Assembly: GCA_046563655.1 (NCBI GenBank)
Contig: CM102285.1
Coordinates: forward strand, 4,960,001-5,024,000
Reading direction: 5' to 3'
Length of the DNA: 64,000 bases
Origin: Yuukianura sp. NJ FZ-2021
Lineage: Eukaryota
Shown here: piece after piece, positions 1-64,000 of the stretch
Layout of the letters: each line of letters opens with the position of its first letter
Position numbering within the stretch: position 1 is the stretch's first letter
The notes under the pieces: model-generated
Databases searched by the model: none
Told to the model about the DNA's origin: nothing
Seen by the model: only the letters and a program-made list of their open reading frames with translations
Translations under genes and position numbers: made by a program

Positions 1-131
1 TTCACATGTCTAGTTTCGCAATGTGTCAGTTTAATGACTCATATAAAAGCATTTGGGACAAACATTTAATATTACTCCAACAATACCTATGTACTATCAA
101 GTTGTCATTAATTACAACTTACCATTTTTAG

Positions 132-2780
132 TTAACGTCTCTGGAACTGCACGGATTTTACAACACAAATAGTGATGGATCGGACAATTCGCTGAGGTGA
201 GGCAATTAGAAATTAGACCAAATGCACTGCCGCACAGTGAAAGAAAGAATAGCTTCTTCACTTTCTTCCTGTACTTTCCCAATCGATCCTCTCAAATCTG
301 CCTTTAACGTCCTGCTCTTAATTTGCACTGTATTGCAAGTGAGTATTAATCATCACTTTATAGTGCTGGCGGAGGTCAAGACGAGAGATTGCGCTTGATC
401 AGGCAGGGTGGACACAGCGAGGAATCACCGCCAAGGAGCCCAGTCCCACATTCCCATCTCTTTTCCCACCAAGGTGGGACCGTGCTTAAGTTTCATCACA
501 ACTTCCCGCCCGAATCTCCACCGACGTATGTACACACGAGCAGTCTCAACCTTAGCCTCCAAGGACCTTGTCACAGCAATTCCAACTCACCGCCGCTTCC
601 AGTCGCCACACATCAGCCGGTGTCAGTCATCTCCAAGTAAGGCAGAATATCTTATGAAACCAACTTTACTTCTTCCCAGAAAACTTTACTTTCACTTTCT
701 CCTACGAGGGTAGTCGGGTTCAGTAGACAGGATAGCACACGTGAAACTTTTACAAAAACTTCCTGTTCTTTTAATCCTGTCTTCATGCGGTGTCTGACAT
801 ATCTGTTTGCAGTTGTATAAGCGAAATTCGAGTGTTTGGAATTGGATTTTACTGTAAAAGCAACGACAAGCATTCCTTGTTAAACATTTTTTTGGTAAAT
901 GATGGAAGTGTGCGCATTCCCAGAAAATGTTTCTCTAGAAGTCTGAAATGATTCAGAAAAAATTTATTTACATTGAACTAAAAATATTCTACATTGAACA
1001 TTGACTAGCAAAGAGAACTTCAACAAACCCATTCGTTAAAAGCGATCCGGGATTAAATAGCCGGTCAAAAGTCAACGAGAGTTACACAATCATCACAATT
1101 AGCAACTTTATGCGCTAATTTTCAGAATGAAACAATTCAACTTTCACTACTATTATTCACTTCGGTAACGGTGTGTTTTTGTTACCCTTCTTTGAGTGGC
1201 GTTAAAAATTTTGAGAAGTATTTTCCGGTTGCGTTACCACTTCCATCCTCTTCTTATAGTAAAGTCACATAATTGAAAGGGACGCATGCTATTGGTTCTA
1301 AAATGCTTCTAAAGGAGCATTGGTTCTAAAAAGTTTTCAAAATACTGTTAAAGGATAGTTTTTTTTAGAACTAATTTTTAGAAACTTTTTCGTTAGAAGC
1401 AATTCATTTGAAACAATGGCATGGAACCAAACTATGTATGCATATGAACCTTTCTGCAAACGGTAGCGTTCCAATGGAACGCGTTGGAACTTCCAAACAC
1501 TTTTCCAAAGCAGTACAAAAAAGCGTCTTGCATTTCACTCAACGCTGTAAGGAAAAATGAGAAATAGATGTTGCGCATTCATGCTAACTGAAGATATGGC
1601 AGCTGATCCCGACATTTGATAACCTATGCCTTGTTCCAGTGAGAAGACAAAGGAAGTGAGTGAGTCCAACGGCAGCGCCTCCAGCACGAACGATCTGTCC
1701 AGCGACAACAGCGTCATTTTCTCCACTTCGCCTAATTCCCAGAAGCGGATGAGGCTATTCCCCCAACCCTCCCAAAGACTCATGATTTACGTTCGAGAGG
1801 AGGGGGAGGACGTCTTTACCCCCCTTCATCTCGTCCCTCCCACTCGAGAAGCGCTTCTTAAGGCAGTACGTTCATTTCATCAATTCCCGCTTTCTTACGC
1901 ATAATGCTTTCCAGTCCCACCGTAGTCCACGGAAGAGTCAAGTACATTTAGAGCCTGTATTGTATGCGGTGTGTATCCTGATTTTACTCACCGTTTCTTG
2001 TACGTTCATTAACAGTTAGCTATAATAGATATCGTCGTGTCCACGCCAATGTGTTGGAGGATTAATGTTTTGGGTGAAAAGGCGTTTTCGCAACATATTC
2101 ACATATCGGGCACTAAAAAAGTTATCTTCATTCTTTTGTGGACTACGATTCGATTTAGCGTAAAATTTTTGGCCTAGGTGATGGATACACAAATATTCTA
2201 GAAACGCATGCTATACTACATTTGAATTTGTAGAGCTTATAGAGCCACACTCCATGAGCATTTTTACCTCCTTCCTAATCAGTCTGTGGAAGCGAGAAAG
2301 GAGAAAGTAAAGTTTAATGGGATTTTCCCTCAAAATGTTGTATTGTATATGCAATCATGAAATTCATGAAAAAAACAAATTTAAAGCCATCTTCCACAGC
2401 AAGTGGATTGAGAGGTGAAAAATTATGGGGTGGGTTCATCCTTGGATCAAAAGCTTTCGAATATTTAAAATTTGTGGATTATGTTTTTAGTTGGAAGAAA
2501 AGTACGAGATCTCTTTGGAATCTGTGAGGAATGTCTTCAGGAGAAATTGTAAAGGGTGAGTTAGCGAAGTGTCAGCAAGTTAAATTTATGATGCTTTTCA
2601 TGCTTCAATTTTGCACGATGAGTGATATTGTTGCTTTTTCTTTTTAGCGTGGTTGTCAAAGTTGATGATGAGATGTTGCAACACTATTGCCATGAAGACA
2701 GCTTTCTCCTTCATATTACAAGAGATAGTGAAAGTGGAATGATGGACATCACCCTCACCCAAACGCAAGATACATGCTAA
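132..2780 (+). CDS. grh: Grainyhead transcription factor, 3' exons (5' part outside the window)
   Basis: GT-AG exons 132-196, 364-636, 1640-1865, 2491-2555 and 2648-2780 join in frame. The C-terminus RLMIYVREEGEDVFTPLHLVPPT...LEEKYEIS...NCKGVVVKVDDEMLQHYCHEDSFLL...DITLT matches the Grainyhead C-terminal dimerisation domain. Confidence 0.9.
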
Positions 2781-5026
2781 ATGTCTCACCTATCTCAAGC
2801 AACCCAAGATGCTCGACCAAAATTCCCGTGCCAATAATCAATGCCAATGCTTTTGTAATAGTCCTAGAAACTTCCAAAGAAGACTATGGAGAGTGTCATT
2901 CCAGAAAACTCAAATTGTTGAACTTTTTCGAGCTACGTCCCACTTATTACGTGCGTCAACTCCAACTTCAACTGAATTTGACGTCTTGGAATAGTTCTTT
3001 CGATTCTTTGTACATAGTGTCTTCCTTTATTCTGATAGGAAAGATCAATTGCTCAACTCAGATAATTTCAATACTCGGATTTTTAATCTTGCCCATGACG
3101 GTACATATTCTCATATTATAAGTAATTATCTCAACTTTAAAAATGTTTTCGTGTGGTGCGTCTACTCTGCCGATGGACGACGGTGGGTGCGTTTGGCTTT
3201 TAAAATCTCTCCGTCACAATTTGCCTTAAGACTGTGATGAAGGGACGGATCATGAATCATCCAAATAATGAGCTTCCATATTTTAGTTAGTGCTTTACTG
3301 TACTTATTTAGTGAGGGATTTTTTGGCGGTAGGCCAATCAATGCAACTGGACATTTGTATTCTATATTTGGACTAAAGACAAATTAGTTAACTACAGCTA
3401 TTAAGTAATGAACGACTCCTGCTTTCATCGAGCTTCCATAGACTAGATTACAAGGCTTGAATGCTATTCTGGCTTAAGTTAATGCATTTCTGTTAAATTT
3501 CAAATGATTTTATTTGGTGTGAGTTCATAATTGTAAAATCGAAAGTGGTTTTCATTTGTTTCAAGTGAAACGCTTTCATTTGTTTCAAATGAAACTTCTT
3601 TCATCGATTCCTGCAAGTGCAACTCTTATGTCCGTATGTTACAGTCTGTATTTTAAAATCTAAAGCACGAGCAGGATTCGGTTGTTGCGTAGCATAGTTA
3701 GGAAATGTTGAAAATTCTATAATATACTCAGAAAATATACTTTTAAGCTAAACTGTTAAGATTTAGAATGTTTTGCTCTTTATGTTATGAACCAAACAGG
3801 TCAATTTATTTTAGTTGTATATGTTCTAAGGGAAAGGTTGATTGTAAAATATGAAGAGTGCCATCATCTTCAATTTATTTTTAAATTCAAACACTCAACT
3901 TCACAGTATTCTTCATCCCATTCCGAAAGTATAGGGATTCTGGAATCCTGGGAGAATTATAGATTACAATAAAATGCTGTGGTGAGAAAAAACATTTATT
4001 TAAACTTTTAAAAAAATTAAGTGTTTAACTACTTCATGCTATGCAAGGTTCGTAAACAAGAATGTAGTTTTTCTCTGCAACAGGTTAGGCAATAACTCTT
4101 TTTAAATTCTTGTAAAAAATTTGCAAACTTTGGTTGACCGTTCTTTTCTATAGCAATGATTTGTGCGTAATCCAATGGGATTTACGTGAAACTGGCGGGA
4201 AATTGTGTTAAACCCTAGAAAGTCAGAGCTGCCACGTTTGTTGCGGCACGTTTATTTCTGGAACTGCTTATCCGATTGAGGCCAGATCATATGAATTGGC
4301 TAAGCATGCTCCAGAAGTGTTTTTTTCTCAAAATTTGGACAATGGCCAATGGGCTTTTGATTTTTGAGAGTTAAAGTACTTGCGGATTTTGCGGTGAAAA
4401 TCCGCAGAATATTAGTTCTCGTTACTTTTAATACAGTACACCAATGACCCGGTACCAGGCGAACAACTCCATAGTGGAACTGGGTGATATATTAGTAAAA
4501 AACCGAATGCAGACCGACGGAAGGATAAACTCGTATCAAGAGTCTTCTGCGGTATGTGTTAAATATGGTCTTAAAATGTAGGAAGTGTTGCATTGAATTT
4601 TTACATTTGTGTAATGGGGTATCGTCTGTTACACATTTTCATTTTGAACCAATCCCATACTCAACGAATTGATTTTAACCCTTTTAAATTCATTTAATTT
4701 GATTTTAATTTTAATTTGAAACAACTGCATGGATACTTGGAATATGCGGGTTGTGAACAGTTGTTCATTAAGTTTATTAATATGCTAACTAATTACTGTA
4801 GAAAATGAACAATAGAAAGGAAACAGAAGCAGTTAAATATTTAAACAATGGAGTTATTAAATTAATGGGTATAAAATAATGAATCAAAAATAAGTTCGAG
4901 CACGACAGAAAGCAAAGTAGTATCATAGTAGTACTAAATTCTGGACTGTCACACCAACTGTAACATTGGGAGTTGACTTGGTTATCTCAGTTTCGTAATT
5001 TGATGACATTTTGGATGGTATTTTTC

Positions 5027-6993
5027 TCAAGATAATATGGCAGCTGAGTGGCGGTGTGCGATACCCAGCGTCTCAAGACTGTTCCATCTTCGAGTTGCGT
5101 TTGGGAATGGTGACATGCCAGAAGTATCTGGGGTTGACGGAGTCCCAGTCTTGTCTCTTCCGCTGGCTACAGAAGACATTGCTTCCAACTTCACTGCACG
5201 CTCTTTGCTTAACGGTTCTGGAGGCAAGGTCAAGTCGTTTGCTTCAGCAAGTGTACGAAGGTCGAAGTAGTACTTTGCGTAGACACTCGAAGGGACGTTG
5301 ATATTGAATTGGAGAAGCTCCAGACATTGGCGCTCCAATTCATTCCTAAAAAGACATAAAATTTATAATAGGGTAGACACATTGCTTTTGTTGTCGCCGG
5401 TATTAAACATAACAAGTATTTTCTTACATGTCTTCCACAGTAATATCTTTAAGGATATGACAATAATCCACGTTCCAAACTGCTTGGTCGTCCCAAACCT
5501 TTGAAGCAAGCAAGACAGAACCAAGAACCATACGACGCCAGTTTGTAGACATGATGTCCATTTCCGCGTAGGTCAACAATCGTTCCAAGTAGACTAGAGC
5601 AATTATAGCACATTCAGCTGTAAGCTGAGCAGCATTGAAAAGTGTTCGTACAAACCTATATGCGAAAATTAGAGAAACAAAATTCAAATGGTTTAGTAAC
5701 CTCATCCTTCAGCATAAATTTCGTCACAATGTAATACACAAGGTAGTACATCTAGCACCAAATGCATGGAGTGATCTTGTTCTTATGTCTTTTCATTACA
5801 TGGTTCGTCCAGTTGTTCGTTTGCTGTCGCCATCTTATGTTCTTCACGAGTTTGTGAATTTCTTTCAAGTCGAATCGTTGAATGCTAACACAATAATCGA
5901 ATAACTTCTTAGTAATACCGCTTTGTGAGTGTGGGAATTGCACACAGAACACATTACACGTCATTTGACGTATTCCTTCCCATCCAATATGAAGAAAATC
6001 ACAATTAAATAATAATATTAGATTGCTAAAGCCTGGACTTAACCTTACAGGTACATTGTGTTCATTCTCGTTCAAACATGTCAAAAAAATACCTTAGTGT
6101 AATTGTGACGTTACCTGTAAATTTGTCTGTGCTCTGGGTTGTGAATCTCTAAAGGCGGCCCTTCTTTCGACAAAGGATGTAGACGCTCATCGAAGATGTC
6201 CAAGGGACGCTGTGATGTTCGATTTCGAATGTGATAATAAATAGCCAACGAGAGGCACTTCAGCGTATTTTTCAAATTTGGTTGTGAAACAGTCGAGTCA
6301 TCAAGAAAAATTGTGGAACAAGACGAACTCTTCTTCAGCGGACTAGGTTCATGAATCTGTTGAATATTCAATAATAGTTTAGTTTTAAACGGGTTGCCCC
6401 TCCGCAATGAATACGTGAGTGGGATTGGGGATTGGGGTGTCCGTCATTTTTCATCAACCAATTTAATTTGCCTAAAAGACACCTTCATAATTAACATGGC
6501 GGTCAGTAAAAGGATATTTAAACAATTTCTCTAATTCGAGCGGGGTCTGTCTACGAAAAGTTACAAAAATTAAAACTCAAAAGAGTAACTTTTTTTTTTA
6601 AACGAGTTCTTGTGCAGTGCTTATCCTCGTTTCTTTATGTTAGTTTATAAAATGAGAGACCCTTACCTGGTTCATACTCTTCTTTCTGATCATACCATTC
6701 TGAATTGCGCGTTTAGATTTTTCAATGAATAAGGTTTGGGCGGAAGGATGCACTGATGGGTCCTTGTTGAAGTCATCTGGTTCTCGCTCACTGATGTGCT
6801 GCAGATTGGCCCCGCTTTCTTCGCGATCTAATCCGCTGCTACGGCCTCCTCCAGGATCATGGCGATGATCGCCAAACTCATCAAAATCACTCTCCCGGCC
6901 TGCACGTCCATTGGTAGACCAGGAAGTCTTCGCCTCAGGATTCTGGTTCCTTCTTGGTCCTCTCCATGCACAACAACTGTTCAAATTCCCCAT
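5027..6993 (-). CDS. CycY: Cyclin Y
   Basis: Starts MGNLNSCC (lipidation-type N-terminus). Motifs [71 protein letters not shown] and [18 protein letters not shown]. Exons about 6667-6993, 6115-6356, 5447-5656 and 5027-5345. Confidence 0.95.
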
Positions 6994-8307
6994 TCGGTCT
7001 CTATATAAAAGAAGTACCAGAGAACATAAAATCACCAGTAAGCGGATAAATGGAAAACTTAGAAATGTGATATAGCGTACCCGAGGCGAGGTGCTTAAAA
7101 TGTTAGTTTGAAACGAAAGTGTCTGATGCTTGATGCAACTTAGGATCTTCCAGTGTTTGTTGACAACCGGTTCAGTATCTCCCAAGATCTATGGTATTTG
7201 TCACTGATTTTAGTTATTCGCGTTTTCACTTTACCGTTGATGTGAAACCGGCCGTACACCATATTTTGATAACTGACGTAAGAAGTTACAATGTTCTGCA
7301 ATAATAATTGTAAAAAGTCATTATTTTATTCCGTCAATCAGAATCAAAACCAGACCAGATGAGATGATGATGAGATGAGAGAAGCGGAGAACGAGAAGCT
7401 GAGGATTTCCTGATACAGTATACAGTGTATATACTACATTTCGCGGAGGTGCCTAATCCGCTGAATCCTATGATTACGATCCATCTTCGGTTACTTTTAT
7501 TTTAACATATACCTGTACATGTGCCATCGGGCGTTCAGCACCGCCCGGACTTGTTTTTTAAGGGTTTTACTGGTATTCCGAGGTGCTTTAAAGCACAATC
7601 CTTTTTTTTTTGTTTTTGCAAAAACAACGCTTTTCACATAAACAATACATATCGGCACTGGTCACATCGTGTGGTTACAAAAAATGGTATTCCGTTGTAC
7701 CTCAACCCACATTTAAAGAATAGGCCCATTGCCTCCTCCGAGTTGAGGTAATGTTGAAGGACGATCATTGTAACCGGAAAGTTTAACCACTTATGGTCAT
7801 CTTGGGTGGTGAGTTGTCGAGTTGTGACAACGGCATATTCCCATATTATACGCAGATGCAGTTCGTATTTATACAGTAACATTATATATCATGTAAAACG
7901 TACTATATCCTATGGGCGCCTTACATCAATCACCCATTTTTTCCTAACCAGTTGCCACAAGCTCAGCCATTCAAAACTACCGCCAATGCGACTACACGGT
8001 ACGGTTACAATTACAACTGTCAAGCCTTACTTCAACAGTAGTCAAGTCTGTTTCCCTCCTTTTCTTTTTGGAAAACTCCAAATCCATACCGTAAACAAAA
8101 GAGAAAAGACTGGCAAGTATTTTATTCGGAAGCAGCAGAATTAACCACAATCTACTGCAGCAGAAGGTTAGTCACTTAAGTAATGGGTGAAGCGCTGGTT
8201 GAGGCATTTGTTTCAATATATTTCAATTTTTGATTTGGCTTGTGAAATTCACAGGGTAAAAATCTTTTTCCGGTATCCCCGCAACCATTTTGAAGCTATA
8301 AAACGCT

Positions 8308-10150
8308 ATGAATAACAAGAGATCCAGAAACAGAACTCTGCGAGAGAGACAACCACGAGTAGTTTCCGAGAACGGACGGGTCCTTGATTTTTTAAATGAA
8401 CCCGAGTCCGCAAGCACTGATGTACCTTCTACAGATACCTGGTCCGAAAATGACCGCATCGGACTGGCGAAACGCGTTCTTCATACATCGATTCCATCAC
8501 ACCTTCCTTGTCGCGAGGCTCAGATAGATTTCCTGTATGGATTTTTTAGTTCTCACATTCTGGATAAGATTGGTGGAGGACTTTGTATCTCTGGGTCACC
8601 TGGAACCGGGAAGACTGCTGTCATACATCACGTGTTGGACAAACTTTTGAACCAGAGTAAAGGAATAACAAATCACGACTTCATACCTGTCTTCATCAAT
8701 TGCGTGAACTTGGGGTGCCCAGCTGACATATACGACTCAATTCGGAGTAAACTTGGAATTAATTCAGCAGGAGATGACTTACTACAACGACTTACGGATC
8801 GTTTCACCTCCAGAGGAAAAATGATGTAAGGCTATTTTACAAATGTAGTTTCGAGCACAGCACAGCCTAGTTTCGTGGTAGATTTTTAGTTTAGTTTGTC
8901 AGAGATAATCTCATAATAAGGGCTACTGAATAAGAGCCCTGTCGAAGCCAAAACCTATGGTGTTACTAGCAAGGTCCTACGTGTCCTTAAGTAAGATAGT
9001 TAAAAGCTAAATACTTCGTAGTTGACATTCAGCTGATTTATTATCTTAGACTTTAGTTTGGTTTTTAAAGGTTAGGTTATGGAATTATTGTTTCGGTTTT
9101 GACATATGTTTATGTTTTGTTATTTTTTTTCAGCGTTTTGATTCTGGATGAAATTGACCAACTCTTCGGCACAATTGGAAACGAATGTCTATCCCATTTG
9201 TTCGAAATGACACAAGTGACCAAGTCTAAATTGATTCTTGCAGGGGTTGCAAATTCCCTTGATTTGATAAATCAACTACCATTCATAAGGACTTCCTCAT
9301 CGAATGTGGCATCCAAGCGGAAGAGTTGTGGGGTCAAAGTTGAACGAGCAACATCGACGATCCAGCATTTTCATTTTGCTCCCTACGAACGCGAAGAAAT
9401 TGCTTTAATCCTAAAAACAAGATTAGGAGGCCTCGAACTAGAAGAACTTTTCGATCCTCTTGCGATTAAGCTCGTGGCTGCTAAGGTGGCTTCTTCCTCT
9501 GGCGATATTCGTAAAGCTCTAAATGCCTGTAAGACTGCCTTAGATCAAATGGAGAAAGAAGGAAGATTCAATCTCAATAAAGCCAACGAAACCGGTAAGT
9601 AGTTGATTAAAGACAAGACAATTGCAAACGTATAAACGCAACTTAATATTTACATTATTTTTGTGTTCTTCGTTTAGGTTCCAAAACTTCAAGTCCTGCT
9701 GGAACCACTGCAGTCGGTATACTCCACGAAGGAATTGGTGTTGGATCTGTGGCGAAAGTCTTGAAGCCCAGGAAAGCGGATGTCGATCTTCCCATTCAGC
9801 AGCAACTTCTTCTTGCAACGCTTTTACGAATTCATCACAAGTCGGCTGTGAGTTCCGGTGTGGTATCTCCCATTTCGTTAAGCTCGGTGTACCAAGAATA
9901 CCGAGAGGTTTCTGAGAGGAAAGGATTCGAATTCATAGACATGAGTGATGTTCGGACAATTTTCGCTATGCTGGAGGATCGTTCCCTCGTCACATTTGCG
10001 TCCAGCCGCCCGCCAAAGCCATATCCACGGAAAGGAGTAAGAGCCGTTTGTAACAATTCGCAGAGTGTGGAAGCCGTCATATTTGACCCCAAGAGACTGG
10101 AACTAATGTTAAAAGATTCGGATTTACTGGATTCTATTGTATTTTCTTAG
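8308..10150 (+). CDS. Cdc6: Cell division control protein 6 (AAA+ replication licensing ATPase)
   Basis: Walker A GSPGTGKT, Walker B LILDEIDQL, ILAGVANSLDL, FAPY, KVASSSGDIRKAL and a winged-helix tail LPIQQQLLL. Exons about 8308-8825, 9134-9594 and 9678-10150. Confidence 0.93.
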
Positions 10151-10671
10151 GAACTAACAACATAAGGGGAAAAGAACTTTTTCAGTGTTCACAGACAGAA
10201 ATTCTCAACTCTGAATTTCCAATGTTTTTTGTTTGTTTGTGAATTTACAACATTTTAAAAATAAACGACGTGTACTTAGTTGCAATGACAGATTCAATTG
10301 GAAGTCATAGCGCATGTTTGCAAAAATTGATCTTGTCAAACATCCTAGACTAGCATTTTGACTTGGAGCATTGTGCATTTCTTCGTATTCCAGGACTTTT
10401 AGTTGATTTCAAAAAAAAGTTCACATAACCTGGAGACGAGATGGTCGTTTTCATTTGTATCCATTTTATTAGGTTATACGTCAATCGCTAAAGTTTCATT
10501 TCAACGAGCTCTTCACTCGGAAGGAATACAGTTAATTAAATAGTAACACGTGGAAAGCCTACGCTGGTGAAATTTACTGCGCCTTGTTTGCCAATTTGGA
10601 CAAAAGACAAAATGTTATGAAGTGAGGGAAACGTGCGTGGAAAAAACATGAAATAAGCATTTGGGTTGAGT

Positions 10672-13600
10672 TCAGTACGGATGGAAATTTCCGTATGTGC
10701 GGTGCTGCTGCTGCTGAAATCCACCACTGGAACGTGGGTATCCCATGCCCCCACCACTGAAGAAAACGTTAAACAGGTTTGAAGCGTCAAAGTCTGATCG
10801 TCCAAAGCCAGAATCTGGTGAATCTAGTAGATCATGGCCAGCGTCGTAGCGGTTCCTTTTCTTAGGATCCGATAGTACTTCATATGCCTGTCCTAATTCT
10901 TTGAATTGCTTCTCTTGCTCCTTCTGCACAGTTTCGGAGGCAGATGAGTGTCGATCTGAAACAAATGATTGAATACGTTATGTAGGGTTGAATTACAAAC
11001 CTTAATGATTAATGAAAACGTGAATTACCGGGATGGTGAATAAGGGCTCGTTTCTTGTACGCCTTTTTAACATCGTCTTGACTTGCATTCTTGTCTACTC
11101 CGAGGATTTTATAGTAGTCTTTTCGTAGAGCTTTCTTGGCCGCCAACTTCATTTCCTGGATGTATTTGCGGTACTCCGTATTGCGTGAGTCCAACTTCTG
11201 GGCTGCCTAAGGGTTTCAAAAGTTGGTTAGAATGTTCGGCATATATCCAAATTAAACGCACTAGGAAATGTTTAAAGTTGTGTTGTTGCAACTTCCTTGA
11301 AAGCGTTAAAAAAGTCACAATCTTTGAAGGCTAAGAGGGCGTAACCTAAATAAAGGACGCCCTCTGTTTCAACGATTCAACTTTTAGAACGTACCTCATA
11401 GTCTGCTACGGCTTCATTGAACATTTCTTTCGTCTTATGAATGTGTGCCCTATGGAGATGGGCCTTCAAGTACGACGGGTTGAGCTCAATTGCCCGATTG
11501 ACCGTAGTCAAGGCCTCGTCCAACTCTCCCAGCTTCGTAGCAATCAGAGACAAGTTGAGTGACATTTTCGACTCGATCATGCTCTGGTCACAAAAACAAA
11601 CATTATTATCAAAATGGAAACCGGAAGCCGATAATAGAAATAAGGCGATAACATGAAATGAAGGCTTACGTTTGGATATTCGAATGCCTTGACACTCTCG
11701 ATGCATTCCATGAATTTCACACGCGCCTCAGCATAGTTTCCTTTTGAAAAAAGACTAGCAGCCTCCTCGCGTACTTCTTTCAGTTTCTTTGTTCTCTACA
11801 TAAAGAATATACACTGGTTAGAGAGTTAAATCATTTAAAAACCAGTTACAAGAGACGTAACCAATCTGTAAATGTGTTAGAGGTGTAATGAGTATATCAT
11901 GTCAGCGAAATTTTTGGAAACGGCATCCTCAAGGCTTCCAGTTGCAATTTGCAAAACGCGCACCCTTGGATTTCCTCTTATCCCATACCTAATCTTACAC
12001 CCACTTTACTTACTCCCTAAACAGTCACAGTCACAACAGTCACCAACATGTTAAACTTGAAATACAACGCATTACCCTAAAGAAGTTAACGATCAGAGTG
12101 CTGTCAGGAGCAAATTGAAGAGCCTGTTTCAAGAATTGGATTGCTTTATCCAGATTATCCAGATTGTAAAGACAAATGGAGCGGATGTAGTAGGCGTCGA
12201 CGCAGCGGGAATCCAGTTGTAACACTTCCCTGTTTAAAAAAATGGTTATTAGCTAGATATTTCATGCTAACTACTCTTAAACGGTATTTTTTAAATGATA
12301 AACATGACTTACGTGCATAGCTCCTGTGCTTCAGGTGCTCGATTCAGCTTAAGAAGAGTGTCGGCCTTAATCATTTTCAGTTCCATATCTCCGTCCGCAA
12401 TCGCTAACGCTCTTTCGCAATGGAATAACAGCTGAAAATGAGAACATGTTTTAAATACAACCAAAATTACTTTGCTTAGGACAGGACGTTAGCACACTTT
12501 CATCATAAGTTAAATTCCTTGAGGAAGAACTCCGCACAACTCTCCAGCTTCCAGGTTCAGAGAACAATGTCCGGATTTTCCGTACCAAGGAATATTATTG
12601 CGGAGTCGGAGTCAGACACCAGTACGTACTGTCCCTCAGCAGCTATAAACGACCCTCTGGAAATGAGGAATTATGGCGGCTTGTCAAAAAAATAGGTCCA
12701 CAAAAATAAAATTCACCGTTTTTCAATAAAGCGGTTTTCCTGCCACAAGCCACAGATTGTTCAAAATTTTTATTCTTTCACAATTTTGAACTTTTTTCAA
12801 AATTTTGAACATTTTTTGTCAAAATTTTGAAGTTTTTTCAAAATTTTGAACTTTTTCCAAAAACTTTCACTTTTTTCAAAATTTTGAACTTTTTCCAAAA
12901 ACTTTCACTTTTTTCAAAATTTTGAACTTTTTTTCAAAATTTTGAACTTTTTCTCAAAATTTTGAAGTTTTTTCAAAATTTTGAACTTTTTCTCAAAATT
13001 TTGAAGTTTTTTCAAAAACTAACTTTTTTCAAAAATTTTTCACTTTTTTCAAGATTTTTCAAAATTTTGACCTTTTTTCAAAATTTTGAAAAAGGTCAAA
13101 ATTTTGAAAAATCTTGAAAAAAGTGAAAAATTTTTGAAAAATCTTGAAAAAAGTGCAAAATTTTTGAAAAAAGTTAGTTTTTGAAAAAACTTCAAAATTT
13201 TGAGAAAAAGTTCAAAATTTTGAAAAAACTTCAAAATTTTGAGAAAAAGTTCAAAATTTTGAAAAAAAGTTCAAAATTTTGAAAAAAGTGAAAGTTTTTG
13301 GAAAAAGTTCAAAATTTTGAAAAAAGTGAAAGTTTTTGGAAAAAGTTCAAAATTTTGAAAAAACTTCAAAATTTTGACAAAAAATGTTCAAAATTTTGAA
13401 AAAAGTTCAAAATTGTGAAAGAATAAAAATTTTGAACAATCTGTGGCTTGTGGCAGGAAAACCGCTTTATTGAAAAACGGTGAATTTTATTTTTGTGGAC
13501 CTATTTTTTTGACAAGCCGCCATAATTCCTCATTTCCAGAGGGTCGTTTATAGCTGCTGAGGGACAGTACTAGTATTTCAGCCACAAAGGTCAAAACAAT

Positions 13601-16501
13601 AAAAAAGACTACACTTCAAGACTTTTGGTTTATGACGCATCTCAGCTCGACATATGAACAAACTTTTGGAACACCCATAAGGTTTCAGTATCCGTATGCA
13701 ATTGAACAATCAAAAAAACAACCACCAAACAATAGATTTAAAAATGAACCTAGCTAGCAACATAAAATCTCATTCATGCAAAAATAGTTCTAGTGTATCA
13801 AATGTATTCCTTACGGTTCTGTAGTCCTTTCTCTCCTTTAAAGTGTTCATTTCTTTCCGCACTGCTTTCAACGTGACGAGCCTTCGCTCTTCAAAATCAA
13901 ACTTCCCTTTCAAGTTGGATTCCTTAAGATAAGCTATCACGGAATCTGCTCCAACGGTGTCACCAAGAGACAAGTTAGCCCTCAGAAGTCGTAAGTATCC
14001 CTGTTGAAGACAAGTAGTGGATCAAATACCGCTTACATTCAGACGTGGGCACCTAGGGTATGTAGGGTATGTACGGAGGGGTCTGGGAGAATTTGACAGG
14101 TCGGAGGGGGTCCGCAAAAATTACAAGATCGGAGGGTTTTGAAGCGACTTTGAATGTCCAAATTCAAAATTTCGCTGCGCCTAACGGCGCAGTTTCATTT
14201 GATTCCGATTGGGCTTCAATTTGCAGGGCGGGAGGCAATTTTCTGATGTCAAATACAAAATTTCTCTGCGCCTAACGGCGCAGTTTTATTTTTCCTCTCT
14301 GGTTTACCTTCAATTTGCGTGGTCAGCAGTGACTTTCGAACGTTCAAATCCAAAATTTCTCTGCGCCTAGCGGCGCAGTTTCAGTTTTATTCCGGTTTAC
14401 CTTCAATTTGCGGAGTCAGAAGCGACTTTTGCAAGTTCAAATCCAAAATTTCTCTGCGCCTAACGGCGCAGTTTTATTTTTCCTCTCTGGTTTACCTTCA
14501 ATTTGCGTGGTCAGCAGTGACTTTCGAACGTTCAAAAATCCAAAAATTCTCTGCGCCTAACGGCGCAGTTTCAGTTTTATTCCGGTTTATCTTCAATTTG
14601 CGGGGTCAGAAACGACTTTTGAATGTCCAAATCCAAAATTTCGCTGCGCCTAACGGCGCAGCGAAATTTTTTACTCCGGTTAATTTGTTGAGTCGGAAAC
14701 AATTCTCGGATGTCAAATCGAAAAATTTCTTTAAAAAAATGAAAAAAAATACATATTGGTCGGAGGGGGGAGAGGGAACCCCCGGTCGGAGGGGGGCTGA
14801 CATGCCCACTGGTGCCCAGGTCTGCTTACATTACTTACATTATTTCGCATTCAAGACATCCCACCAATCCAAGAAATCATTAGATCACTTACATTGGTAA
14901 AAAGAGGATCCATCTGGATCGCAGTCCGCGCATCAGCTTGGGCTAGTTTATATTTCCTGAGCATGATGTAACAGGCAGACCGATTTCCATAGAAGGAAGG
15001 TTCCGGGATTAATTCTAAAATGTCAGTCACTATAGAGGAAAGCACAGGCCATATGCGATTTTGTGAGTAACACTTACCAATGGCTTTTGTATACAATTCC
15101 AGAGCCTTGTGGTAGTCTTTCGCAACAAAATATTGGTTCCCAAGCTCTTTCAGTTCCTCCGCTTGCCTAAGAAAACACCAACAAAAAATTAAACGAATAC
15201 TTTTGTTACTGTTGCTATTATAAATAGTTTGTCAGTTGTGCCATGCGTCGTTGCTTTTACCTTAAACGTGCTGCTCGTAGAAGTTCTGGTGGAGTAACAT
15301 CTTCGATCTCCTCATCTACAGACATCGCATCTGCTTGAATATCTTTGGAAGTGGATTCTGCATCAAGGGAAGCACTGTTGTGCAGCGGTAAAACTTGGTT
15401 ATTACGGAATGGCTGGGATCTGGACGCCATGTTGTTTTCTTCACTAATTCGACGGTGCTGAACACGAATATGAAAAAAATTTTCACCGGAAATGAAAGGA
15501 AGTATTTTTAATTAATTTTTGAAAATCGTTGTTTTCCCATAAGGCGTAATGTTAACAAAAAAATTTTTGAACGTCATTTTTTTCGTTAGGTTGATTAAAT
15601 TAGATTCAGATAGGTTAGGTTAGGTTAGTTTTCGTTAGGTTAGGTTAGGTTAAATCACTATAGGTTATTCTTTCAAAAAATTTTTTTTAACATTACGCGT
15701 TAAGGCAAAACAACGATTTTCAAAAATTAATTAAAAATACTTCCTTTCATTTCCGGTGAAAATTTTTTTCATATTCGTGTTCAGCACCCTCGAATTAGTC
15801 TAGAAAACAAGATGGCGTCCAAATCCCAGCCGTTCCATAATACCCAAATTTTTCCTTGTGCAGCTCGTCCCCGATGGTAACCTAAACGGAAAAATTCAAA
15901 AGAAAAAGATCGGTATAATCGATTGGCGAGGATTGAGACTCCGCTCCGCTCCGCCATATTTACTGGCTAGAATAGGCACCTGAAACCTGAGTGGCAACTT
16001 AAGTAGCCACTTTAACCTCACCAAGCCTAACCTCTCAGTGTACCCACCCATTGCAGCCACTAAAGACGGCTGGAGTGACTAAATTATACGCTAGAGTGCG
16101 AACCAGTTCTACTAACGTAAAATGACAATGGTTAAATGCGTATCAAGCTGAAGGACAGTGCTTACATCTTTGTCCTCTTCAAACAATGGTTCATCGCATA
16201 CATCAACATCAGAGTCCACCGAGTTCTCAGTTTCCAATTTCACATCGTCGTCACTGTCGCTGAGGTAAATAGTCTGGTTCAACTTTGCGGAATCATTTAC
16301 TTCGGGAACATTTTCAGTTGGGATGCCCTCAATTAGAACTGGGTTGGAGGATGATAGGTGGCCAGACAATTTCGGTTGTTCAAGCTTAGTTCGCCTGCTT
16401 CTTAATTTTCTACTGTTCCTGGGTGATGACTCGTAAACTACTTCAGGCTCATCATCGTCCATCATGTCAATGTCAGTGCTCCGAGGCGCTTTAGTGTCCA
16501 T
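10672..16501 (-). CDS. DNAJC7: DnaJ homolog subfamily C member 7 (TPR repeats plus J domain)
   Basis: TPR exons ([41 protein letters not shown]) and J domain [10 protein letters not shown]...HHPDRH...[21 protein letters not shown]. About 11 exons. Exon 2 (15261-15881) is interrupted by a MITE. Confidence 0.92.
12626..13570. mobile_element. Foldback-type non-autonomous element, near-perfect 945-bp palindrome in a DNAJC7 intron
   Basis: GTACTGTCCCTCAGCAGCTATAAACGACC... at 12626 is mirrored by ...GGTCGTTTATAGCTGCTGAGGGACAGTAC ending at 13570. The interior is TTTTCAAAATTTTGAA-type repeats, also inverted about ~13083. TA flanks both ends. Confidence 0.9.
14040..14824. mobile_element. hAT-type MITE with internal ~93-bp tandem repeats, intronic in DNAJC7
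   Basis: TIR CAGACGTGGGCACC / GGTGCCCAGGTCTG; 8-bp TSD CTTACATT at 14032-14039 and 14825-14832; six copies of the palindromic CTGCGCCTA(A/G)CGGCGCAG unit. Confidence 0.88.
15387..15855. mobile_element. Mutator-like MITE inside DNAJC7 coding exon 2
   Basis: Long imperfect TIRs (~185 bp) with GG...CC ends; 9-bp TSD TTGTGCAGC at 15378-15386 and 15856-15864; central TTAGG tracts. Confidence 0.9.
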
Positions 16502-16979
16502 TGTCGCTTATTCTTTGTCGACTTGACTCTAATCCAGTGTTCAGTACTAAATTCTGTGTATTAAGAAATTCAGCGATTTAGATTGAGTAGTACTCCTATG
16601 GATACGACGATAGCCTAAACTTGCTATTTGAAATTCATAAGCGGTTCAAGTTATAAACCTATAATATTGAGCTTAGGAAGCTAAAGCTTACTTACTTGGT
16701 AAAGTGTACACTGTACAGCGGGGAAATCGATGATGAGATGACTGAACAGCAACAAAAAAAATCAATACGTTATCGAACGCTAGTCAGCCAGTGGTGAAGT
16801 TGGAAAACGAAATTAAAATCAACAACACTCAAATTAGTGAGTCAATTTAATAAAATACCTTTACAGCGAACGGGCTGAATGGCAAAACGTGAAGAAGGTC
16901 GAGTCCAAACAAGGCAGACGTTTTATATAAAGAAAAGGATGACGTCTCATGATATAAGTCTAGGGTAGTATAGTAGGTA

Positions 16980-17213
16980 CAGTCAAGTTTCCCACTTAGG
17001 CCATTTGCCAAATACAAAACAAAATACAATTGAACTACACTGGGGTTAGACAATTACATGAGTCTGCGGTCAAATTGTCATTGGCAATTCCCCCATTTGC
17101 CATTTGGCGTTTCATTTTGCCAGTTCACCGCCAATGTACGGGTGCGAGTTTTGTACTTCTCAATTGTATTTTGTTTTGTATTTGGCAAATGGCCTAAGTG
17201 GGAAACTTGACTG
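16980..17213. mobile_element. Tc1/mariner (pogo-like) MITE
   Basis: ~54-bp TIR CAGTCAAGTTTCCCACTTAGGCCATTTGCC... with TA on both sides. Confidence 0.85.
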
Positions 17214-17984
17214 TAGTTAAAAGTAAAGTGTGGTTGTGTGTGAGCAAAATATGAGGTACTGACTATTCCACAGAGATAGCGGAGATTCAGATTAATAGTT
17301 TGCCGTTGCCCGAAGACCATGGGGGGATATTGCTTGAAAAAGTAAATTCGGAGAACTATGTTGGTGTGATATTTGAGCCAAAACTATGGTTGAACATAGC
17401 GATGGAAACCATTTCACATTTATTATTTAGTTGTAACTTAGATAATTTAATCGGCTAAAATACTGTGGAACACATTTTACATGCGGGCTTCTCAGGTTGC
17501 AGGTTGCAGTTATACTAGGTTCACAAATGATCAAATAAAGTGCAAAATGCTTCTACAATTGGGTGGCAAGGAAAATCTGAAGGGCGGTTACAAATGTTGC
17601 CATTCGAGACCACCAGCGGTCACACGCTGAGCCAACAACTTCGTAAAAAGCTTACCTCAACCAAACGGACAAATATTATACTTCTTTTAAATACTTTTTA
17701 TTAAACTAAAAATGGAATTATTTTAAACTTGGATTTGGATTCCATTATCGTGAAATAGATATGATTAAAATACTTATGTTTTGAAACTGAAAGCAAAACT
17801 AGCACTAAACTTCCGGCTTGACGAAAAATTTTTGTTTTTGGAAATTGTGCGTCATTACCGTGTTTACGCAAATTTTACCTTTACCTTTACCATAATTTAC
17901 GAATATTGCATAAGAACATTGAGGTTTTGAGGTAGGCCTTTCTAATCATTGCATATTGTAACTTCGTCTACCTTTCTCTCATCT

Positions 17985-20900
17985 TCAGCAGGACTCTTCC
18001 TTTTCAAATCCCTGTAGAAAAAAAAACGATATTTAAATCTAAAGCAAATCAAACAAAACTAGAAAAACCGTATCATAATTTTTTGGTTACAGGGTTCTCT
18101 AGTCCCGAAACTCTGACTGTTTTCGGGAGACCCACACTTGCTTCGGATCCTATGGAAATACCCGAGATAGGTCTACCGCCACGTCCCGAATCTGTAGAAT
18201 CCGACTCCGTATCATCGTCCGTCGAGTAGTCGCTGCTTTCTTCTTGTACGTCGCTCGGACGTCTCATGCTGAGTCTGGAACGAAGTTCATTCATCGTGTT
18301 CCGTCGTTGAGACTTTTCAATGGGAACGACATGGGAAAGTACTTTTTCCTGGTCTTTCGTAGCTAGAATTTGAGCAGTTCCAAGTTAATCGTAGAAAATT
18401 TGAATAAATAAAAATCTAGTTCTTGCCGTTTTCCTTACGCAATTCGGAAAGCCTGCTCCAATTTTTGTCAAAACGATCATCAAGTGATTCGAAGCCTTGC
18501 ATTGACTTAATAGTCCGACGGTGAAGATTGGCCACCGAGTTTTCTTCGTCGTCCGTCATCTTGTTCTTGTCCTTATTCTTGATGCTTGTCGCTTCTGCAA
18601 CGCAAGAAATAAAAATAAAAACACGAAAATTCATCAAAGCGTTACGTTTTAAAAATTTAAATTTTTGTCAAATTTCTTACCTTCGAAGGACTTGTACTGC
18701 ATAAGAGCATGAACGAGCCCGATTCCACTCTTGGAAACCGAAACGTCTCGTTTGAGCGCTTCCACCGTTTTGGTTGTACATGGAGTTGGACACGGGAAGG
18801 TGAATGGTGTAGAGGCCAATATATGCGACATTGTACCAAATCGATGGAACAACATTGCGATAAACTGAATGATAAGAATGACTGCAAAGAATAGGGATGT
18901 TCACGTTCCGTTTCCAGAAACGGAAACGAAACGGAAACGGCTTCGTTTCCGTTTCCGTTTCCTCGAATTTTGGAAACGAAACGACCGGATCCGTATCCGT
19001 TTCCAACCTCTCCGTTCCGTTTCCGTTTCCGTTTCCTTCTTGGAAACGAAACGGAAACGCTTATTTTCTTTTTGCAGGGTAATTTTAATTTTCAAAGCAA
19101 AAGATTCAGAGACACAAGATTGAGTTGCGCTCAAAAATAAAACTTAGTCACACATCTGACCTTTCTGATCATATTTGCTTTGCGATAAGCGACACTGGAT
19201 GTTATACCTGCCGCAATAACGCAGTGCATTACCCTAAAACGTTGGGTGGAACCGATTTGGGTCGATTTTTGACAACTTCACTGATGTAATAGTGGAAAAT
19301 GTCATTGTACAATAGAGTAACATTTAGCCCAGCTGATTTTCGCTTATTTTTTTACATGCAGAAAAAAATTATCCGTTTCCGTATCCGTTTCCGTTTCCTG
19401 GCGTTTCGTTTCCGTATCCGTTTCCGTTTCCAGAGGGAGACGCCGTTTCGTTTCCGTTTCCTGAAGTCCCGTTTCGTTTCCGTTTCCGTTTCCTCGTGGA
19501 AACGAAACGAAACGGAACGTGAACATCCCTAGCAAAGAATAGCACGAATGTGAATCCGATTGGTTCCAGCGTCAAGTTTTGATCTCCCAACGGCCACGGA
19601 ATGCTCAAACTTTTCTTCTGAAGTTCCAGAAAGAAAATCAAGAGGACGAAAATGGCGTTCAACATGAAGAACGTAAAGACGCATTTGTTTCTGAGCACCA
19701 TCAAACCCTCAGTCATTTCTTTCTATAAAAACATGATCGAAAACTTTAGAAAATTTTTGAAATGAAGGTTTTCGAAAGTCAAAAATGTTGCAAACAGCGT
19801 TTAGCTCACCTCTTTCTTTTTGTTAGATTCAATTGGTTTTAAATACTTTTCAATCAATTCATTCCAAAACTGGACTTCTCTTTCCGGCAAGAAATCTACT
19901 TTACGGCGCATGAGTACTCCATCTGTTATCCAATAGGGATTGACCATGTCATCTCGGATTGCTTGCTCTGTCGCTGCAACATGAACAAGTTCTTGTGTTA
20001 ATTTATAATCGCCAATTTTCGGAAAACTGATTGAAGCATTCTACTCAAGCTTCCTTGACAACCAATCATCTTCTCTTAAGAGGTTGCGTATTACCTCGGT
20101 TGTTTACCCAAAAAATGAAAATAACAAAAAACTGAGTACCAGGAGTACCAGTTCCAAAATAACTTGGTACCAGTAAGAATTCTGATTCTGGAAACCGTTT
20201 CCGTTTGAAATCACGCGTTAAAAATCGTACTTCCAAAATGGTTAACTGTTCTTTTCCTAAGTGTAACGTTTCTCAGTATAGTTTTAAGTCCAGCACAATC
20301 AAATTCAGATTATTTCGAGTTCCAAAGCATCCAGAAACGAGGAAGAAGTGGGAAGAGGCTTGCGGTGTGACATTACGTGATTCTGCACGCATTTGCTCGA
20401 ATCATTTCCCTCAACTAGAAGAACATCACATTTATCTACCGAAGGAATTCATTCCTCAACAACAAACTGCAGGTAGAATTAATTAAAAAAATAATTAAAA
20501 AATTTCAGTATTAAGCAATTAGAAGTTTTTGTTTTTTGTTTAAGGAGTTCCAACTCAGCCAAAGGGTTCTACAAAAGCGTACAAGAAAGATTACAGACAC
20601 CGGTATTTTGCTGTACGAAGGAGACGAAACAAGGAGAATTTGGAATTGAAGAAACGTTATGAATTGAAACTGGAGAAAAAAGATAAATTAATTTTGAGAC
20701 TTAAAATACCTTCTACTGAATTTCTGCAAATGACGGAAGTATGGGATGAATACTTCAGAAGGTATCTAAACCCCAACAAAGTATAGAATAGCTTTAAAAT
20801 TTGGAAATCGTTAAATTAACTCAATTCCCTGTAACTGTTTCCTCAGGTTTCATGGGGATCTCATCAGTTTGAAGCCTGGAGTAATTCAATTACTTAGTAA

Positions 20901-23900
20901 AATCGTCGCAAATGAATTTTCAAACATGGAACCAGAAATTATTCAGAAATTCATTCGTGTACGCACGTTCATCAGGATCAGACACTTGAATTTCAAGCTT
21001 GAAGCTGCAAAATCTAGACACAAGATACTAAAAAAGTCGACTCAGTTCTATTAGTTAATATTATTTCTTACTGGAAGCGAAGCATTTCTAAGCAATAAAA
21101 ATCTAAAAAAAAAAAATTCAAAAATTGGAATTTCTCTATTTAAAATGTTATGACAACGGATTCTTGAAGGCGTGCAAGAAAAGTGAACTTTTTTTCAAAA
21201 TTTAAAAATACTTGAGGTAATACGCAACCTTATAAGGGATTCTTTGTTTACAAACGTTGCATTCTACTATTTTCATTTCTTACACTTTGTGTCTTCATCG
21301 AAGTGAAAACTGATGTGTTTGAGGCCTTTGATTTCTTCATTCTCTTCAACAACATGCATTGAATTCCGAACAGGCGGATTTCGAAAACTTGATAGTCTTT
21401 TCGCTGTTGGACTGGGTATGAGGCCAACTTGTTCCTTCGAACTCAAGGCGTCCAATTTTCTGTCAAAATGGAACCAATAATCTCTTATTATTTTACTTTG
21501 AAATTACTATTTTGAAAGAATTTTTTATGTTACCGATCCAGGGCTTCCAAGCGAAGGCTCACTTGTGCCAAACTGGCAGCCATTTGAGCTGAATCTTTCT
21601 TTTCATGAGTGCAGCACATCAATTTGAACAATCCGGCAAACGAAAATTCAAGTGCTCCCTCCGTGTCATCTTTACCTTCCCGCAGAAAACCAAAAAATCC
21701 GCCTTTAGCCTGTTTTTCTTTCTGTGCCTGGAGTTCCTTCTCCTCTTCCACCAATTCCTGCAACAATCAATTTTGAAATTTGAAACTAAATACGTAATAA
21801 ACTCACGGTAACGAACAAAACACTTTAATTAAGTTGCATCTCTTACCTGCTTAGATTTTACTTTTGGCCCTTCCCTTGTTCCTATGAAAAAATTGAAATT
21901 CCAAAATATTGAAAATTAAACAAAATATTTCTTGCTAAATTACCAAAAAAAATCTTTGAAAATAAAACTAACCCCAGGAGACATTGTTGAGGTTGAATAT
22001 AGAGAAGATGATCAGAAGCAAATACATAGAGGGAATTGTGATGAAGTAGATGAACCCATGCAGTAGACAGCCGATTTCTAGGGGATGCATGATAGCTGAA
22101 ATTATGAAACTGCCGGCAACAACCACGAGAAAAATGGCGGAAGGAGACAGAAGGCCTTCTTCGGCAACGAGCACTGCAATTGCCACCAGAACCGCCACCA
22201 TCACAAGCGCATAGATCACTGACAGAACTTTGGCCATTGACAACTGAGCTTTTGACGTTCCGTAGAAACATACGAATGAAAACAAAGTAACTGGAATCAA
22301 ATTCAGAATCATGCTCAGCCACTTATCCACCCCCAAAACTGAATTTAGCGCGCCAACCAACATCAAGAAAATTGTTCCAGGCCCAAGAACCGTTCCCACC
22401 ATCATGAAGCACTAAAATTGAAAACAAAATATTTTTTAAACAACTTGCAATCATGTTAGAGCATAAACATGGCACATACTTGGTAAGCAATGTATCCATA
22501 CGAAATGTCTGGGTTGACGGCGACTGTTCTCTTAAAATCCGTCAGGACGTCCAAGATGTTGGCAGTGGTTGACGGAACCCAACGCCTGCGCTGATTGTAA
22601 AATTCGTCGAAATCTTCAGGGGCATGCGTAAAGGCGTCACTTGCTGCCGAGTAGTCCACTCGATACCCTTGTTGAAGAATGAGTGTGCAGAGCCATCTAT
22701 CTTCTCCTTGGTCATACTGAACGTAATGTCGTGGTTCCGTTGACACAGTTGTATACTTTGCCATCACATTGTCTGACATCAAAGCTTTCCCTCGGAAAAG
22801 CGAAAAACACCCGGGAGAACATAACACACAACCAAGCACCTGAAATTTAAAAAAATCAGTTTCGAATTTCTAAAATCAGTTTGGGAATAAAAATAAATAT
22901 CCGTATATTTATATATTACGTGCTCAGTTGCTTTTTGCAGCCAATGACCAATGGCATACTCAAATTTCTGATACCACAACATGAGTCCACCTCCACCGGT
23001 TGGGTGAATTCTGCCGCAAGCTGCTCCAAGTTTCGGATTTTTCTTCATCAGGTCAATGAGTCGCTCAACAGCGATTGGTTGAAAGTCGACATCTCCATCA
23101 AGTGCCAAAATAAATGTGTTCCGTGCCCGAATTTCTTTTCGTTCGTCAGCAATTGGCAAATCCATGAGTCGATATCCCAGCAAGTAGTACATGTACATGC
23201 ACTGACTCCATCTTTTCTTATGCCGAATTTTGCTTTTGTCTTTAAGGTGCAGAATCATTTTAGTTTTGCCAGGTAGAGTCCATTCCAGACGACCGCCATA
23301 TGGAGTTGGAATCTTCAGAGGCGGTCGAATGTGAATCGGAACTTGGTGTACTTGTGCTGCAGCCTCATCCACAACTCCAATAAACGTTTTCACAAAATTG
23401 TTCAAAATTTGAGGAGAGTGGTAGTCCTCCGGGTCACTGTAAATACAACAACTAGGTTCAACAGGTTCAAAAAGTTTGCATCCCAAGTTTCTCAAATCAC
23501 CTGAGCTGGAAAGCGTCGTCAAACAAAATGTGTGTTTCATATTCATAGTAGTTTTCAGTAATTTGAAAATGCTGCGCAGCAATCCGACGCACTCCTTGAT
23601 CTTCGTCCATTCTCAGAATACTTTTCATGATTTCCAGCATTTCTTCCTGTAACACCAAAATTTATATCTTAATGAATAGTTGTTAAAAACTATTTGTGTA
23701 ACACTTGATCTAAAGATCTTATAAAACGCAGAAATGTAATGTTTTGGTTAACCTCAGTTTCATGCCACATTGTTGCACACGCGTAGATCCTGGGAATGTC
23801 GTCTATTTCTGTCATGTTCTCATAGCTTTTGCTTCCGTCAGTTTTGTGACCTTTACTTTCAGAGTACTTTTTTCCGCGAATCCTATTGAGAGTCATTGAT

Positions 23901-26320
23901 TGGTCAACTAGTAACCCTTCATACATAGGTACACTGAACAAATTTTCGGTTGGAGACAGTCGTTCCGTATTTGGAATCCAAATGTGAATGGTAATCCAAA
24001 ACATTGATAGAAACCAGAGGGGCCAAATCCATGCGTGCTGAAGCAGAAAAGTTGTAGTTACATTAATTCAGGATTTAAAAATTTTGTAAAAAATTTATTT
24101 GAAGTTACATTTTGGGCGAAGAAGCTTCCAGTTGGATATACAAATATGAAGTTCCCGTAAAACGGATTGTTAAAAAAGCATGGATCGACGGTAGCCAGAA
24201 CCGTAAGGGTGACTGGAACTGAAAGTATGAGAGGCACGGCGAAACCGAGGCGTTGAATACATATTTGGCACGAATATTTTGCAAAGGCGTAACAAAGCTG
24301 AGCTGCAATGACTTGTAGAAAAAGTGGATTCTAAAAAGAAGCGGAGATGTTTTTTACATATATAATTTATAAACAATTGAATAACTGTGGTTTTATGTTT
24401 CCAATAATCAAAATTTTAAAATTTTCTTACCAGCCAAACATTTAATGGGTTTTGATGAAATGTTTCATATCCAACTGTTGAGTTAACTTTGAATCCAAAT
24501 GCATTTGTGAATTGTGTGAACAAATTGCTTCCATTTTGAATTCCTAGCAAATGTACACTGAAGACCATTACTCCGAGGAAAAGGGCCATTTTCCAAATGG
24601 AAATGACGCCATAAGTCAAGTACCCGTTGACAACTAAGTTTGGTTTGAATTTTGACAAAAATCGTACAAAACCTGAGAAAAATAGGATCACACACATTCT
24701 TATTTCAGTTCGTATTCGCATTATTATTGTATATCCTCAATACATGGTAATTGTTGGTTTTAAAAATGACTTCGTTACCAAAGCTTGACTCAGCGTCAAC
24801 GTAGCTGTTCCAGAATCCGAATGAAGTGAGGATCATGGCAATCGGGAGAAGCCATAAACTGTGTTCTGAACTCTCAGGGAAAAGAACCCACATGAATATG
24901 GTGGTTCCCTGCAAAAGAACTGCTACCAAGGTGATGATTCTGTAAATACTCCAACTACTGCCGTGATAACTACTAAAAACATCTTCAACAAAAATAAACA
25001 ATTAAAATTAGCGTTTGTTAAATAAGAAGTCTGTACGGCATACGTTTAACAATGATATACAGGAAGTAGAAAACGAAGAAACGCTTTCACGGATGTTAAA
25101 TGTGATTTTGCGGAACTGGTCAATGTGAATCAAAATTCAAGAACCAAATGCTTAGGTATTTAGCATTTACAACTATGACTACAGCTTAGAGGTTATGATG
25201 CTATACCTAAATTTTAGCAGTCAAATTCGTAACCAATTGGGATTTAAAAGTCAACTTCCGGTGAAAGCGTTACTTCATTTTCTTCATACTACTATGTGCA
25301 TTACCTAGAATGGCAGGAATGAAGCACACAGTGGTACACAATGCTGCTCCCTTGAAAGAATCCAGCATAGGGAGAATAGCAAAGACGAACAGGGCCAACC
25401 CAATGGTGTGTAGTGTCTAATATTAGTACGTTTATATCAGAGTTATAAAATTTACCAAAAAAAAGTTTTTGCAAAGTTGATAATAATAAAAATCAAGTTT
25501 AGCCATGCAACTAAATTTATAAACTCACTTCAAACAGAAATGGGAAGAAAAATTGAAGAAATGACGGGAGGTGCTGTCCCTTGAATATGCAGAAGCGAAG
25601 TGACCTCAGGAGGGTCAGCAGTTGCGGAACCACAAAAGCAAAGTAGATGAGCCACGTCCAATAGATTCGTTCTTCCTCTGGAATCGGCGGGGCTGAAACA
25701 AGAAATTGATTTAATGTAGTGAAAATTTGTCAAAGTGTCAACTTTTACATTAGCCACTATTGTAATGAGATTCAATTGACCAATAGCAATTTACCAGAAG
25801 TTGAGGCGTTGTTGGTGGAACATGTCGTACTCACGGTTGCGCCTGGGTCAAGTCGCGAGGTCATCACAAGCAAGCTCAGTTTTGCAAACACAGCACCACC
25901 CAAAACCATCGAAAATGTTAAGATATAAACCAACATCTAAAAATTTTAAGCACAAATTTAAACAAAATCGTAAAAATTCAAAATCTTACTTTAAGCATCC
26001 AAGTTATTAAAAATTATAAAGCATATACAGCAAAAAATATAAATTATAGAATTAGGATAATTAAAACACTTTACCTTAAAAGTTTTGACTATGAATTTGT
26101 ACCACGTTTTCTCTTCTACCGGGGTATTGTCAGTAGGTGGTGGCATCACTTGAAACATGTCCCATTTCCGAATTCTGGTTTAAAAAATAAAAGTTTTTTT
26201 TTGTTAAGTTGAAAAAATTATAATTTTTAAAGGTCAAGTCGTAATTTACCCGGTTGGTTCCTCTTCATTCTTCTTTTCCTCCTTAGAATTTTTCACATCC
26301 CCGTCCATTTTCGTATCCAT
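17985..26320 (-). CDS. Chs: Chitin synthase (one late exon interrupted by a hAT MITE)
   Basis: Motifs CATMWHET, IRHKKRWSQ, LALDGDVDF, WYQKFEYAIGHWLQKATEH, CVLCSPGCFSLFR, QYDQGEDRW, QRRRW, NVSWGTRE, LEPIG and AMLFHRFGT; multi-exon. The start (MDTKMDGD, 26320) and stop (NPGFEKEESC*) are inferred from splice signals. Confidence 0.93.
18892..19531. mobile_element. hAT-type MITE with (GAAACG)n subterminal repeats inside a chitin synthase exon
   Basis: TIR TAGGGATGTTCACGTTCCGTTTC / GAAACGGAACGTGAACATCCCTA; 8-bp TSD GCAAAGAA at 18884-18891 and 19532-19539. Confidence 0.92.
20080..21231 (+). mobile_element. Internally deleted P-element-like transposon nested antisense in a chitin synthase intron
   Basis: 17-bp TIR AGGTTGCGTATTACCTC (20081-20097) / GAGGTAATACGCAACCT (21214-21230). 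It lies within Chs intron 19974-21283 and encloses a THAP gene. Confidence 0.85.
20238..21054 (+). CDS. THAP + coiled-coil + P-transposase C-terminal-domain protein (~219 aa), no catalytic domain
   Basis: Exons 20238-20472, 20545-20761 and 20847-21054 total 660 nt and join without a stop. THAP motif CSFPKC...FRVP...W...RICSNHF; C-terminal LKIPSTEF...FHG...PGVI...FIRVRTFIRIRHLN. AATAAA follows at ~21094. Confidence 0.82.
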
Positions 26321-28803
26321 AAATTTGTACTGAAAAATTTAAAACAAATTAGAAAGTGTTCCTTTCAGTCCAATATCACAAGCTCGTACTGCAGACCACT
26401 TCGACCAATTAAATGTTTAAAATTTTTGCAACATTTGAAATAATTGCGAAATGGGGAGTAAGTAGATAGTAGATTGTAGGATTAAATTCGAACAGTATTT
26501 TTAAACTACCAAAAAAATAATTCAGGGTCAGATATAGTATCTCTTCCGAGAAGCAAAGTTCACCAAAATTCCATGAAAAAATGAAACATTCATAGATTCA
26601 GTTTTTATCAAATCGCTGATTCGGAAGGAAATCTTTAAGCCGCTCGTGTTGGAAAACATTTCAAAAGAGGTGCTATCACATCCATTCAATTTGGAATTCA
26701 AACCGCGTTGCGTATTCATTTAATTATAACACTTCAATAATTCGTTTCAGTTGAATTGAGAAATCGAGATACATTTCACAATCATTACGTCAATTTTGAT
26801 ACACCTAATCGGCACCAAAATGGAAAATTATTGGCAACAGTCTATTTTTTCTATTCGTGCTAAACGAACGTATGTTTTTCAGTTTTTTTTTCTCCGAAGC
26901 GTTAAGCCAATTTAATCTTCACAGTTAATCAAAGTAGGTATTCAGTGATATAACCGGCGCAATAATTCCGACGGAAATGCATCTTGATCAATATGGCAAG
27001 TGAAACGATGATGCTAGGTATGTTTTGGTTGACCCAAGAGTCGTCCCCATTTCTCCAAATTTTTGCGCCTGACACGTGACACATCATTTTCCTTTTTGTC
27101 TGAGGTATAACTATGAATAATATAGTTCGATCAAATACAACACCTCACGCACTATTTGATCTCAATGGATCCTCAGCTATACGCCCTAAAAGTTCAGGGC
27201 CCACGTCACACTTTTAGGCCCAGAACATGTCGTTGAATACAAAAATAAACTGTTACACCTAAATATACTGGTACTGAGCTGAGAGCCCCAAAGTGGGACC
27301 CTCTAATGGTTTAAAGTCGGTGAAATAATAATTGTGTCAATAATCATTAAAATGAATGAGAAACTAATAATTTGTGTCAATCCCAATTGGTCCAATTTAC
27401 TTACACATTGTGAGGTCGGTCAGGGGACAAGCCTTAGTGTAGTGCTGAAGTTTTGTAGTACGTACTACAATACTCGGAAAAAGTTTACTAATTTGAGTTA
27501 TTACTTTTGTCTAGACTAGTTTGATGGTTTTCAGCGTGTTGGGTAAGAATTTATCCACGGAGACCCAACTTTCCACTATTTTCAATTTTTTTTTTCAAAA
27601 TTTTGAAAAAAGAAATGTTAAAAAACGACTTTATATTTGCTCCGATTTGAATGACATTCATTTTCCAGAGTAACTCGTGGGTGCTGGAACCGATTCTGAA
27701 ATTAAATTCAGCAAATATCTGCAATTAACCTAACCTAACCTAACTTAATGTAAACCAAATTCCAATTGCAGGTTCGAATGCTCGAATTAACCTAGAAAAT
27801 GAATTTCATGAATTTGGAGCAAAGAAAAGTTTTTTTTTTGAAATCTTAAAAAATAATTTTTTTTTTGCAAAATTAAAAAAAACTTCTTTTTCCGCGGTCA
27901 AATTTTTACTTAATTGATTCCATTGTAGAAGTACAAAAAATTTTGACAAAAGTACTGTAGTAATCCACAATAGTAAACTTTTACCCAATCCTCTTCTTAA
28001 CTAACCAATGAATAGACTTGCTTCTTAACCTAGTACATAGGGGTTATATATTATACTTAAATAATTAAAGTTAAATAATCCACGTTAATTAAATAATCCA
28101 ATCGTCTGTGGCGTGGTTACTGATATTTATTAAATTAGTCCATAGTTAAAATATCCAGGTTGGGTGAAACTGGAATAACCTAAGTAGCTGCGGTTAATTA
28201 GCTTCAACTCCGCCCTCGTATTAAACGTAACTACTACTAATTTGTAAAACCGCGAATTATTTTTGTAGTGCGTTTGACACCTGTCGCCTAACCATAGTGA
28301 TAGTGGAAATAAGGCGTTGGGGAAAATGCCGGAGAAGCATTGCTGTCGAGTAGGGGTCGCAGACTCGTCCGGTTTTTCAGAAGCGAGTTTCGAGTCCAGA
28401 ATTTGGGCGACGAGTCTATACTCGAGTCTCACTTTGAACCATATTATTCCGGGAATTAAAGAGAATGGAATGACTACAGATTAATACCAGAATGCGAAGC
28501 ATTCTTGTTGGGGATCGCCCCAGACTCACTATGGTGTTAGAAATAAAGTCACGAGAAATTGCTGGTATATTTTTTCCGAAAGAAAAAGCAGAAAATTAAT
28601 TTTATTGAAAATTTTTAAAATTTAAATACATTTGGTGTACTTAGTTACATTTAAAATGTATCTTCCGCTAAATATATTTTTCGTTCTACTATTTTTATTA
28701 CTGAACTGAACGCTATCCAAAAAGGTCCTGCTGTTGAAATTCTAAACTTAAGTTTAAACTATTTTAATGGTTCATAACAAATTTTATTCCTAACGTTTTT
28801 GCC

Positions 28804-30054
28804 TCAGCGATACGTTAACAAAAGACTAACTGTAGTGTTCAGAACAACATCTGCGTAGGTGTGGAGACAGAAATCTCTTTCTGAAATTGTAAAGAATTCG
28901 CCAACACTGGCTACAATTGGTTGGCACGATTTTCTGAAACTACTTTCATACTTTGTACGTGGCAAATTCCTACTATTTTTTAAAGTGTAGTAGCGCTCAG
29001 AATAAAGTCTAAGATTTATAGCTTGTTGACAAAGGACAAAGCCACTTGTAAATATTATTATATCCAAGACCGTGAATATGAGTGGTATGACAGGGTTTGC
29101 TCGCCAGTTGCTTTTGAAAATTGCGAATGTAATTGAAATTACAACAAGAATGTTTCCAAAATACGCAATTTGAATCCACCACTTCTGCTTGTCATTGTAA
29201 ATTGCAATAAATACTTGGATTCTTCGGTACAACTCACAACAGTTGTTCTGCTGTATGTCACTTGTACAAGATTCTTGAAGTGTGGCTAGCGTTTTCAACC
29301 ACTGCTGAACGAATGTACTAATTAAAAGAATACAAAGCATACCAAATAAAGCCCAGAATACAACAAAATTTCCTGTTATAGTTACGATTACGCTTGCCAA
29401 AACTACTGCGCTAATATTGCTACCAATTAAAACTGAAATTACACGAACAATTAACCCCGTGAAGAACAGGTCAGCAAACGCGGCTAGAGTAATGAATAGG
29501 GGTAAGTAAAGGAAAAACGGATAAACCGATAATTTAAAAAGGTGGACATAAAAGTATACAACTCTGTCAATCTGTTCCCGACAAATTTCATCACCAAACG
29601 TTTTACCTGTTAAACAAAGAAATAAGAACTCTCAAATTATATTTTAATGAAATATTTTGATCTGAAATAGTTTGTAATATATTATATATAACTAACGTGT
29701 GTCGTGCTCAAGTTTTAGGAATCCGTTGACAAATGTGATGGCTGCATCGCAATCTGCATTCCAAAGTATTTCCGAGTATATTGTAAAGACTGCGATGACG
29801 CCAAATGCGATTTCAGCGGCAAGGTTTAAAGGGTGACTACGTTCTGCTATGGCTTGTACCGGAACGAATTGAGCCATGATGTACGTTGTTAGTATTCGAA
29901 GTAATGGAGTTATTAATTTTACTGTTTTAAGTATTTTGTGTGGAACAAGTTCCATTTTCCACTGTTTTGATTTGAGACGGACCAAATTGTATGGGCAAAT
30001 GTTAAAATATTGCCCCAGTTTCAAGTACTGATTCAACTCAGTGTAAGCAGACAT
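28804..30054 (-). CDS. Multi-pass membrane protein, gustatory/chemoreceptor-like
   Basis: Two exons (29697-30054 and 28804-29606) join in frame to give ~386 aa with several hydrophobic segments. The C-terminus FRKSCQPIVASVGEFFTI...VSLLLT resembles divergent arthropod GR-like proteins. Confidence 0.65.
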
Positions 30055-30465
30055 TGTTATGTGAATTGTAATTCGGCATTCTGAGGTCAAAAAGAAGTAA
30101 TACGTAGGAAATACGTTTTTGTCAATGTTGCTTCAAAGAATTCTGTTTTAGACTGTTATTTGTCTAGGTATGTGGAGCTTAAACCTTGAAAGACTGAAGA
30201 GGCCAAAGATACAGTGAGAGGACCTAAAAAGTAGACGGCCGGAAATTGTTGCTACGGGCAAGAAAACAAACGTTCGTGAATATTGGGGGGAAACTTTGTC
30301 AACAAGTTCGTCACAATTCTTTTTTCTTTTTGAATTTCCAGCTCAGTTCAACACAGTTTGTGAGGAATTCCGTTGAGTTAGGGTTAAACTAACGTTAAGT
30401 TTCCCGGAAACTTTACCAACTTAACTGAGAAGTTAACATTATTTCTCCTACTGTAGTTTTCAGTA

Positions 30466-31416
30466 GGGGAGGATGGGGGCAAGTGAATCATGGGGTCAGG
30501 CGAATCACCCTAAATAATTTAGGTTTAAATGCAGTTTAAAAATCGGAAAAATTCACAATTATACACATCATGCATATTTCTTTATAACACAAGTGTCAGT
30601 AGCAAAATTAATTTGCCTGGTAATCGCCCAGATTTTTTTAAAGAAAAATTGGTCGAAAAAAAGGCAATACTAAAATCTTCATGTTAGCACTAAATCACAC
30701 AGCACACCTAAACCTAGTGAATTTCTGGTATTTTGATTATAGAAATAGGTTCCTGAATCGATTCTGCACGAGTAGATCATAACAGCTGATTTTTTTCAGT
30801 GATGCATGACTAGCCGAACTGTGTTTAATGAAAAAAGTGGAGGTGGGGTCAGGTGAATCACACGCTATTGGATAGTACATTATAGCTTAAAAAAATACAT
30901 TTTTTAGACTATGGAGGAAGATCAATTTAACTGGCGTATTTTGTAGTTTTTAATCGTTTTTACGTCATAAAACGATTTTTTCAATTTTTTTTTTGTCGAA
31001 ATCCATCCAAGAACGTACCAAAAAGCTGTGAATTGCAAAAAAATTAATTCTACTGGCAATTTAATTAATGTAAACCGGCAACCACTTTGAAGCAATTCAG
31101 AACAGTTTGCCCTAGCATTGTTTAACAGAAAATTTGAAGTTTTCTTCACATTTGATTAATTGAAGCCAGTGATTCAGCTGACCACATGACCTGATTCACC
31201 TGCCCCCATAGAGTGGGGTCAGGTGAATCACTTCCCAGTTTTTACAAAAACGTTTTTTAAAAGAATATCGAAATGTTTAAAAATGTAAAATAATTATTAA
31301 TACCTTACCAAATGCATAGTTAATGAAATCCCGTTTACAGAAAAATTTAAAAAAATTACTGGTAATTTTTTATCGATTTTTAAACAAAAAGTGATTCACC
31401 TGCCCCCATCCTCCCC
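30466..31416. mobile_element. Non-autonomous Tc1/mariner (pogo-like) element
   Basis: TIR GGGGAGGATGGGGGCA(A/G)GTGAATCA / TGATTCACCTGCCCCCATCCTCCCC flanked by TA; internal repeats of GGGGTCAGGTGAATCA. Confidence 0.82.
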
Positions 31417-32024
31417 TACCCTCACTGTACATGCCCGCACTCACCTCTGAAAGAACTTAATTATTTCCGGCCAAAAATTGAAAATTGTGACCAACATTCA
31501 CAGAGTTGCCAATAAGGAGATTAGTTTTAAGAATTTAAAGGCTATGGCCAGAACTTACTCCAACTGATAAATTTGTTAGAATTTTTAGAAAAGCTTGAAA
31601 TTGGTAACTTGAATCTGTCAAAATTCCAAGGCCTAAAAATCTATTTCTTATGTGCGTGGTTGAAAATGAGTTGAAAAATGAGTGGCTTACCTTCGAAGAA
31701 AAGAGATGCTATGTGCGAAATTTAAATTGATTACATTTCTAGGGAATTTTTAGGAAGAGAAAGTTTTGATGCCAAGTTTTTTTTTTTTTCATTTATCAGG
31801 ACATCAACGCCAATTACCACACAGAAGAGAGAGAAGCAACTATAGTTACATCAATTTCTTAATTATCCTTAATCGGCGAACATATTTTATATGCTTATTA
31901 ACTCTTTTTAGGAACATTTGCGTTTTCACACTTTTCTTCCGATTTCATTTTGCTTTCTGCATGATTATTTGCATGAGCAAATAAACTAAAGATAAAGATA
32001 CTGGACCTTCTGCATCTTCTGAAG

Positions 32025-32720
32025 GTTCCCGGTCATAACCGCCAATCCAATAACCGCCAATCCTAAAACCGCCAATCAAAAACCGCCAATTTCAAAAACC
32101 GCCAATTTCTAAAATCGACAATCCTTTAACCGCCAATCCTAAAACCGCCAATTTCTAAAATCGACAATCCTTTAAGCGACAATCCTAAAATCGGCAACTT
32201 CAAAAATCGACAATTCCAAAATCGGCAAAATGGAACTGTTGGGGTGTAGCACTGATTCGCATGTGGCCCAAGCAAGACTTAGACAATAGAACCTATACAG
32301 ACGTAATCACTGTTGCGTGCTATACCAAACCTAACTCCGCGCCTTCGGCGCGGTGCCGCAAACTAAGCTAGACACACTTGTCCGTATTACCATGTGTGTC
32401 ACTATAACCAGACTTAGACAATAGAACCTTCAGACGTTATCAGTATTGCTATGAATTGGATTAAACGATTGTCGATTTTAGAAATTGTCGATTTTAGGAT
32501 TGTCGCTTAAAGGATTGTCGATTTTAGAAACTGGCGGTTTTTGAAACTGGCGGTTTTAGGATTGGCGGTTAAAGGATTGGCGATTTTGGAAATTGGCGTT
32601 TTTTGAAATTGGCGGTTTTAGGATTGGCGAGTAAGGGATTGGCGGTTTTAGAAATTGGCGGTTTTTGATTGGCGGTTTTAGGATTGGCGGTTATTGGATT
32701 GGCGGATATGACCTGCTACG
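32025..32720. mobile_element. Mutator-like MITE with arrayed AACCGCCAAT subterminal repeats
   Basis: 9-bp TSD CTTCTGAAG at 32016-32024 and 32721-32729; inverted arrays of ~14-15-bp AAAACCGCCAATCC units; GGTCATA/TATGACC near the termini. Confidence 0.87.
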
Positions 32721-34980
32721 CTTCTGAAGTACCGGTCGTACTTTGAACGCTGTAAATTTCAACTATTTTATATTTCTGAATTCTCTTCCAAGCCTCTTGT
32801 TAGAGAGTAAACTACAATTAAGTTGCTAGGAACATGCTGAGATTTTAAATTCACTCGTTTGCCTCTTCGACTATTGCTTTTTACTATTCCAATAACGCTC
32901 ACAACCTGCTCTGAATAAATACACTTCCACAATTACAGGAGAAAAATTCCTCCGGAGATTTCTAGACAGTTGACCTTTTTGAAAATTACAAAAGCCTACA
33001 GCGTGTTCCATTTCATTTCCCTACACTTCCCAATTGTTTCCCACGCTTGGGAAGTAACGGGGAAGAAATCAAGAGGTTAAGTTCCAAATTGAGAGGAGTT
33101 CAAAATCGTGGCCTTTGACCTTTTTCAAAATTCCAAGTGTTATTTTCATTTCCTTAAAAAAATTCGATTCTGAGTCGTGTAGGGTAGGAAGGAGTGTAGC
33201 ATTCTAATCTTGAGCGCGAAGGTGAAGAAAGCACAATTGAATACGAGTTTTTTTTGCGTGTCGCGTTTTTCATTAATTTTAGCCTGTGTCTGCAGAAAAT
33301 TTCAAGATTAAAGCAGAAGGTCGAATATGTGTTAAAAATTGCAATAAAAATACTAGCTATGTTCCTCAACGTTGCAAATTGCCCGAACAATACGATAAGA
33401 TAACACATGACGATCTTAGAGCCATTAAAACAAAAGTAGTGGTCACGGATAACCGCGGTTCTACGTCCTAGTCATAGGATTCGCTTGTAAGCGATAGCTA
33501 GCGAAAAATCTGTCGCACAAAGTAACGACTCATCTAAACAGTGTTTCGATCATTTCCGACTTATCTGGGAATTATCGGTGCCCGTGCATTACTTCATTTG
33601 ATGGCTGCTTTACTTGTACTACTGAGTGAGGTTAAGGTTGACATAGGGCGGATTACAGTCGAAAATTTCTTAATTTTCAACATATTGGCAACAAATGATA
33701 AAAATAATGCTAATCTATTTTTTAATTGATAGTTAGATTGTAAGCTATGAGTGAAATGTTTAATGATCAGGTATGATGATCCGGCTGAAGTCAGGATGGC
33801 AAGTTCCTAATTTGGTGAAGTATGGTCACATAGCATCTCGTTTCAGGCATCATTCAACCCAGATTCCGAGCACGATACGAACGACACAGGATGCAACTTA
33901 TTCGGGCGGTAATACAAAGAGTAATAGGGACCGTTTTCCCCCTAATGCTGCGCATACTGCTGGATGCGGGTGGAAGAAACGAGAATAAAGTTCGAAACCT
34001 TTTGAGAAGACGACTTTGTACTGTTTTGTACTGGTAAGTACTTGTGGCAGCGGCTTTTCTGTTAGCGTCAGGTCAACGTTCGCTACAACTATTATATCAA
34101 TTACGATAAATCTGGAAATTATCAATACAGTTGGCTTTACGCCATCGTACCAAGATCGAAGTCAAAAAAGTAAGTCCATTTTTCAGTTGACTGAGTATAT
34201 CTGTTCAAATGCATTTCTCGATGGGGTTGTTAGCAATGCAATGGTTGGCTTGGTAGGTAGGCAGAGATATAAATTTTCTGTCCGAAAAGCTGGAAGTGGT
34301 GTCCTGGTGTCCCCTGACAACTTGAAAAATTACCCTTACAAAACTGGTTTAGTTCAATGAGGCGATGGTTTTTACCTCACATTTTACCATGTGCGTACCG
34401 GGTTGAGGTCAAAGGTCTTAGGCGAATCAGGCATGGTCTAAAATTTGACGGTTTAAGAACATTAAGAACACTTCAATAACCCTCTGAATCAATATTATTT
34501 TATTCTGTAAGGTTTTATTTTATTCTAATCATAAATTTTAAGGTAAGCGCATAAAGCACAGGAGTTGCTTACTGTCAATGACCTGTCATTCAACCTGACC
34601 CTGACCCAACCAAGTCTTATCTTAATAAGACTTCTTTAGGTAAGACTTGGTGGTGCCAACTAATTATAAACTCAGATTTAAGACAACAAAGTCGCGCGTG
34701 CCCCCTCTCTAGGCATGTGATTTGCTACATTTCTCTAGTAAACTCTTCGTCTCTAAATTATAATTTAGCCATGCATTGTATTCGTAACCGTTTTAAGGAG
34801 TAGTTGTATTATGATAGCATTTTTATATATTAAGTTAGTGAAGCGAAGGAATAAGCACGATAACGAACATTTGAAACAATCACATTCTCTAAAAAAACAC
34901 TTAATTAACTGTTTTTTTTTTATAGGAATTACGAATAAGGCTGTGGCAGGAGAAACTGCTCAACACGAATTTCAGCAAGG

Positions 34981-37557
34981 ATGGCGAATGCTACCCAGTT
35001 CATCGGGTGTAAAATTAGCTTGATTTCAAAGTCTGAAATTCGATATGAAGGAATCCTGTATTCGTTGGATGTGGTGGAGGCTACGATTTCGCTCGCAAAA
35101 GGTATATAGTCACTCGACCCGTTCTTAATGAAAAATTTACGCTAAAAACAACTTATTCATTGTGTAGTGAAATCCTTTGGAACGGAAGATCGTCCTACTG
35201 AGCGTATGGTACCACCGAAAGACGAGATCTATGAGTTTATTATTTTCCGGGGATCAGATATCAAGGGGATCGATGTTGTTGAACCGCCAAAACCCACACC
35301 ACCATTAGTCAACGACGGGCTGCCTAATGATCCTGCCATTGTTGAAGTTTCTCACTACGTATGTTCAGATACAAACGTATAAGTTAGTTAAGGTAATCTC
35401 CTGGCCTCTGATCCAGATCGTTTAATTTGTTTTTCTGAATTCTTTTCGATACCACATGAAGCATACATCGTCGAGAGCACAACCACATGCGTCAAGTATC
35501 GGCCCAGTACCTGTTCAGGTTCAAGTGGCACCAGTCTATGGTGGTGCAGGAAGTGGAAACAATTACGGATCGAGTCCATTCGGTACCACGAGTGCCGCAG
35601 CATCTAGCTCCTCTAGTGTACAGACAAAGCCACCAGCACCGTCTCAACAACAATCGCATTTGCAGCAGCACTTGCCATCCCCTAATGCGGTTAGTACACG
35701 TTCCGCCGTTGTTGGGTCCGATGTGCACGAACCAGCTAGTGTTGCACCAACTGCAACTCATGAGACTAACGACGAAGACTTGACGGCTAAAGAACCAAGT
35801 AAGTTCCTCCTGCCCCTTTTCAAGGCAACAAGGGGCAATAAATAATTGCTCACTAACTCATGATTTTCCATAAGACTTTGAATGCAACTTTTGAACTCTC
35901 CGGGAGGAACGACGCTCGGAAAATTATAGAATCACTTTTTTGCATTATTAGAACAAGAAACTTAAATTCTGCACAAGACGCAAATGCAAGTCCGTGTCCC
36001 AAAACCATGACCGAACTTAAAATCAGTTTAGTTTTTAGTAGCCAGAGCTGATTTACTCTCACCCTTATAATGTTCCAAAACACTTTTTCGCAAAACGCGC
36101 GTTTTCTAACGTAAGTAGCATCCCCATCAATTTGAAAAACCTGCCAAACAATCCGATGGCTCACCATTTGGACGGCTTAGTTAGCATACCCTTAATTCCT
36201 TAAACCTACTCTAACATAAACGTAGAGAATGCTAGTGTGAAAACCAATCCTTGTAGTTTTCTGACCGGTGTTCCTAGCATTCAGAAGTCCCACCTTCTGC
36301 CCTTATGATAGTCGTGTAGAAAATCATGTGTTTTTAGTGTTAACTAATTTTACCTGCATTTCGTTAAATCAAATCCTATCCTAATGTTAAAATGGCACGT
36401 CGTATGCCTTAGAAATGAGATTCTATTGATAAAGTATTTTTTTTTCTAAAATGGAAATTCTAAATACAACTATTAATAAAAGCATTTTGTTCTGTGTTCA
36501 CAGGTTCTCAATCCACAAACACTGTCTTCACAGCCGGAATTAGGAAACAGGAAGAGGGTCAATCTAGAGTGCCGTATGGACGAGGAGGAAATAATCGAGG
36601 CAGAGGGCACGGATTCTATCGGGGAAGTGGAGACGAGCGGCACAGAGGCGGTGGCAATCGCGGAGGTGAAGGTGGTGGATATGTTCATCGGGGAGGTCGT
36701 GGACGTCAACAACCGAGGTCTCAGGATTACGGGATGGAGTCTGGAAGTGGTCGTGGAAGGACCATTCCGTCACACGATTACTCACACAATGAGGGACAAG
36801 ATTCGTCGCCTCAACAGCGACAAAGTCAAGGGTATCAGCCACGAGGAAGAGGAGGAGCAAGCTACAATAATGCATCTTACGGTGGATACCGTGGTGGTAG
36901 GGGTGGTGGCGGTTTTCGAAATAATCGAACGCAAGGAATCCTTCGAGCACCTCAATCTGCCAAAGTCACTTTCGACAACGATTTTGATTTTGAGAAAGCC
37001 AATGAAGAGCTGCAGACCGCCATCAAGAACTTAAAATTGACGGAAAAAGCGAACGCAGGATTGGAAGAGAGTAACGAAGTGAGTAACCAGGTTGCGCATG
37101 GCGTTAAGGACACGGAGGAACAGGAAAACAAGGAGCCACAACATCCTTGCTACAAGAAGGATGATTTCTTTGACTCTATTAGTTGTGAAGCTTTGGAACG
37201 TGGAAAGGGGTACTAAAAAACGATTTACATGTCAAGTTCAATGCAAATGTAATTCTTAAAGCTGTTGTTTCGAATTTCAGAGCTAGTAATCGCCCCGACT
37301 GGAAGGCTGAGCGAAAGTTGAACGCCGAAACCTTTGGGTTTACTCAAACAGGTCGTGGGGGAGGCATGGGGTACAACCGCGGAGGCGGTGGGCGGAGCTA
37401 CTATAATAGTTATGGTGGTGGATACGGTGGTCGTGGAAATTCACGTGGTGGGTACTCCAACTACTCCAATTCCAATCGGTACAACAATGGCCGTCGTGGA
37501 CGTGGAGTAGGTTCGGATTCATCGCCTCAGAGCACGCGTGGTTCCATCGCCTTCTAA
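34981..37557 (+). CDS. LSM14: LSM14 / trailer hitch (RAP55) P-body protein
   Basis: Lsm domain [21 protein letters not shown]...[11 protein letters not shown]...[15 protein letters not shown] ([11 protein letters not shown]), FFD ([13 protein letters not shown]) and TFG ([10 protein letters not shown]) boxes; RGG tracts; 5 coding exons. Confidence 0.95.
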
Positions 37558-38226
37558 ATGGCTAATCGTCACCTTAGAACGTCAGAAGACAGAAGAATGA
37601 AGTGAGTTGGTGACATTGTACGGCCATTTGAATGATGTGAATATCTCTACCTTTATTAAATCTAAATGATAAAGTTCCAAAGGTTTACTTGACTAAGAAA
37701 CTGAAATTACTTTAAAGCTCTAAAGCCTCGGCTACATATTAATTCATGTCTTTTCTGCAGCCCTTTCCTCTTTTTAATAATAGCTATGATAAATTGAGCT
37801 AATTTGATTATTGTTCCCTTTCCTGAAAGTACTTTGGTTCATTTTAGCGTAATATTGGAAAATTGAACTTTTTTGACTGAATTGATGAATTCTTAGTAAA
37901 TTTTGTTTTTCACAGAGAAATTGTAGATGATGTTACAAGAATTGCTCCTCAGTTTTATTACATTATTTTAGGCTGCAACTTTTTTGTTTTCCAAACCAAT
38001 CTTCCGATTGATTATTGATTTTCTTTTGCTGGGTTTTCGATAGGCGAATTCTCGATTACAAGTTTAATAATGAATCATTAGTAATTTGTATGATTGAAAC
38101 TTTAATTTTGACAAACAAAAGGGTATAGAAGAATAAGTGCCCTCCTGCCCTCATACTTCATCCCCGCAATAGCCTTAGCATATGATATCTCCTTAAACGT
38201 TGAATTAGTATTATGACAATGTATTT

Positions 38227-40249
38227 TCATTCCTCTCCTGAGTCTTCTCCTTCATCTAGGTCATCAACATCGTCTACGTCGAAAAGATCCTCATCAATTG
38301 GGCCAGCGGTTCCTTCTTCTAACAATTTTAGTTTTTGTAAACGCTCTTCCGCAGCTTGTGTACCGGTACCATCCACATCCGTCGCCTCCTCGTCCCAGCC
38401 TTCAAAGCCAATTTCTTTGTACTAAAAAGAAAAATTCATTAACGGTGATTTGCCGTGTTAATGTTTGAAAACATATTTCAATTGTTGCTGTTTTAGCTTA
38501 CGTTCACATTATCTTCATTGTCTTCTGAAGGTAAGTTTCTTGTATCAAACGTGTCGTCTCCTTCCTCCAGTTCGTCTAACTCTGTTGCCATTGCTGGATT
38601 AAACGTAAACATTTCACGACCGGAAAGCTATAAGAGATATGCGCGAAAAATGTTGTAATACATTCATAATGATTAGGGAAATTCAATTGCAGTAAACAAT
38701 GTAAAAGTTAGACATGCTTTAGTAATTTACCCCAACTTGGCGCCCCGCCTTGTAATCAGCGCGTTTCTTTTCCTCATCTTTCTGTAGACTTTCTTTCTTC
38801 TCCACAATTTTTCGTTTTTTCCAGGCAATGAAGGACACAAGAGTAACTTTCGTTAAGTTCGACCCCAAGGCATTACGTTCCGTTTCAATTAAGTCTTCCA
38901 GTGATATTTCATCTTTTTTCTCCTTCACTTTGTCCTGCACATCAAATTCATTCACAGTTACTACAGTTTTAACGAAGCTAACCTTAACGTATTTAATATT
39001 TTGTTGAGAACAAATCCGGATCACCGGATCTTCAGCTTAACTGGAAAGTCAGACCGTAATCAAAACTCCTTCGTGCGACAATGTTGATGTTAGTCGATAC
39101 TTTTATACTAGCAATCTTTATAGAAATTTAAAGTAATCAATACCTTTTTCAGCACGAAGCCTGGTGGTAACGCATGACGATAGTGGCAATCCAGACCATT
39201 TGGACATTCCCAAAACCATCCATACTTTGACTTTTCCACAGCATCAAGAAAGAACTTGCAAATCTGTAACCAAAAAGTAGAACGCTATGAGTGTACGGTT
39301 ACTGGAAGAGAACAACTGAACCTCCATAATGTAATGTTTAATAGTGTAATTTGTGTAATGAGCTCGAGATAAAAATGATAAAACCGGCAGATAATTGAGC
39401 TCTTGTTCTTATTAGAAGTGGAGTTATCGTTTTTTGTAAGATATAAGATATCAGAAATTGTCAAGGTAGCACTAACAATATCAGTTTTAGGCTTGCTTCT
39501 GTCTGATTCACCATGCTTTTTCTCTACAACTTCCTTGAGCTTCGCTTCATCCCACTGGTCCATTGTGTCATTCTGGGTTTCATCGTCCCGCATGTCGCAA
39601 TAAATAGATCGCTTCTCAGCCTTTCTCTCGATGGTCAGATCGTGAGAGAATTTGCACTTGTCTCCCTTGGTGCACTGCCCTTGCTTGAAGAATGCGCATA
39701 GCACTGACTTAGGATCGGCACCTAATAAGTACAGAATATTTCTTGTTAAAGCAGATGCCACTTTATACTTACTTACTATAGTAAGTCTAAATGATTATAC
39801 GATAGGATTGGAAATGAAGCAGTTCTACAAAAAAAGAACGTTAAGCGAATCAAGCTAAAATATTTGCTGCTTTGGTCGGTACTTACCTTGCTCCACTTTT
39901 TGAGCTGGCGTGACGGGTTTGAAAATGGCATTGAACGATAATTCATCAGTTTCCTCTTTTTTCTTGTCTTTCGTCAATTCTAATTTACGCGCACTAATGT
40001 TTCCTCCGAATTTCACCTGCTTTTCGACTTGCTGAATGAACTTTTGTTGTTTTGCACCTTTCTTGTTCTTCAGTCCAAAAGTTTTGTCCTAAAAAAATAA
40101 GAGAAGAGACTTGAGTACTACGTTAACTCCTTAACTATTAATGTGAAGGAAGCGTAAACCAGTACACTTAAACTTACCTCTATAATCTTTTCCTTTTTCT
40201 TGGCCTCTGTCTTCTTGCTAGCTGCTGCTTTCTGCGCCTTCGGTGGCAT
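38227..40249 (-). CDS. ZC3H15: Zinc finger CCCH domain-containing protein 15 (DFRP1/Tma46)
   Basis: MPPK...[97 protein letters not shown] and [11 protein letters not shown]. Confidence 0.95.
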
Positions 40250-41975
40250 GTTTTTAAGCAATGTGAGGATGTGACTATTAGTTAATTTTCCGGAATCCCG
40301 ATTCCCGAGTAAAAGTATTACTTTGATGGCGAAAACTTCTTGGAATGTCGAAATACCAAATTGGAGACGAGCCTAGGAATCAGCGATACTCTTTTATACC
40401 TAAATAAGTGCCAATATAGACAGTTCAGCAAAAGTACTTACAACCGAAGTCGGCGAGAATCAAAGAAACACAGCGACACTAGCTTACAAAATTTAGCCCA
40501 ACGTCAACAATACGCGATTGACAAATAAAACGAAAAGTAAGTTCAGATTGGAAATGCAATGCAGAGCCCAGCTGTCCTGTTCCTTTTTTCATTTTTCTCT
40601 GAGGTTTAGTTAGGCCCGAATAAATCGCAAAGCCGAACCGGTTGCAGTAATGCGGACTTTACCCTGATGTATCCACCTAATCTATAGTACCACATTTCAA
40701 CCGTCTTCAGCCCAAGCAGGATACTACGATACATGCGTATACGAGGTATACATCGTAAATATCTTTTTAACAATGCAGCTATTGTTTGCTTTCAAACTAA
40801 GCAACTGGTGCGGGTTTCAAGGCTGTTTGACTTATAAAAAGGATCTTATGTTTGCGTAGTCAGACTTTAGTTGAGTAGTTAATAGTAAAAACTGATTACA
40901 ATGAAGCTTTCTGAGCTCCGTGAGTTGAACCGTGATTATATTCGCGGTGTCGTAAGAGTGACTAATCCTCAGAGTGTCATGCCTTACCAAACGTATGCCA
41001 AGTTTCCGAGGAATAGTCCACCCAACCAACACGGCGGTACAAATTCATGCAGGTAGCTTTTTGCAAATATTAAAAGACGAGTTAATTTTTCTTTTTCTCA
41101 ATTTATTAAGAAGATAACAATTTTCAACCACAGTTTTAGGATCTAGAAACTTGCAATACTATGTATATCGTTCTATCCGAAATGCTCCTATTTTTTGTTA
41201 CTGGATGCGGGTAGGGTACTAAAAAGACAATATACTATTTACGACATGTCCTGTCCTAGAAGAGTTAGCAACGAGTTACAAGGAACTAATCTCACCGAGT
41301 ACAATAGGTTTTATGGATGATTACCTAGCTTTAAAATATGTTGTTTTTTTATTATCTCATATTTTAGACATTATTTTTATTAACATTTTTTTAATTCCTT
41401 CCGAATTATAACATATTCGACGTGAAATTCGACGTTACGTCTGTTCCGACAATTACCAAGTTCTTACGCTCCTAATTGAAGCTCGGAATCTGAGGAATCA
41501 GAGTAATAGTTACTATTCCTAGTTTAGTCATAGGCTGCTATGCTGTATCAAGTGGTAAAGGATTTAGAGCATTCAGGACAAGATTTTGAATTGAAACACT
41601 GGACAGAGTCCACAGAAGAGCAGAAGCAGGAGTTTACCACATCGACGACTCTTGGCTTTCATATTCACTACATCAAACGTAGTTTCAGAAATCACAAGTC
41701 GAGAAATTGAAACGTCTGGATTCGGGGGTTGAATTGCTCTCACACGGTACGGTAAGCGTAGTGTTCGATGAAGCATGACAATATTGACAATGACATTCGG
41801 AATCATTTATCTCTATTGCGGATTAATCATAGACACCCAAAATTTGAAGAAAAAAATCGTCTCATAGCGTGTTTTCAAGTGTGGCTGCTTCCAGAAATAC
41901 TTACTCCTTCCTACGTATTATTGTTAACCAATTGAAATTGAAATAAATAATTCTCTCATTTTAGGCTTCTCAAGA

Positions 41976-43900
41976 ATGGACAGCGATCTAGACAATACTT
42001 TGAATTATGACGGGAATTCTGATATTATCTTCGAAGAAGATGGGGAGGATGGATCGGATTTGCGGTTGAATGCCGATGGTGATATTGACCATGACCATGG
42101 GGAGGATAATGATAATAATACCAACGACGAAAACTCGGTAAGGTTATCAGATGTTAGTTAAATCAGCTGTATGAACGATTTCGCATAAGAAAAGAAGTAC
42201 GACTGTTATAATCATATTCTCATCACACAGGAGGACCAAGAGCTGCAAAATATAAAAGCAAGAGTACGGGAGATGGAAGAAGAGGCTGAAAAATTGAAGC
42301 AACTCCAGTCCGAAGCAGAGCAGCAAATGAGCGTTGGGTTTGGATTATCTCCCACTGCTGGTATTAATATTTGTCTTATTTTTATTCAATTTTGACAGCG
42401 TCTATTTTACAATGCTACCAAGCATACCTATTTAGATTAGGCTAAATGCAAGTACTGTGTGCACCATTTTACCTAATTTATTTGTTAATTTCTATTTAGG
42501 AGGAACGATGTCACTGGAGGAAAAAATGGAAGTGGACTCAAGGTCTGTGTATGTTGGAAATGTAAGCCGACGCTCTGTTATTTATTCAAATACTTCAGGA
42601 CTTTCCATCTTTACGTTGTTTTTTCTCAGAACTATTTATCTCAGACTGCTTTAATTCTTTCAAAGGTTGATTACGGGGCTACAGCTGAAGAACTAGAAGC
42701 ACATTTTCATGGATCGGGGTCCATCAACCGGGTTACAATTCTATGCAACAAGTTTGACGGTCATCCCAAGGGTTATGCGTATGTAGAATTTGCTGACAAG
42801 GAGTCCGTGAACGCTTCACTTGCATTTGATGAGTCCTTATTTCGCGGACGTCTGATAAAGGTTAGTAGTTCAAAATTAAAACAATGGGTACAGTTGTCGC
42901 GTGCGCTGGTTCAACTGCATTGCATTACCATTTTGAACACTCCTTCATTATCATTATCAACCTAACATAGAGCTCATCTGCTCATCGCTTAACCTGGTCC
43001 ACAACGAAGGCAAGTTCATCGCTGTGTTCATTATCATGACAAATAGACAATAGACCGCTTTACATGATACTACTAATTCGCCTCTCTTAATGAGACTTTG
43101 ATCAGCAGCGATGGGTTTGGATTCTTCTGTGGAGTTATTATATTTGTTTGGTTATGAAATTTGTACATGTTGATTCGTAGGTCATGCCGAAGCGTACCAA
43201 CAGACCTGGATTATCTATCCGACCGCCAAGAGGAGGTCGTGGAGCCGGTGTATACCGTCCGCCATACAGAGGACGCGGGAGTTTTCGGGGAGGTTTCGGC
43301 AGATTTCCAAGGTAAAATAATTATTGTCGCCTACTATGCGCCTTTCTCTCAAGTTTCAGAATACTTTTTAAATCGTTGCGTAGCAAACATCGATCCGCAT
43401 AAAACGCTCTCCGTAAGAATCGGAGGGGAATTCCTTTGTAGCGATAGGAAATCTAAGCTAAAATATACACCTGATCACGTTTCCCAATTGGAGTTTGATG
43501 AAATACGACAAATCCTTGCAGCGTTTGTTTTAATTACGGCTGTGGCGCCGCCGGGCCCCCATCTCAAAGTGCGTGCCATGCCAGAATTACTCCGCAAAGT
43601 TGATTTCCGTTGTTCTTGTTTTATCTGTTTTCAAGTTTCAACCATTTGCTTCCATGATTGTGGTTCCGTTTTCTGAACGAATTAGTTAAACGTTTCGTAT
43701 TGAATGCGTGTCAACAAGAGATGATTTTTTGAACAAATAATAACTGAAGTTATTTATTATAAAACTGCCATTTTCGTACCCCAGCTTACTAAGCTGAGCT
43801 TAGTCTACCAGTTAATTGTCTGTTCTATTGAATTTAACAATACATTTTTATATTCAGGAGAGGCTATCGAGCTCGAGGATCCTTTTATTCTCCCTATTAG
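41976..43900 (+). CDS. PABPN1: Nuclear poly(A)-binding protein 1 (Pabp2)
   Basis: Exons 41976-42137, 42231-42360, 42500-42561, 42666-42860, 43181-43311 and 43858-43900. Motifs [53 protein letters not shown] and KRTNRPG; ends FYSPY*. Confidence 0.96.
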
Positions 43901-45904
43901 AGACATCAACGAAGGTAAGATCGACATCAACAAATGTCGCACACTTTAAATTTGATTAGCTTTAATATAGTATTCTCATCTACGTGTATGTCATACAGAT
44001 TAGATGAGAGAGAAAGAGGTCTGGCCACTGTGAGACAATTATTGTTCTGCTCAAATGACTTGAGTCACACAGTGCTGGCTGACTGAACCAATTTACCTGT
44101 GTCTTACGGCTGCTGTGATATGAATTTTGTGATATTTAATTTATCTTGTTACTCTCACTTATACAGGCATTACGGACGAGCGAGACTAAAAAAAGAGACA
44201 AAAGAATGACAAAAGAATGGAAAGAAAAAAATCAAAAAGAGGATGAAAAATAACTGAAAAAAAATATATGCCGAAAAAAAGAGAAGAAAAAAGTCGAATA
44301 TGGCGAGAAAAAAAAAGAAACAAAAAAATTAAAAAAGTCCGTTTAGATGTAAAAAATATAAAATGATTTTAAACTCTTATGTGTAGTATCTTACACTCTT
44401 TTAGGTTTAGGGGGAAATTGTTGCTGAAACTTTTTTGTTTATATTCTCCGTTTTGCTAACAGTTTTTATGATTTATTGCATTGTTGTAATTATAATTCCA
44501 TTAAATGCAAAATCAGAAATAAAGGGCGAGTATTGGAGTCTCGCTATTCACACGCTAGCCTCTATTTTATCTTTCATCCGATTCCGAATATTATCTTTCA
44601 ACTAATTATTTTACAAAAAAATTGCTCAAAGCTGCTATTTGCAAAAGCGAATTAAAAGACTAGTGTTTTTCGACGATTTATTCGCTTTTTTTTTTCCTAC
44701 GGGAGACAATTGAATTATTTCAAAATTTATGTTAAGAATTTTTGTTTTGCTGTTGGTTCTGACGAAACGCTTTTTTTAAAATATGTGGTCGAGGAATACG
44801 AATTTGACGGAATTGATATAAGTTTGAAGTAATTATTTTATTCCTTCAAAATAACGACATTAAACTAAATATAACTTTGAAACAACGATATTGTTTTCTA
44901 CGCTGCCAGAAGAGTTGATATGTGTGAGTAATCTTATTAGGCACAAAAGTTAGGATGACTCAAATTCAAGTAAGCAATCTTAACAATTTCTCACTTTAAA
45001 GACATTTTAACAGTTTTCATTGCTTACGATTGTTATTTCCAGCCATGAGATGCCTTAACCTTTTGGCAGTATTATCTTACTGAACAAGAGGAGCTACTAC
45101 TACATATATCAATTAGTTTGGATCTGGTTGAAATGACACTACAGCTACTAATTATGTTCAGATTAACAAGGTTTCCGTCTAACTATATAAAGACATTTTT
45201 TCACTACGCTAGCGCATTTACTACTGTTCATTCCATAAATGTTTTGATATGTATATTTACAGGTTCACACTTTTTTAAAAAGTACAACAGATTGTTTATA
45301 TTTGTAGTCTACGAGGTTGTGACCCACGTCGAACTACAGCTACACACTTACTGTTCCTTAATTTAAATGCTAGATCAACAATTGTGCTTATTTAGTTCAC
45401 CTTTTTGAAAGATATGTCGATAATCGTTAATATGTAACAATTGGCAACCACTTCTGATATGTTTCGTTACGTTTCGTCGGATTAGTGACGACAACGGACA
45501 GAGACTCAAGACCTCCAGTTGCTCATTGGCATTAGGGCTATAGTTATCGGTTAGTTTACCGCTACCAAACCATGTTTCAACGTAGTGGGTGGAGCCTAAG
45601 TGTTCCGCGTCTTTTAGACTTCACGGTACTGAAAGCTCCACCCCCAGATGAGGAAAAGTTTGGCCGCATCTATTAGTTATGTAGTATGTCAATAATATAA
45701 AGTGAGGCAGACGAAGGGAAAGATTTGAAGAGAGTATTCGAAAGTTAATGAATAATCTACGAGGTAAAAATCTAATACTAACTACTAGTTGTAATGAACA
45801 AGTGATAATGGTAAGGCTATTACAACAATACTACGAAGTAGCTAGGGATAGATTTTTTTTGAGAGAAACGCTGTAGAGAGTTGCATGGTGGAATGAGCAA
45901 ATAT

Positions 45905-46501
45905 AAAGAAGAAGGGCCAAAACCCTATCAAAAATCTGGTTGGTGGTAATCGAATGAAATTTTTACCAGTTGTTAAGATCAATATGGGCATCACATCTGC
46001 AAATTTTCAGCCCCCTAGAAAGAAAGGATCACTGGCCACGGGGGTCAAAGGTCACCATGTCATCCCATGACAACCCCATACAAATACCATATCATTGGAA
46101 AGGCCTTGATGTGCTGATTCAGGAAATGTATAAATGTTGCTATCTACGACGTAAAACAACACAGTTATGGCGACCTAAAGTATGAATCACGTGTTCCACC
46201 CGCGTTCCAATCGGTGACTGCGACACGCGACATGCTCTAACTCTGTTGCTTTACGTTGTAGATAGCTATATGTATACATTTTCTGAATCAGCACATCAAG
46301 GCCTTTCCAATGATATGCTATTTGTATGAGGTTGTCATGGGATGACATGGTGACCTTTGACCCCCCGTGGCCTGTGACCCTTTGTTTCTAGGGGGCTGAA
46401 AATTTGCAGATATGATTCCTATATTGATCTTAACAACTGGTAGAAATTTCATTCGATTACCACCAACCAGATTTTTGATAGGGTTTTGGCCCTTCTTCTT
46501 T
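45905..46501. mobile_element. MITE-like inverted-repeat element (~230-bp arms)
   Basis: AAAGAAGAAGGGCCAAAACCCTATCAAAAATCTGG... is mirrored by ...CCAGATTTTTGATAGGGTTTTGGCCCTTCTTCTTT. No TSD was seen, so the superfamily is unassigned. Confidence 0.8.
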
Positions 46502-48375
46502 CAGGAAAACGAGGATCAAAAGAAGAGGCTGAAAGTGCTTTCAGAAGTAAGTGAAAAGTTACGAATCGTAACTCACGATTAGTGAAAGCCACGCTTCAAT
46601 AAGTTTGACATTTTTTGAAGTTGGAAACCTACAGCAATTGCGGAATCAAAACAAAGTGAAACGCCTTTAGATTTTTTTCTGAATTCGGAATGTATGGAAG
46701 TTTGTTTGATCGCTTTTCTTTTTCATCTCTTCCCAATTAATTGTGAAAAAGGGAGAGCAGCTTTCAAATTAGACAGAGAGCTATGACGTCATAGATGCTC
46801 GATGGAAAAAAAACTTTGTATGTACTCTCCAACGGCATCATCAATCGCTTCTCTATGAGAATCAAGGCAAGCACATTCGTTAAAATTTACGCTGGGAGAG
46901 TTACATTTGTGCTTCACTTCAGATTGTGCGGGGCATAATAATAAAAGTTAAATTTTGACATTCTGTTATTCCGTTTCTTTGTTAAACAGGTTAAGAGCGA
47001 TCGCTGTCATGCAAAAAAGCACAATGTCTGAAATACGTTAGGATTCCGCGGGTACGAAGAATTAGTACGCTGCTGCTGTCCCGTTCTCACCAAAACTTTG
47101 TGTTTGTTTTTTGATTCCAAGTTTTTTGAGGATCATCAAAATTCTAAAAGGCTTTTTCCCGGAAACATGATAGCCCTCCAAACTTTCTCTCATTAATTTT
47201 CTGCTCATTCATAATATTTTCAGAGAAAATGTTTGTTTAGTAGTCGAAACTCATTGTTTTGTTGAGGGATCACGGAGATCGCGGGTTTCATAACCAATTC
47301 ATATACTTTTCCCGCCCTGTTGTAGTTTTTAAAGTTAAGAAAGCAAAATTAATGAAGTCGAAGAAAGAATAACAGTCCATGCCTCCATTTGGAACAGCAT
47401 TTTGGCTTTGTCTGTCTTTAAAAATAACTGACTTCAAGCACGTTGTGAGTAATTGTCTGCTTTTGTTCAAGTTTCGGTTGGGAAATAATGTTGAACTAAA
47501 ATTTGGAGAAAAACGTGGGATTAAATACATTAAGTCCATCGATCTATGCATACGCTAGTGAAAGTCATAAATCAAAAGTAACTTTGTAAGTACTAATAAG
47601 CAAGTGCTACATGATATGCATGATGGTAAGTGTATGTAGTACATAGTAAAGCAAACTTGTTTACGGGAAGCTAAAACTTTCCTCCATTGATCGGTGTCGT
47701 TCCTGCAACTATACCAATAAAAAATATTCTAAAGCCTGCTTTCACATTGGCGTCGGAATGTATAGTGTTAAGCGCAACAAATCCTTTAACTTTTTTAAGC
47801 GAAAAGGCCAACGCCGTTGAAAGTTTGAAGTTGGAAACTTTCAACTTAGATCGTGCACAAGATTTTCTAGTGAAACTTTGGATTAGCGTTTCAGAACTTT
47901 ACAAACTCTGTTCCTTCGTTCCTTTAGAATCTCAAGGCCCTGGGCTGCCAATGATCGTAAAGAAATAAACACATTAACATAAAATGTGATGGTATTGCGA
48001 GAAAGATGTCGCTTCAACTGGTTCCTGAATGCCATTGCATACTACTTTTCAAGTAATTAGCAAGATAACATAGACGAAAATGGAGGTTAAATGAGAAGAC
48101 AATACGACCTACCCGTAACCTGGCCTATGTCTAACATCGGTATTCCCACTTAAGTACATGCTCGGCTCTTGTGTTTCGATTACAATGACTTTCCACTGTG
48201 CCACGCAGCAATATGTGGAGTTAGTTAAACACTTAATGACCTTATCGGCGTTGTCTTAACCTCTGTTTTTCTTAACGCGATTTGCTATAAATTACGTTTC
48301 GATTTGGTACGGAAAGATAGTGTACATGGAATTGAAAGAAAGAGAGGTGATATGATATGTTTTCAGTTACAGTGG

Positions 48376-50579
<2,204 letters not shown>

Positions 50580-51119
50580 TTACGAACTATTAGCAACCCC
50601 CTGAAAGTTAAAATGGAAATGGAAAAGAAAGGATTCGGCAAGGTAACTAAACAAAATGACACACCGCATTACTAAGGTAGTCTCGCGAGCGGTTTTTTCA
50701 GTTGTTTTTGCGAAAGTATATAGTGGGGTGGATTGTTTGTTTTTAACTCTTCTGTGCAAACGTTTTCCTTTGGTTGGAGTAAAAAGTAAATTCAATCGCT
50801 GTAAGCACCCAGTGTAACCAGGATAAGTAACACATATGGTTAATTCAACCAACTTTAGCACGAATTTATCGCCTTGGGTACCACCCCACTATATACTCTC
50901 GGAATAAACAATTAAAAAACGGCTCGTGAGACTACCTTAGAAAGCGCGTATGCCTTTTTGTTTACTTGCCTTGGGATTCGGTTAGTTGAAAATGTAATTG
51001 AGTATATTTCATGCAAGGTTGCTATAGCAACGAAATACTTATGCTTTAAGTGTGTGTAGCTTCCTAATTTATGGGAGTTCCAAATTCCAATCCAAAAAAG
51101 ATAAAAAATTCCAAAATAT

Positions 51120-51768
51120 CGGCAGTTCCTGTGCTCAAAATTAGCAATGCTTAAACAAGAAGCAGAAGTAGCTGAGCAACCGCTTAAACTTCTCAGCAAT
51201 GTAAATTTGATTGCTGCCCGTAACGCTGGGCTAACACCTTGCTGATTCAAGCTCAATATCTGCTTGCTAATGTTGCTAACTGAAGTCAAAGTAGAGGGCG
51301 GGAAGTTGATTAGCATATATTTAAACTCCCCTTCAAACACAAAGGCGGCAGTTTCTGTGTTGAAAATTAGCAATGCTTAAACCAAAACGAGAAGTGGTTG
51401 AGCAACCGCTTCAACTTCTCAGCAATGTAAATTTAGTTGCTGCCCGTAGCGCTGGGCTAACATCTTGCTGATTTAAGCTCAATATCTGCTTGCTAATGTT
51501 GCTAACTGAAGTCAAAGTAGAGGGCGGGAAGTTGATTAGCATATATTTAAACTCCTCTTCAAACACAAAGGCGGCAGTTTCTGTGTTGAAAATTAGCAAT
51601 GCTTAAACCAAAACGAGAAGTAGTTGAGCAACCGCTTCAACTTCTCAGCAATGTAAATTTGCTTGCTGCCCGTAACGCTGGGCTAACATCTTACTGATTC
51701 AAGCTCAATATCAGCTTCCTAATGTTTCTAACTGAAGTCAGAGTAGAGGGCGGAAAGTTGATTAGCAT
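51120..51768. repeat. Tandem array of a 226-bp unit (~2.9 copies)
   Basis: AAAATTAGCAATGCTTAAAC recurs at 51137, 51363 and 51589. Confidence 0.9.
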
Positions 51769-52072
51769 CAAGGTTGCTATAGCAACGAAATACTTGTGCT
51801 TTAAAAAGATAAAGTATTTCTTTGTTTATCCACCTTGATTTCATGTTTGCAAGAAACTCAATCACTACTGGCGAAAGCTACGTTCTCGTTTCTAAAATTA
51901 AATTTGATAATCTAAATAAGATAAAATCTAATTTGTCTTCATTGACCTACTAATTAACTAATGTACCTACACATCTTTTTTTAACTTAAACTCAAGTGTA
52001 CTGGCCTGCATGCAGGGTACTTGAAGTGAAATAAATACAAATACAAATAAAATTTAACTCTTCTGAGATTTT

Positions 52073-52561
52073 TGTGAGGTCAGGATACCGTGGTTAGCCC
52101 ACGGAACCCTGTCCTCACTACCCACATAGATTTGGCACACTGACTCAAGGTTTTGCACACGAGCCTATGTTGGCCGAGTGAGAGGAGCTACTTTTGGGTT
52201 TGGCAGCTTCCTCTCATGGTCACATTCCTGACCATGAGAGAAAGCTTAAGTAGCAGAGGAGTGCGGGAGAGCGGAGTAGTAGTAGCTTGGGAGACAGTAG
52301 ATTGGGAGAGAGTCAAGCAGGAGAGTAGCCGAGAGTCAGTAGGTCTCCTCTCCAGATCTTCCACCATGATGGAGGAGCTGGAGAGTGGACGAGTCCTGGT
52401 ATCCAACACCGAGGTCCAGAGGGACCCTTAGGGCGAACAGCGCAATAAACTCATCGTCGCACGCATTCCAGGGTCACGTCTTTCACCTTCTTTGAGTCAC
52501 TGCCGAGGTTACGGGAGGGTTGCTACACTGGACCAAGGTGGGTCCGGTTGGCACCCTTTCA
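52073..52561 (+). repeat. 5' LTR
   Basis: Direct repeat of 58654-59142, identical on reading; AATAAA at ~52444. Confidence 0.95.
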
Positions 52562-55050
52562 TTGGTGCCCGATGCAGGGGGAACATTCTATCAGGTACCA
52601 ATTTCACTACTAATGTAATTAGGAATCATGGGGAACGAAATGTACTCACTGACAAGTAATAGATTTTTATGTAATCAGTATCAAAAAGTACAAGATGAAC
52701 CAAAATAATAACTTGATTATAAACGGCTGAAGGGCCATCTACACTGCGTCTGCGCCGTTTTGTTACTGGTAGTATTAGTTAGGTAAAAACTTTAGTGAGG
52801 GTAAAAACTGGCACCATCCATAAAGTTCTGAATCAGAACTACGAAGTTAAAAAACACTTATTTGTGAAGGATTCATGATGAGAATTTTGAAAATGAGGGT
52901 ATACTGAACACAATTCAATTAAAAATTGTAATAAGGTCAGGAATTGAAAAACTCAACAGCAAAGTCCTGTGCAGTTAGTCTTTGTGCGGAAGGTTCCGTT
53001 TTGTGTTTAGGCATAGCATATAACCGTTACTATACTCTGCTGTAGATAGACTCACGCCTCAAGAATGACGTCAAATCAGAGGCGAAAGTATATCCATCAA
53101 GGGGAAGTAAGGCTATAGGCAGACAGAGTAATACCTTCAGACAAGGACTACTAACATGGTATATGTTTCTTTCAACTTTTACTACAAAGCACTCTATAAC
53201 AAATTTATTTTCGATCCGGCAGACAGTTTCTATAAATGAGTACCTTCAAATGACTTAGTCAACGATTGAGCAAAAATTGTTCCAAGAATGTAATATCATC
53301 TAAAACTTTCTGAATCATTGTTCTTTATTGCAATTCTTTAGTAAAAAGTACTCACTGGCATTTAATTCAATTCTTCAAGAGATGACGAGTTACCCTCTAA
53401 ATCTTGATAGCTATTACAGGGCTATATAATAACACATGTTATAGTAAAACGGTACTGTAGCAATAACAAGGCTGGCATATAATGGATCCTGCATCCTTAA
53501 GGCTTAGAGGACAGCATAGAATAACGATTCACTTAACATTGTCATTAGTTAGCCCACTTTTCACTCTCACACTACATCAGCTAAATTGGTAACAAAAATT
53601 TTACAGACTAGTGGTTCAAAAGTAAGCATGCCACTGGTTCAAAAATTAGTTGGTTCGGGAGCTTAAGTGGTTCAGAAACATTAGGTTAAATGTGTGTTTT
53701 AGGTTTGGTTATTGGTCCTAATTTTTGAGCCGTTGGGTTTTGAACATATTTAGCTAAAATAATGGCATGGAACCGTTCAAAAACAGGACTACGTAAACTG
53801 GATTCCCATACACACATAGCCATCCGAAATCAGTTGCTTGCGAAATTGCAGCTTACATATACTTTGAATTTTTACGAAATTTGTCATTTAAAAATCTAAA
53901 AACTCAAAACTAAATATCTCCTGTTCCTTTCAGTAAATCCTTTTAACGTATATAAGGTAGATGGCCCAGTCAGTGTGGAGAGTTACAGTATATATGGTTG
54001 CTATGAGAAATAGGAGATTTGCCAAAATATTTTTTTCGTTCCAACCTCACAAAGATCAAACGGTATAAATTTTAATTAATGCATACTTTGAGTACCGCAC
54101 ATGAGTAGCCTAGGAGTTATATATGGTAGCATACAACACCCTATGGAGTACGAAACGACCATTACCGTTGCCATGGGAAACGAGATCAAGCATAAATATA
54201 CACGCTCTGAGTTTTATTTTATTTGGGTCTACCTAATTTCTATTATTTTAGTTATTTTAAAATAATAAGCGTGCAATTTATTTAAAGATTTCATTCTTTT
54301 AAAAATAATTTTCCATCCAGGTCATACACGCGTAGAATGCCAAAAATAGGTAGAGGATCAACTAGAAAAACCAGGAAGCGCGCGATAAAAGGAAAAATGC
54401 TCATACCAGTTTTTGCATAGGCACTGATATTCTCTAATTTTAACATAACTTTACCCTACTTAAAGTTGGCAAGTTGAATTGGCAAACAAATAAATGGAAC
54501 AAACAGGACGCGTGCAAGGTTTTCTAGTAGTTTCGCTCAAAATAAAATCGGGGAAGGAATTGGCTAACTAAAAAAAAGGGCGGGGATAACCTACTGACCT
54601 CAATAGGTTTCCTACCAATAATGTCCAAGTTGGCAAGTATACCAGGAATTTATCCGATCCCCATACATATACAAAAGATTAGGAAATCCATGCAAATTTG
54701 ACACCCAACTCAGAGTATGGAAATTTGTCGGGACATTAAGAAAAAAAAAGAAAGGGGTGGGATTGAAATCATTAGAAAAAGTTTTCAAATACCCGAACAC
54801 AGCATTTTTGGAATCCAGAACCAATAACTCTGTCAAATCCTCCAAGGGTTTTACGGGATCAATCAGTAAAACACAGTCAGCAATTTACAAAATCCAAACT
54901 TGACTTCACGACAATCCGGAAGGAGTAATTCCAGGTATCAGGTATCATTGTCCAACGATACTAGAACACCCTCAAGGTAGAATCCGAATCATTTTCTCAT
55001 TCGATTCAGTAAATACAGGACAACTGGCTTTAGCATTGCAGCCTGTAGCC

Positions 55051-55785
55051 ATGTCCGCTAAAGTTAAGCTACCTAGATTTTCAGGAGAGTCAGGCGAAGA
55101 TGTGCTTACGTTTATAACTAAATTTGAGCTTGCATGCGCAGCCAATGACATACCTGCAGGGAAAATGGCAATAACTTTAACCTGCCAATTAGATGGAACT
55201 GCAGAAGCCTGGGCGGTTGTCGAAATTGATCGCTTGAGACGCGAAGCGGCAGGAGTAGCCGTCACCATAACGTACAATCAACTTCGATCAGACCTCATTC
55301 GCATTTTTGGTAACAAAGATTCACTGGCCGCTGAATTAAAATATAAAGATCGCAAACAACAAATACATGAAAGCATTGAGAAATATGCATATGAATTGTT
55401 AAAATTAATTCAACAATATGATCCAACGATGAATGAGGAGAAAAGAGTTAAGTATCTCATCAAAAACTCCAGACCGTCGTTTTTGAGTCAAATATCTCTG
55501 TTGAACCCAAAAACGACGGAGGAATTTTTGAGAATAGGGCGAGGCATTGAAGACACCAATCAAATCATTGCGCATCACCGCGATGTCAATGTTTTAACAT
55601 ACGCCCTTGAATCTACCGTTAGTAAAGACAAAGAAATTTCAGACCTTGGTGAAAATGTCAAAAATTTACAAGTCTTAATGGCAATGCAAGAGCCGGTCAC
55701 TGAGCCGGAGCCGGAGCATCATGCAAAAAATGGGACTCGGGGGAGCTTTCAGAGGTCCAGCTACCCCGGGACTCAATTTCAGTAA
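55051..55785 (+). CDS. gag: Retrotransposon Gag (capsid-like)
   Basis: LPRFSGESGEDVLTFITKFE...LDGTAEAW...RKQQIHESIEKYAYELLKL is a retrotransposon gag-domain pattern. Confidence 0.85.
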   Translation: MSAKVKLPRFSGESGEDVLTFITKFELACAANDIPAGKMAITLTCQLDGTAEAWAVVEIDRLRREAAGVAVTITYNQLRSDLIRIFGNKDSLAAELKYKDRKQQIHESIEKYAYELLKLIQQYDPTMNEEKRVKYLIKNSRPSFLSQISLLNPKTTEEFLRIGRGIEDTNQIIAHHRDVNVLTYALESTVSKDKEISDLGENVKNLQVLMAMQEPVTEPEPEHHAKNGTRGSFQRSSYPGTQFQ

Positions 55786-55928
55786 CGACCTCCATTCAAC
55801 CAAAGTATAAATTATGTTCCGAGAAACCGCAATCTGTCTATGACATATCGATTCCCGTAGCGACCATCCTAACGAATACGCCAAAAGATCATGAGTCAAC
55901 TTTTCATCAATACGCACCAATAGTTATC

Positions 55929-57170
55929 TTGACAGTCGGGACGGGTCATTTATTAATAATTACAGGTTTTATTAACCAAATGCAAGTACCCATTTTACTC
56001 GATACAGGTGCATGTGCTCGCATAGTATCATCTGAATTAATCAATCCGCATAATATTCAGCAGTTAAAGCAAAAAATAGCATTGTCTAGTATTACCATCA
56101 AATCAATCGAACCTTCTGGTAGCTCTCATGTTTCCATTCAAATGGGAAGGGAAATATTTCTACATTCAATGCTTCTACTTGAGGACTTCATATTAAAAGC
56201 ACTAGTGGGAGCAGATTTCCTTGAAAAAGCTAAAATTCAAATTAATTATTTAGACAAGACAATCAAGGTGGAAAGCACCGTATTGGCTATGGGCACTACC
56301 GGCAACAATAATCATGAACTCAATCAGGTTAACATCGCTACTGTAGAATTAGGAAACAGAGATCAAGAGAGACAACCACAAGCTTTTAGTCCACCCCAGG
56401 TGGAGGAGAGTGATAGGGGGAATCACACTCCTAATAGTACAGAGGAGCAATTAAACACGAGTCAAAGGGTTAAGCCGTACGCAGAGACAGAGATTCAGCC
56501 AAACACAGGCATTCATCAACAATTTTGTAAACAAATAATACTCACATCACTGACCGGTCATGAGGAGAAAGTGATCTGGAATACACCACTTTCTTCTATA
56601 ACGGATCCTCAGTGGAAAGGAGGTGAAATTCGTTCCAGGCCACTTCCTCTTTTCAAAGAAGAAGTGAGTATTTCTATGAGAGAAGAAAATGAGAGTAGCG
56701 ATGACATTAATGAATTCAATGAAAAACGAGTCTTACATCAAATTGGTATACATACGGTTACCCCATTTTTGAATAAATGGAACAGGAAAACTGATACACA
56801 AAGTACCGTTTTGTCCACAGAAATGGAGGCACAAGCAAGTAAATTAAATATTACTCACGCCCATTCTTTACAACTTGAGACTTCGGAGATTGATGAAACC
56901 AAACCAGACTTTGACATAAATCAAGTACCACAGGCATTGTATCAAACTCATATCGAACATATATACGTGTGCAGAAATACAGCGTTGACTCATGATCAGG
57001 TTCGGGATTTAAAACACTTGCCTTTTGAATTTCCCGCCATTGACTGAAGAACAAATTGACATTGCTAATAACATACATGCAAGGTCAATTAAACACGAAT
57101 CACCCCTAGCTATTAGTCCCCAAAGGACACGGCCTAAGACCACATGGCTTAAAAATTATGAAACTGAACA
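55929..57170 (+). pseudogene. pol: Truncated pol: aspartic protease followed by a probable integrase-tail remnant; RT, RNase H and IN core absent
   Basis: ILLDTGA and ALVGADFL protease motifs. No YxDD or DDE region in any ORF of the track. SPQRTRPKTTWLKNYET at ~57115-57165 resembles the RxxRxxxPxWLxDY ending of Gypsy pol. Confidence 0.7.
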
Positions 57171-57292
57171 TAATGTAATGTAAACTACAAAGTAACTCAC
57201 TAACCATAGGTTAAGTTTATACATTATTGACTAACAAAACTAAAAATATAAGAAAGCATGTGCTGCTTATAATTATTGCTGTGGCACAAAGC

Positions 57293-58260
57293 ATGGAGCT
57301 TAGAATCAGTCAACTCATAACAGTCATCAACATCATTTCAACGCTGGTCATCGCGGGTAAACTTAAAAATGAGGAAGCAATATTCCGTCAGTATTTCGGA
57401 TCCATGTCGGTCAAGGAAGACAACCCCTTATACTACTGTGACCCTAATACAGGAGCTGATATACAAAATGCCGAAAATTGACCACTGATGACAAAAATTT
57501 GATGTAACAACTGATTCGTATTGATTGAACTACGCCAAATCCGGAAGACACACCAGAAAATGTCAATTGACCGATATCCGATCAACATTACAGCGCAGAA
57601 CTCACACTGGACCATGGGAGTGCCCTATCAACGGACCAACCCCTACGAATATTGTAGTACCACTCATCCCACTGATGCCTTAATTACCACTGATCTACAT
57701 ACGGCGACATCTTCATGGCATTTGAATGTATCAAGGAAATCTTATACGAATCTAAAACAGTTTATTTCTTTGGTCACACAGGACACCAGTACTACACGAC
57801 TCGGAGCCGGGTCCCTTTCCCAGAATGCCATAGATTGGTTAGTCCCTTCCGAAGTCTAGATGACAGTGTCTTACGAAAACTCAATAACACCACCTATGGA
57901 ACTCAACATCGAACATTCGCCTACTATATCTCGACCGGCACGTCCTACAGATCTGTAACTAATTATTCGGGTGCATAAAGGAACTTATAATAGGAAAAAG
58001 TTTATTCATGTTAACAATTTAGAGCCTATTACGGTTTCCCTGTAACCGCTGGACATTGTCAATTAATTAATTCATATTTAGTATGAGGAGACAGTTATAC
58101 GTTTTATGCCCCAGACAAAACATGTGACCGCTTCGCACATTTGAATCTAATCTTTGATTTTCTGCCCCCATCTCGAAATTGTTGTTACTACCCTCTTTCG
58201 ACCTTACTTCTGTGGAAAACATCGGCTACATGAGATACGGACAACGATGATTGGACGCTC
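57293..58260 (+). pseudogene. Frameshifted envelope-like glycoprotein remnant
   Basis: Signal-peptide-like MELRISQLITVINIISTLVIAG, then PLYYCD and AFECIKE...VYFFG...PECH...SVTNY...GHCQ...TCD spread over several frames with stops. It occupies the env position just before the 3' LTR. Confidence 0.55.
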
Positions 58261-58653
58261 ACTCATACTGGTGATTTCATCCCAATTAATACTGTGTTTC
58301 CTCATACCTCTGTTTCAACTAATGCTACCCTTCCTGGCGTATATGTAGATATGTGTGACCCGTAAAAGCAATACAGAAACACAAAAAAAAAAAGAACGAC
58401 AAGTACTCATGTATAGATGTTTAGTGTATTTATTAGTAATGTATATGTATGTAATTAACACAATGTTAGCAGCAACTCCTGCATAAGATCCGATAAGACA
58501 TTGTTATCAGAATACTATATAGTTATTTCATGTCGTGTGCATCAAAACAAAAAATGTGTGACTTTGAGTATAGGATACATTGCTAACAACTAACATTGAG
58601 GCTGTGTAAAGAAAGGGAATTCCTTCCAGGAATTCGGTGTTGGCGGGGAGGAA

Positions 58654-59142
58654 TGTGAGGTCAGGATACCGTGGTTAGCCCACGGAACCCTGTCCTCACT
58701 ACCCACATAGATTTGGCACACTGACTCAAGGTTTTGCACACGAGCCTATGTTGGCCGAGTGAGAGGAGCTACTTTTGGGTTTGGCAGCTTCCTCTCATGG
58801 TCACATTCCTGACCATGAGAGAAAGCTTAAGTAGCAGAGGAGTGCGGGAGAGCGGAGTAGTAGTAGCTTGGGAGACAGTAGATTGGGAGAGAGTCAAGCA
58901 GGAGAGTAGCCGAGAGTCAGTAGGTCTCCTCTCCAGATCTTCCACCATGATGGAGGAGCTGGAGAGTGGACGAGTCCTGGTATCCAACACCGAGGTCCAG
59001 AGGGACCCTTAGGGCGAACAGCGCAATAAACTCATCGTCGCACGCATTCCAGGGTCACGTCTTTCACCTTCTTTGAGTCACTGCCGAGGTTACGGGAGGG
59101 TTGCTACACTGGACCAAGGTGGGTCCGGTTGGCACCCTTTCA
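58654..59142 (+). repeat. 3' LTR
   Basis: Direct repeat of 52073-52561 at an offset of 6581. Confidence 0.95.
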
Positions 59143-59178
59143 ATTTTAACAACATTTAGTATAAAAGAATCGTGTTTC

Positions 59179-59581
59179 GGTTAGATTATCGTTTTTATTA
59201 GACAATTTTTATTAGAATTTTTAGAATTTTTAGAATTATTAGAATTTTTAGAATTATTAGAAATTTTTATTCTAATGTTTATTAGAAATATTTGTTTTCG
59301 TTTTTTTCACCGTTTATCACTTTTCAAACATTTTCGGAACGTTTGGAGCACAAAAAATTTTTTTGACCCCAAGGGTCCCCCTTCTCATTTTTTTGAAAAT
59401 CTGGACTCGAAAAATGAGAAGTGGGGACCCTTCGGGTCAAAAAAAATTTTTAGCTCCAAACGTTCCGAAAATGTTTGAAAAGTGATAAAAGATGAAAAAA
59501 AAAAACGAAAAAAATTTTTTTCGAAAATTTTGACCAAAAAACAGAAAAAATTTGAACTACCCCAACAACGATAATCTAACC
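59179..59581. mobile_element. MITE with GG...CC ends and 8-bp TSD (Merlin-like)
   Basis: TIR GGTTAGATTATCGTT / AACGATAATCTAACC; TSD CGTGTTTC at 59171-59178 and 59582-59589; internal long hairpin at ~59314-59489. Confidence 0.8.
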
Positions 59582-62396
59582 CGTGTTTCTTAGTTTTAAA
59601 CAGTTTTTTTAGTTCTAAACTAAAAAACAGTTTTTTGTTTACTTTCAACGCAGTTACCCATAGACCGCCAAATTAAAGCTCCAAAAACGACCGTCCTTAT
59701 TGCACAAATAGTGTATTCCAAACGTATTATGGTGTTTAATTGTATGTATTATATATCCATGTATGACCAGTTTCGCGCACAATGTATTCTATGAAAAATT
59801 ATTTTAACGTTACGATTTCTCTGGATTTCTCTGCACTATACAACATTAGGTACAAATCACGCGTTTAGACGCTTAAATCAGCATGTTTCAAATGGCTAAT
59901 GGCTGTTTAAAATGACTACCCTTGTGTAAGTATGTCGAAGGTAAGGCGTATTTAGAATTTGAAGTTTGACCCGAGAGGACTTGACTACGACATGGTTTTG
60001 AGTTAGCCACACAGTGCGTTAGTTAAGTTGAGTAAGTGTAAGGCTGACGAGACTATCCATAACAAAAATTACATGTGTTATTACATTGGTTACAGTGGAA
60101 ACTTTCGACCATCACCATGCGGAAATTACCCATCAGTTTCCCATTGGCCTCACTACTAACCAATACTCTCCCGCTTAAAATCGCACGCATATATATAAAT
60201 ACATGCATACATAAATATATAAACATAACTGCACTGAGTTAACTACGTCATGGAGACTGTGAATTGGCTTGACCTTACATTTGTAAATTACAAATGTAAG
60301 GTCAAAGACACCGGCAGAATTTCTATTCTACGCTAACATGGAGGTTCTACTTGGTATTTTGCAATGAACAAAATGAGCGCGGAGTAATGTTCATTGAAGT
60401 TGGACGCATGAAAGGCTCGAGTCAATTTCTGTGGGATTCAGAGGTTTTCCAACAAAGCTTCGTTCTTAACCGGGTATTGATCCATCCGCGCTCGGACGGA
60501 GAAAGTTTGGAGGAAAGAATATTACACTTTCCTTTCTTTTGTCAGCAGAGTCAGCACTATTCTTGGGGAAACTTTCGCAAAGCCTTTGCTGCTTTTAGTA
60601 GTAAGTAAGGCAGGTTTTGGCTACGAACCGAAACGCTAATCCGCAAGCAGATATGTTTATATAGTACCTCTTAGATGATGGATTTCCAACTTCATTCTTT
60701 GTTAAAATGTATATGTTCTCAAAAGAAAATTTTCTCGTTGACCAAATCTTTGGAACCGCAACACTCAGGAATATGACAACCATTTAATGGTATCCAATGA
60801 GTTTGAAAGCAACTGAAGTATAAAACAGTGAAACAAAAGCAGTTATGTTATAGAACATTAAGTGATAACACATTTATCATTCGGCAAGCGTACGGATCAT
60901 TTAGTACTATTAATTAAACTTGTTGTCGTTGTACTATCACATAAACAATATAGCGTTTTCCACTATCCTTATCAATTCAATTCTACTAGACTTAAGAGAT
61001 TCATCGCAGGATTTTAAGGTTTAAAATTTAAACTATGTGAATCAATTACGAAGTTTGTCGAAGTTGATTATGCTTAAATTTATTTAAAAAACATCTATCG
61101 TACTTGTATTAAACGTTCCACTACTAAGACATTACTAACTACGGTGTGTTGCAAAACTTACCTACACTTTTGTTGTTATTGCGTTTGTTGTTGTTGTAGA
61201 ATTCACTGTTATTGACCTCTTAATCGACACAATTCTTTATTGCGTCTGTATAGGTCACAAATCTCCAGTGAATTGATCGATGTATCCGGCTCCAAAAATT
61301 CTTTGCACTCTGTTGTGGAGATTCATTATCCTGTATTTGCTTGTACTTGTGTAATAGTAATTCTACCAGATCGTTAGTTACAACTTTCGTCATTTTGAGA
61401 AACCCCGGAATGCGGAGGATACAGTTATCGTACCAAGTTCACAACCACCACAGAACTACTGAAGTTTTCTTTTGTTAGTAAGCACTCACAAAACAAGGTA
61501 CTATGGACTTTCTTGAGTTGGACGATTTCACTCACCTTTCTCTTTTACATCCCTGCTATTACTTTCTCTTAACATTCTTAACAGACTTCAATATCCTTGA
61601 TATGTACAAATAGCTCTTACTGGATTACATGATTTTGAATAAAACGTAAACTAAATACAATTAAAGTGAACCCGAGAAGAAGCAAAAGCAGACACACGAC
61701 ACTTTACGCTGGAGCTAAACACCTACGTTTAGGGAGGAAATCAGGGATAGGCCTTCTGTTCTGCCTCCTAGGTTACTCCACCCAACCAACCCACATAAAG
61801 CGTTGAAGTCGAACAGGGATAAGCAAAATTCAGATCTGTTCAAGCGCTTCTTTCTAAAAGAGTGGAGAAAGGAGCTCAGACAGAGCCCCCACGTGAAAGT
61901 TCTTATTAGAAGATGGATTAAGTTAGAAAAGGGGCGGCCGGAGAAAGTTCTGGCGAAGAGATGGAGCTGTTTAGGTTAGGTTTAGTTAAGCTCAGTCAGT
62001 CCACTACATTAGTCAAACCGTTAAAAAGTTAAACCAACAATGCTTTTAGTAATCATAAGTGCTTTTCACATTCTCATATCGTTAACGGCCACTAACGCGG
62101 TGCGGTGAGCACTAGGCAGTTCCTTAGTTCAATCCTAACAAGGAATTCCGTAAATTTTTAAATTGCACTTTATTTGAATTGTGGCTACTTTATTACGCTT
62201 TGTTGGTTAAACGCTAAATTCCCAAATTTATAAAAGCAGTATAACAAATTGGGTTTATTCCAGCAACTATTGGCCTCTTGTCCCATGATAGTTTATGTTA
62301 TTATATTACATGATGTAATACAAATGCAATACATTTGAGAGATTCGAAAGAGTTCAATTAGTGTATGCGAAGTTTCTGTTTTCTATTTAAATCTAG

Positions 62397-64000
62397 TTAA
62401 GGCTGCACTTTGTATATGTTAACGTTGTTCGAACTTATTGAACCAAGAAGGTATTCATTATTAACTCGACATGGCACAAAGCTCAGGACTTGCTCTCGAC
62501 CGATTAGCGTTTGCTGCGGTTTGGTTTCAGATAGGTCCCATATGCTTGTGATGTGTCTGGATCCTTCTTGAACTTCTGCGGCAATTAAAACTTTCTCCTT
62601 GTTTGGACTGAAAATGGACGACCTCGTCATTTTAGTAGCCTGATGCGTTTGATTTCCCTAAATGTCAAATAATGGTATTTAAATCACTGATTCAGATAAA
62701 TTGCGCGAATTCGTTTTCTGAGAACAGCCAAAGGAGCTTCATAATGTTTTTTTTAGTTGTTGTTGGAAATGAAAGGCTTTTTGAAAAATTCTGATTCAGT
62801 ATACTTTCAGTATATTCTGCGATTTTCCACAATTTTTTTTCTGAAAACACCATGAACGTCGATTTAAGAAAAACGTATTTTGCAAGCCAAAATAACAAGT
62901 AGCCTTATGGGAGAAACCCATTTTCAAAAGTTTTGCAAAAATTAGTTTAGTTGTGCCCGTAATTATTATTTTGCAATAGGAAGTATTCAGCGAAAGTAGG
63001 AAAATCATAAAAGCCACCAGAATTTTACCGGCGTTTTCTAATAATCGTAGTCCAAGAATTTAACTTTTTCTTTTCATAGAGTGGTCTATAGTCAAAGCAA
63101 AAATTCAGTGTGGTTGCTAATTCTAATTCTAAGATCACTTACGTCGTAGGACTGGACAATATCGCAGGAAGCCATCGTTGAATTTTGCACAGTGGATTGG
63201 TACTGGGTAAGATTGCAAACGATATGACGACTTGGCACTGCAGAACCTTTGAAGGACGCCTTAGTAGAAAATAACGCATGACGAGATATTGGCTCGTAGT
63301 CAACTGACAGAAAAGAACCTTCAATCGGTAATTGGTGGAAGTTTGCTTCTTCGTTTCGAAGCTCACAAAACCAAACGGAGGTCAGTTTTTGGACTAATAA
63401 ACCCGTCATGGTAAAGAAATTTGCCTCGGAGCTAAATAAAAGTGATATAATATAAGTAACTCATCAAATTCCAAAATTGTCGCTCCGAAATTGAAATTGT
63501 AAGCTTTACCCCTTGCCATATGACGGTGTAACAAACTTGAGTCCAGCGGTTGGAGTTCTATCTTCAGATGATATCACCAATGACTTCACTGCTTCTCTTC
63601 CGTTTCGAATGTCATAAACTAGAACCTGGCCATTGGAGGTTCCAGCATAGAAAAGGTGTTGCGCCGTTTTGCTCCAAGCGCATGACCAAAGTGGATAGTC
63701 CGCATTAAAAGCTTGAACCGTTATGTTCGTATTGCAATTAGTGAGAATAGCCCGTTTGTCTAGTCCAACTGAAAGAAGAACGTCCCCCTGAGAATTGAAC
63801 TCCAGATCACGTATCTCTTTTAAATGTAGAGGCGTAGTCAGTGTTTCTCTCATGTCAAGGAGATTGATTTTCTTCACTCCGTAGCTACCAACTGAAAACA
63901 GTTAAAAGTTAAACAGTTAAAAATGTATGTTGCCTTTAGGCTGAGATCTTCAACTTTAACTTAAGATAGAGTGTGAAGCGTATCTTACGTGGATACAGCG
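62397..64000 (-). CDS. RFWD3: E3 ubiquitin ligase RFWD3, WD40 C-terminal exons (5' part outside the window)
   Basis: YGVKKI...PLHLKEIRDLEF...LLSVGLD...PLWSCAW...FYAGTSNGQVLVYDIR, LPIEGSFLSVDYEPISRHALFST and MTRSSIF match the RFWD3 WD40 region. Confidence 0.85.

Follow-up and report, generated by a model that had tools for sequence, protein, structure and literature searches.

A 469-bp MITE lies within the second coding exon of a DNAJC7-like gene in the 64,000-nt stretch of DNA that we analysed (the window). We consider it probable that this is an ordinary young insertion allele of a Merlin-type MITE in a poorly conserved linker, with neither evolved rescue signals nor a specialised introner involved. 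The evidence comes from the structure of the gene and of the element, from the empty site in related lineages, and from the frequency with which comparable splice-like signals arise by chance.

The host gene and the insertion site

The DNAJC7-like gene occupies 10672..16501 on the minus strand and has 11 coding exons and 10 GT-AG introns, the last of which interrupts the HPD J domain. Coding exon 1 (16166..16501, minus strand) begins with the ATG at 16501, comprises 112 codons, ends in phase 0 and is followed by the donor GTAAGC at 16165. Coding exon 2 spans 15261..15881 on the minus strand as assembled and has a length of 143 nt without the insertion. The gene is intact except for the MITE insertion, and every other exon is undamaged.

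The encoded protein has a TPR array and, C-terminal to it, a J domain with HPD, i.e. the arrangement of the DNAJC7 (TPR2) co-chaperone. The relatives P0002, P0003 and P0005 (640-707 aa) can be aligned with every exon of the gene, and P0002 contains the DnaJ and TPR Pfam families. The nearest named clusters are DNAJC7-like and from arthropods, the top three named Atlas clusters all being DNAJC7 or DNAJC7-like (score 0.97), and the named DNAJC7 clusters have lengths of 462-532 aa. The organism is an arthropod: among the matches listed for a chitin-synthase exon, which included insects, Artemia, Tigriopus and Folsomia, identities were 69-77%, compared with 51% for a mollusc, and none of these matches was a close named relative. 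A sequence search of the PDB returned DNAJC3 as the best solved structure and no DNAJC7 chain among 58 matched sequences, and this search does not separate DNAJC7 from DNAJC3 for the host gene.

The insertion point falls in the stretch where P0002, P0003 and P0005 fail to align with each other; P0002 and P0003 share the conserved motif EIEDVTPPE[LI] a short way downstream. When exon 1 (112 aa) was compared with longer proteins, none of 140 candidates was significant, and only a tblastn search with P0002 and P0003 revealed homology of exon 1 to the N-termini of the relatives. The alignments indicate that the insertion site is a poorly conserved acidic linker, located between a lineage-specific N-terminal extension encoded by exon 1 and a conserved segment that precedes the TPR core. 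Because it lies outside the conserved core, the insertion would be tolerable.

The element, its family and the empty site

The MITE spans 15387..15855, is non-coding and has GG...CC termini. An inverted-repeat search identified two arms of 181 nt each, which are 91% complementary at a spacing of 107 nt and which, in register, are identical at 165 of 181 positions. The arm at 15675..15855 is the 5' arm in gene orientation, the arm at 15387..15567 is the 3' arm, and the central loop (15568..15674) contains a TAGGT/TTAGG pentamer array at 15611-15652. The termini read GGTAAAA and GGAAAAA and are flanked by a 9-bp target-site duplication, TTGTGCAGC on the plus strand, with copies at 15378..15386 and 15856..15864 that are identical at 9 of 9 positions. 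The inverted repeat and the duplication are certainly beyond chance, the repeat having a predicted fold of -271.8 kcal/mol (z = -26.6) that was equalled in none of 100 shuffles. The outward frame is open in the opposite arm as well (plus-strand ORF 15731-15880), as had been claimed, and the 41-aa outward ORF had no match among 1.84 billion representative proteins. The element has the TIRs, the duplication at both ends, the short length without a transposase and, as described below, the multi-copy family of a MITE, and the original prediction, a MITE with TIRs in a DNAJC7-like coding exon, held in all its coordinates. Estimation of the age of the insertion from the divergence of the TIR arms was rejected, as the differences between the arms may come from the source copy.

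The family is multi-copy in related DNA runs, in which the arms have ~3-30x the depth of the flanks, the central loop has a very high word depth, and contigs continue into other flanks; in one contig from another locus, 86 terminal letters matched with no differences. The 64-kb window contains one copy of the MITE and one structurally similar element. A metagenome scan with a 22-letter TIR pattern found two loci, neither of which gave an insertion context: one is a 23-nt chance-like match (L001), and the other is a solo 81-nt fragment of 85-89% identity without a second arm (L002).

Mutator-type elements generate duplications of 9-11 bp, and the MITE may be of Mutator-type instead of Merlin origin. 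MITEs of the Merlin superfamily are described as having terminal 5'-GG, duplications of 8 or 9 bp and TIRs of 24-462 bp (PMC8101967); the present MITE resembles them in its GG ends, its 9-bp duplication and a TIR length within this range, but differs in that no transposase partner, which for Merlin would be a DDE_Tnp_IS1595 transposase with matching TIRs, is present within the 64-kb window. Judged by its structure, the MITE is a non-autonomous DNA transposon of Merlin type.

Five DNA contig runs shared words with the window, the best share being 0.49. For comparison we used four DNA runs, of which X1, X4 and X5 represent two samples from two studies. The comparison with an empty allele, as proposed in the original prediction, recovered the expected empty site in X1, X4 and X5, the contigs of which join 15377/8 to 15856/7 and miss 478 nt, i.e. 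the 469 nt of the element and 9 nt. In X4 and X5, the contigs extend at least 167 letters on both sides of the joint, and the empty site in the related lineages carries a single copy of the duplication TTGTGCAGC. Because two other samples carry the exact empty site, we conclude that the insertion is real and lineage-specific. That it is instead an assembly artefact or a somatic, non-heritable insertion is most improbable: it is seen in one assembly only, and the runs listed included none of the source organism, but the TIR element is complete and directly bounded by a perfect 9-bp duplication of the target, a pattern that transposition leaves and misassembly does not.

Otherwise, the empty-site contigs are ~2.5% diverged from the window, and most of the differences are common to the related runs. 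Among the rows listed, all four differences in exon 4 (TPR core) that recur across the related runs are synonymous, while exon 1 has three non-synonymous and three synonymous differences as well as a 3-nt indel. No contig bridging a junction between flank and element was found among the matches listed for the related runs, which has no bearing on a filled allele there. Given the ~2.5% divergence and the common differences, the insertion may have been fixed for some time in a separate species, which would be an argument for tolerance or rescue. On the preferred reading, the insertion allele may be polymorphic and mildly deleterious.

The broken frame and candidate routes around it

As assembled, the full-length ORF is broken, because read-through of exon 2 gives 28 codons and then the first in-frame stop, a TAA at 15797-15795 (15795..15797, minus strand) in the 5' arm. 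Removal in silico of the MITE and one copy of the duplication gives a 641-codon ORF that has no internal stop and reaches the natural stop. Both results agree with the original prediction, as do three frame-preserving routes, which we confirmed to yield 644, 659 and 538 codons. Route (a) uses a weak candidate donor GT in the 5' arm (15842..15843, minus strand; score 0.2) and a weak candidate acceptor AG (15375..15376, minus strand; score -5.8); with 15843 as the first intron base and 15374 as the first exon base, 469 nt are removed, 9 nt are left in addition, and the frame is kept over 644 codons. In route (b), the exon 1 donor at 16165 is joined to a good candidate acceptor AG in the 3' arm (15458..15459, minus strand; score 5.8), which is in frame with exon 1 and lies within the hairpin stem. 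From the first exon base at 15457, the frame is open to the natural stop (659 codons), and the product loses VTIGDE and acquires 23 complete codons from the TIR, together with one junction codon (P) across the end of the element. Route (c) relies on an in-frame ATG in the 3' arm (15428..15430, minus strand), which starts a 538-codon ORF. A native in-frame ATG downstream of the insertion (15323..15325, minus strand) starts a 503-codon ORF spanning the whole TPR/J core; the 503-aa product has the size of ordinary DNAJC7.

Two further ways around the stop were considered. Skipping of exon 2 was rejected because loss of its 143 nt (the length without the insertion) shifts the frame and leads into stops. 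Five other ATGs lie between the premature stop and the TIR ATG and make reinitiation at the latter unlikely.

Splice sites were scored with a matrix built from only the 10 introns of the DNAJC7-like gene; because of this small basis, and with leave-one-out scores of -3.1 to 8.0 for the native acceptors themselves, a weak score is no firm ground for dismissing a site. The route (a) donor is at the 63rd percentile of the 294 GTs in the gene, compared with leave-one-out scores of 3.7-8.8 for the ten native donors. Of 36 possible internal GT-AG pairs in the MITE, 14 are in frame, close to the third that chance predicts; in 1227 of 2000 shuffles, the best in-frame internal pair equalled or surpassed the observed one, and the opposite orientation of the MITE would give better internal pairs than the real one. 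A canonical exact removal (478 nt) would need a GT that is present at none of the 10 possible start positions. Dinucleotide shuffling of the element gave routes of all three kinds together in 253 of 2000 cases, and for this reason the presence of three frame-preserving routes side by side does not exceed chance. Two parts of the original prediction are not supported: that the element carries rescue signals of its own, given that the route (a) sites score like random GTs and AGs and given the 253 shuffles, and that its family behaves like an introner, given that element and duplication offer no canonical exact removal and that route (a) scores 0.2 and -5.8.

An intron gain through the element's own sites, in which the family acts as an introner and 469 nt are spliced out with 9 nt left behind, is accordingly very unlikely as an account of this locus. 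The pair is in frame over 644 codons, pairing of the TIRs would bring donor and acceptor together, and introners with TIRs and duplications of 3-9 bp are known, copepods included (PMC9860276); however, the sites are weak and matched by most shuffles, the donor is itself paired in the stem, exact removal is impossible, and the related lineages have no intron at the insertion position. Introners are defined as many near-identical introns with splice sites provided by the element and its duplication (PMC11282704, PMC9860276). The present MITE shares its TIRs, its target duplication and its position within a gene with the MITE-like introners of Micromonas and others, but differs in its weak proposed sites and the lack of a canonical exact removal (PMC11282704, PMC9860276). 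In the MITE-derived non-canonical introns of Fritillaria borealis and the non-conventional introns of euglenids, TIR pairing joins the ends and duplications mark the boundaries, as here; by contrast, such introns number in the thousands in these lineages and are removed by machinery that is adapted or separate (PMC11282704), and the present MITE gives no sign of that.

Of the proposed splice sites within the element, only the TIR acceptor at 15457, used in exonisation by route (b), scores like a real site. Here, exon 1 would be spliced to 15457 in place of 15881, nonsense-mediated decay would remove the read-through form, and a 659-aa protein would result. The TIR acceptor, which has a counterpart in both arms, is at the 94th percentile of 336 AGs and within the native range, it is in frame to the natural stop, and an in-frame AG as good was found in just 26 of 2000 shuffles. 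However, the share of alternative AGs that are in frame (4 of 18) is close to the chance level of one in three, and for the 15457 acceptor itself, once it exists, the in-frame state is a one-in-three event. Moreover, the native exon 2 acceptor at 15881, 424 nt upstream, comes first and is stronger (13.8 in sample and 8.0 leave-one-out, versus 5.8), and the TIR acceptor lies inside the long stem. We regard this route as an unlikely main fate of the transcript.

The hairpin and its possible fates

The preferred reading of an ordinary young insertion would imply the following. The splice-like and start-like strings in the TIRs are probably by-products of an AT-rich palindromic repeat. The spliceosome most likely uses the strong native exon 2 acceptor, and in the resulting mRNA the element would form a 181-bp hairpin and introduce a premature stop. 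If function is retained, it could come from minor products, made from the 15457 acceptor (659 aa) or from the downstream ATGs (538 or 503 aa), or else from excision triggered in the host by the hairpin.

Ds, dSpm and Tc1 are spliced out of exons via cryptic sites, and the spliced RNAs have been observed. As the proposed routes would do here, this splicing takes the exonic transposon out imprecisely, with small changes that keep the frame; the difference is that the present routes are read from DNA only.

The closest known rescue mechanism is not an introner but hairpin-triggered SOS splicing by the host, in which exonic and not intronic elements are excised, at sites in or near the ITRs that are rarely GU-AG, in dependence on AKAP17A, CAAP1 and RTCB, and function is rescued only for elements in poorly conserved regions (Zhao et al., Nature 2025, PMC12779559). 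The fold and the gene model indicate that the inverted terminal repeats of the present MITE can pair within the predicted mRNA exon, as in an SOS substrate, and the predicted stem pairs the donor of route (a) as well as the acceptor of route (b). Like the SOS substrates, the MITE is a DNA transposon with pairing terminal repeats in a poorly conserved part of a coding exon; it differs in its arms of 181 nt, compared with 54 nt for Tc1, and in its arthropod host, known here from DNA alone.

It is conceivable, though we hold it to be doubtful, that the host recognises the 181-bp TIR duplex in the DNAJC7 mRNA, cuts near the ends of the TIRs and religates the RNA by RTCB. The locus would then, with the same reservation, be a natural recent substrate of non-spliceosomal excision in an arthropod, in which the duplex and not the GT and AG strings acts. 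Such excision might need no GU-AG and might leave small indels, with about one-third of the products in frame, and these would be tolerated because the insertion site is a non-conserved linker. The exonic position, the long pairing arms (-271.8 kcal/mol) and the linker are consistent with this possibility, and a crustacean transcriptome paper lists a gene called AKAP17A (PMC13163145). Against it, the mechanism is documented only in a nematode and in human cells, such alleles appear, according to the SOS paper itself, to be purged over time, and neither "Drosophila" nor "arthropod" occurs in that paper (PMC12779559).

Exonic insertions of DNA transposons for which the empty orthologous site is known are raw material for two open questions, namely the origin of new introns from MITEs and the breadth among animals of the hairpin-triggered SOS splicing found in 2025. 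The DNAJC7-like locus is a clean natural test case: the chaperone gene is conserved and single-copy, the linker that received the insertion looks dispensable, the stem is very long, and the alternative products have defined sizes (644, 659, 538 and 503 aa). The evidence so far points to nothing more than a young insertion, the "signals" of which are what chance provides. If SOS-type excision were true here, the transposon could persist in the coding exon and possibly become a new intron.

The DNAJC7-like gene and its surroundings

Alignment of three related, unnamed JGI proteins, found using the last exon (P0002, 684 aa; P0003, 640 aa; P0005, 707 aa), delimited a minus-strand gene at 10672-16501 in which 10 GT-AG introns separate 11 coding exons. 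In its product, a TPR array precedes a J domain, the HPD motif of which is split by the last intron. The three closest named clusters in the ESM Atlas, two being predominantly arthropod, bore the name "DnaJ homolog subfamily C member 7(-like)", which we treat as a lead. Among solved structures compared by sequence, DNAJC3 was the best match and DNAJC7 chains made up 0 of 58 matched sequences. Therefore, we refer to the gene as DNAJC7-like. Exon 1 (16501-16166, minus strand) comprises 112 codons, ends in phase 0 and aligns with residues 33-144 of P0002, and the relatives have the same long N-terminal extension. This extension of ~150-200 aa in DNAJC7-like proteins of this lineage (window 16166-16501; N termini of P0002 and P0003) carries the recurring motifs DDDEP.V, an arginine-rich run and LSDSD(D/E)D, and is missing from the DNAJC7 clusters named for arthropods (462-532 aa).

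Several introns contain repeats. Intron 5 holds a 945-bp foldback element (12626-13570; termini GTACTGTCCC) with arms of 462 nt that are 98% complementary, lie 21 nt apart and are made of 19/39-nt tandem units; no clear duplication was seen at its ends. Intron 4 contains a tandem array at 14141-14661 (95-nt unit x5.6, or 190-nt unit x2.7; 80-89% matches). In intron 1, the stretch 15985-16081 had very high word depth in 4/4 related DNA runs with unlike flanking contig sequence on both sides and is another dispersed repeat, and the relatives have 79 other letters at 16102-16104. Elsewhere in the window, exons of a neighbouring gene at 8302-10150 (plus strand) by eye resemble a Cdc6/ORC1-type AAA protein, and the translations of two long plus-strand ORFs at 54904-57047 (293 and 447 aa) look by eye like retrotransposon gag and protease regions. 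A chitin synthase exon of another neighbouring gene (22779-23612, minus strand) was 69-77% identical to the matches listed; these included insects, Artemia, Tigriopus and Folsomia, and no named relative among them was closer. The source of the window is an arthropod.

The inserted element and its empty orthologous sites

The MITE in exon 2 (15387-15855, 469 bp) has TIR arms of 181 nt each (15387-15567 and 15675-15855) that are 91% complementary; in register, they are identical at 165/181 positions, and completely so over positions 68-149. Both ends carry GG(T/A)AAAA, TTAGG-type pentamers lie inside, and a perfect 9-bp target duplication (TTGTGCAGC on the plus strand) flanks the element at 15378-15386 and 15856-15864. 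As judged from sequence, arms, termini and duplication are consistent with the Merlin definition cited in PMC8101967, under which TIRs measure 24-462 bp, the termini have 5'-GG and duplications span 8 or 9 bp. A second element of 510 bp at 27476-27985 shares the terminal motif (GGAAAAAG... / ...CTTTTACC), and the two copies of its 8-bp duplication agree at 7/8 positions (CAATACTC / CAATCCTC); this element probably belongs, as an older member, to a related Merlin-type family.

A search for sequencing runs recovered none from the source organism; five related DNA contig runs shared at most 0.49 of sampled words with the window, and four were compared with it. The original prediction reconstructed an empty site, and exactly this site, with one target copy and no footprint, was found in the contig runs X1, X4 and X5, which between them represent two samples, two studies and two organism labels. 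In these contigs, 15377/15378 is joined straight to 15856/15857, omitting 478 nt (469 + 9), and 8-9 letters fit either side of the joint, which is flanked on each side by at least 167 letters in X4 (1989-nt contig) and X5 (2604-nt contig). Many further differences separate these contigs from the window, and most of them are common to several runs. Thus, the lineage of the window has diverged by about 2.5% from both related samples, and the empty sites are orthologous sites, not alleles within one population. Among the differences listed, exon 4 (TPR) had at least four recurring across runs, all synonymous, exon 1 had at least three non-synonymous, at least three synonymous and one 3-nt indel, and none was located in exons 2 and 3. 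In the related runs, arm depth was ~3-30x flank depth, and a contig derived from a different locus matched the final 86 letters of the MITE with 0 differences. Thus, the family is multi-copy in the relatives and probably recently active there.

Reading frame, splice signals and RNA hairpin

Read through, exon 2 (15881-15261, minus strand) gives 28 codons and then the expected TAA inside the element (15797-15795). Deletion of the MITE and one duplication in silico restored, as anticipated, 641 codons with 0 internal stops to the natural stop. The three frame-preserving routes also exist, each reaching the natural stop: (a) donor 15843 to acceptor 15375 (644 codons), (b) exon-1 donor 16165 to a TIR acceptor at 15457 (659 codons) and (c) a TIR ATG at 15430-15428 (538 codons). 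The native ATG at 15325-15323 opens 503 codons, the same size class as ordinary DNAJC7 clusters (462-532 aa). Skipping of exon 2 as a rescue was ruled out: without the insert the exon is 143 nt, and skipping therefore shifts the frame. The MITE lies upstream of the entire TPR/J core; EIEDVTPPE(L/I) just downstream is conserved in P0002 and P0003, and the surroundings of the insertion point do not align among relatives. The insertion therefore falls within an acidic linker of low conservation. We conclude that the element transposed into an exon of an otherwise intact gene and broke the full-length frame, orthologous sites being empty.

Splice sites were scored with a position matrix derived from the 10 introns of this gene, a small sample. 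Leave-one-out scores of native donors were 3.7-8.8 and of native acceptors -3.1 to 8.0, and route (a) had a donor of 0.2 (63rd percentile among the gene's 294 GTs) and an acceptor of -5.8. Only two GTs precede the stop; of the 36 pairs that they form with AGs located where the downstream frame is open, 14 were in frame, as were 4/18 alternative acceptors for the exon-1 donor. Exact removal by a canonical intron is impossible, the ten equivalent starts being GC, CT, TG, GC, CA, AC, CA, AA, AG and GG. In 2000 dinucleotide-preserving shuffles of the MITE, an in-frame internal pair equalling or exceeding the observed best occurred in 1227, an in-frame ATG in 307, a downstream frame free of stops over 83 or more codons in 123, and all three kinds of route jointly in 253. 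Moreover, in the opposite orientation the MITE would contain 35 internal pairs that keep the frame, with scores of 5.8 or more at both sites of the best pair, and would beat the real orientation. The idea that the MITE carries its own in-frame rescue signals thus did not hold for the co-occurrence of routes, and we regard a route (a) intron, or introner behaviour, as highly improbable.

One part stood: at 15457, the T-rich acceptor TTTTTTTCATATTCGTGTTCAG| is the sole feature above chance. An alternative acceptor in frame and with a score of 5.8 or more arose in just 26/2000 shuffles, a value flattered by the shuffling, which breaks up the T runs that characterise such repeats. Once present, the acceptor has a one-in-three chance of being in frame, and both arms contain it, being the same sequence. 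The RNA 15900-15340 has a predicted fold of -271.8 kcal/mol (shuffles -105.7 ± 6.2; z = -26.6; 0/100 as stable) with a stem spanning the full arm length and enclosing both the donor of route (a) and the acceptor of route (b). However, the native exon-2 acceptor lies outside this stem, comes first and scores 13.8 in sample and 8.0 leave-one-out, and we therefore consider exonisation through the TIR acceptor rather unlikely.

Probable transcript fate and known systems

We consider it probable that the MITE is a young, ordinary exonic insertion. The native exon-2 acceptor would then be used, yielding a DNAJC7-like mRNA with a premature stop and a long hairpin, and residual function, if any, would come from minor products or a host process. 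In insects, long hairpins are Dicer-2 substrates, which would further lower the mRNA.

By analogy, the closest known mechanism is SOS splicing (Zhao et al., Nature 2025, PMC12779559), in which base-pairing of terminal repeats is the trigger and GU-AG sites are not needed. It depends on AKAP17A, CAAP1 and RTCB, is imprecise with only a subset of in-frame products, and restores function only for elements in poorly conserved regions. Every sequence-level prerequisite for such hairpin-triggered excision of the MITE from mRNA is present at the locus; however, that paper mentions neither Drosophila nor arthropods, and we judge this alternative unlikely. A literature search on SOS splicing, AKAP17A and Drosophila recovered only PMC12779559 and its preprint as joining the first two, and a gene named AKAP17A is listed in one crustacean transcriptome paper (PMC13163145). 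Introners are described for 175/3325 genomes, even copepods, with duplications of 3-9 bp (PMC9860276; reviewed in PMC11282704); the MITE differs from them in those defining features that can be checked in its DNA sequence. The locus is a ready-made natural test case, in an arthropod, for hairpin-directed excision or nascent intron formation.

Follow-up and report, generated by a model that had tools for sequence, protein, structure and literature searches.

A probable non-autonomous, internally deleted P-superfamily transposon copy at a chitin synthase locus of Yuukianura sp. NJ FZ-2021

The element and its host locus

The stretch of DNA analysed here (64,000 nucleotides of contig CM102285.1, hereafter the window) contains a minus-strand match to the Pfam family Chitin_synth_2 at 22456-22869 (E 4.2e-14), and this piece was assigned to chitin synthase clusters in a protein atlas, in agreement with the antisense position in a chitin synthase gene that the initial annotation had given to a P-like element. 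The element lies between two open minus-strand frames that are separated by stop codons. Once the element is removed, the frame at 19801-20040 is in frame with that at 21273-21503, with stops between them. The former had no Pfam match of its own, and its 79 aa met with low recognition and unrelated bacterial clusters in the protein atlas. The latter had no Pfam match either, and its coding status is uncertain because 5 of the 6 differences listed against public contigs change a residue. The features of the locus are as follows:

19801..20040, minus strand: host open frame of 79 aa just downstream in the direction of the gene, which may be a chitin synthase exon
20038..20045, no strand: left 8-bp target-site duplication ATTCTACT, from the GCATTCTACT repeat and from an empty-site contig that joins 20037 to 21265
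20046..21260, plus strand: whole element (1215 bp), a probable non-autonomous, internally deleted P-superfamily copy, from the match limits of other copies and the empty site in runs X1 and X2
20046..20097, plus strand: left copy of the imperfect terminal inverted repeat, which agrees with the right end at 38 of 53 aligned columns and contains the perfect 17-bp core (20081-20097)
20135..20173, plus strand: 5′ subterminal cluster of three (A/G)GTACCAG motifs (at 20135, 20144 and 20166), candidate transposase-binding sites
20238..20472, plus strand: exon 1, with the start codon and a THAP zinc finger (C4, C9, C53, H56), from Pfam THAP
20473..20544, plus strand: intron 1, 72 nt, GT..AG, predicted just from its canonical ends and the kept frame
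20545..20761, plus strand: exon 2, with a basic linker, the deletion junction and the first residues kept of the C-terminal domain (K132-I-P-S onwards)
20696..20702, plus strand: deletion junction, a 7-bp overlap GAGACTT common to both sides of a longer parent, from public contigs
20762..20846, plus strand: intron 2, 85 nt, GT..AG, from homology
20847..21054, plus strand: exon 3, with the remaining P-transposase C-terminal domain (motif R-V-R-T-F-I-R-I-R-H-L-N and a basic tail) and the stop codon, from phmmer, profile and model
21094..21099, plus strand: AATAAA, a possible polyadenylation signal 40 nt 3′ of the stop codon
21214..21260, minus strand: right terminal inverted repeat, with a perfect 17-bp core at 21214-21230, from alignment with the left end
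21261..21268, no strand: right 8-bp target-site duplication ATTCTACT, from the GCATTCTACT repeat and contigs
21273..21503, minus strand: host open frame just upstream in the direction of the gene, of uncertain coding status

Three observations place the limits of the element at 20046-21260, with the 8-bp duplication ATTCTACT: the empty-site contig skips 20038-21264 of the window; the matches of other copies start at 20045-20047 (records 2, 3 and 10), with loose ends at 21259-21260; and the 10 letters GCATTCTACT are present at both 20036-20045 and 21259-21268. The 17-bp terminal repeats of the initial annotation do exist as a perfect pair, with the 17-mer AGGTTGCGTATTACCTC found without mismatches on the plus strand on the left and on the minus strand on the right, but this pair is not the terminus; it is the core of an imperfect terminal repeat of ~50 bp. 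Allowing up to 3 mismatches, the 17-mer occurs in the window at just these two sites (0.12 expected; 2 of 100 shuffles reach 2). A nested element at 20081-21230, with the 17-bp repeats as its ends inside a shorter outer repeat, was considered and rejected, as records 2, 3 and 10 match across 20080/20081; since several other copies match unbroken across this point, the outer arms belong to the element of the 17-bp repeats. A blastn search of the window with the element returned the element itself and A/T-rich words. Regarding the candidate transposase-binding sites, the motif (A/G)GTACCAG is not enriched window-wide (39 matches vs 31.5 expected). The word GTACCA is also present in the loose-end consensus of other copies.

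Coding capacity of the element

Splicing of the three predicted exons at their GT-AG introns results in 660 nt, corresponding to 219 codons plus a stop codon with no internal stop, as had been proposed. Exon 1 matched Pfam THAP over residues 4-59 (E 2.5e-10; 41.4 bits, cut-off 23.9), which bears out the THAP assignment, and the linker in exon 2 is basic (19 K+R in 52 residues). The coiled coil previously placed in this part of the protein was not recovered: in a crude heptad count over residues 80-150, the best register placed L, I, V or M at 3 of 8 a/d positions over 28 residues, and 2000 of 2000 shuffles did at least as well. Taken singly, exons 2 and 3 matched no Pfam family at E ≤ 10, and a search of longer proteins with exon 2 gave 194 candidates, none of them at E ≤ 0.01. 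The spliced protein aligns without gaps across the joint of exons 2 and 3 (residue 151) with the relatives P0002, P0003, P0007, P0008 and P0009.

A phmmer search of 1.84 billion proteins with exon 3 returned 21 matches at E ≤ 1e-3 (best 1.3e-6). Tnp_P_element_C was present at E ≤ 0.01 in five of these 21 relatives, in three of them above the Pfam cut-off; furthermore, TNP-like_GBD was found in P0004 (E 3.1e-14) and TNP-like_RNaseH_C in P0010 (E 7.9e-8). The P-transposase similarity of the last ~90 aa, on which the initial annotation hinged, was found when a profile of exon 3 and its relatives was compared with the Drosophila structure 6p5a_B/6pe2 (“Transposable element P transposase”, chain of 135 residues), with a match to chain residues 30-123 at E 1.4e-14. 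These data indicate that the final ~88 residues share homology with the P-transposase C-terminal domain. The domain is retained in part, and its front is missing, so that the claim of a kept C-terminal domain stands for that part: in comparison with the Drosophila domain, the window protein starts at L-x-x-P-S and lacks the preceding W-I-x-x-L-S-x-G. The HMMER search for Pfam Tnp_P_element_C (PF12596) that had been suggested gave no match of the tail at E ≤ 10, and hence no score at the gathering threshold; in the relatives, the match to this family ends before the part kept here (in P0004, model at 326-351 and tail at 404-465).

The predicted structure of exon 3 (68 residues) is all-helical, with two helices (pLDDT 87.6), and a Foldseek comparison of this model with the PDB gave no match at E ≤ 0.001. 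The tail contains 16 K+R in 89 residues. Tail profile A2 gave 9 matches among proteins of 37-345 aa, with THAP in 0 of 9 according to precomputed Pfam assignments, which is weak evidence, as the search depends on shared words; tail profile A1 gave no match among proteins of 866-2470 aa.

A THAP zinc finger at the N-terminus, an 8-bp target-site duplication, terminal inverted repeats and a homologue of the P-transposase C-terminal domain are thus all present, in line with the original P-type classification. On the other hand, neither the split RNase H fold nor the GTP-binding insertion domain gave a Pfam match at E ≤ 10 in the exons or the unspliced frames, in keeping with the description of the copy as a derivative without the transposase core. 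Absence of the core makes the copy non-autonomous. Altogether, the feature is real, and 20046-21260 is a copy of a cut-and-paste transposon of the P superfamily (P element/THAP9-type), probably a non-autonomous one shortened by an internal deletion.

The deletion junction and the longer parent

The junction, placed near 20700 by the initial annotation, was located at 20696-20702 by contig matches. Public contigs covering 20112-20702 and 20458-20702 continue into unlike sequence, and those covering 20696-21136 and 20696-20879 are preceded by unlike sequence. Record 5 of run X1 matches 20112-20702 with one other letter and one gap and then has 233 unlike letters, and matches beginning at 20696 in record 13 of run X2 and in a contig of run X6 come after 163 and 113 unlike letters, respectively. 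As these contigs match up to 20702 or from 20696 and then diverge, we infer a longer parent and a deletion across GAGACTT. The in-frame deletion on microhomology suggested earlier is accordingly recovered, with a 7-bp word that encodes part of L-R-L. The parent sequence available consists of 30 letters on each side of the breakpoint, and the unlike runs are known by their length. A manual reading, in the frame of the window, of the 30 letters that precede 20696 in the long form gives K-T-W-C-Q-F-L-S-M-G, leading into R-L-K-I-P-S. This reading fits the family consensus W-I-x-x-x-S-x-G-x-L-x-x-P-S of alignment A3 at 6 of 6 conserved places, so that the long form is ancestral and carries the front of the C-terminal domain that is missing here. 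On the other side of the breakpoint, the 30 letters that follow 20702 in the long form are likewise open in frame (R-G-L-M-Q-R-K-D-W-A).

Judged from its letters, the copy is very young: it differs from the parent by one other letter and one gap in 591 nt, and the host flanks in the same run have 13 other letters in 438 nt and 6 in 334 nt. The insertion is polymorphic, with the empty site (20037 joined to 21265) observed in one X1 contig and one X2 contig that also cover the flanks. It has to be noted that the empty site reads GTT where a precise site would read ATTC, so that it may be an excision footprint rather than a site that was never filled. Other deletion forms of the family were found in contigs, one joining 20076 to 21233 with a 4-bp overlap and another, a record of 721 nt in run X5, with joints 20255>20640, 20702>20887 and 20985>21051.

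Origin of the short form and relation to known P repressors

We propose that a deletion between two copies of GAGACTT removed the middle of a longer parent that is still present in related genomes. The lost middle presumably contained the helix-turn-helix together with the RNase H and GTP-binding regions, as well as the beginning of the C-terminal domain; for the RNase H/GTP-binding core, this presumption is based on the relatives P0004 and P0010 and not on parent sequence. Such a product is of the type generated in Drosophila P elements by interrupted gap repair after excision, which may have been the mechanism here. With both ends kept, the shortened copy could be moved by transposase made elsewhere, and its insertion, which duplicated 8 bp of target, probably fell in a very short chitin synthase intron, in antisense orientation. 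As the deletion kept the frame, the copy could encode a protein of 219 aa in which a THAP domain and a basic linker are followed by ~88 residues from the C-terminal domain. If this protein is made, its most likely effect would be KP-like, in that it may occupy the THAP sites of the transposase at the element ends and so hinder the full transposase.

The window's assembly is the evidence for the junction itself, which is known from one site. No contig carrying it was seen among four public runs, and the family is repeated (summed depths in run X1 of 4940-7287 for the ends vs ~240 for the flanks), both of which would be expected if the assembler had wrongly connected two pieces of a repeated full-length element through a short word common to both. 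However, contigs cannot show absence (the summed depth in bin 20665-20735, 783.1 in X1 and 419.8 in X2, is by our own arithmetic the sum of two abutting contigs), an overlap of 7 bp is far below the length that misleads an assembler, the copy is bordered by a perfect 8-bp duplication of its own where other contigs show an empty site, and the family demonstrably makes other deletion forms, so that an artefact is very unlikely. Even less probable is that the short form is the original and that the longer contigs represent a later insertion or a different family sharing parts. The unlike runs, of which the lengths but not the content are known, leave some room for it, but the letters before 20696 encode the conserved W..L-S-x-G-x-L front in frame, which an insertion would not supply, and the two sides overlap by 7 bp, the pattern of a deletion, whereas an insertion would show a duplication.

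The intact frame could reflect selection, as in the initial annotation: the THAP-linker-CTD protein would then be expressed as a repressor or dominant-negative subunit and would represent a novel type of P repressor, working through the C-terminal domain as well as THAP and spread as a mobile module. The frame is intact over three exons with the THAP zinc ligands in place, Drosophila deletion copies that interrupt the transposase and keep the DNA-binding domain can repress, according to the accessible text of PMC12393704, and the retained tail, modelled here as two confident helices, corresponds to a domain that is described in the accessible text of PMC7776569 as entirely alpha-helical, with a basic end, and in contact with transposon and target DNA. 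On the contrary, an open frame is expected without selection at such a small distance from the parent, one third of deletions being in frame; both X1 and X2 show an empty locus, the short tail relatives give no sign that the architecture recurs, no zipper heptads were detected, and the deletion removes whatever followed L131 in the parent. We consider selection unlikely. A still more specific reading is slightly more doubtful, namely that the 219-aa protein is made and founds a new class of P-element repressor, in which THAP would bind the ends and the C-terminal domain would displace that of the transposase on transposon or target DNA, poisoning the transpososome beyond competition for sites. 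An in-frame internally deleted P copy is a known kind of decay product, and the youth of the copy, together with the third of deletions that keep the frame, accounts for the open frame; the in-frame fusion is most likely an accident of the position of the deletion.

In Drosophila, P elements are classically held back by brakes of their own making, namely internally deleted P-type copies in which the DNA-binding head is retained. The copy described here resembles the KP element of Drosophila melanogaster in its size (~1.15-1.2 kb), in its derivation from a full-length P-type element by internal deletion, in its lack of the catalytic core and in being movable only in trans. It differs in that its deletion is in frame and its product runs into ~88 residues of C-terminal domain; to our knowledge, the KP product does not. 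KP is also abundant and its repression has been tested, whereas the present copy is known from a single site. In the accessible text, the KP protein is given as 207 aa and non-autonomous P copies as 0.5-2.8 kb (PMC7776569), and a type II repressor is defined by an internal deletion that interrupts the transposase and keeps the DNA-binding domain and both ends (PMC12393704); here, contigs break at 20696/20702, and THAP and both ends are kept. For KP, dimerisation has been reported (PMC7776569, title of reference 62), whereas the crude heptad count gave no leucine-zipper signal here. The 66-kDa (type I) repressor and the products of D50-type deletion copies are truncated forms that retain the DNA-binding N-terminus and have reported repressor activity, and the accessible parts of both sources (PMC7776569, PMC12393704) describe none of these products with a C-terminal domain. 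It is retention of intron 3, not a deletion, that gives rise to the 66-kDa repressor, in which far more of the protein is preserved than in the present copy.

A further likeness is found in zebrafish Pdre (Pdre2/zfTHAP9), a P-like family outside insects for which 13-bp terminal repeats, subterminal inverted repeats, 8-bp target duplications and several internally deleted copies are described (PMC7776569, PMC10983969); internal deletions and 8-bp duplications are shared with the present family, whereas the ends here are different and longer (~50 bp, imperfect), and here an empty allele shows that the insertion is polymorphic. The accessible descriptions of Pdre in these two sources mention no in-frame THAP-CTD product, and a search of the open-access literature, narrow and not proof, found no account joining P element, in-frame, internally deleted and THAP.

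The decay route of Drosophila P elements is hereby documented in another eukaryote, apparently an invertebrate, and the breakpoint, the trace of the parent, the empty allele and the sister deletion forms together point to a family that has moved recently. The in-frame fusion of head to tail constitutes a natural construct for asking what the C-terminal domain of P transposase does alone. If a new class of repressor were true, the polymorphic insertion and fresh deletion forms of a currently active family would make it directly testable.

Limits of the element and its insertion-free allele

Public contigs aligned over 19600-21700 gave the limits of the P-superfamily copy on the + strand, its deletion junction and its deletion forms. 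On the left side, contigs of other family copies (records 2, 3 and 10) start matching at 20045-20047, and on the right side the match of other copies ends at 21259-21260, as loose ends in the sequencing runs X5 and X6. The sequence GCATTCTACT is present twice in the window, at 20036-20045 and 21259-21268. An insertion-free allele was also found: one contig of run X1 (789 nt) and one of X2 (514 nt; organism and sample identical to those of X1) extend through the left flank to 20037 and resume at 21265 in the right flank. On the basis of the empty-allele contigs, the match ends of other copies and the repeated sequence, the element spans 20046-21260 (1215 bp), with the 8-bp duplication ATTCTACT on both sides. 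Eight bp is the target duplication size of P elements (PMC7776569 and PMC10983969). The empty allele holds GTT between 20037 and 21265, where a precise empty site would be ATTC; either a difference between alleles or a footprint of excision may account for this.

The initial annotation had bounded the element by 17-bp terminal inverted repeats. The 17-mer AGGTTGCGTATTACCTC is indeed present in perfect copies at 20081-20097 and, inverted, at 21214-21230, with no further match in the 64-kb window at ≤3 mismatches (0.12 expected; two matches in 2 of 100 shuffles). Its position as the terminus was not supported: the terminal inverted repeat extends beyond it and is imperfect over its full length (38 of 53 columns match), the 17-mer being the part without mismatch.

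The encoded protein and its C-terminal tail

Three exons with canonical GT..AG introns splice into a frame of 660 nt (219 codons plus stop) with no internal stops, as had been proposed, and an AATAAA lies 40 nt 3′ of the stop codon. Left unspliced, a transcript would encode an 83-aa THAP peptide with its end at 20484-20486. A cluster of (A/G)GTACCAG at 20135-20173 is a candidate binding site of the THAP domain.

Exons of the element
20238-20472, + strand: exon 1, THAP domain (Pfam)
20545-20761, + strand: exon 2, very basic linker, then the deletion junction and the start of the tail
20847-21054, + strand: exon 3, 68 aa, rest of the tail and stop

The THAP domain of exon 1 was confirmed by Pfam (E 2.5e-10; 41.4 bits vs a cut-off of 23.9), with C4, C9, C53 and H56 present. 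The coiled coil announced next to it was not confirmed: in a crude heptad count, the 3 of 8 a/d places of this stretch were reached by 2000 of 2000 shuffles. The stretch is a very basic linker with 19 K+R in 52 residues.

Searching with exon 3 by phmmer against 1.84 billion representative proteins gave 21 matches at E≤1e-3 (best 1.3e-6, none at 1e-10). Tnp_P_element_C was detected at E≤0.01 in five of these relatives (P0004, P0010, P0013, P0017 and P0019), three of which exceed the Pfam cut-off. Core domains were matched in two of the five: TNP-like_GBD (E 3.1e-14) and, weakly, TNP-like_RNaseH_C in P0004, and TNP-like_RNaseH_C (E 7.9e-8) in P0010. No P-element family was matched by the remaining 16, all short fragments; one of them has a DUF match that is weak and unrelated. 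In every long relative the exon-3-like stretch lies C-terminal to the Tnp_P_element_C match (404-465 vs 326-351 in P0004). In a scripted alignment, residues 131-218 of the spliced protein align with the exon-3 relatives, and the exon 2/3 joint (residue 151) is gap-free against P0002, P0003, P0007, P0008 and P0009, so that this splice is supported by homology. In P0017 (402 aa), the tail occurs twice in tandem (154-218 and 264-332), both copies aligning to one part of the window protein.

The profile of A1, an alignment of the tail with its relatives, matched chain B of 6p5a / 6pe2 (Drosophila P transposase, 135 residues) at E 1.4e-14 over residues 30-123. This match, together with those of the relatives, identifies the last ~88 residues as the P-transposase C-terminal domain, described in a review (PMC7776569) as all alpha-helical and as touching transposon and target DNA. 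The claim that this domain is retained thus holds by homology to the P transposase, but not by Pfam: exons 2 and 3, singly or as unspliced frames, matched no family at E≤10, Tnp_P_element_C, the model named in the initial annotation, included. Modelled by AlphaFold together with its relatives, exon 3 folds into two helices (mean pLDDT 87.6); Foldseek with this small model returned no PDB match.

Probable origin by internal deletion and the surrounding family

Contigs of three runs part from the window sequence at a common point, and the heptamer GAGACTT (20696-20702) is shared by the left-side and right-side contigs.

Contigs at the deletion junction
20112-20702: X1 contig, 825 nt; 1 other letter, 1 gap; then 233 unlike letters
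20458-20702: X2 contig, 399 nt; 0 differences; ~154 letters left over
20696-21136: X1 contig, 450 nt; 5 other letters, 2 gaps; 11 unlike letters before
20696-20879: X2 contig, 347 nt; 2 other letters; 163 unlike letters before
from 20696: X6 (metagenome) contig, 151 nt; 1 other letter; 113 unlike letters before

The overlap of the two contig sides by these 7 bp, with unlike sequence beyond, argues that the window copy arose from a longer form by deletion over the GAGACTT repeat, in agreement with the in-frame deletion of a longer P-type parent put forward in the initial annotation. Two 30-letter consensus strings beside the breakpoints were translated by hand in the window's frame. Beyond 20702 the long form reads R-G-L-M-Q-R-K-D-W-A in an open frame, and ahead of 20696 it reads K-T-W-C-Q-F-L-S-M-G, then R-L-K-I-P-S, which together fit 6 of the 6 conserved places of the family consensus W-I-x-x-x-S-x-G-x-L-x-x-P-S. 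The long form thus includes the leading part of the C-terminal domain, missing from the window copy, and is therefore ancestral. The opposite order of events, an insertion into an original short form, was ruled out, since the long form encodes this conserved front in frame. From the domains of the relatives, the deleted middle would comprise the core with its HTH, RNase H and GTP-binding parts.

Further deletion forms were found among the contigs.

Deletion forms of the family
20076>21233: overlap of 4 bp (TAAG); a single contig in either of X1 and X2; outermost arms alone kept
20080>21231: X1
20255>20640, 20702>20887 and 20985>21051: X5 record of 721 nt; ~270 letters without a place in the window

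In X1, the summed contig depth over the outer ~100 bp of the ends reached 4940-7287 and 2260-2759 vs ~240 in the flanks, these sums not being copy numbers, and many contigs part from the window sequence at 20141; both observations suggest that the element has a large family of short, MITE-like relatives with the ends in common. Across 20046-20141 and 21091-21260, depth is 10-30 times that of the flanks.

The element interior is far closer to the X1 contigs, from another genome under the same organism label, than the host flanks are: 20112-20702 differs by 1 letter in 591 nt, and the flanks of the empty-allele contig differ from the window by 13 in 438 nt (19600-20037) and 6 in 334 nt (21265-21598). 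The copy is thus very young. In a very young copy an open frame is to be expected, and one random deletion in three preserves the frame. Near-identical pieces of the element (326 nt, 2 other letters and 14 gaps) occur in X5, which carries a second organism label and comes from a different, closely related organism. Judged from these sequences, the family seems to be younger than the divergence of the host lineages, by a recent burst or transfer; coding constraint may also contribute to the low divergence of the element.

The nearest known counterpart is the Drosophila KP element, which is alike in its size class, its internal-deletion origin, the retention of THAP and both ends and the loss of the core; the difference is that the frame of this element continues into the C-terminal domain, which KP is not known to do. 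A narrow literature search found no in-frame product reaching the P-element C-terminal domain, and none of the nine matches of a profile search was a short protein joining THAP to the tail, which is weak evidence. No second copy with the window's junction was seen among the public contigs, which cannot show absence. There is good documentation that the element is mobile and a deletion derivative of recent making; the 219-aa protein may be a repressor, but this is unsupported.

Genomic surroundings and the host gene

A pair of direct repeats of 300 nt (52073-52372 and 58654-58953), with 100% identity and at a distance of 6581 nt, encloses frames that match retroviral-type aspartyl proteases at 55704-57047 (RVP E 3.4e-5, RVP_2 E 3.1e-5), and 52073-58953 looks like a young LTR retrotransposon. 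Tandem arrays were found at 12760-13436 (an A/T-rich unit of 19 nt repeated ~18 times in each of two abutting arrays, which are oppositely oriented and so make up one large palindrome of tandem repeats), at 14141-14661 (5.6 copies of a unit of 95 nt, or 2.7 of 190 nt) and at 51120-51797 (226-nt unit, three copies head-to-tail, 93% and 83% identity).

Chitin_synth_2 was detected on the - strand at 22456-22869 (E 4.2e-14). In this gene region, - strand frames at 18657-19722 contain many G-N-G-N / 'GNGNGNE' repeats, and 19374-19494 is a tandem repeat of 33 nt, a simple repeat in or beside coding sequence. The element lies between two open - strand frames (21273-21503 and 19801-20040), which have no Pfam match of their own and whose status as exons is putative; where the contigs differ from them, the listed changes mostly alter the residue. 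When the element was removed by script, both frames were in the same frame with three stops between them, from which we infer a short chitin synthase intron; one in-frame model would give 36 nt, from 21285 down to 20027. The proposed placement antisense within a chitin synthase intron thus holds for the strand, opposite to Chitin_synth_2, and the intron itself is deduced from the flanking frames. Read along the gene, the insertion precedes the predicted acceptor of this ~36-nt intron (20027-20045 and 21269-21285) by ~11-18 nt and would bring the intron length to ~1259 nt. Splicing of the host gene could be disturbed by the insertion in carriers.
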